The notes under the pieces were generated by a model that saw only the letters and a list, made by a program, of their open reading frames with translations, had not been told where the DNA came from and ran no database searches. A DNA stretch of 64,000 nt from Lama guanicoe (Eukaryota), in contig MU053652.1 of the NCBI GenBank assembly GCA_013239625.1, forward strand, positions 3,771,902 through 3,835,901. Direction: 5' to 3'. Positions 1 to 64,000 of the stretch are shown here, piece by piece. The position numbers were made by a program, and so were the translations under genes. The first letter of the stretch is position 1. Each line of letters opens with the position of its first letter.

Positions 1-1299
1 ATGCAGAGGCCCGTAATGGGGTAGGGGGCGGGCGGGCCGGCGGGCACCAGGAAGGCATCCCGCAGGAGGGGATGTAGGGTCGCGACAATGACAATGAGGG
101 ATGCGTAGTTTGCAGAGATCTACGGGTCACGAACTACTCTATCCACCTGAGAGGTGGGAGTCACTCTACCCATTTTGCAAATGGGCAAACTGAGGCTCTG
201 ATAGGTGAATCGCTAAAGAAAGCCCAGCTGGTAACTGGATTGGGAGGACCCCTAGGCGGGGCTCCGTCTCACCGAGGTCTGCGTGTCTTGGGGGCCGAGA
301 GCCAGGGTCACCACCGGGACCCGACCAGTCTGAGCGAGGCCAGTGGCAGAACAGTCGCCGCCCAGACAGCTCTAGGTTAGGGTGGGGAACCTACCTTCCA
401 GATACCCCTCCCCCCAGCCCTGCCTTGTAGAGTGGAAGGTAGCGGGAGACCGAGGCTTGATGGATGACCTCTTCGCCCAACATCTTCAGCACAACGGACT
501 GCCATGGAGAGGGCGAGGTTAGGGGTTAGGGAAGCAGAATGGGGCAAGGATCAGGAAAGAACTAAGACGACCAGAGAGACAAGTCGCAACGTCAAGAAAA
601 AGAAGGGCCGTGTCCGGGGTCAGAGCGAGAGGCGCCGAGTCTTCCAGATTGGAGTAGGCAAGGTTATCCTTCCTAAAGATTTAGGGGTCTTTCCTAAGCC
701 TGACCCGAGGGTCGAAGAACCCAGAACTTGGCATCCAGGATACACAGCTTGGGGCGGAGTTGGATGTTGATTGGGAAGCAGAAAGGCTCTTTGTATTGGG
801 AGGATATAGCCTCGGCCAGAGAGACGTTCGACCAGAGGAGTGAAGGCAGGATGCAGGTGGGCGTAGGGTGAGAGGGGCAGGGCAGCAAAGTGAGGATCTG
901 AGGTCGCCCTGAGCCATCTCCCCCGCTGCCAGCTCCTGGAGCCGAAAGGGATCCGCAGTATCGGGTCCCCAGGGGCCGCCCCCTCACCGTAGAGGTCCAG
1001 CTCTGGTTACCGGCCAGGCCCTCTCCCTAAAATATGTATGAGTCCTTGTGGGTGCAGTTTCGCGTCCCCTCCCGGAGTGGGGTTGGGGGCGTCGGGGTGC
1101 TCGGGGAGCCAAGCAGGGGAGAAAGCAACGCTGGCTCCTGAGACCCGGGAGGTCTCAATTTTCAGCCGCGCCTTTAAGAAAAGGTGGAAACTAGATCTGT
1201 CTCGACCGCGCCCCCGCCCCGCCAGCCCCGACGGCCGGACCTCGCGGCCTGGTGGCTCGCTTTGCTCTGTGCGGTGTCTGGTTCTCGACAGCAGGTGAA

Positions 1300-1472
1300 T
1301 GGGCCCGGGCGGGGCGCACTGGGTACGGGGGGCGGGGCGCACGCTATAAAGGGGGAGCGACTGGCCGCGGGGGACATTCGAAGCCGGCATGGCCCGCGCT
1401 ACCGCATTGCGGTCCCAGGTGCAACGCGCCCCTACCACCCAGCATCCTACAGCCCTCGGGGATCAGGTAGGG
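1300..1472 (+). promoter_or_regulatory. Distal TATA-containing core promoter with putative short first exon
   Basis: GC boxes (GGGCGGGG) at ~1307 and ~1330, TATAAAG at 1345-1351, splice-donor-like CAG|GTAGGG with GT at 1467-1468. Confidence 0.55.
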
Positions 1473-2914
1473 AGCGGATAGGGACTCAGGAAGTTCTGGG
1501 AGACCTGGCTGGGTGAGGGAATGCGTGCAGGCTCGGGAGGGGTTAATGTGGAGCCTCTCTCCTCCCCCTTTTCGGCCTGTTGGGCCCTGTGCCTTTCTCC
1601 TGATCTTCCCAGTCCCGGCCTCGGCGCACCACGCCCCATCTCTGGCGGCGCTGAGAGGGACATCAAGGCCCCGCGATTCGCCGGGTCAGTCCGCTTGGGA
1701 TGGGGGTCTTGCCTCCTCCTCTGGCTGCGACAACCAGGGCCGGAGCAGGCCCCGCCTAGAAGTCAGACCTATTGAAAGGTTCATATCCGAACCATCACTC
1801 TCGGCCCCTCCCAGCTAGGCAGGGGCGGGAGTGTAGACCCTCACTGCCACCATCTACTCCCTTCTCTCGAGTCCAGGACACAGTGCTAATGGTCTTCAAT
1901 CTTAATACAAGAGATCTTTAGATTTGATGGGAGTATCGGCTAGGCACCTTCCTTTTTAGGGGCTTTTCAACCTCCAGACATACTGGGGTCGATCGGGAGA
2001 ACTAAGAGCTAAAAGGCAGGAGGACGGATTAACGTTTTATTTTAATCGGGTTTTGAACTGTGATTGCCGTCTGGGCAGCCAGGCGGGGCTGAGACAGGAA
2101 AGGGCAACCAAAGCAGCAGTGGGTGGGGGCGCTCCGGGCTCAGGATGCTGGGGAAAGAGGAAAAGCCACCCCAACCCTGACAGCCGGGGAGTCTCCTAGC
2201 CTCTGCCCCGCCCCTCGGAATGCTCCGGGTCGTAGCCGAGCGAAGGACGGTTGAAAAGGAAAAGGATCTAATCCGTGTCCGCGCCCCAGCCTTTGCCCGC
2301 CCCGCCTCCTCCCGGGGGAGCCACTGCCGCAGTAGGGGGAAAGGGGGATGGGAACGAGTCTGGGGGCGGCTCCCCACCCCTCCCCCTCCCGGGACAGGCA
2401 GCCTTTGTTCACAGTGGCGGCAGTGGCCAGACACCTGTGGGGCCGCAGAACTGCGCGAGCGTAGGTGGGTGAAGACGTGGCGGAAGCCCCTCGTACCCAC
2501 TCCAGCTCTGCGCCCCCAGGTCCGCGCTGGCCCACTGAGACAACTCAGCCTTGCGCACCTTACTGCGGGGGAGACTGCGGAGATCCGTCCAGTGACCCCA
2601 CAGTGTGTCCCAAATCCAAATGCATTTCCCCTCCCCCAGCCCAGGATCGGATTTCCAATCTCGCTACGCTACACACACCTCGGCTAGCTCCCGGCTCAGA
2701 GGGCGGTGGGGTGGCAGGGCGTCGGGGCGCACCTCGGCCAGCTGCACCCCGGCCTGAAGGCAGGAGGCAGGGATAGAGGGCGGGCGGCGAGACCCCATGG
2801 GTCCAGACTCGGCCGGGTTGGGCGAGCAGGCGGGGCTCCCAGTGTCTCGGCAGTCCGGGTCGGGCGTGCCCTGCGCAGCGCACCAACGGGAGCCACATTC
2901 AAGGTGAATCATCC

Positions 2915-3477
2915 CCGGCCCGCCCCCTGCCCCTCCTCCGCTTTACGGCACCTGAGCCAATGGCGCGGCGCAGGGGGCGGGCGGGGCTCATGGGGCGGTA
3001 AACCCTCCCAGAGTCATTATCTCTGCACTCTGTCTAGCCCCTGCACCTCAGCGCCGGAGCCGGCGGGCCTCCGTCCGGCCGCGCCGTCCGGAGCATCCTG
3101 CGTACACTTTTCCTTGGGCTCCGCGGCCCCCTTGCCTCTCCTGCCCTACCAGGCCTGCCCCGCGGAGGCGGCTCCTCCTCAGGTGTCTGGGCCGGGGCCT
3201 CCCCTAGCAGACCTGTCACCCGACACCCAGGAAGCGCGCGGCCCCATCCCGGCTCCTCTTTGTTCCCCCGCCGGGCTTCGCGCTCGGGCGCCGCCTCCTC
3301 CAGCGTCGCGCTGTGGAGGTTCGGGGCGCCGCCTTCGGTGTGGCCCGGGCGAGCCTCGGGTTCCATCCATCGGCCCGCTCCGAACCAGGGTGCTTTCTTG
3401 CCTTGTTTCTCCGGTGTGGACTCCGTGCGGAGCTGGGAGGCGGCGGTGCGCCCAGCCCGGAGCCGGCGCAGGTGAGT
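2915..3477 (+). promoter_or_regulatory. Proximal CCAAT/GC-box promoter with putative first exon ending at a consensus donor
   Basis: CCGCCC near 2920, AGCCAATGG (CCAAT 2957-2961), GC boxes 2973-2998, consensus donor CAG|GTGAGT (GT 3472-3473); about 5 kb upstream of miR-183. Confidence 0.55.
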
Positions 3478-6400
3478 GTCCGGGGCGGGGCCGGGCGGAG
3501 CCAGTGCCGGGCGAGGAAGAGAAGGTGGAGGCGGGCGCCCCGGGGCGAGGAGTGCTAGAACCAGAGTTGCGGGCGGGCGGGCGGGAGGCGGGGGCTGCTC
3601 TGGCCGCCGGCCTTCGAGGATGACGCGTCCGTGCGGCCTCCTGGCTCTCCCGCGTCTTCCGGCGGCGTCGTCCACGCGGTCCCATGGTCCTGGGTCCCCC
3701 AGTGGAGCCTGCTGTGCGCCCAGCGCATGTGCCCCGGACTCCGGGCAGCTGCGCAGCTTAGAGTACGGCTGGTGTTTGGCAAGGTGCGTATCTGCTTGGG
3801 CCCTGCACCTCCCCGGGGAATGGAGCGGGGGTCGCGCCTGCGTTTCGCCGCCCTGTTGGGCTCAGGTGGAAGCGCAAGGCTAGGGGGAGGGCTGCAATTT
3901 AGGGCTGGGGGAGGCTTCCTGCTCTGAGAGGTAGTTCCTTCAGCCTCTTCTCTGGGCATTGCGGCAGGTCGTTACCGCTTCTGTGGCCCCGGCGCGGCCC
4001 CGCCCAGTCTCTGGGGGAAAGCATTTCTCGAATCTCCAGCTGGCTTCTGCTTCGCGGCCACCCATCCTGGGAACCTCGGAGCACGAGGCTGAGACACCCT
4101 CCCTCTTTGCCCCTACATCCCTGTTGTTGCTAGCGAACACCCGAGGCCCCTGAGCAATGCTCTGGGGTGGAAGGCTGGACCTCGCGCCTCGGGCGCCTCA
4201 CTGTTGCGCACATCCTAGGAACTGAGTTGGGAGGGTGCCGACCCGGAGTCAGGGAACACTCCATTCCCTGGGCCCCTCCAGACTGAGCCATTCACTTTCC
4301 CTCCCCTCAGCCCTAGCATCCCTACACTGTGTATAGACGTACCCGCAGGGGGCTGGGGTACTAATAATGGCTCAGAGCGATTAGGAGCCGGCGGTGACCT
4401 AATCAACTTCCCCACCCCCACCCTCACCCCTTAGGTGAGGACCCAGCCTCTCTGCATTCTGCCCGGCTTCGCAAAGCTCTTGAGGATTAAAAGCCCGATT
4501 TTCCTCCTGGGGGCCAGGTGGCGGATATCTGCGTTATGTCCCTGGTTCTCTGGTCAGGTCACTCGGCTGCACCGGGTGTGCACCACCCTCTGTCCGGCCC
4601 TCAGTGGGTCCGAGGGGCACCGAGTCGGCAGGTCTTTGGGCCGAGAAAGAAATCTATCCTGACTGTGGACCGACCGCGCCCAAAGGAATGTGGCCCCAAG
4701 CCCAGCTCTCAGCCTCAACCGGCCAGCGCATTCCCCACGAGGTTCGTGGTTCAGATCCTGGCCGTCGAGCCTTAGCCTCCGCTGCTTGTCTCTTTACTGC
4801 TGGTCGCCGCCCCTTCCTGCCTGAAGGAGGCCCTGGCCCTGCTATTGGGAGGGAACTAAAGCCTCTGGAGTCGGCCTTATGCAAAGGAAAAAAAAAAAAA
4901 ATCCCGAGGTACCAGTCTCACTTGTGAGAATTTCGTTTATACCTTTTCCCCTGCGAGGTGGGTTAACGGGTCCCAGTGGCTCCTGGCTTGAGCCCATAGT
5001 TCTTGCCCCGTCGAGGAAATGGTGGGTGCGCTGGCGTCCAGGGCCGCAACGAAAACCGCTTTGGGCCCCTCCTCTAGTACCTCATGGGGAGACACAGCGG
5101 CAGGCACTATTCCCTGGGCATGTCCGAGGGCCCCAATCGCCCCCAGCCTCCAGCTCCTTGGGCCTCAGAGACATTCGATGGAGACCAGGTCAGAGCCGGG
5201 CGTGGGCAGCGCAACTCAGATCCGGGACTCCGGAATCATTGTGTAAATGGTAAATGGAGAGCCCTGGGGCTTCGGGATGCAGAAAGACCCTGGATCTCAA
5301 AGTGCTTGACCTCCCGGGATGTGCTAGCACTGGAAGGGAGCTTGGGACCTGCCCTGTGCTACTGAGCGCTTGCTCTAACAGGAGGGAATCCTCAAGTGAG
5401 TCTGAGTGTCTCAAGATGGCCCTAGCACAGTGCAGGATGGTGAGGCTGAGACCACCCGCGGGAGGGAGGGTGTCAGCAGAAACCTTGTAGAGTGTGTAGG
5501 ATACATGAGATGGTCAAGTATTTTGGTGGCACTGGCGTCAAATGCCTCCCTACCTGGCCCACGGGTCCTATCGCCTTTATTAGACAAGCACCCGGTGTTC
5601 TTTTCTTTGCCAGGAACTTGCTCCTGGCCAGGGTGGGACACAGGGAACAGCCTGCTGGGGGACCTTATCTTCATCTTCCCACTCCCAGAAGTGGATTTCT
5701 GTGGCTTTGGATCTCCAGGTTAGGGCTGTCCCCCCTCCCCAGGGAGGGCAGAGGTGGTTGCTCTGGGGACTCCCCTAGAATCAGAGGCCAGTTTTGCCCT
5801 TTGACCTTTCAAATGAAGCTTTTGTTGCTTACTACCCTCCCAGCTCCCCTGGTCTCCCATTTCAGCAAATGGGGGAATCCCTGCTCTCCTGGGGCCCATA
5901 CCTGGGCCCACACCAGCTGAGATTGGATAAGTACTGCAGGGTGCTGGGACTTGACCCCAGCGGGGATGGCAATTGAGGCACTGCGGCACTGGGTCCTGCC
6001 GCATTCTCGTTAGCAGGAGTGAGGCAGGCGCAGGGGAGGAGCCTTGCCAAGCCTTGCACTGAGAACTGGAGGCCGGAAGGGGATTTGGCCTTCTAAGCTG
6101 TTCTCTGCACTCCCTCCCGAGTCAGTTGCAAAGATGAGGAAAACAGACAGAGTCTCCACAGAGATGCCACAGTTAGTCAGGAGATCACCCAAGACCCCGG
6201 CCACCTGTTACCGTGCTCTCTTACCTATGGTCCCTTTTATTTCCTGGGCTGGGGGAGCAGGATCCATAACTACAGCCCTTTCCTCAGACCTCTGCCTGCT
6301 CCTCGGTTGCCTGGTACCTGGCGTGCCAAGTGTTGCCCCCCAGAGAAAAGAAAGAAAAAGGAATTTAGGGTTCTGTTTTAAATACCTGGCGTACAGCTTC

Positions 6401-7934
6401 TCATTGCTTAGAATGGAGGTCTTGGGAAAGAGCTCCTGCATTTCCCCCAGAGGATCTGCATTCCCATTGCCTGGGTACCTATTAAGATGCAGATTTTCAG
6501 TGGGCCCACTAATCTGCATTTCAACTGCCCCTTGGGTGAATCTGCTGGTTACACTCTGAGCTCTGTTGCAAACTACCTCCTCTAGGCCCACCATCTTTGC
6601 TAATGTGGTTCCCCCCGCCCCCCAGGCTGGGAGATACCCTCTCTTCCTTTAGTGGAGTTCAGAGTTGTAGTGGGGGAAACTGAGGCAGAATGCCAAGGAG
6701 TGACTTCCAAAGACCTCTGCCCCACCAAACTGGGCTCCACCAGTGGGGTGTGTTGGGGTAGGACTGGGAATCCCTGAGGGTGGGGAGGGTGGAGCATAGA
6801 AATAGAGCAGTGATTTGGGCCCCCCTGGCCACAAGTGACAAGGGCAGACTTGGGCGAGGATTTGGTGTAGGTGCAAGCAAGGCTCCTAGCAGCCTTGAGG
6901 TCACTGGAAGAAGCATCGCAAAGGGGTTTTCTTAGGTCCTGGGCCAGAGAACTCACTCTGACCCTTCCAGGGGGCCTCTCTAGTCACCCTGCCCTCTGGG
7001 TACCAGGCTGGCCTGGACTTCGGTTCTACAGAGTCTGCAGCCCTAGGCACCAGCTCCTCTGGGACCGACCCTCTCTCCCTTCCCTAGGGCGCCAGGCACC
7101 AGAGGCAGGAGCCGCCACAGCGACTTCTCTCCAGGCAGCCACTCTGGCAACCACTGATGCAACCCTTCCTGGCCCCTCCCTTGCCTCTGCTTTCCTCTGC
7201 AGTTCCCCCAAGAGCCAGCCAGAAGCCGCTCCCCTTGCTGGAGGGCAGCTGTGCCTCCAGCTACCTCCACGCTGCCTCCTTGGCCGTGGGTCTTCCTGCC
7301 CACCTGCCCTCCTGTCTTGGTCTTTGCCACAGGCCAGCAGCAGAGATGCCCAGCCTGGGCAATTCACGGTCTGGCCTGGTTTGGGATGGGAGTCCAGGGA
7401 GCAGCAGGTTTGGACTGTCCCCTGGGGCTCTGTTTCTGCCACAGGGCAAGCTAGGGGAAGGAGAAGGAAGGAAGGTGGAGGGAGACCAAGGCATCTTGGA
7501 ACAGATTGCAAGTGTCTGTGCTCAGAGGCCAGGAGAGGCACTCTGGATGTCCTGCTGGTCCTGTCCCTTTGGGGCCTGGCATGATGGGCAGAGAGGAGGC
7601 CCTGGCCAGTTGCTTGTTGCTCTGAGCTACATTTACTCCATCCTCAGCCTCAACAAGGATAGGCTGAGAGAGGTGGAGGGACTGCGGGGGGCCTTCTGAT
7701 TGAGACAGGAAACACCTTGACATGGACATCTCCCCAACACCTCACTTCGGAGCCAAGAGTTCGACCCTTCTTCCTCAGTGTCATTGTCTCCCCTAAAGTC
7801 ATCGTGGGCTGAGACAAGGCATGTCTAGCTTGTGAAGGTGTGGGGTGTGGAGGGCTGCTAAGTGGTGGGTGGGAGGCCGGGCACTGCCTGGAGCTGGGGG
7901 CTGGGAGCGGGGGTCTCTCCGCAGGGTCCTCAGG

Positions 7935-8044
7935 CCGGAGAGTGTGACTCCTGTTCTGTGTATGGCACTGGTAGAATTCACTGTGAACAGTCTCGGTCAG
8001 TGAATTACCGAAGGGCCATAAACAGAGCAGAGACAGATCCGCGA
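7935..8044 (+). ncRNA. MIR183: pre-miR-183 (5p 7961-7982, 3p 8000-8021)
   Basis: TATGGCACTGGTAGAATTCACT and GTGAATTACCGAAGGGCCATAA match mature miR-183-5p/3p; the arms are complementary. Confidence 0.99.
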
Positions 8045-8200
8045 GTGTCTCGGGAGCATGTCACCCCCACTTTACCCCTTCATAGTGGGACTGGATGTTG
8101 GAAATGGGCTGCTTCCAGGAGGTGCAGGGATGCTTAAGACCACCCCCAACCCCACCCCTGGCAAGGGGGCCCCGGAGGGCCCACATCACTACCATCTGCT

Positions 8201-8278
8201 TGGCCGATTTTGGCACTAGCACATTTTTGCTTGTGTCTCTCCGCTCTGAGCAATCATGTGCAGTGCCAATATGGGAAA
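8201..8278 (+). ncRNA. MIR96: pre-miR-96 (5p 8209-8231, 3p 8252-8273)
   Basis: TTTGGCACTAGCACATTTTTGCT and AATCATGTGCAGTGCCAATATG match mature miR-96-5p/3p; ~160 bp downstream of pre-miR-183. Confidence 0.99.
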
Positions 8279-11200
8279 AGCAGGACGCTGCAGCCATGTT
8301 CCCCTTCCCCTTGCAGCCTGTGTCTGGGCCCCAGCGTCTCCTTGCTGTCTCCCTGGTCCATCTGGCTCAGCTGCTGGGAGGGCCTCGGCCAGTGGGCAGC
8401 CAGATCGCCTTACACTGCCTGGGGCCACAGCAGAGCTGGAAGCCCCGCAATCGGAGCTGGGCCAGCAGATGGGGCTGCCCGCGGCCGTGGAGGGGGGTCA
8501 CCATCTGTAGGGCCAGCCTGGGTGGTGCCACGGGTCAGAAAGCTTGGCTCCCAGCACACCTTTGGGGTGAGACCTTAGCTGGCAGCACAGGGCCTGGCCT
8601 TCTGCTGCAGGAGCTGAGGGAGGCAGCTCCTGGCACTGGGGTGTCCTTGAGGTCAGGCTGGGTGTTTGTGGGGGGTGTCGCCCCTGGGGCAGAGCCTGAT
8701 GTGGAGTAGGTCACCTAGATAGCACTAGGAGCAGGGTACTTGGCAAGCTTGGAGTTCAGTGTGGTTCAGGCCCTGCCCTGCCTGGAAGGTTCTGGGGCAG
8801 AGGCCAGCGGTCCCCTTCGTACACCACTCACTAGAATATGGAACCTGGGCTCCTTGGATGTTGGCTGATTATTGAATATTTGCCGTCTGTGGGTGTACCA
8901 GGCAACATTACATAGGTCATCTCGTTGATCTCTACCACAACCGTGTGGGGTGTGGAAGTTTTAAAATTCATGTTATATAGACAAGGAAACAGGCTCCGAG
9001 AGGAAAGACCTGGCTGAAGAGGCCAGTCTGTGAGAGGTAGGGCTGGCCCGAGTGACACTTCAGCCACCAGCCACAACTTGTATGGGTCAGCCTCACTGAC
9101 AGATTTTGTGCTGTGGGTGCCCCCCGTCCCCAGGGCTTGGAGGCATCTCAGCTCTGAACCTACAGGCCTGGGCTCCCAAGGATGCCCCAGACAGCAGAGA
9201 TGGAGGCTGAGAGGCCTGGACCCAGTAGGGGAGAGCCTGGCCAGCCAGGCTGTCCCTGCATGGAGCCCTGGTGACAGCAGTCAGCAAAAGGCCTGCCAGC
9301 TGACCTGGGAGACTGACCAGCCCAAAGCCATCAGACCTGAAGTCACTGGTCTTGTTCTTGATGGAGCTATTTCTCCCTGGGGAGGGTGAGTCTCAGGCAA
9401 GGGCTGGTGACTTAGTCTGCATTGCTAAAAGCCGTTTTTGGTTTCTGAGCCAGGGAGTGATTGGTGGCGGGGGAGAGTGCGTGGTGGAGGCTGTGCAGTG
9501 GAGGATGGCAGGATCCAGTGGGCTGTTCCCAACCCCTCCTGCCCAGGGCTCTAGGGACCACCTTAGATGGATCAGGCTGTTTCTCTGCCTGTTCCTAAAC
9601 GGGGAGGAGCCCCTGAGTCTCTCCTGGGTGATGGTGTCCCAATGCAGAAGCTCTTCCAAGCCCTGCAGAAAAAGGAGCTGTTGTCTTCTGCAGCTGGGTC
9701 TCCCCACTGGCTGGCCTGTGCTGTCTTGTCTCTGCTCCAGGCCTAAAATGGCTGATCTGCCTGCAAGCTTTCCTTCAGGGCTCCAGGTCTGAGGGGCAGG
9801 GAAAAAGGGAGTGACCCTTGGGGGTGGGCACGGGCAGAGAGACCCAGCAGTGGTGTTAGAAGGTCACTGGGTGTGATAGGGCATCCCTGGAACTTCTGAA
9901 GGATGGCCCTTCCAGCGGCAAAACAGAGCAGCTGCCCCTCAGACCCTGGGTGGTCGGCAGCTAGGCTCCACTTCCTGTGGCTTTGCTTATGCTCCACACA
10001 CCTGCCCAGGTGGGTGCCTTTGCTGAGCCCTGCATAGCCTGTGCTTGTTGAGGGTGTAGAGGGGCCAGTTCTGTGCCCCCAGCCAGCCTCCACTGCCTGA
10101 GGACCCAGCTCAGTGCTCCCTGGGGAAGACCTCCGGCCCCAGCTGGTTTCACCTCCTCATATTTAGTCGGTTCCAGTTCAGGCCCCAGCTTGAGTGATGA
10201 GTTCATCCCCAGTAGTGATGACCTAAGGATGGGCAGTTGAGGGGGAGAGGCCTTCTTTCTTCTCCCCATCCCTCTGGCCTTTGTTCCTCACCACCCTGTA
10301 CAGTGGGGCTGAATCCTTTGCGTGTTTCCCTGGGGAAATGGGCAAAAGGTTCTACCCACTCAACAGGCACCTCTCAGTTTTGGAGATGGTTAATCTATCC
10401 AATGCCCTGTGCCCCACAGGAATTCCTGCAGTCTGACTTGAGTCTCTCCCACTGCAGCTGAAAGCATTTTCTTGTCAGCGTGGGAAGCACTTTGCTCTGA
10501 TTTTTGGTGTTTTTTCAAGAGCAGCCGCTCCCGGGTGTCTGTCTCCCCTTGCAGGGCCCCTTGTCTGGGGGGCTTGGCGCTGCAGGAGATGGCCGCTCCC
10601 TGGAGGGGCTCTGTGAAGTGGATTTTCCAGACATCCCGCCCCTCCCCCACCACTCCATTTGCTTATTCAATCCCGGCCATTATCCCAGTCCCTGCCCTGG
10701 CTCTGCGAAATGCGATCCGGCTCCATTGATTGCCGGTGGGGGCTGCGGTGCTGCCGCGGAAGCTGAAGCCTGGCTGGTTCACCGGTGGCTGAGAAGGCCC
10801 CCTTCCCAGCGGCGCCCAGGGCCCTGGCTGCCCCTCCGGTGTGGCCCCCACGGGTAGGGGGAAGGGGCTCCAACATCCCCACACACAAACACTGCTGGGG
10901 GCCAGGGTAGCTTCCTGGCTGAGTTGCTGGCCCCCCAGGAATAGTCAGGGACCAAGATCCCAGTTTGTGCTGGTGTCCCCAACAGGCCTGTCCACCCCTG
11001 CAAGTCTTGCCTTTGCTCAGTTCTGTGACCTTCACCACCATGAAGATTTCTCTCCGCAGAGGAGCCTCTCGCAATTCCCAGGCCCAGGCCTGCTGGCCCC
11101 CCTGGGAGCACAGCTATCCCACCCCGGTGGGTATTTCTCCTGGGAGAGTCAGAATCCAGGGATGGCCTGGATCTATTTGCATCTCTGTTCTCCTGGCAGC

Positions 11201-12347
11201 CCTGCTTCACCTCAAATGGCAAGGAGGAAGGGGCAGTGGCAGCTGTCTCCTGTCCCCTGCTGAGGGCCGCAGTCCTAAGGGATGAGACCAGCCTCCCAGG
11301 CAGCTGCTTCTCCAGCCTGGGCTTCTGGTTTGGAAATGGGTCCACCTGTGATTTGGTCTCACTGCCCAGGGGGCCTTTAGGGCAAAGAGATCCTTCCAGG
11401 CCTTGGAGGGCTGGGCCACCATGCTGAATGAAGACTTGAGGTGACCATGGGGGCTTCAACACCCCTTAGAAAAGGACCTGACCACATCTGGGGGATGTGG
11501 GACACAGATATGTGCTATTCTGGGGTAAGTTACCTGGAGGCTTTGGGGAACCAGATTGCAGCCAGGCCTTCAAGGGCGTATGGAGTGGTGGGGCTGGTGC
11601 GTGTGCGGTTGCTTCCTTGGCTGGAGAATGCTGTGTTGATAGCATATTTGGCTGGTTTTGGCTTGGCCCATTCCTGCCATTGACTGGCCAGACTGAGTCA
11701 TGTCAACGATCGTGGGCGGAAGGCCCTAGCCTGCATGTTCACCCACCATCTTCAGGGAAGAGAACACAGCAAGTGGAATGCTTTGCCTCTTATGGGCTTG
11801 ATAGAGAAAAGCATTAAGTATAGAAACTCATTTCCTCCCTGTGGGGTGGGGCAGCTGAGTTTTAGGCTCCAGGGACTGGCATGGATCAATGGGACAGTGA
11901 CATGGAATGCCTGGTAAATAGCAAAGCACTGCCACTTGAGCTGTCTCTTCTCCAGAGCCCAGGTAGAGGACTCCCTGGTTTAGAGAGTTGCCCCCGTCCC
12001 AGAACCCACTACTGTTCCCCCGGGCACACTTATCCCCTGCTGAACCTCCAGCTGGTGGCCTGGACTGGAGATGCCCTATCTGTAGGGTCCCCCCAAGAGC
12101 GGGCGGGCATGGCCGCCACGCCTGGGCTGGGTTCTGAGTGCTGCCCCCTGGGTGTCCCCTCTGTCCCCACACAGTGGGACTTCATAAAAACTGGGGAGGG
12201 CTGGACTTCCACACCAGGGCAGCCAATAGGGAGGATGCCATAGGGACCTTGTCCTAGCTGTGGGGAGGGTGCCCTTCCTGGACCACACTAACTGTCCCTG
12301 TCTTTTCACAGGCCTCGGCCTCCCCAGCTCCTGGGGTCCCAGGTCTG

Positions 12348-12457
12348 CTGCCACTTGCCTCCCACCGTTTTTGGCAATGGTAGAACTCACACTGGTGAGG
12401 TAATGGGATCCGGTGGTTCTAGACTTGCCAACTATGGTGCGAGGGCTCAGCAAGTGA
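12348..12457 (+). ncRNA. MIR182: pre-miR-182 (5p 12370-12393, 3p 12414-12434)
   Basis: TTTGGCAATGGTAGAACTCACACT and TGGTTCTAGACTTGCCAACTA match miR-182-5p/3p; ~4.1 kb from miR-96, the usual cluster layout. Confidence 0.99.
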
Positions 12458-14378
12458 CTCCGTAGCCAGCTGCCGAGGGAGGGTCCATGCTCTGCCAGGA
12501 CCTGCTGCCTCGCTGGGAAGAAGGGGAGGACTCTGGTCCCCAGGCCACCGGGCAGTGGCAGAGGGCGGGTGCAGCTGGAAGTGACACTCAAGTGTTTCCC
12601 TGCATCCCCCTGAGGTCACAGATCTCCGAATCGGCTGGGGAGCTGTCCTCCGGCCCTTGAGAGTGCTACTGGGAGGACCTGAGGTCCCGCCTGAGGTGAG
12701 GGAGCTGGTGGGTGTGCTGGAGTTGGTAAGGAGGGAATACTGGAGTTCAGGTGCCCTCACCCTCTACTCAGAAGGCTCTGTCCAGGGTGGGCCCTAAGGG
12801 CTGGGGTGGGGGTCACTTCCCTTCCACACCGAGAGCAGGTCTTCCCTTTGGGCCACTGGCTGGGAGGATGAGGACAGAGAGGTGACTGGCCGTCCACCCA
12901 CAGGCATCCAGTAATCTTCCTGAGGCAGTGGAGGGACAGATGGGACAAAGGCCCCAGAGATGTGATATTTAAGCCACTTGCATAAATATAGGACTGGCTC
13001 CCTGGGGACTTGGTGGCCCATGGGCTGGACCCTGCCCCTAGCTGTAGCTCTCTGCTGATAACCTCAGATTCTGGTGGCAGAGCCTGCACCCAGCTTTCCA
13101 GCCGGGATCAGGATGGATGATGAAAGCGCCTTGACCTCGGTGAGGAGCAGGGAAGCTGAGCGCCAGCCACCTGCCTCTTGAGGCTGTGGATGCTGCTCTG
13201 CATGCTGGGAAGGAGCTGGCTGCGGGCTGTGGCCCCTTCAGCTGCTGCAGGGGTCCTGCCCTCCCCTGGGGGCCATGGTTGTCGGGGTGGTGGAACCAGA
13301 ACCAGGGCTGATGGGGAGGGCCTGGGAATCATCACTGCTGTCTCTCCGCCTGCTCCACAGAGCGTCCTCAGAGCTAATCTGATCGTTGCACCCGCCCTTC
13401 CCCAGCCCCAGGATAAACCCAAGCGCCTTACCTGGTTTATGAGGCCCCGTGTGACCTGGCCTGCTATGCAGGCTGCCCCCTTGTCACTGCTCCTGGCTTC
13501 CCTTCATGCTCTGCGAGCAGGAGAGTCCACGTAGGGGGTCTTTCTTACCCTTGTGCCCTTAAATCTGCGATCTTGCAGCTACTCATAAATGCCCAGGACA
13601 CACCTCTCCCCAAGCCCTGGCTGTCCCACTGAAAGCTCCTGCTAGTGGGTCTGCTTCTCCATCAGCTGAAAGCTGTTTGGGAGTCAGTCATACTTTCATG
13701 CCTAGAGCTGGTGAGGTATGTAACTGGTCATGTCACGGGGAGGCCCTGGAACCTGACAGCATTGAGTTCCAGCTTCCACAGTGTGCATGGCCTTGGGTGC
13801 CTCCAGGATCCTGGTCACCCCCAGAGCCTCAGTTCCCCCAAGATTAGAAGTGACACTGATGGTGCAAGTAGCCCACCGGCCCCCTTAGGTCAAAGGGAGA
13901 AGCTCCCTTCAGCCAAGTGATATTCCTGTTGGACCCTAACGGCCAAGGGTCAGGCTCACTGCTGGAGGTATGTCAGCGAGTGTAGATGGGGCCTCTCCTG
14001 GCACATCTCAACTGGGGTGGCACGACAGGGTGGATAGAGGGCAGGTCTGTGCGGTGGAGGTGATAGAGGCACTGGGCCCAGGGAAAGGGATGGCCCCCAA
14101 TACAGGGCTGACCCCAGGGTCTTTGAGTGAAGGTAGCCCCTACATTGAGCCTTAGAGGAAGGGAGCACTTGGAGAAAGAAGTGGGCAGCAGGAGGCTCCT
14201 AGGCGGACCAAGCGGTGGCCAAGTGACGGAAGAAGAGTGGGGAGGGAGTATTAGGAACTAAGGCTGAGAAGCCCTGGATCCGCCTCAGTCTGTGTTCGGT
14301 CTGGAGGACAAGATCCTGTTCCCACCACAATCATCTACTACCAGGCTACAGTCAGAGCTCATGGTGGACACAACAGGG

Positions 14379-14590
14379 CAGTGGTCTTGGTGGGGGCAAT
14401 TTTTTGACCCCCTGGGGGACATTTGGCAGTATCTGGAGACACTTGATTGCCACAACTAGCGTGGGGGTTGCTGCCAGCATCTGGAAGGAGGCCAGGGGTG
14501 CTGCTCAACATTCCACAATGCACAGCACACCCCCTCACAACAGAACAATTGGCCCAAAGTGTCAAAAGAGATGGGGTTGAGAAACCCCAG
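14379..14590 (+). mobile_element. MER20 (hAT-Charlie) DNA transposon relic
   Basis: Diagnostic GGGGACATTTGGCAGTATCTGGAGAC...GCTGCTCAACATTCCACAATGCACAG...GGTTGAGAAACCC. Confidence 0.85.
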
Positions 14591-16882
14591 TACAGAGTGA
14601 CAGGTGAGAAGCACCAAGCTGACATCCAAGAAGAAAAAGTGTGAAACCCCATGTTCAGGTTAGAAAAAGAATCAATTGTACAAGGGCAAGAATGGAGGAA
14701 ACCAGGCTGTACTGAGATGAAGGTGGAAGAAAGATCTGGCGACCGCTTAACTACATAGTCACCTGGGATGGCAGCGAAGGGGGGACAGCAGCATGTCACG
14801 GAGGTGAGTAGACTGTATCTGTGCCCCAGTCAGGGCCTGGCGCCATCTTCAGAGGGTCTGCATCAGAGGGCTAGACCATACCAGTGACAGTGTGGGGACC
14901 CAGGTTCCCTTCTGCAGATTGCTTTATTGCTAGCTCCTGGATACATTTAAAGAGGTATTTACAACTTTTTTTTAACTTAATTTTAATTCTTTTGGGGGGG
15001 GTAATTTTCCAATATTTTTAAATGCAGCTTTTTTCAGTTTTCCCTGAGAGGGTCATTCAAGAAATCTAGTCCAATTTATCATTGGAAACAGCTCACCAAT
15101 TTCTAGGAAATGTTGGTGCTGGATATTTTAGCTGTGAAAAGGTTTGGGTGGGGATGTGAAGGCTGTTCTCAAGTATGTGAAGGAATGGAGACCTTCACAG
15201 TTCTCTGTGACCCCGGAAGCAATGGGCAGACTTTACAGAGGCAGATTCTGTTTGTCTCACAGAACTTCCCAACGGGTAGGTTGGGCTGTGACTTAAGATG
15301 GGTTAACCCTCCATCTCTGGCGATGCTCCAGCAAAGCTGTTGGGTGCTGTTGTGGTTGGGGGCTGGGTCACATGTCACTGTGTCAAGTGTCAGTTTAGGC
15401 TTAGATGGGTCCTTCCCCAAGAGTGAGTGGGGACTCTTGCATCTCCGTAAATTCCCCAGCCACAGTCTAGGTATTAGTCAGCTCACACTTACACAACAAA
15501 CTACAAATTAACTGAAGAGTTTTGCATTCATGGTGGATATGTCTTTTCTCAAATACCAGATACTGGAAAGCCAATTGCTGTTTGGTAGGGCTGGTGGCCT
15601 GGGGTTTTGTTGGATCAGTCCCACAAAAGGGTTCTCAAAGCTCTGCCATAAAAGTTGGCTGAAGCCTGACCTGAATCTTCCAGGAACAGAAGTCTCCCCC
15701 CTGCACTGGCTCCACTGGAGTTTCTCAAGGCAAGAGGCCAGCTGGAAAAGGAGGCAGCAGGTCTTGGGGAGTGTGATGGAGGTGGAAATGAAGGCTCCCT
15801 CTTCCCAGTCCAGGACCCCTGCGCAGCTCCATCAATGGAGACGCTTCTGGAGTGTCTTATGTGTGTGATCCCCTGCCCCCCCAATGTTATCTTCCCTACC
15901 CTGTCGTGGAGGTCCCTAACTTCTGGGAGCCAACCTTCTGCCTCCTCAGCTGTCCATGGGGAGCAGGGGGGTGGCTGGAAGCCTTTAGGACCAGGCGAGC
16001 AAGGACAGTTATCACGGGAGGAGAGGTGCAGGCCGAGGCGCCCCTCGTGTGGAAATAGAACCTTTCATTGCCACTGATGAACCAAGTCTGAGGTCTTTCT
16101 CTATGAAACCAAAGGCCTTAGTGGGTTTGAACACAAAGTGGTTTTATTTTCTGCAGTCATTGCCTTTACCATGTTCTGTTGACTCTCCCTTTTAGTTCAT
16201 TGAGGTTTTGAGTGAATTCCATGACTTTGTAAGCACGGTCCATCATTAAGACTAGGCCACTTTGAAGCTTCAGTCTCAAAGTTGAGTTCAACTTCACCCT
16301 TTTCCATGAGCATGATATTTGGGGTAGGGGTGTAGTCCAGATCCTCCTGGTTGGACGGTGGTGGGCAGGCAGGGATGATGGGAAAGGGAAGGCAGCAATC
16401 CTATTAGCTATAAGCACTTTCCTCAAGACCAAGGACCCTGACAGCTGTCTCCAGTTCCCTGCAGACGGGGGAGGGACGAGCTGGGGTGCTGGCTGGGGAC
16501 TGCTGCTGGTTTTGCCTCTTAGCCCTGCGAAGGACAGCGGCTTCTGTGGTTGGAGGCTCTCTAGAGAATGTGGGGGCTTGAACGTCCTCAGTTGTGTTTC
16601 CCAATGGCCAATTCCAGGGAATGGGAAAGGCCCGCAGACCCCTGCTGCAGCCATTTCAGATAGCTCGCCTACTGTGACTTGCTCATCACCTATTGGGACT
16701 TGTTCATCGTGCTTGTCTCTCCTCCTCCCTTAGTGCTCGGTTAGTGATCTGCAAAGAAATACCTACATGCCACAACATTTTAGCCCCTCCAAGAATGCTT
16801 CCAAAATTGAAGGTTTAAAGTAATGCTCAAGGCTTTAAACGCCTAAGGAAATAAAGCTATTGCTTTGGCCAGGAGAGTTGCA

Positions 16883-16960
16883 GGGAGGAAGCTGTAGCTC
16901 AGTGGTAAAGCACCTGCCTAGCAGGCAGGAGGTCTTGGGTTCAATCCCCAGCACCTCCAC
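16883..16960 (+). mobile_element. tRNA-derived SINE (camelid-type), head only
   Basis: A-box TAGCTCAGTGG and B-box GGTTCAATCC, ending in CACCTCCA like the other copies. Confidence 0.8.
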
Positions 16961-17060
16961 TTAGTGAAAGCAAGGGGAAAAAGCACTATGGGAAGTACTG
17001 ACTGTGGTTTTTCTTAAATACTCCCTTAGTGGCTTTTCCTTTAGAAAAGAGTGACTGAAG

Positions 17061-17136
17061 GGAGGTACTTGGGATAGAACCCAGGACCTCATGCATGCTG
17101 AGAGGGCACTCTAGTTTTTGAGCCACCCGCCTCCCC
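17061..17136 (-). mobile_element. tRNA-derived SINE (camelid-type), head only
   Basis: Reverse complement contains AGCATGCATGAGGTCCTGGGTTCTATCCCAAGTACCTCC. Confidence 0.8.
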
Positions 17137-17399
17137 TCCACCGCCTAGCTGTTTAAAAAAGTATTTAGTGCTTTGTTTCTTTTGAGTAACTGACACCATT
17201 CCTTCCTTCTAGTAACATGAACCATTTTGCTAGGAACAAAACGCGAGCCTTCATCATATCACCGATGTTGACCTCACAGCTGGCAGATATATGGCCTCCT
17301 TCTATTTGGTCTTGATTTCTTGTTCTTTTTCCTCATTTCATTGTATATCCTTTATGTGGCCTGCTTCGTTATTTTTGGAGAGAAGTGTTAGAAACAACC

Positions 17400-17540
17400 T
17401 CTTTCCTTTGGGGATGATGAAAACGTTCTGAAATTTGTAGTGATGGGTGCACAACATTGTAAATACACTAAAGACCATTGACTTGTGTACTTTAAAGTGG
17501 ATGAACTTAATGGAATGTAAATTATATCATTAAAGCTGTT
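17400..17540 (+). mobile_element. Old L1 (L1MB/MC-like) 3' end fragment
   Basis: TGGGGATGATGAAAACGTTCTG...GTGATGGGTGCACAACATTGTAAAT...TGTACTTTAAA...TGTAAATTATATCATTAAAGCTG. Confidence 0.75.
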
Positions 17541-20500
17541 TTGCAAAACCTTGAGGTTATTGGGGATGGTGGGAGCGGGGAGATGGGGCACACTGTTAGT
17601 TCCCCAAGGCCCTCTAATTTCCTGACTCAAGATATTCACAGATCCAGAGGGATCTCCAGTGGAGTAGAGGGTCAGTGGGGAAGCTGTTAGGATTCCAGCT
17701 CCCTTGTTCCCTGGTTGCCGCAGCTTTGGTGGAAATGGTGTCAAGGACCACTTGGTGGACCCATATCCCAGCCCCTGCGGGGGCTTCTCTACCTGTGGAA
17801 CAGACCCCGCCTCCGGGTTTGGTCCCTCCCCCGTCCCCTGCCGGTCATCGCTGATTAGCCTGGAGGCAGACAAGTGACCTCAGCCGGCCAATCACCTGTG
17901 CCCTCCGGAGCCGGCAGCTCCCGGTCAGGGGGGCGAAAGCAGATCCTAGGAGGTCCCAGGGGCGCTGCACGTAGACCGTCTTTGCTCAGGCACTTCGGGG
18001 ATTCTGCTGTTTCAAACCGGAAAAGTTTTGACGCCTAGTGGGCACCAGGAGCTTTCGGCAGCAGCGGGCAGGGCAGTGCAGGGGCGTGGACACTGAGGCC
18101 AGGACTCGGCCAGAATACCTGGCCTGGACCAGCCCAGCTCGCGTGGCTCATCTGCGGAACAAGAATGACACTCGACTCAGCTACTTTATTGGGAGAAACA
18201 AGGAACACCGGGCTTTGTTGGTGATAGTGTCCCCAGAAATGTTCGTCATCCACGGAATTCTGTACAGCTGAGAACTGCGGGCCAGAATAAAGAATCCTAT
18301 TATGTGATTAGTCTTCCTTTTCTCTTGTGAATTGAAAAAATTGCTCTCTATAAAAATAGTTCTGGTAAGGGAAATACAGAAGGCATAAATTAAAACTTTC
18401 AGGTTTTGAGAATCCGAAAGATCAAGCCAGAGGAGGAGGTGCTCAGAGAGCAGAGTGCAGTTGAGGGATGGGTGGCCTCCACCAAGCCACAAGTCGGTGC
18501 AGTGTCACCAGTCATGGGGCCCTGGGCCTCTCTGCCTCTAGGCTTTAAACTTCATGGCCCAAATGAGGGGTGGTGGCTAATGTCCCTTCCAGTTTTAAAT
18601 TCTCTTGCACACAAGGGCACCAGAGAGCCCAAAGACTGGGACTTAGGCTCAGCTGAAGACATCACTATCCAACTACTCTGCCAAGATTTGGCCTGGCCCC
18701 CTTGCCTAGAGCTTCTTAGATTTTAACATCAACTGATCTCTCTCTGTGTTTGGGCCCTGGGGCTTTTAAAGAAAGCATAATTCAACTGCTCATGCCCAAG
18801 AATATGTTCAAGCACCACCATCTACACTATCCTTCACCCTTGGTATGATCTCACAGAGCTGATTTTTTTTTTTTTAGGAATAAAATTGACATTATTTTCA
18901 CATGAAACTGTTTAACAATGTTAACATTGGATTTTTGTAGAAAAATTTTGAGTCATGAGGATGTGTGGGAATGGATGTTTTGGGTTCCTTGGATTTTCTG
19001 ATTGAGTAAGGAACAGCTGGAAAACCGAAGTCTCTCATCCGATGAGATGTACTGGGCACATGCTGTATAAAAGTTCGTGTGTGTGTGTGTACACGCACGT
19101 GCGTTTGATGAAAAGTCCCAGTGTGTGTACACCCAAGTGCGTGTGATGAGAAGTCCCAGCCACTGGGAGGCTACTCCAGGTGTGGCAAGCCCTGGGCAAG
19201 GGCCACGGCACAGTCCTTATGAAAACACTGACCACTGGGAGAGGCTACACGTGGGCTGAGCTCAAGACTCAGCTGGAGGTTACTTTAAAAATGAGAATCC
19301 ACATGTGCAGCCTGTTTTCTGTCACGCACCCCTGAGTGGTTGGCAGAGCTTCTAGGACACACATATCAGAGTCTGAGCCCAGCCCTCCACTTACCTGGCA
19401 AAGTTGCTGCATCTCAGTTCCCACACCTATAAATGGAATCTAACCTCCGTGTGGAGCTGTGGAGAGGATTAGAAATAAAGGTGTAAAGCATTTTGCATAG
19501 TGTCCTGTGCAGAGTAGTCATTTAGTAATTGGTAGTTTATAACTATTAGTTTCTTAAAGGATAAATTTGGAAGAAATCTGAGTTGAGACTCACTTAATTT
19601 AAGTTACACCAACAATTTTATTTACAAGCACACTGAATTTGGGGGGACAGTTTCTAGCTTTTTTCCCCCAAATATTAAATAAGCTACCTCTTAACCTCTT
19701 TGTGGCTCAGTTTGCTCATTTCTAAAGTAGGGATAATAACTCTGTAAAGACTAATAAGTAAGTTAATATATAGGTAAATCTCTTAGAACAGAACAAGGCA
19801 CATTGTAAGGGCTGTAAGTGTTAACTATTATTGCTACCATATAAACACTTTTAACTGCAGGTAAGATAGTTCTCATAAACAAGAGCTAGGAAAGCCTCTG
19901 AACAGGGCTGGGACGCAGGCCGGGCCTTGCCTTACAAGGTGGCTCCGGCTAAGAACCAGGTTCTCAGGGGACCCTGGTTCCCCCTCTGCAGATGAAAATT
20001 ATCCCTACTCCTCCACCCTTTCCCCCAACTCTGCAGAAATACACTCCAGTAATCAACAAATATTTGCTAACAGCCCAGCCGTTTTCAGGAGGGAGAAACT
20101 CAAATTCAGAGTGGGTTGGGGACTCACTCAGGGGCCCAGCAGCACTGGGAGTGGAATGGCAGGTGGAGAAAACCTACGTTCTCCAGCTATTTCGGAGTCC
20201 AGTCCTTAAGCCGTATCTCCCCACTCTGGGTACCTCCTTCCTCCGCGCCACCTCCAGCATCCTGAGTGGATCTTCTCCAAGAGCTGCCAACCTGGAGCAA
20301 ACGGCAGAGGCCAGGTGGGAATGCGCTGACAGGAGCTTCTGACTTGGCAACTGAGCATGAGCTGTGCTGAGGCCGTAGGCTGGCTTGGGCTGGTGTCCTG
20401 GGCGGCCCACTGCCCACCGAGATGGAGATGAGAGGGAAAATGTGGGCTTTTCTTCCTCACCTCACGTAGCCTCTGGTCCAGGTAATCAAGCTTCAGTGTC

Positions 20501-21104
20501 CTCCCTGTTGGGTTTTGGTGCTGACACCAAAGAGATCCACCATGGGCCTACTCCAACTCCACCATGCCCTCGGAGACCTGATAGAGGAGGGAAGGGGAAT
20601 GGCGGCGGATAGGGAGGAAGGCGAATGCAGGTGCAGGCTCTCTTTCACTTGAGAAGCGGCTAGAAATGAGCCTCGACTGGGTCCGCGTGAGGCCCAGGGT
20701 GCACTGGCAGCCTGGGCTCTTCTTCCGGGCAGGAGTCCTTCTCTTGCCTGCCCTTCTGGTTCCCCTCGGCTTGTTCATCTGAGTTTGGATGACTTCAGTG
20801 GTCACCAGTACTGCCAACAAATCTTCTCAGAGGTAGGACTTAAAGCCAAGAATCCTAGCCCAGCCTCTTGGTTTTGGTGAGCACCAGATCCTTGTCTGCA
20901 GGATGATAAACTACTTAATGCAGAGGACCCTTAAAGAGACATAACTCATTCTGCTACAGCACTCTGTCCAGATGGCACCTGGTAACACAGGCTGCTGTGG
21001 TCTGTTCACATGAACGTCTCCTCATCTCCTCCTGTTTCCCGGGCAATTGCCACCCTTTATTCACCCAGCACATGGTGGGCATTCACAAAGTTAAATAAAA
21101 CTGA

Positions 21105-21330
21105 CCCAGAGGCCAGAGCTGGTCTACATGTGGGTTTTATTTTGCCTGCAGAGTATGTAAAGGATTTTTGATTTGTTGTTGAAATCAGGAGATTCATACA
21201 GAAATACGGACTTGCCAGTTTCTCTGGAAAACCTTAAAGATGGGGCTCAGGGCCCATGTGCCTCCTGCCTCATGACACTCTGCCAGCACTTAGGAGTCAG
21301 CTCCCTTTAGACAGACGCTCTCCACTCTGT
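21105..21330 (+). mobile_element. MER102-like hAT relic
   Basis: AAATCAGGAGATTCATACAGAAATACGGACTTGCCAGTTTCTCTGGAAAA resembles the MER102 consensus as recalled. Confidence 0.5.
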
Positions 21331-22470
21331 CTGTCTCCATTACTCCCTCTTCTCTCACAACTGAATCGCTTCCACTTCACACACTGATTCCAACCACCTG
21401 GTCCCTGTAGGCAGCTGAGTTAGCAGCTCCTGTTGGTAATTTGGGCAGTAATGGAAGCAAAGATTTCCATCAGCCCCATCAAAGAAAGTTTCAATACACA
21501 CATCTGAGTCTTGCCAGGCAAACAGAATGCACTTTGCCTCTGGAGAGATGCCACTGCCACAGAGGCACTGTAGATCACCCAGCTGTTCCACGGGTGGCCA
21601 ACAGCAATGATGTTTGGCTGATCTGGCTGCAATCAGTCCTTTCTCTGGTCCATCCTCTCTGGTGACAATAGGCAACGATGTGCCATTTGTGCCCATTTGT
21701 GCCAGAAGAATGGGGAGAGATGGCACTGGCTTTACTGAGCCACTGTCAGTCAGCAAGGAAAACATCTCTGGCTTTCCACATTCAACTATTCTAATCATTA
21801 TCACCAGGAAACCGACCCACACACCCAACAACAAAAAGAAAGAAAGGGGTGGTGGAGGTGGCAAGGAATCCAGCACTTCAGGCTGAGGCACGCAGTGGGC
21901 ACAAGTACTGAGGTGCAAAACCACTGGGGGTTTAGGAAGGGCCTGAAGCTGGGGGTGTGGCAGCAGGTGGAGATGGGAAACTGGCAGCTGCCACGTTAAA
22001 GCAGTGAGCTGTGAGAAAGCCCAAGGACTGAGGGCTTAAGGAAGCAATGGCCTGGGGCCCCTGCTTCAAGGATAATCCACCACAACACTGAACAACACTC
22101 ATGTAGGGAGCACGTGGGTGGACAGGCACCACCAACCACCCTGTGAAAAGCAATTAACCCCTAAAAACCTGCCAGAGTAGAGGTTTTCAAACTATCTTTA
22201 GGATTTTTCAAACTAGATCCCCCTACCCCGCACAGGACAGATGGAGCTGCTCTGGTGATGGGGGGTGGGGAGGAGGCCCCGGCCCCAGCCTAGCACTCCC
22301 CTTACAGGCCCACAGCGCCAAGGAGCACAGTTCAAAGACCACTGAGCTGGAGCCCAAGCACCTTTTCCTTTTACAAAGCAGAACAAGCCACCCTAGAAGA
22401 GAGCTGCTAAGAGGCTAAGTGCTCCTATAGAGATGAACAGTTCCACTTTCTGTTGCCACATTGTTAACTA

Positions 22471-22476
22471 TTTATT
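22471..22476 (-). terminator. NRF1 polyadenylation signal AATAAA
   Basis: tttatt on the + strand; first canonical hexamer I found downstream of the stop codon. Confidence 0.75.
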
Positions 22477-23906
22477 GAATGAGGCAGTAATAGACAGAAT
22501 GGAGAACGACACAGAATCCATGCTCTGCTACTAGGGTTTTGCTTTCCTTCTTCTTGGCAATTTCTCAAACTATTAGGAGGTTATTTCACCACAAGGGAAC
22601 ACGGACTTTAAAGCCCCTGGACAGCTTCACAATGACGATAAAAAATAATAATTAAAAAAATAACAAACTGTAGAACTAGGACTGTTTTATGTAAATTTCC
22701 CTTCCCTCCCCGCATTACGTACAGAAAAAAACATACAAAGAACATTGGATAGTTTCATATAAAACAAGCAAATACAAGAATCTGAAACTTTTCTCAAAGG
22801 CTGAGCAAGACGTGAAGAATCTTTTAATGTCGCATTAAAAAAAAAACACATTAAATACACTATCACACATGGGGGGCCTGGGAGGAGGGAGGAAGAGTTG
22901 TCCCTGTACTCAAGGAGCAGAGATTTGGCCTGTCAAAAAGTCAGGTGAATTTAACCACTGGAGACTCAGGGCTTGCAGCTGAGAAATCACAGAACTTAGT
23001 TACAAAGCACACCCAGACCAATAAACACCTGGGAGAAGGAAGCTGCCTGGGGCCGGGCCCAGCAGGATGCACCCTGGAAAACTGCAGGGTCCCTTCTGAA
23101 ACAGGGCCTGATCCAGGAGCACAGGAAACACCCTCAGCCCTCTTCTCTTCTAACGACCCCCAGTGTGATGGCCAACCTTCCTCCAGCCGGGTGCCCCGTC
23201 AGTGCCAATCTCCGCTGTTAAGCCACAGAAAGTTACAAGAAAGAAGATTGCTCCCATTGTACCCTGGTCTTTGAAGATTTTTCTCTCTGTCCTTCCTTTC
23301 CCCTTCCAACCCCTCCCACCCCCCCTCCCATTCTCTCCCCACCACGCACACACCCACAAGCACACCTAATGCGCACGCACTCCTCAAACCCTTAATACTT
23401 CTGTTACCTTCAGTTCATATACATGACCAATTCAGGACTGACCTTAAAACCAAAGCAACGTGTTATAGTCATGAGATCAAGAAGGTTTCCTGGGAAGGGG
23501 AGGAGATGGGAGGTTGAAGAAAACCCTCTGTCCCTGCTTGGGAGCTTTAAGGACATTCATTTGCCTGTGGCAAGGTCAGCACCTGGGCCAGCCCAAAGAG
23601 CGTCTCAACTGCCAGACCACGAGACCCCTGGACCTTGCAAGCACAACTTCTGGACCTCACCCTATTCTGGAACCTCCTGCCTCAGGTGAGTCCAGCAGAG
23701 AGAGTTCTGGGTGGCCACTGGGGGGCAGCTTTGGTGAAGGGCATGGTCACCTCCGCCTGAGTTTGTCAGTAGCTCAACGCATGACCCTGGTATGAACAAA
23801 AACTGGGTGGCTGTGTCTGGCTACGTACCCTACACCCACTAAACTGGGTGAATTATTTTTTCCACAGCTCACCTTGATTTCATACAGATAATTCCATGCG
23901 GGTTTC

Positions 23907-23937
<31 letters not shown>

Positions 23938-24034
23938 TATATATACTTTATATATATGTAAATGTGTATATCCATATGTACACATATACATATATTCACA
24001 CTCACACATACACACACATAAGTATACACACATA
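23907..24034. repeat. (AT)n/(AC)n compound microsatellite in NRF1 3' UTR
   Basis: ATATATATATATATATATATACACACATATAT... seen directly. Confidence 0.95.
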
Positions 24035-24304
24035 TTTCTGCAGAAAGAAGTCCTGCCACAATTTGGCTTTTTTGGGACAGTGAAATTGACAACACAGTAT
24101 CTTACTCCACTGATCCCAGAAAATCAAGAGTGGTGCTTTAAAAAATGCAATTCCAAAATCTGCTGCCTTTCTTCCTTTTAAAAAAAAGGTTAACGAAACT
24201 TTTCTTCCAAAGTCGAGAGACTTAATTCCACTTGATTGCACCTCTGCAAACGTGTAAAAAATTTTGAAGTAGACTAGAAAACAAGGCCATGATATGGCTG
24301 CATG

Positions 24305-24468
24305 TCACTGTTCCAACGTCACCACCTCCACAGCCTGGCCGTCCATGGTGACTGCGCTGTCCGATATCCTGGTGGTCACAGGGGCCATGGCCACCTGCAC
24401 GGGGCCATTGCCCTGCGCGAGGCTGGTTACCACAGTCTGGTACATGCTCACAGGGATCTGGACCAGTC
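24305..24468 (-). CDS. NRF1: NRF1 last coding exon, 164 nt: (G)LVQIPVSMYQTVVTSLAQGNGPVQVAMAPVTTRISDSAVTMDGQAVEVVTLEQ*
   Basis: Acceptor ttgtctccccag|, phase 1, TGA stop at 24307-24305; known NRF1 C-terminus. Confidence 0.98.
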
Positions 24469-25149
24469 CTGGGGAGACAAGAGGAGATTGTTGGTGGGGA
24501 CTGGCTGCAGCTCCCTAGACGCTTCAGGATATCACTGTCTGCAGCCTCAGGTAATTGCATACCTGCTGTCTAGGTACAAATACATTCCTTTTTTCACCTC
24601 ATTTTGATTCTTTAAAACAGACTATCAGGAAAGAAAAATTTGGAGAAATTGTGGAAGCATGCCTCAGAACAGGGCATGCTCCCCAACTTGCTAAGGGACT
24701 GCACTGCCTGCCTGCCTCCAGCTTAGGACGCACAGGCCCACCACGTATGTATTCTCCTCCCAACAAGTCCACCCCTTCTGACTGCCTTCTTCTCCAGGAA
24801 AGGCTACCATTAATTTTCTTTGATATTTTGCTACACTGATTTCTTCAACCCTCTTTCTGTCTATTCTCAAGTTTCTCTCAGCTTGAAAAAACTTCTCCCT
24901 CAATCCTATCCCGTCTTCTGGGTACTGTCCCTCTCCTCAGAGTCAGCTTACTGAAACAAACAAAAAAAGGCCTAGGTCATTACATTAATTTTCTGATTTT
25001 AGATTTCACAGGCTAGTAAAATTTTAAAATACATTTTGGGGTCAACTTAAAATAAAAGAAGCAACTACCTTCTAATATCATTATTTCACAGTAGAAAGGA
25101 TGGTTTAACAAAATGAGGAAGCAAGTAATTTCAGAAAACGTCAGTCCTT

Positions 25150-26990
25150 CCTAAGAAAGGAAAGTAGATAATTTTATATGACATATTAAAAAAAGATTTC
25201 CAGTTAAATAAGACAGAATAAATGCACATATAGAACTCATCTGCCTCCTAAAATTATATCAGAAGAGGAAAAAAAGATGTGAGTGATGTCAACATATTTT
25301 TGGAAGATGCAAAGCAAATGTAAAGTGGTTCTGACTTATCAGGAAAGGGGAAGCTGCAACTTCTGTGTCCATGGAGGGCTCAGGACATGGAGGCCAAGCT
25401 TTTGCAGAATGAGGGGAAGAGACTAAAGATAGGAGTTAGCTGAAAGTTTGTATTCAAATAATTGGACTAGTAGGTACCACCAACCCCAACACTGAGATGT
25501 TGGCAGGACGTTCGAAGTTCATCCACTGTACTGAGAAACTGACCAGGAAAGGCCCCAGAAACGACCTATGGTTATATTTGGCAGGTGTGGAGATGGCGTG
25601 AGGGGGAGGGTGGGAAACGGGGTGGGGAGACAATGAAAAATCTTGGCTGGTGTCCTAAAGCTTACCATCCTGCCCAAGACCTACAGGTCCCCAGCTCTGC
25701 CCTGCACACCCCGAGAACTGGTGTTTCAGTGTCTCACTCTTACACAGAACACAGAGGTAGCAGAGAAAACATGGGGAGCAGAAGAAAACAAAAAAAACCC
25801 TAATGCCCCAAAACTCTATATTTTCAGAGAGAGAGAAAAGATTTGTAACATAAATTAAAAAGGAATATGAGGAAAAAACCCCCAATAGATGAACTACATT
25901 CCAAAGAAAGATCAGAAGGTAAAGTCAAGGGACTCTTCCAGAGAGTAGAAAAGATTAAAAGATGGAAAGTAGGAGACCTTCAGAGGTCCAATCTCTGACA
26001 AAAGAGAATTCCAGAGAGACTAGAAAAAATAGAAGGTAGGAAATTATTGGACACATTGTAAATAAATTTCTAGAAGTGAAAAGCATCAAGTTTCAGATTG
26101 TGATGTCCACTAGATGTCCTGCACAACAGGTGAAAAAAGATCCAGACACTAAGACACATCTTCACAAAACTTCAGAACACCAGGGATAAAGCAAAGATCC
26201 CAAAAGATTCGAAAAGGGACAAAGAAAGTCATATCCAAAGAACTGGAAATCATAATACTGTCGGACTTTTCAAAAGCAAGCCTGGAGGCTAGAACATAAT
26301 GAAGCAAAGCCTTCAAATCAGAGAAAAAGCTTTCAGCTTAGAATTCTCTCTCCAGCCCATGAAATGATACCTATGTCAGTTAAGTGTGGGGCAGAATAAA
26401 CACATTTTCAGACTTGTAAGGGCTCTAAAAACTGGGCACCCGTGCACTTTCTGTGGAAGCTCTGAAGGGTGTGGCTCACAGAAATGAGAGAGAAAACCTA
26501 AGAAAGAAGTGGCCATGGGATCTAGGAGACAGAGAATCCACTGCAGAGAGCTCTGGGGCAGGAGGAGGGGAAACGGCATGAGCTCGTGGGAAAGAGTACC
26601 AAGAGGGGTTGTACAGAATTGGGTCAAACCGGTGATCACCTCTTCAAAAGGAGAAGAAAAAAAGAAAAGATTAACCATAATAATTATAATACTCTCATCT
26701 TGGCAATGGACAACTTTTATGTTTATAAAGTTTAATGTTTATAATAACATAAACATAGAAACTGAGTTATCAAAAACTTGTGATAAATGTCTCAACTCAA
26801 GAAATAATGATTCAGTCTGTTATTTAGAGCAGTAAAGGTACATACGAGAAAAAAGAGCATGAAGTGTTGCTCCTGGGGTACAAATTATCTTTTTAAAAAA
26901 GGCCTTTTACTTCTTTTTGACATTTAAAGCCATATATCACTTTGATGAAAATAAAAATTAATTTTAAAAGGGATGTTTTACCAGGATATT
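25150..26990 (+). mobile_element. Ancient HAL1/L1 ORF1-like relic
   Basis: A-rich + strand with decayed L1 ORF1-like segments (AGGTCCAATCTCTGAC...CACTAAGACACATC...TCAGAACACCAGGGATAAAG...CTGGAGGCTAGAACATAATGAAGCAAAGCCTTCAAA). Boundaries approximate. Confidence 0.55.
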
Positions 26991-28549
26991 TTCTAATGCA
27001 AAAAAAAAATCCCACATAAAATGAAATGTTACTTTACAACATTAAATTGAATCTAATTGTTTTCTAGAGGTAAGTGTTGGCAGTTTAGGAATGAAGTATT
27101 TGATGATGCAACATGAAATGGGGCTTGCCGTTTTGTTTTGATGACAGTCATTTTTGGGACTCCCTGCTTACCCAGGTGGGCATTAACGTGAATGGAAGGC
27201 ATGCCATCATCCCTCATACTTGAGGCGCTGGGTGGGGCCTGAGAGGAGGAAGGAGGGCCCTACCCACACCACTATGCTGGGAGGAAGCACACTGGGGGGC
27301 CAGGCACTGGCTTCAGAAGGCTGTAGGATTTAATTTCTTTCATCTAGACCTTTGCAAATGGTGCCTACATGTCTTATTAATTCCTCTTTCTGTTCACCTC
27401 TCCCTGCCACCCAAGTTACCCAATCACAAACTTTTCAGATTTCCTGATGTTAAAAAGGTTCCTAAAGTCTATAATAAAGTTCGAATGTTGGGCATTGTAT
27501 TCAGGTCCTCTTATGATTTGTCCAGTCTCATTCCCTCACTCCCCTCACTCCCTGTGCTCTGGGCATCAACCAGCATTCTTCTCAGTTCCCCCAACATATT
27601 GGTCACATTCCTTTCTTTGGGCCCTTGCTCAAGTTGTTCACTACCTGGAATTCTCTTACTGCCCACTCCTTCCCCTTTAAAACCCAGTTCAGTTCTCTCT
27701 CCTCTTGAAAGATTATCCCAGCCCTTGTCTATATACTGACAAGTATAGACAGCATAGACAGCCTCCTTGGGATTCTCAGTAAGGACTAGACAGCAGGGTA
27801 TAATCTGGCTTGGCCCAGTTAATGTGTGTAGCTAGGCCTTCCCACTGGACTGAGGGCCCTGGCTCTGGTTCATATTCTATTGCCCACAGTATGACGTACA
27901 AGGTGTGCCATAAGTTGGCATCAGCATTGCCTCAGGGGCAACAGGCCAAGGGATTCTTCAGCTGGCCTCAACCAATGTGCAGTGGAGCTCTGCTCCCCAG
28001 CCTCTAGACACCAGCATGGGCGTGAGTATATGTGACGACTAGACAGCCCCCTTCCATTACCCTAGTGTTTCTTGACCATCAGCACTTTCAACCTCTTTTC
28101 TAGTCAAAACAGGCAAAGTTAATGAAGTAACCCCAAATGCCCTCTGGCAAAACCAAAACACCTCCAAGGAACCTACACATTAGCAAACAGCAACCAAAAC
28201 CAGGAGCAAAGTTCAGTCTCATTTGACTGTTCTTGCTTCTGGGCTTGATTCAGTTCCAAAAGCTCCAAGCTTGGGGAGTAAGTTACATGCTGTACAAATA
28301 CAGTGACTACTATGAGCAGGGAGATTCTCCCTGACTGTGAGCAACCATCCTGGGTTAGCATTTGGGGTGGAGAGAAACTTAAAGAATTGTCAAGAGTTAA
28401 ATCTCTTTCACCCTGGTTTATGGTGCATTTGAGTTTTCTATGATGTGGGTCCATGCCCAACACTGTTGTTAAAACACTTTTTAGTATCATGGAAGATGTG
28501 CCTCAAAATAAATTGGAGAAAGGTTCAAATGTAAAAATATAAATTGGCT

Positions 28550-29060
28550 GACACTGCTATAACCAGAATGATCTTTTGAACACAAACTGATCTTGTTGCC
28601 CTCTTCAACAATTCTTTAGTGGTTTCCAATGGCTCATGAGATATAAAGTCCAAATCCCTTTGCAGGTATTTAAACCCTTCTTGTTAGCCCCTGTTGTTCA
28701 GCTCAGTGATCCATAATCCCCGCCCACTTTACACTCCAGCCAGGTGAACTATTTGACTGAGGTTCTCTACACACACGCCTCCATGATGTGCATGAACTGT
28801 TACTTCTGCCTGGAATGACTGTCCTCAGCTTGTTCCTTGAATGGACTCCTCTTCTTCCTTCAATGGTCAGCCCCAGTCTCTCCTTCTCTGTCTTAGCTCC
28901 TCTTGTCCCAAGGTTCCACAGCACTTTGCGCTGGCCTCCATGGAGTCAATGGTCATATTCATTACCGCTTATCGCCAAGGAGACTGTGAATTCCTTAAGG
29001 GAGAGATGGAGTCCCCATATTTGAGTCCCTAGCAATCAGCAGGTGCTCAATAAATGATTT
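28550..29060. mobile_element. L2 LINE 3' relic (other probable L2 pieces near 27440-27720, 30600-31030, 59300-59650, 61150-61400)
   Basis: Pyrimidine-rich, ending in the L2 3' signature CAGCAGGTGCTCAATAAATG. Confidence 0.6.
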
Positions 29061-29589
29061 CTACACTCATGAATGAAACCTGCCTTCTGAGATTTCACAA
29101 GGATCCCCTCCTAGGGACTAAGTGGTTGAAGTGGGTGAGTCTTAAGGGTGATTAGGCTGTTTCAGAATGGGAGCGCTCAGTCTACAAAACAGTATTATAA
29201 AAACTACTACAAACTGATAGTATTTCAATTAACAAAACAAAACACTACTACATTCAGAACTCACCCAAATAAAACAATTTTTAAAGATTTCATCTTCTGT
29301 ACATCACCTCACAGGGAAGGAGTCAATTTAGCCTCTACAACTGGGTGATGAAATGATTCCCACACAAAGGTGTCTCGAGAGTGAATACCTGGTGACAGCA
29401 ACTACATATATAAAAAGCCTTTTGGAGGGAGACCTTCCATATACAGGGTCATTTCATGACCTCAAATGCCTTGAAATCCCAAGTCCATTATTTTCTACAT
29501 GCAGTTTCAGCCTACCTCTACCTTAAATAAATGCATTACCATTCCATTGTGGGGATTTTAGAATCTCTCTCTCACACACATGCCATTTT

Positions 29590-29870
29590 GACATGGGATT
29601 AGATTAAATCGTCTCAGTGTCTCTGACCTAGCAGCCTTTATGTCCGCGGCAAGGGAAAGGGGGAGGGGGCTGGAGGCTTGGAAACCCAGCACGCACTAAG
29701 TCCGGCCGGCTGCCCTTGGAAGAGAGATGATTAAATGCTGAGGTACAGTAATCAGGCCAGGATTGTCCCTGCATCTGCTCAGCCTGCCCCTGATTAGCCC
29801 TAATCTAGAGGGCGTATGTTAATCTAAGCTTGTATTCTGGGTCATTTCGATTGATTAGGAAACAGGACGC
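29590..29870. promoter_or_regulatory. Putative photoreceptor-type enhancer (K50 homeodomain/MAF/ROR motif cluster)
   Basis: Eight TAATC cores in ~260 bp plus AAATGCTGA, TATTCTGGGTCA, CATCTG and local CpG retention. Confidence 0.6.
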
Positions 29871-32800
29871 CCTTCCCATTCTACTTTAAGGGCTTCAAGT
29901 TCTCCTTTTTGTTTTTAAGAGAGCCCCTTGCACAACCCTAGTGATAAGACTCTCTTGGCATCTGCATAGCACTTTTCAAAGCCCTCTCACCCTCACTGCG
30001 AATCACTAGATTTCTGCTAAGACTGGAGGAAAGGTGGTATTCTTCCCTTTCACAAACGATGCACAAAGTTCCTTTGGCAGCATCATAGATTTATCATAAA
30101 TAAAGACACATATTCATGAAATCCTGAAGATTTTAGTACCCCAATCTTTCAGAGGTATAAGGAACCTTAGAGTTCATTCAGTTTAGTAAATCTAATCCCC
30201 CCTTTCTTTAAATTCCTAAATAAACAGATAAAAAGTTTATTTAAACAAAACAGACCGAGAGAGACTGATTTTCCCCCCTCAGGATGACTGTGTTTGTGGT
30301 AAAGCGAGGCATCTGGGAGTCTCTGCACGACCAGAATGCCCTTACCATAGAACACGATGGCCAGCAGGGATCCAGAAGAGGGGGAACCCATTCTCTTTGG
30401 GCTCACTGCTGCCTCTCTTCTCTGGTTTTCTTGGTCAGGTTTACAGAATTGGCCAAAATGGAAAAAGAGACCAAAAGAGACTCAGGAACTTCAGATCCCA
30501 GCACAAGGATTTGTGTGTCAAAGAGCAGTCAGACCAAAATCCTGGAGGATTTCACCACATTTCTGGACCTGGCCCTGCTCTAGTTTTCTACCAGTTGGGT
30601 ATCATTCTTGAGCCCAAACAGTCAAACACACTTCTCCCACCTCAACAAGTAGCATTTACGTCTTTCCAGTTGCTCAGGCCAAAAACTTTGAGGTCAAGCC
30701 ATCTCTGACTTCTGGTGCAATTCATCAGCAAATCCTGTCAGCTCTCCCTTCAAATAAAAACCCAGAATTCAACCATGGCTGCTGCCACCCTGGACAAACT
30801 CCTATCCTCTCCTGCCTGGCCTGTGTTTTAGCTTCCCTTGTGATCGCTCTGCTTCAGCCTGGCTCCACTGAACTCTATTCTCCCCAACACAGAAGCTAGA
30901 GGGATCTCCTAAAACTTCCATGCAAAGTGATGGACACGGGGACTGAAAATTCAGACATTTGCTCATGTTAAAGGGCTTGGCCTTGTTTTCTGCAAAACAG
31001 GAGATCATGAGGTTCTACACTGGTTTGTCTCTGATGGTGTTACCAGGGGAGGCTTTGTGGTAGACCATGGGCGCCAATGAGAGTAACTTCAAAGGTTAGG
31101 GTCACAGCCTGTACAGTCTGGATTTATCATTCATGAGCTGATCGACTCTATTCCTGACCTCTGCTGAGGTAATGAGTTTCATCACTTACCTACTACTATG
31201 TAATGGAACACACATACAAACACACACACGTGTATAAATGGAATTTATTTACTTAGGGGAATTCATTTATTCATTCCAAGACTAACTTCTTTTAGTATTC
31301 TGAGATTTGATAAATAAGTATTTTATAATGGTTCGCTAAATCTTCTTGAAATATTGTTTGGCAATGGCCACCCTCACCGTGCTCCCCCCTGCCCCACCGT
31401 CACACTTTTGGTGGCTCTCTACGAAGGGAAAAATACAGTCCAAATAGCTAATAGATGAGGGATTATATAAGACTTTCCCACAAATATTCTACATTATCCC
31501 TTCGTCACAACCATCTCTTTCCCCTCAGTACACCCTAACCACCCCATGTAATTACTCAGGCAGATTCCTCTGCTACCATTACCTTTGCCAACCTAAGTCC
31601 TGTTTTTCAATGATTTCCTTGACTTTCATAGGGTCACCCCAAACAGAACAGCCCATTAGGTTCTCTCCTTCACAGGATTTTACTGCCTCACTATTCATTT
31701 GGCACCAGATCTGTGCTAACCTGTTTCCAAATAGTTTTTCTCTGTATAAATCTGCTTACTTAAGATTGTTGGCAGGACTATGTCTGAATACCGAGCAACC
31801 TGAACATAGTAGATGTTTAATAACTGAATATGACAATTGATCATGTTCTTCATGATTTTCAGAAACTTGATTACATTCCCATTAGCCTTGGCCTCTGCAG
31901 CCTGAGGGGCCTTAGAGCCTTTTACTCTGCTCCGGAATGAGTAGGATTTTCTCCACAACATTCTTAAGGTAGCACAGCCAAATGCTGATGGTCGTTCAGG
32001 TACAGTTTTTGTGAGGGCAGAATAGGCTGTTCTATTTTCATTAACATCTGCCCAGTCAGAAAGACCTACATGTGAATCCTGGCTCTGCCACTTAACTGGC
32101 TGGGGAGCCTCACTTTCATCACATGTAAAATGGTAATTACTCGTTCCACAAGGCTGAGAACCAAATGAGCTGACGTAAAGTTTGGCACAGTGCCCGGCAC
32201 ACAGTAGGTATACGATAGATGTCTGCTGCTTTCAAAGATGACTTTGAATATGAGCTTTGATAAAGTCTGGTTGGGGTCACAGATGTTAGACTAAAGCTCT
32301 CAGGAAGCAGAAAGGAAAGCAGAGACAGCACAGATCTCCTTTCAGCAGCAATTTGCCTCTGCTAGGAAGCACATCATTTGCCAAAGACCTTCAAAGATGT
32401 AAAGATTAGAGATAAAAGCCATGAAATCAGGGCAGATGGACTGGCAGGCAGCTTCCTTTCTGAAACGCAGCAATGGTCGGAACTGGCCCTGGAACTCCAT
32501 CAGGACAGGTATGAAATAGCTGCCCATTCAGGGTATTGGTGAATAAATAACCTAGGTTACGCCACTGATCAATATTAGGAATGTTAAATACATGATCAGG
32601 GACAGTATGATATGATGTCACTGTGCTGATAAATCTCTAAACCCCGAGACTAACAACATGGGCTCAAGCCCAGCAGAGCAGAGCTGCAGGCCTGGTCAGG
32701 GTCAACGGAGAATGACAGACTGCCCCCCCCCCACAAGATAGAGCAGGACAGACGGCCTGAGGAAGAATGGGCCTTTCATTTGCCCTCACAATCTGGGAAA

Positions 32801-33124
32801 CCTTTGGGAATTCTTGTTTCTGTAATTGAATCTTTCAGCCCAAAGGCCTTCCAAGTTGGTCATGGAAATATCTTTCGTTGGGAGAAAAATATTGATGGTT
32901 GTGAGAGAAAAACAGCTAAAGAAATAAATTATCAAACAGACACAACAGTTGGTGGAAGAGCAACAATTCTTTAAACCCAAAGGAAAAATTCACAATGTAA
33001 TGCCTTCTGTGGTTGATGGACATGAAAGCTAACTATATATATTAGGAAAATGCTGGCTTAAATGCGGAACCAGAAGACTGTGACTGAAAAGGATAGGAAT
33101 AAATAAGAAATGAAATCATGTATT

Positions 33125-33291
33125 AAAAAATTATTTATTTATTTATTTACTTACTATTGTGTTATTTATTTTATTTTGGCGGGGGGGTGGTGGTGGAGAT
33201 TAGGTTTATTTTTAGAGGAGGGACTGGGGATTGAACCCAGGGCCTTGTGCATGCTATGCATACGCTCTACCACTTAAGCTATACCCTCCCC
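33125..33291 (-). mobile_element. tRNA-derived SINE, full length with tail
   Basis: Reverse complement GGGAGGGTATAGCTTAAGTGGTAGAG...GGTTCAATCCCCAG...AAATAAACCTAATCTCC...CCCCCCC followed by an (AATA)n tail. Confidence 0.85.
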
Positions 33292-35264
33292 GCCACGTAT
33301 TGTTATTATCTAAGTCACTTCTGTAGTTTTTAAAGAACCATCGAGGGTATCTACAAGCATTATTAGGGGTGACAGGTACAAGGGAAGCCCTTTTAAAAAT
33401 CTTATCTGCAGGCCTGAAAAGAAATTTACATCAGTAACTAACATATAAGGAAATTCACTATTATATGAAGAAAAATATGGTGTGTACTGATGTAGAAATG
33501 AGAGAACATGAAAGGAAATCAGGTAAAGAAGGTAGTCTGTAGGCAACAGATAAAGAGGCTGAGAATAACAACCAAGGACCAGATGGAAAGAAGATCCAGG
33601 TTATCCTCATGATAGCAAGACAAGGAGGAAACAAAAAAACCATTTCTCTCCCAGTGGTTATTTTTCTATTAGCTGCTTCTGGGACATTTAATCTTCCTTT
33701 TCCGTGTTTTTTAAGTTCATGGCTTTTGGGTGCATTTGAGGGATTTATGGATTAAAATATGTATTACATCTGGCAAGTACTGAATATTCTCATGAAGCCA
33801 ATAGCAGCCTCTCAGGTACTTTGGTGTAACAGGCACTTCTCAGCATCCAAGGTTTTCTTCCCTCTTGCTAGACAATCTCAAGCTTCTCTTGGAAAACCCA
33901 CTTTCTAGAATAACTCTTGTAGCAGTGACTTTGTCTGGGTGAGACAGTAACACTGTATCTTTTGCCTTGATTTTGTAGGCCACCTAGAAAATCCTCTCGC
34001 CTGCATCCCATAAGCCAAATGTTAAAAGTGAATTAATTTTTACTTTATTAGTAAATGTATTTCAAAACATATTTTGGAGATATAATTTCACCATTTCCTC
34101 TTGAAATTATTAGATCGCCCAGGAACATGAACAAACTCAGGGTTTTGGGCTTCAGTGTTCAGAATCACCATGGTTTATTATCCTGGGGATTGAGCTCCCA
34201 ATGTGAGGTTGAACAAGCTGACTCCAAGGCCTGCTGATTTGACCAAGAGAGCTTTAAACTGAAAATGGCAGGAGAAAAAAAGTGTTCCATTAAAGCTTCA
34301 GGACATGTATGCACTCAGGAGGACATCTGATCAGAGATGTACAGAGAAGGGCAGAAGGTGTATGGTAAATTTCCAGAGATCACTGGGAAGGAGGGTGGGG
34401 ACACCACCCAAAGTCTCCAAAGTCTGTTTAGTGGACAGGGTGTGGGCAATACGTACAGTGTTGGTTATTTTAAAACAGGAAATGGAGCCAACATGACAGA
34501 AACCTCAGGAGAAAGTTACCAAGCTAATTTAAGAGCTTGTAATAGTCAGGTGTAGAAAGAAATATGAGGGCCAATCAGGAGCTACCCAGAGTTGGAATGG
34601 AGATTTATTAATCTTTCTGTTACTATTTTCAAATTTTTTTACTATGGAAAATTTCTAATAGACACAAATAGAGAGAGACTGGTCAAAGGACCCCCACTTC
34701 CACGTGCTCGCCATCAGTCCTTGCCTCTTCTATCTGAACAGGGACAGACTGAGGCAAAACGCTTCCAAAGATGTTCTCACTTTTCAATCCCTCACTTAGC
34801 CCAATCTTAGGGCACCATTTAGAAAACAAACAAACGAACACTGAAACTTTCTAAGAGCACATAAAGGGCAGAATTAAATTTGCTTTCAGCAGTGACACAC
34901 CGGAAAACAGCAGATTGGAAAGTAGAAATAAACAGTTATGGGGCTTGTTGGTCACAAAGAAAGAAATCTATCTTAATAAACTTCATTTTGATCAAGTACT
35001 TATCCTGCCTTTTCTATCTGGTCTGGACTTCAGCATAACCAAATTGTTAATGGGGATAAGTTCTTTATAAAGAATTTTCAGCTAATTAAGACAGAAGGAA
35101 TGATAACACTGGAGAAATCACCATTTTGTAACTCTTAGTGAAATAATGGATCTACACAAAATCATCAATGGTTACTAAAACCATCAGGTGACCAGGCGAT
35201 GAGGACCACAGAACAGAGGAATTCCACCATCCACGCAGGATGCAGCGCCTGGAAGGACAGCCTC

Positions 35265-35368
35265 TTAGCTATTCTGTCCTCCAGCCACCTCCTCCTTTCT
35301 GCAAAGATGAACCCCCTGTGGCATTCTGTCAGCGTCCACTCGCAATGGGCAATCTGCCATACAGAGGC
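35265..35368 (-). other. NRF1: Degenerate NRF1 alternative exon in the last intron (GLCMADCPLRVDADRMPQG...)
   Basis: Acceptor tattattgtcag| at 35369-35370 is in phase 1 with exon 10. Resembles the recalled human alternative insert GLFMADRAGRKWILTDKATG. The expected donor position reads GG; read-through stop at 35267-35265. Confidence 0.6.
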
Positions 35369-35560
35369 CTGACAATAATACAGAACTTTTACAAGGCACA
35401 AGGGCCACCAGAAAGTGCTGCGGAGGGGAAGCTGCAGGCAGACTGCCTCCCATGCACAGCCTGGTGCCCGGGGTACACAGGCGTCTCTGACACCTACCCG
35501 TGGGGGTTTTACAAATCCTTTGGCAACAAAACAAAAAACCCCCCAAATATAAGAATTTTA

Positions 35561-35660
35561 GGGAGGTGCATAGCTCAGTGGTAGAGCACATGCCTCGCAA
35601 GCATGAGGTCCTGGGTTCGATCCCCAGTACCTCCATTAAAAACAAACAAACAAACAAAAC
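35561..35660 (+). mobile_element. tRNA-derived SINE with (AAAC)n tail
   Basis: GGGAGGTGCATAGCTCAGTGGTAGAGC...GGTTCGATCCCCAGTACCTCC; flanked by a 16-bp direct repeat. Confidence 0.88.
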
Positions 35661-36729
35661 AAATCCTTTGGCAAGTGTGCCAGTCCACTGAGTGCTAATG
35701 GTGCACAGGTGTATCGAGGTACATCTTACAGTCAGCTCTTAGTTGAGCCAAAGGGAGGATAGGTCATTCCCCCACATCGCTCTTCTAAACTGGAATTTAT
35801 GATGTGCTTTCCTTGTAGCAGACTTACTAATTATGTCTTCTTTAAGCTACTATGAAAACTAATTTGTGTTCCTTAAGTACCCAGCAGCTGGGTGCAGGGT
35901 AGAAGGAAGAGATGGTCCAGGCTTACTTACACTGGCTTGCTTAGAGAAACTGTCCAAGAATATAAAATGTGTCATGAGTAATCTGCATGACAGATAATTC
36001 ATGTGTGGCAACTAAGAGTAGACTACATTAGGATAAGTAACATTATATTTACGTGATCTAAGTTCTTGAGGAAAAAGAACTGTCTAAATTTGAGGTAGTA
36101 TAGTTATTTCAAATAGGTTTTCCCCCAGGAGTCAAAGTAACCATGCAGTAGCTCCCAGAGGCAGACAAATGGAGGAAGCAAGCTTAAAGATCCTGCCTTT
36201 GCGCCCCAGAGCTGCGGAAAAATGGAAGATGCCACCAGATCAGTGTTCTACCCCCAGGAGTGCTGTTGTCCATGCCCCATGTTACACAGAATAAACAATT
36301 CATTTACATGCTCTTAGCCCCTGTGTGTTCACATGTCCTCTTGTCAATGAGAAGCTCTGTTTACTGAGAAAAGAACTCTTCAGTCAAACAGTAGGGCTAT
36401 GAAAGCTTAAGGAAGGGAAGGCCCGGCAGCAGGTCAGCTGTAAGTGGATATTCCTACAACTAAAGTCCTTTCTCATGGTTACAATTCATCATTATTATTG
36501 TTTTGTGAGCAGTGGGCAGTGGGTGGGGAAAAGGCATGAGATTCTTGGAGCAAAAAAAATTTAAAGGTGAAAAGATAAAGATCATAGTCAAGTAACATGG
36601 CTAGAAGACATTGTTCCCAAAACATTCAGGCAAATTTCCTTCTCCCTTCCGACAAGGCTGAAACAGAAAGTCCAAGGCTCACTGAAGCAGCCAAGACATT
36701 TCAGGAGGTTCAGGTCAATCTCTAAAACC

Positions 36730-36890
36730 GTCCTGTCCGCTAGAACTCTCTGTGAATGGACGTATTGTATTGTGCGCTGGCCAGTAAAGTGGCTACAGAG
36801 TCACTTGAAATGTGGCTAGTGTAACTGAGGGAATGAGTCTTTAATTTTATCTGATTTTAATTTCAGTTTAAATAGCCAGAGCACAGCTCT
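36730..36890. mobile_element. MER3-like relic
   Basis: CACTTGAAATGTGGCTAGTGTAACTGAGG...TTTAAATAGCCA. Confidence 0.6.
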
Positions 36891-39158
36891 AAAGCCTTCC
36901 CAGAGCTTCCAGCTCCAAATCATAAGCATGCTTCAGTAACACACACATTGTAGCACATGATAAGAGTTGCCTTTGTTTAGGTGGAAACTCAATCTGAAAC
37001 TGGATGCTCTGCATTCACCTAAAAAATATTTTCCTGGCATTTCCCTTATTTATGTCACAGGTTTTTTTCCTTTGCTGCTCTACTCCATCAATTGATTTTT
37101 ACACACCCTACCCCCGTGGCCCCTAGGTGAGAAACTTTATCATCATTTGAGAACACTTCAGTATAGCTATACATTTTAGCACTACAAGCATACGGTGAGG
37201 CTGAGCTGGACAGAGTCAGAGAATGGCTGGACGCCTCTCCGGTGAGCCAATCTGATAGCAGGGTCTTTGTACTCTCGCTCAGAGCAGTGTCTCAGTTTCC
37301 ATATTTAGACCCCTTCAATGATTCTCAGATCCATTTGCCAGCTTTACAATGGAAAAGATTTTTTTTTAAAAAGTCAATTTTACTTCAAAACCCCATTTAG
37401 GCTCTGAAAATCTCTAAATTGGGGCCTTTTTAATAATGAAGATTTGGTGTAATTATAATGTCACAGGCAATTGTGCTGACAAAGCAAAACCAGTATGTCT
37501 CCTTGCTGGGCCTTTGCTCTCAGTCTGACCAACAGGAGGAGAAAAGAAGCTTTGTCAGGAGCAGATGTGCAGTGGGAGGCCCCAGGAAAGCAGATCTGCT
37601 GAATGAAGCAGGTGCCACTTAGACATTCACTTTACTGACTCCAACCACAACCTCCCTTTCATTTGATATCCTGGTCTTGGCAGGAGGATGGGGAAAGAGC
37701 ATCACACAAAAAGGAAGCATGTTTATCCTGTTCAGATTACTGCTCTGCTAGGCTGCTGCTGCCGGATTCTGCACATTTGCTCTTTATTAAGCAAATGGTA
37801 GAGCTGGGAAGTGAATCCCTGTATTTACACAGGTAATCTGAGAGACAGAGGGCCCCAAACCATACTGGCTGCGATGTGCAAGCTATTAGAGTTAATAACA
37901 GTGTGCTGACATTCCTTCAAAATCCTAATGGAAGCATAAATAAAAAGAGGAAAGTCCCCTTTACCCAAAACCTTAAAATTTTATTCTGTAAGAATTTTTC
38001 CTGCTGTGATATTCTGGTTCTTATGTGAACAATAATTAATCCCCTTTTTACATGCTCAATTAAAACCACATTTTCATCCACATATTGAGTACAAATGACT
38101 CCAATTAAATTTGTCCAATTGTGGCTCTGGATTTGGTATGCCAAAAAAAAAAATCCCTTTACAGAATATTACCTGCAATCATAGGCACCAAGATTCTGTC
38201 TTGGTTACAAGGAGCTGGAATCATCTAAGACCAGAATCTGTCTTTCGAATACAAAGACTCAGAAAGATCTGGGGACCTAAAGGGAAGGAGAATGAGATAA
38301 CGAAACATGTAACTTGGCCATGAGGACACTGGGGATGGAGAGGAGACCATGGTCAGTGGTATCTATCTGCCTGATGGCAGGCACCTTTTTGGGAATCTCT
38401 GCCCTGAGTCCTCTGTCCAGAGTGGCCCTAGCTCATCAAGTTTCCCCAAGCTGACAATACCCAACACAGTCAGACCGACCTCGCTTCATACGTGTGCTAA
38501 TTCCCTCTGGGCCCCGAGGAGCCAACTCTGGAAGCATTCAGCTTTCAACACAGAAAGCATCTGAAGGACATGGCCATGGCTCAGATAAGTACTAAGAACA
38601 GAGACCAATGTATAGTGGCCATTTCATTGTAAAGTCTCCTTTTTTCTCTGCAGAGCCTAGATTAACAATTCCTGTGTGCAATGAATGCCTGAGGCCACCC
38701 CAGTTTATGATGGTGGAGAGGAGAAGGCACAGCCTCTCTGGACTTGCAGACGCTACAAGGAGAAAGATGAATCTAAGCATCACAATGACACTTTCAAAAG
38801 GCAGTCGTGCTCCTTCTGAAGGTACCCAGAGGTTAGCATCCTTGCAGGAGACAAAGGCATCAAAGGACTCCAATAACTAGAAACCCCTACAGCTGTGGAG
38901 GGTATGTGTGATGAGTGACAGAAAAGGTCTGACAATTCTAGAGAACAGAATCTCAGCTTTGTCTGCCCCAGCATGCCTCAGGGACACAGTATGCATCCAT
39001 CAGTAACAGAGGCTTTCTGAAGCAGGGATTCTCTGTGTGAGATTCACACCTGCTCTCTTCAAAAAAAGGCTTACTATACCAGATCCTAAGAATGTGTCCC
39101 GGAAGGAAGTGCTATGAGTGAACCCTCTGAAGATAAATTCCCTTCAGTGTCAGTGCCC

Positions 39159-39202
39159 AATAATAATAATAATGATAATAGCAGTGGTAGTAGTAGCAGT
39201 AG
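39159..39202. repeat. (AAT)n/(AGT)n low-complexity trinucleotide tract
   Basis: Seen directly. Confidence 0.85.
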
Positions 39203-40016
39203 TTCAGTTATTGTATGCTCACAGTGCCCCAGTGCTAAAGAGAGCAGGACTAAATATTTTCTGCTGCCCCTAAAATCAGTGCCATCAATCTGTCTCCCTG
39301 GATGGGGGAGACTGGGGAGTCAGAAAAACTGCCACTTCCACTGAGAGCTATGGAAGGCATTTTGGACTTCAGGAGGTCATAAAGAAGGGAGTAGGAAAGG
39401 AGGACAAGCTTCTATGCTATGAAAGGGCTGGGTGAGTAACACAAACGGGGTGGAGAACTGTACTCTCTTGGGTATTTTTGAATCAAGAGCTCCATGTTCC
39501 CATTTCTCAGAAGCAGCCATGTTTCACTGTGAAATCTGGAATTTATCCAATGGTAATGGCTTTTTTCAGTCTGTAACCCACCAGGCTCTGGATATTTAAT
39601 CCTTTTGGGGGTCACGATAAATCCATTAGCGTGCCTGACCTGAAGACGGCTGTAGCTGAGAAGAGAAATCAGCACTTGTGGGGCATCTAAGTAATGGCAG
39701 GTGGCCTAGGTCATGAATAAAGAGACGGGGAAGTGGGTCTAGGTGTCACCACTGCCTCCTGTCTCAGGTTTTCCTCCTCTGGACTCTGCAGTGCACAAAA
39801 ATAGGCCAGTTCTTCCTGCAACCCTCCTGCCCAGCTGTTTACTGGCTGTGGATTACTGTAGTCACATGGTAGGGTTTTTTTTTAGCAAAGCCATGCTGTC
39901 TATGAGCTGAGAAGGTCACTGGGAATGAAGGCTTGTGAGGTATTTCTGTTGTCCTCCCCTGTGCAGAGGGGGCACAACTTGCCAGAAGACACAGTATTTT
40001 TGCTATGGCTGAGATC

Positions 40017-40298
40017 AGTGCAATCCAACAGAGCCTTTTGCAATGATGGAAATGTTCTATATCTGTGTGGTCCTTTAGAAGCCACTAGCTACGTGTGGCT
40101 ATTTAAATTTAAATGTGAATAAATTAAAATTAGATAAAAAATTCTGTACCCCAGGCGACACAGGGCTACTGAACACTTGCTTGAACTGTGGCTAGTGTGA
40201 CTGAATAACTGAATTTTTAATTCAATTTAATTTTAATTAACTTGCATTTAAATTCAAATAGCCACACGTAGCTAGCAGCTACCAAACTGGACACAGCT
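40017..40298. mobile_element. MER3/MER33-like palindromic hAT MITE
   Basis: TGATGGAAATGTTCTATATCTG; internal inverted repeat CTAGCTACGTGTGGCTATTTAAATTTAAATG ... CATTTAAATTCAAATAGCCACACGTAGCTAG. Confidence 0.75.
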
Positions 40299-40733
40299 TT
40301 AGATCTTGGGTTTTGGTGCCATTTACTCATTTGCTTCTGTTAAGATTTATCATGACACTACCTTCTGAAGTGAGCAAAATGTGGCCATGACCCATTCCTT
40401 AAAACGATCCTGCAAAATCATGAGCCACACCAAGTAACAGATAAATAGTAAAGATGATGATTTTCATTTGTATTATACCTCCTCCACTTTCTAGGTTGGG
40501 TGAATTGGCCAGATGGAGTGAAGGGGGAAAAGGGAGCCCATGTCAGCAGTAGAAAGAGTCCTGGAGATCTGGGTTTGGTTTCCAGTTTTATCATTTAGTA
40601 GCTGAGAGACCCTAGGCAAAGCCCAGCTTTAGCTGCCTCTGCAAAACAGGGCTTGTAAGCTCTGTTCTACCCACCTTACTGAGTGCAGGTAGAATAACAC
40701 AGAGAGTGCTTGCTTAGTTAACTGCAAAGGGGT

Positions 40734-40786
40734 TATGGTGGTGGTAGTGGTGGTGGTAGTAGTAGTAGTAGCAGCAGCAGCAGCAA
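40734..40786. repeat. Compound trinucleotide repeat (GGT)n(AGT)n(AGC)n
   Basis: Seen directly. Confidence 0.9.
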
Positions 40787-43700
40787 CAGTGAAAAAAAAA
40801 AGGACAGAATGAAGAAAGAAAGGGGAAAGATGAAGGACTAAATAATTATGCTCAACACACAGCCGAATGGCAAATATAGAACAAAACTCAAACAGTTATT
40901 TTCCTGGTATGATATCTAACAACTTGTTTCGCAGGATAAAAACTATTCATTCAGAGAAAAATGATTTAAATGAGGAATACCCTGTCTGCAAAGAAAATGT
41001 GTTTCCCAGAGTGGCCCGTGAAGCACACTGCGAGGCACCCTGTCCCGAGGTGCTGGCTTCCCAGTCTGCCCGAGATGCAGGCCCTGTTCACGTACTCAGC
41101 CCTTACCCTTCTTTCTGAGCCACACCTCTGAGCTCTCCTTATTCTATTTGTTCTAAGAAGTAATCTTTTCAGGTCTCTATGTCCCCCTCCCCCTCCATTT
41201 AGAAAAGACTTATGATTCTGAAGGGGAAGCGGGTGTATAACAGATGAAACTTAATGTGCTTTTTCTTACAGAACAGGTAATGCCTCAGTTTGGTCTCACT
41301 GACACCATCTTAGTATCTTAGCTTCCCTTCAGGTCTCCCTATCAGTGGAAAAGAGGGCCACAGACTTTGCAGGAGGGTGGCCTGAAACCCCATGGCTCCA
41401 TACCATAGGCACTGTTCTCTGGGGACTGTTAGGATAGGGGGCTCGCAGCCTGGGACTCTCAGCTCACACAAAACACTGCTGCTCAGGGGCTGCCTGCTTC
41501 CAGTCCTGGGGGCCCTGAACTCACTATCTTTGCATTATAGGTACAAATAGAATCACAATATCAAAGAACACAACAATTCCTTTAAAGCTATTATCATTCA
41601 TTATGGTGACTGAACACGTACCTTTACAATAAAACTTTATTTAATACATTTACTTATTTAAACTTTAATTAAAATACTGAGGCAAAAAGTGATTTAGTGC
41701 ATACTAGAATAGCATATCAGCAGTTTTTTGGGGGAGCAACATTTACATATTTCCTAAATTAATATAATATTTACATCTCCACTAACTCTTTTAGGAGCAA
41801 GTCTGTGTACTAATATGTCCAGAGAATGAGGAGCACAGAAAAAGGGATAATGAGAGATGTGTTTTATAGTTTATCAAGATGAGGACTAGCATTTATCTCT
41901 TATTTTTAAATTAGAGCTGGACATATTATAAGTAATTTTAAGTAGAAAGACATATTTATTATGAGTAATAATGGATGATGGTAGTGGTGATAAGAAGACA
42001 AAAGTGAAAAAAAAAGTCACCCTTCATGATGGAAATTGAAATACAATGCAGTTGTTGACATGTGAAGAGAGGTTATGCCATTAGAAGTCACAAAGGCCAT
42101 ACTAACTACCGCACACAGTGCTGGAAGAGAGCAGCAGCCCTGGCCCAAGAAGAGTGATGTAACCAGATGCAGGAGCCGTTAAACAGTGTCACCCTCAGTC
42201 AAAGTTCCTTCAATTTCCTTCACTCAAGGTTATAGAAAAGGCTCTGATCTATTCCCATTTTTACAGTATTCATCTTTGGAGCATAAATCCTTCAATTGCA
42301 TAAGGTAAGCATCTGGATCTGTCCTAAAGACATGAAAGCAGGGTCTATAACAGTACTGTGTGCTCTGTACAATGCAACGTGTTTGGAGGAATGCTGGAAG
42401 AAGAAATTGATGCTGACAGCTAATGATAATTTTATGTTTAAGATATATCTATGTGCCAGGCACTATGCTAAGTACTTCACAGGAATCAATTTGTTTAATG
42501 CTCACAGTTACCTTATGAGCATGGAACTATCACAATCCTAATTTTATAGCTAAGCCCTAGAGAGGTTAATGTGCTTGCCCAAGATCACAGAGCTAGGCAG
42601 TGGTGCAGCTTTTAGAGTATCCAGCTAGGCCTGCAGGTCCTCGCATCTCCCTTGCCCCTCCTTTTACTCCCAGTGCCATACGAGATACCCACAAAGTTAA
42701 ATGACCCTTGCCACACAAAATGAAGAGGTGGGTGGGGGAATGGGAGATCTCTCTGTGATCTATTTGCACATCTGATCAAAGCTGTGGATCCCAGAAAAAT
42801 AGAAAGCTGTTGTATAGGATTTCTCAGGATCCACAGATCCAGGTTAAGGATGCTCTAATGTTTGAATAATACACATAAAGTAGGTTTCCACAGAAAATTA
42901 AAACACACACATCACCCCCTTCAGGTCCACCTGGGCTTACCTCTTTACACCAGTACAGGACAGACCTAGCTATCCTGTCTCACATGGGAGGCCTTGCAGA
43001 ATAGGAAAGCATGTTCTACTCTCTCACGTAAGGATCCCACCCAGAGTCCTGCTCCCATATCTGAACTCCATGTTTCTGTCTTCATCCACCTACTCTTTTA
43101 TCCTTCTTGCTAAAAATTCTAGGCCAATTAAAAAAAAGGTATTCCAATGAACCCAGTTGAGATTAAATTCAACTGGGGAAAACATACATATTTTTTAAAG
43201 TTGTTGAAAAGATCAAAGAAAAACATGACAGTGAAAAGGGGATGACACGTTCATGAAGTGTGAAAAGAAGACAGAGTGTTTTTTTCAGAAGGAATGTGAA
43301 AACTGATTTAGTTTGATTTGGCAGTTGGAATGGGTAGTGAAATGTACAGCCGTTTCACAGTACAGCAAGACTGAGGGGGGTCTTTGGGTTGCAGGAAATT
43401 TTCTGTCGACAGATCTTTAGAGGGAATCTCAGCAGCAGGACAATTGGCAAGGCCAGGCCACAACGAAGAGGGATGTATGGCACTGAAGAGAAATGAGAAG
43501 GGTTGCTCGTCCTGTGAGGATAACGTCAATGCCGTGCAATCAACTTTAATTTTTAAACAGATCCAGCCCTCTAGTCCGCTTCTCTTCATTTAACGCATGA
43601 GGAAGGTAGCTGGCCCCCAGTCTCAACCAGGACAGCACAGGCAGGTGGTCTCTGGGTGTCGGACAATAGGGAAAGATGTACTTTACGAACGCTCTGGGGG

Positions 43701-44389
43701 AACGAAATCAAGGGCTGGAGGCAGAGCCAAGGGGAAGGTGCAGTGAGCAGCAGGGGAAGCAAATTAGTCAGCCAACTTGCTTCAGGCAGAAATGGACACT
43801 CCCTCGAGCCCTTTCCTATACCCCGCAACCCTACCACCTCGGTCTCCATTTCCCTGGAGGCAGGTGGAAGGTTGAAGGAGCCCTGGCATAAACTGAAGGG
43901 CAGCAGGAGGGCTCAGGCAGAGGCTTCTCTGGTGAAGAAACACCTCTTCAGCTGCATTTACTTCTTTCTGACTGTCATCTACTTCTTCCCAAACAATATC
44001 CTTTTGTTCTAAACAGCACCCCGCCCCATCATATTTACTAACTGCAAAGTGATCTGCTCACTGAAAATACTTAAGTCTGACAGCCAGCCGCTGGCTGGTT
44101 CTGTGAATTCTGCAAATGGAGAAACACACAGACCTATGGGCTTCCCCAGGCCAGCAGTGAGTGGGGCTGCTGGGTTGGGGAGCACTTGGTACCAGAAACC
44201 CCCAGAACGTCCCTACAGCCTTCAGGAACAGCTGGAGCAGACGGGCACTGTGGCTAAACTAGACAAAAGGCAAGTGGCATTTAGCAGAGATGGGGAGAAA
44301 GGCCTGACATTCCTAAACTTATTTGTTCACCATTGGAAGACAATCATCACTCTGTATTTGTGGAGTCCAGACAGAAACCAGCTCACATT

Positions 44390-44630
44390 AAAGGGAGGCA
44401 GCAGAGTAGAGGTTTGGAAACAAACTGCTTGAATTCAAATTCCATTTCTGCCACTGTGTGTGTGAACCTGGTCAAGTTACTGAAACTTTTTACATCTCAG
44501 TTTCTGCAAATGTTAAATGAGGACAACAGTGTTTACCTGACAGCTTCATTCTCAGTTTTAAATAAGTTAATGCATGTAAAACACTTAGCAGAGTGCTAGC
44601 ACAAGCAAGTATTATATGAAAGTTTGTTAA
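44390..44630. mobile_element. MIR SINE (one of many; other probable MIRs near 140-235, 8870-9060, 19370-19840, 32060-32230, 42440-42610, 54960-55200, 55550-55790, 61690-61850)
   Basis: MIR core TTCAAATTCCATTTCTGCCACT...TCTCAGTTTCTGCAAATGTTAAATGAGG...ATGTAAAACACTTAGCAGAGTGCT. Confidence 0.7.
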
Positions 44631-45279
44631 GTAAGTACAATTAATGGGACAATGGGATTGAGAGACAGAATGCAAGGTCAATAGTGGAAAAGAATGCTGG
44701 TGTCCTATCATGGTGTACACCATAAATGAGCAGTGCCCCACCCCATCATCTTTAGTACAAAAAAATGAAACTGAAGTTGGGGGAAAAAAAGTGAAACTAA
44801 AATTTCAGAGTACAAGAACTGAACCTCCATAGAATTATGCATAAATAGAATGAATGGCCACAATTTCTTAGTCTAGGAAGACACACCTGGTTTGGTCTTA
44901 AGAAATGAGCACCATTGCAGTAGGGACAATGTCTCCTCCAGCAACAATTAGTGTCCCGTGATTCAGTTCACTGGGGCAGTATTCAGACCACTTGCTTCCC
45001 ACTCCTGGTCGATCTCTGTGATTATGAACATTCCCCATGTCCTCTGCCCCAGCGGAAACGGGGCAGATGGAGACGAGAAAACTTAAATTAGTCAATTTTA
45101 AAACTTCTTAGCAGTTCTTCTAAAAGGCTTGGTAAGATTTTTTTTTTAAGGCTAAAACAAGGCTTAATTCTTCCAGATGAACTTTAAAATTATTATAAAG
45201 TTCAATTCCCAAAAAAAAATCTTAGGATTTTGTCTGAACTTTTTTCAAATTTGGAGATAGGCCTTTCATTAACCGCTAA

Positions 45280-46320
45280 ATATAACATCACAATAGTAAA
45301 ATATTACAGTATAAAGAACAGATGAATAGAAATAGAAGAGTCCCACACACGACCCTACACAGTTTAAGAATTCTGCATAATAAAGATGACATTTCAAATC
45401 AGTTTAGAAAGGATGGATTTCAACCTTTTTATAGAATGAATGGTGCTAGAATAATTAATTATGTAGGGGAAAAAAATCAATTCAGATTCTTACCTAATGC
45501 CATATACCAAAATAAATTCCAGATACTTTATAGTATTTAAAATAAAAATTAAGTCCATAGGAGAACTGGCCTATTGTTAGATATTTATATAAACATAAAG
45601 GCAAAAGAGAAATAATTAAGGAAATAAAAATGAAAGTAACAGAAGTGGAATAAAAATAAACTGGGAAAAACTACAACATACACAATAAAGGGATTATACT
45701 TTTATCTCTCACTGATTTGGAAAAACTCTTCATATATTAAAGACTCCAAAAGAAAAATGGGTGAAGAAAACAAATAGACAAATACTAAAATACTAAAACA
45801 CTAAAACCTTGAAGAAAAAAAGTAAAAATATCTATCACTAATGTTAAAAATGCAAATTAAAGTGGAACACAACTTCTTGCCTATCAAATAGGCACACACA
45901 AAGTAAATTAAGCTAATATTCAGTGTTGGTGAGGGGTAACAAAGCGGGTTCTGAACAGTACTGTTGGAAGTATAAAGAAGTAAGAGCCACATAGCAAAGA
46001 ATCAAAGTGTGGGCAAGGCTTTGTACAAAGGTTATTTTGTTGTAAAAAATTTATTAATGACCTAAATTACTACCAGTAGGGGACTGATTATTATGATGGA
46101 GAACATGATGATATATTAGCAAGCATTAAAGTGATCTTTTCAAAAAATATTTAACTACATGAAAATGGTTAAGATATTTCAAAGCAAGTTATGAAATAGT
46201 ACAGACATGATCCTAATTAGGTTAAAAAATTTTATGAATGGGGGAAAAAAGGGCCATATTTTAAAAACTCAAAATATTAACATTCTATGTAGTGGGATCA
46301 TAGATGATTTTTATAGTCAG
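45280..46320 (+). mobile_element. Ancient L1ME-like 3' relic
   Basis: A-rich; decayed ORF2/3'UTR motifs (CATATACCAAAATAAATTCCAGAT, AAAATGCAAATTAAA, CAGTGTTGGTGAGGG). Confidence 0.55.
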
Positions 46321-49300
46321 GACCAAAAAAACTCAAACTAAAACAAAAAACTCCAGAAAATGCTATGCTCTCCCTTTAACTGTGGTGCTATTAGAAAAAA
46401 TGTCAGCGATTTTAGAAAATGTTCATCCTTTCTTAGCAGCTCCGGTAAGAAACTGATGGACAACAGTAGAAGAAGATAATTTCCATTCCTTTTATTGATT
46501 AACTATGAACTTTAACTGTTTATTTTGTTTTCCCACATCTAGCTTTTTTCACTATTTTTGTTGAAATAGGAAGGAAGATAAAAGATCTGTAGATATGGCT
46601 CGCTGAGGATTGCTAACAGCAGGTGGCGAGGTTGGGTGAGAGGTGAATATCACTCAGAGTTCTTCAACACATGTAAGCCTGACTTTATTGGTCCTGGCGT
46701 CCATTAATAAACGGTATAAAGGATGGAAACGTGAAGGGAAACCAATGGGCAATTTAAAATTTACAACCTATTATATTAAAGTATGTTAGAGGGGAAAGCA
46801 AGGGATAACTGTGTAAAAAAAAAAAAAAAAGAAAAGAAAAGAATAGGTAAAGGAAGAAACTCAACCATAGACCTTTCCCAGCCTTAGGCATTTCAAAGAG
46901 AAAGGCACCTATGAAAATCTTTATATTGAACCAAACCTTGCAATACCATCAAAAAACCAAAGACTTATTTACCGCTATTGAAAAAGGGAGACCATAAATG
47001 GAGTAGAGTAATGCTAGTGCTTGAGTAGACCTTTTAGTGTTAGGGTGGGATAGGGTCCAGGATAAAGGAGAAGTCTTCAGAGTTACAAGGTCTCTGCCAG
47101 GTCTGCCTTGGTAACTTGGAATTTAAACTTCTGTCATGCAGATGTCATTATCCTTAACTTGAAAACCACTGTTCTACACACTGCCCCAGCCATCTCTCAT
47201 TGGTTACTACACACTATCAAGCCTCTAGTTCCATCCCAGAAGATGCTGAAACTCCAGCTTCAGGCCTGAACAAACCAACATTCACACTGTCCACACTGTC
47301 CTTAGAACAGTCATCTGCTTGTAGGATTTTTATTTAAGCCATACCCTGGAATCTGGGATATATTTTTTCCCCAGTAGTGTCTGTTACCAAATAGCACCTT
47401 ATTCTGCTATCATCTGGTTCTTCCCCATAATAAACGCTTCCTGATAATAAGTTTGGTCTACTGGCAGATACCATAAGCTTGTCATTACAGAAGTGACAAA
47501 CATTGCCAACAGGACACAATCTGAAGGAATGATGAGAAAAGAACTCCTACAAGTCCAAACAGATAACAAATTAGCTGGTTAAATGGGAAAAATGTAGTTA
47601 CAAGTCTCAGAATAAATCCTACAGCAGTCTGGGAAAAATGTTAGAAGACAGAAGGAGCATCAGAATCATCTGGATCATATCCAATATTAGATCCCTCCTC
47701 TGATTCCCAAGGGATAGATGACATGATTGGCCTTCACCTAAAATTACTGGGATAAGGCACAACTCAATGGTCTGATTTGCTGTAGTGCTGAGAAAGCACT
47801 ACCTCAAGTCCAAATTCACATGTGTTAGCAGGTCACAAACTAGGGAAAGGTCTGCTTTGGAGAATCACTGGCTTTTAAGATGTAGATCATAATTTTCTCT
47901 TATCACAAATGCAGCCAACAACATGAAGTCAACATAACTGATTCATACAACCTAACCTGCTAAAAAGAAGCAGTTTTCAGGAATCAACAGTAGTAGATGA
48001 GGTTCACCTTTATCTCATGGCTGAATAAGTCTACTTGATGGGAGACCCAGAGAGTCCTTACACTTATCTATAAACTCATCTATCTGAAAAGGTGAGGCTG
48101 GGGAGGCCAGAGCTATAAAGCAGTTTGTTCTCCTCTCCTAGACAGGTCAAGGCCATTAGAAGGGCCAACAAAGTCTCCTATCAAACCCACACAGGGAAGT
48201 ATTCTTAGCAGTTCCACAGTGAAGAACAGCAGTCGCATTTCAAAAGAGTGTGACATAGTCAGATATCCTACCTTTTGTTCAAGTTAGACCGGGACTTGAA
48301 GGAGGAATAGAAACAAGAAAGGGAATAAGGGTAGGATTCTAGCTAAAGAGGGAGGTTTTCTTAATTCCATCTATGGTCATTTCATGCTGAACATACATGG
48401 CTATAAGATGCCCTTTATCTTGCAGTGTTCTGGCTAAGATCAACACTTTCTCTATTTGGGTTAGTTCATGGAAGCCCTGAGCCCTACAGAAAAAGCAGGC
48501 TGTAGTTGTAGTATTTGATTTTTTGTTTGCTTATGAGAATGATTCTCGGAAGCCACATGGCTCTTTATATTTCCTATGTTATTCTTCTTCTTCCCACTTT
48601 TGAAGGTGGACACACCATTGTGTCTTTCTTCAAAGACTTTTCCAACTAACATGCTATTCAGTTTCTAGGGACCTACCCTAAAAAAAGTGCCAGGGACTTT
48701 TCTTCCTGCCACTAATGCCATTAAGGAACTTCTTCCCTAAATAAAAGTATGCTATTACCTATCTTCTTTCCAGGACTTTAAACCACAAATTTCCAAAAGT
48801 CATGGAGAACGTAATTTGTCCCACTTAACCTAATCATATGTATGTTTTAAAAGCTTAATAAACAATCACATAGAGTCTCACAGAATAGGGCTGGTCCTCC
48901 TCTTTTACCCAGACTTCTGAGGCACTTCTCCAGGTAGCCCAAGTCTTAGTAACGGACTCCCATAGCCTTCCGAAGTGGATCCAAAGAGCTGAGCTGGAGT
49001 CGTAAACTTGTGTCACCATATTCCTATGAACTGTATCCCTTTTGTTTATTCAGGATATCACCAATATCCAGGAAGTCAAAGAGCTGGGAAAGAATGGCAG
49101 GGTGGTGGCATGTTATTGGCTAAATCCAGGGGTCCTCGATGGGGCCACACTTAATAGGAAGCAGAACCCATAGGATCAGCCAGAAAAAACGCTTTCATCA
49201 CAGCCTGCTGGCTGACCTTGTGGTGAGATGGTGGAGTCTTTCTCGAGGGATTCAGAACATTCCTCCTACCACAATGCACTCGCCCACAGGAGAGTCTCTG

Positions 49301-49647
49301 CTACAGCAAAGGACATGGATCTACCCATGGAAGAAAAAGGACAAAATGTGCCCCACAGCAAATTTTCATATCCTTCTCAGCAAGTCCTGTCACAGCAAAC
49401 ACTTTCCAAATAAGCAATTCAGTTAGGTAGCCATCATTATATTTTTCCCCACTCAAGAAACCCCAGGTCTCCTACTAGTGAAAGGAATCAAAGGCTCCTA
49501 GAATTTTCCTAAGTATCAATTGCCTACCAATATTTAAAAAACTCAAATCAAACTCAGCTTCATTCTGAAGGGTTTGCTGTCAGTCATGTCATGAAGGTTT
49601 AAGTGGAAACAGGGAAGAAATTCAATAAAATATTTATGCTCTCTTAC

Positions 49648-49772
49648 CATTAGCATCTTGGACTCCAGTAAGTGCTCCGACGGCTGCTGCGGTTTCCCCA
49701 GACAGGACGATCTGTCCCCCCCCTTGCAAGGTGGCCTCCGCCAGGGTGGCGACAGCATGGGCGGCAGCTTCG
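49648..49772 (-). CDS. NRF1: NRF1 coding exon (exon 10 equivalent), 125 nt: (S)EAAAHAVATLAEATLQGGGQIVLSGETAAAVGALTGVQDAN(G)
   Basis: Acceptor atccacag|, donor AATG|GTAAGA; phase 2-1. Confidence 0.97.
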
Positions 49773-51553
49773 CTGTGGATACAGGAATGGGAGAAGGGGG
49801 TGTGTGAGTTGAATAAAGGTATAACAACCTTTCAACCTTTCCATGGACACTACATTTGTGAGCCAACCAGCAAAACAAGGGATTCCAGTGCTATTGGTAG
49901 AACCAGAGCAATTTTTAAATAATAACGAACAGCTATGGAAACCTGTCTTTCATATTTATATAGCTAATGTGAAATTTACTTTAAACCTAGGAAATGGGTG
50001 TTTGAGGACAGAAGACACTCATTGCCAGTCTTTTCTTTATCAATATCAATCGAGTACTTGCAACCCATAGTCGAAGCTCTGATCCATATTCACAATGCAA
50101 AAGCCATTTTGGTTGTCAATCATGAGGTTTCTTTTTTCTCTTTTCTCTTTACAGTAACACAAGGCAGACCATCTGATACTGCCCTTTGATAGCCGAAGAC
50201 AGATGATAATATGAGTCATCAATCTGGACTTGCTATTCAATTAATATTAAAAAATAACATTTTGGTTTACATCCATGATTCCAAATGCAAAGTAATGGTT
50301 GACTAATATCTTGCAAAGTTCAACCCTTCCCTTTGCCTCACTGTACATGTGGGCAGTGCTGAATTAAGACTTAAAAGTTTAAATTATCACTATAAGCCCA
50401 AATTCCTTGACTGTAAAAACACAATGAAATAATAAACCTCCCTTCCCTGCGAAGTAAACACCCTGCAGAACAGAACAATATTAACCATCTGTTTACAGTG
50501 AACACTTTTCTAGCAGCTTGTGTCCCATTTTTCTTTTCCTTACGATATGCTTTTATTATATGCATAATACCCATTTTTGTTGATTCTATGATACAAACTA
50601 TAAAATTCATTACTGTTTCATGTGCCAATAAAAAAGTTCCTGACAATTATAAGATTATATAGTTCATCATCCAAATTTCAGAGATTTCAAAATGTGAAGG
50701 AAAAAAAGATACATTCAGCACCTCTCCTGGGAAAGGTATCACTTTGCACAGTTACTGAGGGAGTATCAAAAGTGAGCATGGAGGAGAGGGGGTGGTGTCA
50801 TTTTGTTTAGCAGAGATGGACAAAGTCTTGGGTTTGACACTGAAAAAGCCAGCTGATTCAGCTTTGTTCTGAAGCTGCAGACTTTGCCATAACAATCAGT
50901 CATCTCACAATCACAAGCTGTAGGTGAGGATGGCAAGGGCCTGTGGACTGGCTAGGGTAAATGTGCCATGACTATGGGTGAAGCAATGTGGACCAAACTT
51001 AAGTGATGCTTTCATCTGAGGAAGTCAGCAGACAAGTAAAGCAAATGACATAATCGTTCCTCTGGGGAAGACTTTATAGTCACTATAAGGATTTTAGGAA
51101 GCAGTATAAGAAATCCAGTGGACAGAAAAGTCTTATTAAATAGAAAATTTCCCTCTTGTTAACTTGCCTTGCTTTTTAAATTGTTAAGTGTGTTTAAAAA
51201 GTTTGTCTCTGATAGTAAAATGCATGTAGAAACTTGCAAAAATTTCATTAAGAGAAAAATTTTAAATATGCAGAGGTAAGAATTACTGTCTTTCTAATCT
51301 TAAACACAACTTTAAACAGATAATCAGGATCATACTGTATGCAGTTTTATAGCCTGCTTTTCTTACCTAACTTCGTATTTCTCCATATAAATATTCTTTG
51401 ACATTTATTAGAAATAATAAGGTAAATGCAAAATTGATGATTCCACCCTCTCCTTTTCTAGTTGTTTACCTGTGGTAAATTTTCATTTCCTGACTTTCTT
51501 TGACTTAATTCAAGATCATAATTACATATTTACATCCTTTATATAAAAATTTG

Positions 51554-51722
51554 GGACCTACTGTATAGCACGGGGAACTATATTCAATTTCTTATAACAT
51601 ATAATGGAAAAGAATCTGAAAAGGAAAAATATATATGTATGTATATGTATAACTGAATCACTTTGCTGTACACCTGAAACTAACATTGTAAATCAACTAC
51701 ATTTCAATAAAAAATTTTTTTG
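51554..51722 (+). mobile_element. 5'-truncated artiodactyl-type L1 3' end
   Basis: GACCTACTGTATAGCACGGGGAACTATATTCAA...ACTGAATCACTTTGCTGTACACCTGAAAC...AATCAACTACATTTCAATAAAA; flanked by near-duplicate AAAAA(G)TTTGGGA. Confidence 0.8.
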
Positions 51723-54700
51723 AAAAAGTTTGGGATGGAACTGAGGTTGATGCAGCCCACTTAAAAGGTAAGATCATTCTCTATGCTAAAACATACTTTA
51801 GATCTGATACCCACAGCCAGTCATCCCACAGTATCTACAATATGAATTCAGAGCCAAAGCAGACCCTTGATCTGGAATTACTAAGACTATTCTTTACATT
51901 TTACAAGGCAGATTTTAATTTTAGACTGCTTCGTAAGTATTTATTACAGATCGTAAAATGAATGATTATTTAGTGCCTAGATCCTTAATTTTTAACATTT
52001 TTCTGAGAAACGTGTCAAATAATACTACCAGCCAATTCTACAGTGTTCAGTTATCACTGATTAACAATAAAATTATTTAACTCTCTGACCTGAGACTTTA
52101 TGGAAAGTTGAAAAGTATATTCTTAGGAAAATGCTTCAGCTGTGTGGTATTTTGAAGAAGAAAGCTGGTATATGAGAATTGTTTATATAGAAATAGGAGC
52201 TCTGTTTATAGGTTATCTCGGTGACTGCTCATTCCCCACAGTTTTTAATCACTTATTTCTATGACCATCAAAGGTGATGTCCGGCCACTCCTGGACACAT
52301 GCCTGCAGTGTGGAATTTCACAGGCTACAAGCGGGAGAGCAGTTACCCAAGCCCTGACGTGAAAGTTAACCTGTTTCCAGCTATACCCATTTTATGATGT
52401 CTGAAGCTCTAAATATTCGAAATCATTTCCTTTGCTACCTCTCTAAAATATGTTATGCTAGAAGAAGAGCTGTGAACCAGCAACAACGTAAAGCAATCTG
52501 GGATGCCAGGGACGTGGGGCACTGACAGGCCCACAGGTACCTGTCAGGGCCAGGGGTAAAGCAGCGACGGATGGACCTTTCACCCAGCACGTGAAGACGA
52601 CGGTGACGCCAGCTGTCAGCTGACTCTCATTTCCAAATCTGTCCTAACCACTTATGCTAGACTTCATGGGAAATGTTCAAACTATACTGCTAGAAAAAGA
52701 TTACCTTTACTTAAAAAGGTGAATAGAGATCAAAATGTCTCTAAGCAACCACTTCACAATTTTTGACAAAAGTCATTTCCAAATTGGAGTTGTAAATCGG
52801 AAGTTTCCATCAACTTTTTATCTGCAAGTGTCCAACCTTTATTTATGGGAAAAGAGGCAGTTGCGCAGTCCCTGTCCTCCATTTCCAGGGGGATTTCTGA
52901 CCTAGGTTGTCCATCCCATGTTACTGGACAAATAAATACAAGTCCACATATTAAAGTCAAATTTTATTTTAATTATAACTCTAATTTTAAGTCAAATTTT
53001 CATTTAAAAAACAGTAAGAGTCAATTTTTCTTTAAAAATATGATTCACTTCTTTTTTAAGCAAATTCTTCACAGCAGAAGAATAGTAACTCTTAACTTCC
53101 TTGAAGAGAGGAGTCAGCTTAGGCATTTGTTCCCCCACAGCACTGAGTCACAGCACTAGACACAGCAGACACTCAGTAAAACCTGTCTCACTGTCAACAA
53201 CACTGTAAATTTCTACCAGGGCAAATGCAGATTCAGCCTACAAATATTTATCATGTACCTCTATGTGCAAGGACCGTAATAACTTTGCAGGACTTGTTTA
53301 AGAGGGAATAAAAGTCTAGGACAGCTTAACCAACAAACTGAAACTTCAAATTCATCACTGTATTGCAACAAGCAAATGATGACTTCACTTCCTTTCCTGT
53401 CTAGTTGTTCAGGGTGAACAGCTCCTCTTGTTTGAGCCGTGATGCTCTGGTTTTCATTCGTTCACTTTGATTCTCTTGCCATCTCCTTCCTAAAAGCGTT
53501 TACTTATTATATGTTTTGAAAATAATTAAAATTAACTAGTTTCCAGATTTTTAAATGACAGTTTCTCTATACTCTTTCTGGGTTATTATAATGCCGGGGT
53601 GGGTTGTCTGAACCCAGGGCCCTCGTCCTAACTTGCTATACAAAACTCTTTTAACAGCGTGGTTGAAAAACAGGTTTGTTCTGCACCTGCCTTGATCCCT
53701 TTTCCCTCAATAGTCAAAGGAGCCACTTTGCCTTCTTGTTCCCCACCTGCCATTCCATGTAGCCTGCCTCTCTCTCTCCACTCTGCACTCACATCTGCTG
53801 TTTACAGTGCAGCAGACGTGCAGGTAATTATTAGAGAACCATGCTTGTTCCAATTGTACCTGAAACAGAGGCTAGAAGAGAGCAACTCTGTGAATCTGCT
53901 TTGTTACCATAGGAACTAAGACCAGATTCTCGGTGTATTTTTCACTAAGATGACTTCCAGTAACAAATTCTGTGTAGAAGTTGAGAATGGGTTGCATCCC
54001 ATAGAAAAGCAAACACCAAGGCCTTGTGCCTCAAATTCAATCCTCCTGACATTAGACACTGAGTTACCTCTCCTGGAATTAGAAAGCCCATGATGTTCCC
54101 TAATAGCCTGCTATAGTCTAGGCTTTCACTGCCAGGCTTGGTTTCTTCGCCCCCAGCAGAGGTAGCAACACACCATCCCCCCAACACTCATCAGGGCACT
54201 GAACTACCCGATTGCAAACAGATTTCAACATCTCTTTACTCCTCCTACATGCCACAGTGAACCATATTCTCCTTCCTTTGCAGTAAACACTGTAGCCACC
54301 TCAGCTGCATCTGAGTTTGTTAACAAGCCCTCAGGGGAAACCATTACCGTCCTTGTCTTTAGAAATAAGTCCTGGCCCTTACACTGAAGGGAGCCAGAAT
54401 GTACCTCATATTTTCCACTATGTACAGGGTTCCCAGGGCACTCACACTTCATTGGAATATCCAAGGTGCTAGTTCAATGAAATTTAAGTTTTTCTTGTCT
54501 TTCATGGTGGCCTCTCAGGTCCCAAGCTACAGTGAGGGGTTACTGGACCAAAAGGAGGAAGGTTCTCGCTCTGGCCATAGCTTTCAGGAAGTTAATCTGT
54601 GTGTCCTCTCTCAAAGGTAAGAGAGGGATTGGGTCAAAGCAAAAGGAATGAAGTAAGACTTTAATGCTACTGAAAAGTGATATGGCTCAATGGGCTAAGA

Positions 54701-56489
54701 AAAAAGTTTCTATCTCAGGTCACTCAAGACTCACTGGTAACACTGGGAGGACAAGGGTGAGTGTGTTTCAGTTTTTCATACCTAATCAACCACCAAGTCC
54801 TGGCCAAACTTTCTTGAAAATCAGTCACTTTATCTCTATCCTTACTTCTAGTTGCCAAGCCTTTGACAAGTCACACCTGAACTGACTCTTCCAAACTGGC
54901 CTATTTCAAATCTCTTCTCACGATAAGCAATTCTAGATAGACAAGTCTTTATAAGTTAAATGATAATAAGTGTTAATTCCTGAAGTGCTAACTGTAGGCC
55001 AGACACTTGGATGAAGTTTTATACATATATCATTCCATTGAATCTTTCTGGTTCTATGTGAAGATTATCCTTATTACAATGATGAGGAGACCAAGGTTCA
55101 GCGGTTAAATTTCTCAAGATCAAAAGACTACTAAATGGCAGAAGTAGGATTTAAACCTGAATCTACATGACCTCAGAACCGTCTTCTCAGTCACCATAAC
55201 TAGACAGCTTCGTGGAAATCATCTGTACACAAGCCTATCAAGGCTTTCGAGTATATCACAGCCAATCTAAACCTCAGCTGGTTTTTATATTTTGGAGGAG
55301 GTGATCCCCTTCTTCTGAATTTCTACTATGCTCATAGTCTACACTGTACAATCACACAGTGAATTATACTCTGAGTAATACGTTTGCTAAGTGTTTTATT
55401 TAAATCAATCTCCCAATAACAGTACGGTTTCTGTAAGGCAGACATTGTATTTTAGAGCAGTCTTCCTTTACAACCTTACCTAGTAGAGTGTTGGCATGTC
55501 ACAGGAGTTCAATGACTTTCTGAGACCAACAGCAGCTGCCTGTGATAATAGCAGCCTTACTCTATGACAGCACTGATCTAAGAATCTCACGTGCATTGAC
55601 TTTCCCAGTTCTCACTGTGCACCTGCAAGGTAGGTACTAGTTTTACCCTCATTTTACATAGAGGAAAGTCTGGGCACTCAGTTCAAGTAAATCACTCAAG
55701 GTCAAACAGCTAGTAAGTGACAGAGCTAGAATTCAAACTCAGGTAGTCTGGCTTCAAGGCACAAACTCTTAACCATTAGTTAAAATGCCTGGGTCCATCA
55801 AAAATAAAATTGTGCCAGCAATGAACAATAAGAAGAATAAAATGGGATGATTTTTTTCTGTCAACAACCAAAAGAAGGAACCAAGCAGGGAACGATACAA
55901 TTTAGTTTTGGAAACTACCTCTTACTGGAGTATCCCATTCTGCAGTAGCCTTCCTAAACATTCCTGAAGAAAAAAATTTCCATCTTCCCCAATAATCCCA
56001 AACTTATTTTATTTCAAAGTCACTGATAAGAGCAAGGAAAACAAATTTCCTGAGAAGTCAGTAAAATCAGTTCTTGACCAGCTAACATGGATTAATAGCC
56101 ATAACAAAAAGCAGTTTCTTTTATAAGGTAAAAGGAAAATCAATCCTGAAGCTTTTTGATTTTTTTTTATTATATCCATTGGTCCCTTTAAAAACACAAA
56201 GTACTCACACTACGCTGCTTTTGGTCTGTTAAGGAGCACAGAATAGGATAAAGCAAAAGGGACCCATGTCCCTTGACCAGCAGGCTTGAGCTGGAAGTCA
56301 GAAAGGCTGGTTGGGTTGCAGGGGTGGGGTGGGTGAGGGCTAATTATAAGACAATTTACAGTGTCCTATGGGCTAAGAGTATTAAGTTCCAAATGCCAAC
56401 TGTGACAAACTGGGGTACAATGTTTCTCTTTACATCTGTAAATGGGGACAGATTCGCCCTCCTCTTTTATGCCCCACCCCTGCCTCCAC

Positions 56490-56647
56490 CTGTTGAGTGC
56501 CATGGTGACTGTAGCTCCCTGTTGCATCTCCTGAGAAGCTGCCACTGCGGCCTCTGCCAATGAAGCCACCGCCTGGGTGGCCTCTGAAGCTTGCGTTGTC
56601 TGGATGGTCATCTCACCTCCCTGTAACGTGGCCCAATTTTGTTCCAC
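56490..56647 (-). CDS. NRF1: NRF1 coding exon (exon 9 equivalent), 158 nt: VEQNWATLQGGEMTIQTTQASEATQAVASLAEAAVAASQEMQQGATVTMALN
   Basis: Acceptor ctttctgcctcag|, donor AACAG|GTGGAG; phase 0-2; overlaps ORF-track entry 56366-56665. Confidence 0.97.
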
Positions 56648-57760
56648 CTGAGGCAGAAAGGACATGATAGTTAAAAAATTAAAGTCACAAAAAGATTATG
56701 ATTTTTAAAAGTCATTTTTCTAAAAAATTGCTATGTGCTCTGCCAAATATATACACACGTTTAAATTAACATGACTTACAATGTATAGAAAAGGGTTTTT
56801 AGCATGATACCTTTTGCGTTAAAAAGGACGGTTTAAAATACACATTTCAATTTGCTTATATTTGCATAAAGAAATTCTGGAAGGACACATAAGAAACTAT
56901 TGAAAATATTTTCTTCAGTGTGTGCATGGGGAGGAATTGTAGGAATAGGCTGGACAGAAGACAGAAAGTAAGATTTCCCACTGCACACTTTTAAACAATG
57001 TTTGAAATATCTAAGTCATATCAATATAGTACCTATTCTAAAATTAAAGTTTTTGAGTAGATCATAATAATTCTAACAAAAGCCTAACTGTACCAAAGGG
57101 AGTATAATGCCAGTACTCCAGACCTTGTGCCCAAACTCTCACTGCTGTTACTTATTTCTTATGTATCTTTGCAAGGATATTCTCTCACTATGCAAGCATA
57201 TTCTCTCTCTCACACACACACACACACAGTCCTACAACCACCTTCTACTCTCTCCTTTCAAAAAAGAAAAATGGCAGCATATTCTACATATCTTTTTGTA
57301 CCTTGCTTTTTCCACAAACAATACAGCTCTGAAATGATCCTATTTTGGAATGTACCAAACAGCTTCATTCATTCATGATTCATAATAATGGCTTCATAGC
57401 ATGATATTACAAAGATACGCCATGATTTATTTAACCAGCCATCTTTTAATGGGTATTTAGGTAGTTTCCAGTGTTTGTTGTTACAAACAGTACTGTGATG
57501 AATATCCTTATACACTATTTTGTATATCTTATGTGAGTCTATTTATTGAGTAAATTCCTAGAGATGGAATTATGTATCAAAACTACTTTGTATTTTTATT
57601 TTTGATGGAAACTGCCAAATTCAGTAAATAATTTTTAAGGTAGCAAAAACTGCTTTTCTGTTAGTAGGGAGGAATTATGAAGAAATAAAACAAAAACAAC
57701 AAAAAATATACTATCTGGTTATATAGGGTAGATTAGAATTCAGCTTTTCTAGATCTAGGA

Positions 57761-57979
57761 AAGGGTTTCTCAACCTTGGCACTATTAACATTTTGGGTTA
57801 AACAATTCTTTGTTGTAGGGTCCGTCCTGTGCACTGTAGAATGTTCAGCAGCATACTTGGCTTCTACCCAGGAGATGTTAATAGGAACCTCCCCTGTCAT
57901 GATAATCAAAACTATCTCCAGACATTGCCAAATGTCCTCTCTGAGGGGTGTAGGGAGTGTCCCTGGTTGAGAACCACTG
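57761..57979 (-). mobile_element. MER20 DNA transposon relic
   Basis: GGGTTTCTCAACC...CTGTGCACTGTAGAATGTT...CTCCAGACATTGCCAAATGTCC...GGTTGAGAACCACTG. Confidence 0.85.
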
Positions 57980-60900
57980 ATTTTAGTACATTGCTTTGGA
58001 TTTAGAGATTTTTCAGTTCTGGATACCTGAATCTAGCTACTTCGGTCCATTTTGCTCAGTAAACACTGGTTAATTATTCCTCCCCCCAAACAAAAAGCAG
58101 CAAGGGCAGTGAAAGCAATTTCTATTCTGAAACATGGTATGTGACAAATCAGTCAGCTCAGGCACAATATTTCCACAGGCTCAGGTCTCAGTACGTTAGC
58201 TGTTGCTTACTGGAGCTCTCGCTGGGGCCCAGTGAGTGGTTAACCTGTGCCTACATGTTACTGTGTCCCAAAGAAAGTGCCGCAAGCTCTAGGTGACGTA
58301 GATATTTTAAATGCCTCCTGCTTTGGTTCTATTACCATACTTAGATTATCATAGTGCTTCTCCAAATGTTTGTCAAAAGCCTCCCCGAGAATGGGACATT
58401 TCTTTGAGCTACCTTAGTATTTGCCCTGAGTTCTTATAGGCAGTGGGTTGTGCTAGCAGCCTTCAGGGCCCATCACTAAGAGCCAGAGATATCCCATTTC
58501 CTTCTCTTAGAGCTGCACAGTTGCCCACTCAGGAACTCATAAAACTCTTGCTTCTTAAGGTATTATCTCTTTGATCTCATTACTCCAGTGAGCATCACTG
58601 CAAACAGTGCCGTCTTAGATGGCAAATTACACTGCCAATCCATAGATGGTCAATGATTCCACTCAGAACATCAGCTGAAGCTGGCCAGCCCTGTCACATT
58701 TTGCCATGAAACAGCCTTATTCTTTCCAGATCTGCCCATCCCACCGCTGAGTGTGGCCCAGTGCTGCAGAACAAAGAGGAGAGGTCCTGAGTCTTGGACT
58801 GTAGGGGGTGGAGTTGTACTCCCAAGTACTCATACTCAAATGGCAGCAATTTAATATATATATTTATATTTAGCTACAGCTTTATTTGTAGTGAAAATGG
58901 TATTAGAATGTTGCCACACACAGAATTCTTTAAGGAAGTTAAATTATGAAAGATTAATGGATGGTGGTAAACTGTGAAGAAGTGGGAAGAAGAAGCAGAT
59001 GAAGAAATTTCTACTGAGTAATGACAGGTAACAAATGAGCTTAGGTGTTAATGTTTCTTTGGAATTTCCTATTCTTGAGTCTCAGAACTTCAGTTGTGTT
59101 TGCTTGAGCTCTTATTGCTCTCTCTTTCCATCTTCTGGGAGCCACTGTGTAGTTATCTATGCCTGGATGTCACCATATCCCAGAGAAAGGGCCATGAACT
59201 CTAGAAGGGAAAGCTGTTCAGACAGAGGATGTATAGTTAGCTTCTGTGCTTTTCTGAGAAAGACTCTCTCCAATGAGGCTCTTGAAACTGTGGCTACTCC
59301 CGCCCCATAGCTACCATGAACCACTGTGGCTTTGCCACACCATCACACTGAGATGCACTGCATGTGCTGCTCCCTTCCTTCTGGCCTTTGCTTCCTGTTC
59401 ACCTCTCTAGTCGGAGCTGAGACTGGAGCGAGACACCTCCTCTCCCCTCAGTCCACGGCTCAGGACCTCTCTTGTGTTCCATAGCACCCTGGGCTTGCTG
59501 CTACCAGATCCGTACTTCATTGCCATTTTCTCTGATGTGTTTTCCTCTACCACCTACCTGAGTGCTCCTTAAGAGCAACACAGTTTTATTTTCCTCTATC
59601 TGCGTATATGCAGTGCCTGGCACAGGGCTCAGAAAGCGTTTACTGAAAGGATATTTTTATTTTTATCTGTATTTCTCTACTTGTTCTTCAGCCTACCCAT
59701 ACCTCAAGTAAATTAATATTCATAAAAAGTCCACCTAACGTAAGTTATGCTGCTTCAAAACTGTTACTTGTGTTGATGGTTCAGTTTAAAATTCATGTCT
59801 CTATATCTCTATACTTTAGTTTCTTCTTCTCCTGTTTCTTCTAACAGAGTCACATACACCACTATTATCAGATATCATTCTATTTCAAGTTTCAATTTTT
59901 CTGACACATAATGTAATTACTATCACCAATACGAACTGGTGATCTTATCACACAATAAAATAAATTTTCAAATCCATTTGTATTTGTAAATACGCCATCA
60001 AAATTGAAATTGTATAAATATTTTGAAATCAACATATATAGTTATTTCACATTATTTTGAAATTCTTTGATTCATTTCTAAATGTTTACAAAAGTTATGT
60101 GTCTCTAGTTTTAACCTGCAAAAGGTTAGTTTTTTTGTTTTGTTTCTTTGTTTCTTTGTAACTACTTATTCTGCATTCTCAGCACAGAGTACTCAAACGA
60201 TTTGGGAGACCATTTATTACCAGAAGAGACAGGCCCACAGACTTCTGTCTTATAAATGTAACCAAATGCAACTAACTGGATATTGAACGCAGTGTGGTCT
60301 AAATGTAAGAGCTCTCACTGGTGAGGGTTGGATAATAAAATGACCCTACAACTTCTCAAAGTATAGGTATTGTTTATTTTTTAAAGTGCCTTCTGTTCCT
60401 TGGGAGAAACGATGCTAAACACAACCAGTAGGATGTTTCTACTGAGTCATCTTATTGGCTTGATGTGTTCTTATCTGTTCCAAGTCAGTGAGGTATTTTG
60501 ACTAATTACAAACCTCGAGGTTCAAAACTAAGATGCTAACAACCATGGTAACATCTGAGAGAAATCAGAAGGCAAATAGAAGCATACTATAAAATCTACA
60601 ACATTTTGCCACTTTCTGAGATAACCTAGGCTGCTTCTCTTCATATCATTTTTGTTTCACTGGAAGTATAGGAAGGGTTAGAATTTTTTTTAATCTGACC
60701 GAATTTGGGTATTTACCAATAAGTTATTTGTATATGTCATTCACCCACTTCCACAAAGATACTTAAAAATAATTTTAGTGTGCTTATCCTTCATATTGTC
60801 CATGAACTTTTGAATATATAGATTATCTTTGTTTATGTGAAGTTATTTTGTAAAACGGGTTGCAAAGAATTAGTCTCCAGAGAAGTGTTTAAGAAACTCA

Positions 60901-62311
60901 AAGTTACTTTCTTTAAATAGTACCCAGGAAACATTCAGTAGGGAGATATGCTTAATAACTTTGACTAAGTCAAAAAGTAACAAATCCCATAAATGTACCA
61001 CCACTGTCTTTGCCACCTCTTTCACACTTCAAGGAGTGTCCTCCAGGTTTTAGTGTCTGGGGACTGATGAATTTTTCCCTCTGCTAATCCATTCTCGTTC
61101 ATGATGTTTATATACATAAAAAAGTAAACATCCTGCTGGCTCTACCTTTCCATACTGGAAAACCAAATGCTAGCTTCTGCCCCAAGTCCTCCCAGTCTCC
61201 CTAGCTGGAAACACTCTCTCCTGAAGGCATACACTACTTTGCAATATCTCTTACAGCAGGGACCATAGTTCATTTATGTAGACATTTCTCTCCCTCATTA
61301 GACAGGAGCTCCCTGAGAGCAGGTTCCTGTGTAAATCAACTCCACACACCTAACACCTCAACTGCAGCACGGCAGGTGCTCAACACATGCTGGCTGATAG
61401 AAACCTGCTGTATTTCTCTTCATCTCACTAGCCGTGAACCTGTATCAGCTCCCTCCCTTTCCTGAGATGCACAAATGAAAGTGACTTTGTGGTGTTCTGA
61501 GTGGAAATATTTCATAGTTTAGAACAAGGGTGAGATAATACGTTCAGCTTTATTTCTGATACTGCTTTTTGACATTTGCTGGCTATTTTTCAAACTTCAG
61601 GAGTACATCCTTTAGGGGAAAAGCCCATTGTGACTTAATGAACTCTTCCCTGAACTTCACTGATGGCTCAGAGCCTAGACAACATTTTTCTAAATCTATT
61701 ACTCAGCTTCAACACTTACTCTGTGCCTCTGGGCAAGTCACCTAACATCTATATGTTTTAGTTTTATCATGTACAAAGTGAAGATGGTAACAGAATCTGT
61801 ACTTTCTAGGGGTGAGTACTTAATTTACTGAGTGCTCAATAAACGCTAGCTGCCTTTAAGTTAACATGCCATAATTACTTCAGTTTTGGTAGGGAAGGAT
61901 TTTCTTGGGGAGTTCTTTCAAAGGCACGTTTAAAATTTAATAAATAATGTCTACTGATTTATAAGGCCCAAAGTTTAAATTCTTTGGGATTCACAGCATA
62001 CAACTACTAAATGGATAATCCCTTTTTATTGTGTATTATACAAAGTCCTATGCTGCAAATGTAAAACTGTAAGTTCATGACTGTTAGGTCTGAATCATAA
62101 AGATCCATAAATTTCAATTGTTATAATTAATATACACAGAGTAAGCTTCTTCACAGAACTGGCATGGTCTGATGTTTTAAAAAGGTTTAAATTAAATAAT
62201 GCTACAGATGTGTAGGCTACTTACAGTCTTCTCATCTTCTGGACCCTCCCCTTCTCCCTCACCTATACATTCAAGTATTTAAGTGGATGCAGACAGAATC
62301 TTCTTTCTTAC

Positions 62312-62413
62312 CTCTCCATCAGCCACAGCAGAATAATTCACTTGGGCAACAGTGACTGTGGTTGGCAATTCTGAAGCATCAGCCAACGTGGCTACTGTTG
62401 CCCCTGTACCAAC
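62312..62413 (-). CDS. NRF1: NRF1 coding exon (exon 8 equivalent), 102 nt: VGTGATVATLADASELPTTVTVAQVNYSAVADGE
   Basis: Acceptor tttttctttag|, donor GAG|GTAAGA; phase 0-0; in frame with neighbouring exons. Confidence 0.97.
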
Positions 62414-63031
62414 CTAAAGAAAAACACGGAAAGTGATACGGGTCAGTGGACGGATCTTTCCACCTCTTCTTTACTCAGAAGTTAAGATTCATTTAATCCC
62501 AAATTCAGCACAGGTAACGATTCCTATGCCTTGTCATGTGAAATGAATTACTAAAACCATATATCAGACACTAACAGGTGTTTCAGAGTTTTACTTCAAC
62601 CAAATAAATCAGTATTAGCAGTCAACATGTTTCACCATTGGTGTCCAGTGTCAGTCAACCAACTTTCTACTCTTACTCCAATTTGAATTTTAGAGACTCC
62701 TTATCTACTAACAATTTTTTTTAACCTCGTAAGAGATAATTCAGAAGGAGTATTTCCTGGCCACTGACAGAGTGAAATGGTAAAAGAAGAGGCCATTTTT
62801 ACAGTGCTTTGATCTGGAAATGTCCAGAAATGCTACCCATAGCTCTATATTTAGCAAAATAGAAACAATTAAAAATATTTTTCAAAAAATCAAGTTCAGT
62901 TAGGGAGATCTTGGGGATCTATATAAAGTTCATATAAGAACTTGCATAAAGAAAACTTTCTCCAGCCTAAGGTGAGGTGCCCACTGATCTGCCTCAGAAA
63001 CCATAATCCAGTAACCATAAGGTTTACTCAC

Positions 63032-63229
63032 CTGGATGAGTGAGACAGTGCCATCAGGGTTACTAAAGGTCTGGACTACAGTCTGTGATGGTACAAGATG
63101 GGCTATACTGTGTGTCGTTGTGGCTTGTGTTTGTGTTTGCTGATCTTCAAAAGCATACAAAAGGTCCTCCCGCCCATGCTGTTTGTAACAGTTTTTAACT
63201 ATGGTCCGTAATGCCTGGGTCCATGAAAC
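63032..63229 (-). CDS. NRF1: NRF1 coding exon (human exon 7 equivalent), 198 nt: VSWTQALRTIVKNCYKQHGREDLLYAFEDQQ...DGTVSLIQ, end of DNA-binding domain
   Basis: Translation recognised as NRF1; acceptor ...gacag| and donor CAG|GTGAGT; phase 0-0. Confidence 0.97.
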
Positions 63230-64000
63230 CTGTCACCAAAAGACCAGTAAAGCACATTAAGTCACAAAGAATGTTGGTTATTCAGCCCCACAATTGGAAT
63301 AAGCAGCTGCTTATTTATCAAACCAAACTAAACTTGTATAGAATAAACCTTCTTAGGATTATTTCCCATAGATTCAGACACAAAGAAATTCAGTACCAAA
63401 GATTTCACACTCATTTCCTTCCTGATCAAAGTCTGGTTTAGCTTTTGGGTTTTATACCCTATTCTAACCTGAGGCCAACTCAAACTTCTCATAAAAGGTT
63501 TATAATTTTGTCAAGAATTTTATGACATTAAGATCCTCAGTAAATTTAAGCTAACTGAAAAACAAATATGTAGAACAAGTACAAGAGGATGCCTGGTTTA
63601 GTCTCTCCTCTTTCTTAAAAGAAGTTTCATTATCAGCAGAATTGACCAACTTTATATCTCTCACATTCATATTTTCAACAGTGATTCTTGCTAACCAGAA
63701 ATAAGGACATTTCTAAATCTTCAAAGTGATATTTTGTGAAGTGACACAATATTTTTACTTTAAGTTTCTTCAGTTTTTCCAAGCATCTCATAAAACTAAA
63801 ACTGCTCCAAAAGACAACTATGCACAGAAAAGTGTAAATTCACAGACCCATCCCAAGTCTTCAAAGTGATGAAGTGACGAATGCGAAAGGCTATATAAAT
63901 CAGAGATATCAAACTTCTTTTGGGGGACAGACTTCTTTTTTGACTATTACACAAATGTTTTTAGACCTTTTATAGCATAAGAAGTAAAACAACAAAAATG

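Follow-up and report, generated by a model that had tools for sequence, protein, structure and literature searches.

The TAATC core is common to the K50 homeodomain proteins OTX1/2, CRX, PITX and GSC. One locus at which it is of interest is that of the miR-183/96/182 cluster, which is expressed in a cell-type-specific manner, is central to the maturation of photoreceptors and hair cells, and is also expressed in bipolar cells, retinal pigment epithelium (RPE), pineal, olfactory or otic epithelium and pituitary; the adjoining gene, NRF1, has a promoter of the housekeeping type. About 6,000 sites are bound by CRX in the mouse retina, and low-affinity sites are more numerous at the distal sites that depend on CRX (PMC6069558). 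Binding of CRX is favoured by GC and CG content, and the cooperative CRX dimer requires the arrangement TAAT-NNN-ATTA with strict spacing (PMC6169884). Enhancers and silencers cannot be told apart by the number of CRX motifs alone (AUROC 0.55), silencers are likewise high in predicted CRX occupancy, and CRX-bound tiles occur in all activity classes; what sets strong CRX enhancers apart is the diversity of their motifs, those of NRL, RORB, NEUROD and MAZ being enriched relative to silencers (PMC8492058).

The promoter region of miR-183/96/182 is itself CRX-responsive. It includes a strong local CRX enhancer, mouse chr6:30175025-30175189 (mm10), which is bound by CRX and NRL and whose activity falls from 18.7 to 3.8 when the CRX sites are mutated (PMC8492058). 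Long-range control of miR-182~183 has already been predicted in print, in Table 3 of PMC3123655, where the locus is given as bivalent and with 4 CpG islands. The combination of a long CpG island and a bivalent promoter at the target, which characterizes regulatory blocks, is therefore found at miR-183/96/182. The available text of a 2015 review (PMC4551935) deals with promoter-side and intergenic control only, and never mentions NRF1, an enhancer or CRX. We found no paper on an NRF1-intronic enhancer of miR-183/96/182 in a search that had most subscription journals outside its coverage. Public retinal chromatin atlases may well list the orthologous site as an element, annotated yet undiscussed.

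The window analyzed here is a stretch of 64,000 nucleotides of Lama guanicoe DNA that contains the miRNA cluster and the 3′ part of NRF1. Rfam matches on the plus strand identified the precursors of miR-183 (7954..8027), miR-96 (8201..8278) and miR-182 (12363..12439), and NRF1, which lies on the minus strand, is transcribed towards them. The CpG-rich stretch located upstream of the cluster, at about 1000-5500 (CpG observed/expected ratio about 0.5-0.84), is presumed to be the miRNA promoter region. Three more TAATC cores are found at 4379-4490, on the 3′ side of this CpG island and upstream of miR-183. Rfam also returned tRNA matches at 16888-16959, 33217-33288 and 35564-35635, which are mutually similar dispersed copies and most likely represent tRNA-derived SINEs, not tRNA genes.

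The NRF1 exons recognized on the minus strand include one at 63232-62933, which gave the only Pfam match (PF10491) among four NRF1 exon peptides, the penultimate exon (49648..49772), and the coding part of the last exon (24305..24468), which was assigned by protein identity and contributes 53 residues that are 100% identical to many named NRF1 C-termini. The penultimate and last exons are separated by a GT-AG intron of 25,179 nt (24469..49647; donor 49648, acceptor 24468), the last one of the main isoform, and are joined directly in 66 of the 97 junction-spanning proteins among the 120 NRF1 proteins fetched. The candidate enhancer, at 29590..29870, is located in this intron, in agreement with the earlier note that drew attention to it. 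From its center the distance is 5.3 kb to the last NRF1 exon, 17.3 kb to miR-182 and 26.4-27.7 kb to the promoter region of the cluster. The distance to the counterpart of the promoter peak (2020-2090) is 27.7 kb versus more than 34 kb to the NRF1 start, which falls outside the window and in mouse is presumably about 100 kb from the element.

The same intron includes possible traces of other NRF1 isoforms. On the minus strand, 26641-26598 may represent a 42-nt cassette exon that keeps the frame; its pyrimidine tract is good and its donor weak, and a predicted 14-residue insert from 8 NRF1 proteins (hippopotamus, whale, dolphin and buffalo among them) aligns to 26639-26598. The element would then lie within the second-last intron of this minor isoform. 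At 35368-35312, also on the minus strand, the 19-residue cassette exon known from NRF1 of primates, rodents, birds and turtles likely persists as a frameshifted remnant; its start is similar in one frame and its CKW-like part in another, and its donor is weak.

Several other origins of the element were considered and rejected. There was no frame-keeping candidate exon in 29000-30500, and the best two alignments of each of 19 NRF1 isoform inserts fell elsewhere. Comparison with Rfam gave no matches to E=1, and the minus (transcribed) strand folded more weakly than 190 of 200 shuffles, which argues against a structured RNA. Self-comparison and a tandem-repeat search detected no tandem or interspersed copy of the element within the window. 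The single metagenome match to a 21-base gapped pattern did not align beyond that pattern (39 nt, 77%) and was attributed to chance.

Inspection of 29590..29870 showed eight TAATC cores (29597, 29602, 29729, 29749, 29792, 29801, 29820 and 29853), one TAAGCT, two MAF-type sites, two nuclear-receptor half-sites of which one is ROR-type, one CAGATG E-box, one MAZ-like tract and nine CpGs. Every motif listed by the earlier note is present where that note placed it, although the interpretation of some of them had to be modified. Just one of the eight cores is TAATCC, while three are TAATCT and four are TAATCA. The sole optimal TAATCC is part of a direct repeat of two K50 cores (TAATCT, TAATCC) on the minus strand at 29596..29606. 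This repeat is followed by an AGGTCA half-site (29624..29629, minus strand) and a MAZ/SP-like G tract, GGGGAGGGG (29660..29668, plus strand). Within 29728..29754, a K50 core adjoins the NRL-type site AAATGCTGA (29733) and a second K50 core comes after it. An E-box, CATCTG (29772), overlaps the MAF-type site TGCTCAGC (29776) at 29772..29783; the proposed NEUROD-type site is thus present, but it reads CAGATGC and not CAGATGG, and taken alone it is unremarkable, being reached by 3,643 of 20,000 shuffles. The inverted pair GATTAG-CC-CTAATC is also there, at 29791..29806, but its cores are arranged tail to tail, which differs from TAAT-NNN-ATTA, and hence it is not the cooperative CRX dimer. The plus-strand segment 29820..29844 combines TAATCT, TAAGCT (29825) and the ROR-type site TTCTGGGTCA (~29833-29835), and the last K50 core, TAATCA on the minus strand, occupies 29852..29857. 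As for the two ROR-type sites that had been claimed, TTCTGGGTCA is of the full type and is one of three such sites within the 64 kb, but the half-site at 29624 is devoid of an AT-rich 5′ extension, so that the element has one full ROR-type site only. Inverted nuclear-receptor half-sites, GGGTCA-n5-TGACCT, were observed just outside the element at 29440-29462. Their first 16 nt share 88% identity with the ROR-type site at 29833, a likeness that suggests that the element may reach about 150 bp further.

The window has 80 TAATC cores, eight of them in 29597-29857, and the next best 280-bp stretch has three. The number expected by chance is 0.35 from window density and 0.61 from the mean of local shuffles. 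Dinucleotide shuffling of the element (20,000 shuffles) never gave eight cores, and uniform placement of 80 sites gave eight anywhere in the window in 2 of 200,000 trials; block-wise Markov simulations (n=300) produced a maximum of six. When all 5-mer pairs were ranked by local clustering TAATC came 13th, and the 12 words above it consisted of one AT microsatellite, 10 CpG-island words and one A-rich tract. A chance origin of the TAATC cluster is very unlikely. Among the partner motifs, the NRL-type pattern WWNTGCTGA was reached by 941 and the ROR-type pattern WWNTRGGTCA by 299 of 20,000 shuffles. These two patterns and CAGATG occurred together in 2 of 20,000 shuffles and, within 281 bp, in 3 of 1,275 overlapping windows, all three covering the element, and a six-class motif count gave 15 for the element and 6 for the next best place in the 64-kb window; since the partner consensus strings were picked after the sequence was seen, these co-occurrence and six-class figures are partly circular, the TAATC test being less so. 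The local retention of CpGs was confirmed as well: the element has nine, compared with a mean of 2.2 in 89 intron tiles, one of which reached nine, and its observed/expected ratio is 0.49 versus 0.18. This retention suggests lasting low methylation. A second CpG-retaining patch, found in the same intron at 43296-43860 (9 and 6 CpGs in adjacent 281-bp tiles), is not accompanied by a TAATC cluster.

The features that define CRX-targeted enhancers were then compared with those of the element. It has K50 homeodomain motifs clustered above chance and a raised local GC and CpG content, and by consensus string it includes four of five partner classes (NRL, RORB, NEUROD and MAZ), MEF2 being absent. 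Neither published pattern of the cooperative TAAT-NNN-ATTA dimer had a match in 29500-29950; the dimer strengthens an assignment to the class and is not required for it. The photoreceptor-type grammar initially proposed for the element fits well, its motif classes being those enriched in strong CRX enhancers (PMC8492058). As the motifs of photoreceptor factors occur far beyond chance, the element is likely an ordinary retinal enhancer. Judging from sequence, it is probably a photoreceptor enhancer of the CRX/OTX2 type.

The mouse counterpart of the element was located indirectly. The promoter-region K50 pair at 2020..2090, within the CpG-rich stretch, was matched by eye to mouse chr6:30175025-30175189, and this match anchors the window to mouse coordinates. 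Subtraction of 27.7 kb from the anchor, with a tolerance of 10% in either direction, gives an estimated position of about 30.145-30.150 Mb on chr6 (mm10), which agrees with what we take to be the coordinates of Nrf1. No tile from mm10 30.12-30.17 Mb is included in the 4,844-tile library of PMC8492058 (3,299 CRX peaks, earlier-tested peaks left out), and none from the range equal to mm10 30.13-30.16 Mb is among the tiles listed in PMC6169884 (1,270 CRX peaks), the coordinates of which were taken as mm9 because the promoter peak is displaced by 50 kb. The latter study has tiles at the miRNA promoter and between miR-96 and miR-182, and the CRX peaks near the cluster in the two libraries include those at mm10 30.1675, 30.175 and 30.180 Mb. 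Of about 6,000 peaks, at most 4,569 are represented in the two libraries; a CRX peak at the mouse position is therefore made less probable by the absence, but could still exist. Two neighbouring CRX-bound tiles, chr6-30179905 (PMC8492058) and mm9 chr6_30117534 (PMC6169884), were inactive or weak in reporter assays.

A block of H3K27ac in mouse rods, chr6:30,111,800-30,187,799 (76 kb), spans both the promoter peak and the estimated position of the element, and by eye is the second largest among the rows examined in supplement 8 of PMC4798964. In the same data, rod H3K27ac extends far into Nrf1: over a range of at least 30.059-30.213 Mb, its gaps do not exceed 1 kb. The region chr6:30.06-30.21 Mb thus shows near-continuous rod H3K27ac over about 150 kb, a super-enhancer-like size, including much of Nrf1 and the miRNA cluster. 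Acetylation this broad neither pinpoints the element nor picks NRF1 or the miRNAs as its target. In the main text of a study of Hi-C in human retina (PMC9547065), neither NRF1 nor the miRNA cluster is named.

The earlier note assigned the element to the miRNA promoter and regarded NRF1 as a bystander host. We tentatively favor the first proposal, by which the element could be a photoreceptor enhancer whose main target is the miR-183/96/182 promoter at a distance of 26-28 kb. In favor of the miRNAs are their nearness, their CRX-responsive promoter region, their cell-type-specific expression and the published prediction of long-range control. The second was weakened by the properties of Nrf1 in mouse. 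The outer nuclear layer shows robust Nrf1-lacZ, and a conditional allele from which exon 4 is deleted and in which the last intron is untouched leads to the death of rods (PMC6192121). Acetylation extends through much of the gene, and Nrf1 RNA is modestly sensitive to the loss of NRL or NR2E3: the values are 45-47 TPM in wild-type and 33-36 in Nrl-null retina, and 52-56 TPM in rods and 38-39 in rd7 rods, reductions of about 25-30% (PMC4798964). Being strong in the photoreceptor layer, and given that its exon-4 deletion kills rods, Nrf1 is not a clean bystander. The related suggestion that the element confounds retinal phenotypes of NRF1 lesions is unsupported for mouse because the exon-4 allele spares the last intron and rods die nonetheless. 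The zebrafish nrf1 insertion reportedly lies near the 5′ end of the gene and would leave the element in place. This insertion mutant loses photoreceptors (PMC3029675). For the element to explain the conserved linkage of NRF1 and miR-183, as the earlier note suggested, it would have to be conserved as far as fish.

These observations, together with the location of the element inside NRF1, could also be accommodated if it were a photoreceptor enhancer that acts on NRF1 mainly, or on NRF1 and the miRNAs equally, and so increases mitochondrial biogenesis in photoreceptors, whose energy demand is high. We consider this unlikely, since the NRF1 promoter is much farther than that of the miRNAs and is of the housekeeping type. 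Nrf1 counts in rods are about 1.8 times those in blue cones, which would agree with such a role, but the gene was not called differential (PMC5335693); the effects are small in general, and Nrf1 levels are equal in rods (52-56 TPM) and cones (55-57 TPM) (PMC4798964). Furthermore, Nrf1 protein is present in all nuclear layers (PMC6192121).

A different explanation would be that the cluster of motifs binds CRX or OTX2 but is inactive, acts as a silencer or is lineage-restricted, and that neither gene is measurably affected. The absence of the estimated position from both mouse CRX-peak libraries, the poor activity of the two neighbouring tiles, the high predicted CRX occupancy of silencers and the spread of CRX-bound tiles over all activity classes are consistent with it, and the local promoter enhancer may suffice for the miRNAs. 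Nonetheless, it appears somewhat unlikely: a chance origin of the cluster is very unlikely, no tandem or interspersed copy within the window explains it, the diversity of its motifs points to the enhancer class, and its CpG retention suggests lasting low methylation. It is quite improbable, on the other hand, that the element is a K50-homeodomain enhancer working mainly outside photoreceptors, through OTX2 in bipolar cells, RPE, pineal, olfactory or otic epithelium, or through PITX in the pituitary. That TAATC is shared by all these factors, and that most cores are TAATCA or TAATCT, would suit this explanation, which would also account naturally for the absence from adult retinal CRX peaks. 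High levels of the miRNA cluster have been described in non-SHH medulloblastoma, a tumor in which OTX2 is implicated (PMC7266940). However, an NRL-type site adjoining a K50 core plus a ROR-type site is the rod combination (PMC3325202, PMC8492058), and the region is covered by the rod H3K27ac block (PMC4798964).

If the element is a photoreceptor enhancer acting mainly on the miR-183/96/182 promoter, CRX or OTX2 would bind additively to its many sites of medium affinity, NRL and RORB would act as partners, and this occupancy would keep it open and under-methylated. The element would be one module of a large acetylated domain, which in mouse rods comprises the miRNA promoter as well as the 3′ half of Nrf1, and would act partly redundantly with the CRX sites at the miRNA cluster itself. 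The weakest step in this mechanism is that contact with the nearer, cell-type-specific miRNA promoter would have to exceed contact with the distant housekeeping promoter of NRF1. A small effect on NRF1 too is likely. A much stronger version is very improbable. In it, the element would be conserved across vertebrates and would be the dominant distal driver of miR-183/96/182 in photoreceptors; it would hold the miRNA genes next to NRF1 and couple a sensory miRNA to a factor of mitochondrial biogenesis, with the consequence that NRF1-intron lesions, the zebrafish nrf1 insertion included, would act partly via the miRNAs and that human variants within it could cause retinal disease. A compact, motif-rich distal module is a ready deletion target and a place to seek non-coding variants, and it could possibly serve as a short photoreceptor driver for vectors.

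The element is likely a new case within a familiar class, the CRX/OTX2-type enhancers, at a locus of biological interest, and with about 6,000 CRX-bound sites already known in mouse retina (PMC6069558) the gain is specific to this locus. Like the CRX-targeted strong enhancers of mouse (PMC8492058, PMC6169884, PMC6069558), it has several K50 motifs together with NRL-, RORB-, NEUROD- and MAZ-type motifs, and like CRX-bound regions it is a GC- and CpG-richer patch in a distal, intronic location. In contrast to the usual CRX-bound regions, it has in our judgement more TAATC cores, most of them sub-optimal, and is devoid of the cooperative dimer; unlike the regions in the libraries of PMC8492058 and PMC6169884, its estimated mouse position is in neither. 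The closest relative is the promoter-region enhancer of miR-183/96/182 (chr6:30175025-30175189), which shares with the element the locus, the motif family and the rod H3K27ac block. That enhancer is promoter-proximal, bound, strong and CRX-dependent, whereas the element is a candidate located 27.7 kb downstream, inside NRF1. The arrangement as a whole resembles genomic regulatory blocks of the miR-9 type (PMC3123655), in which a tissue-specific miRNA with a long CpG island lies beside a broadly expressed gene and an intron of the adjoining gene, as is the case for NRF1, carries the candidate enhancer. The difference is in the host: unlike the bystander of those blocks, NRF1 is required in the cells concerned and is enriched there.
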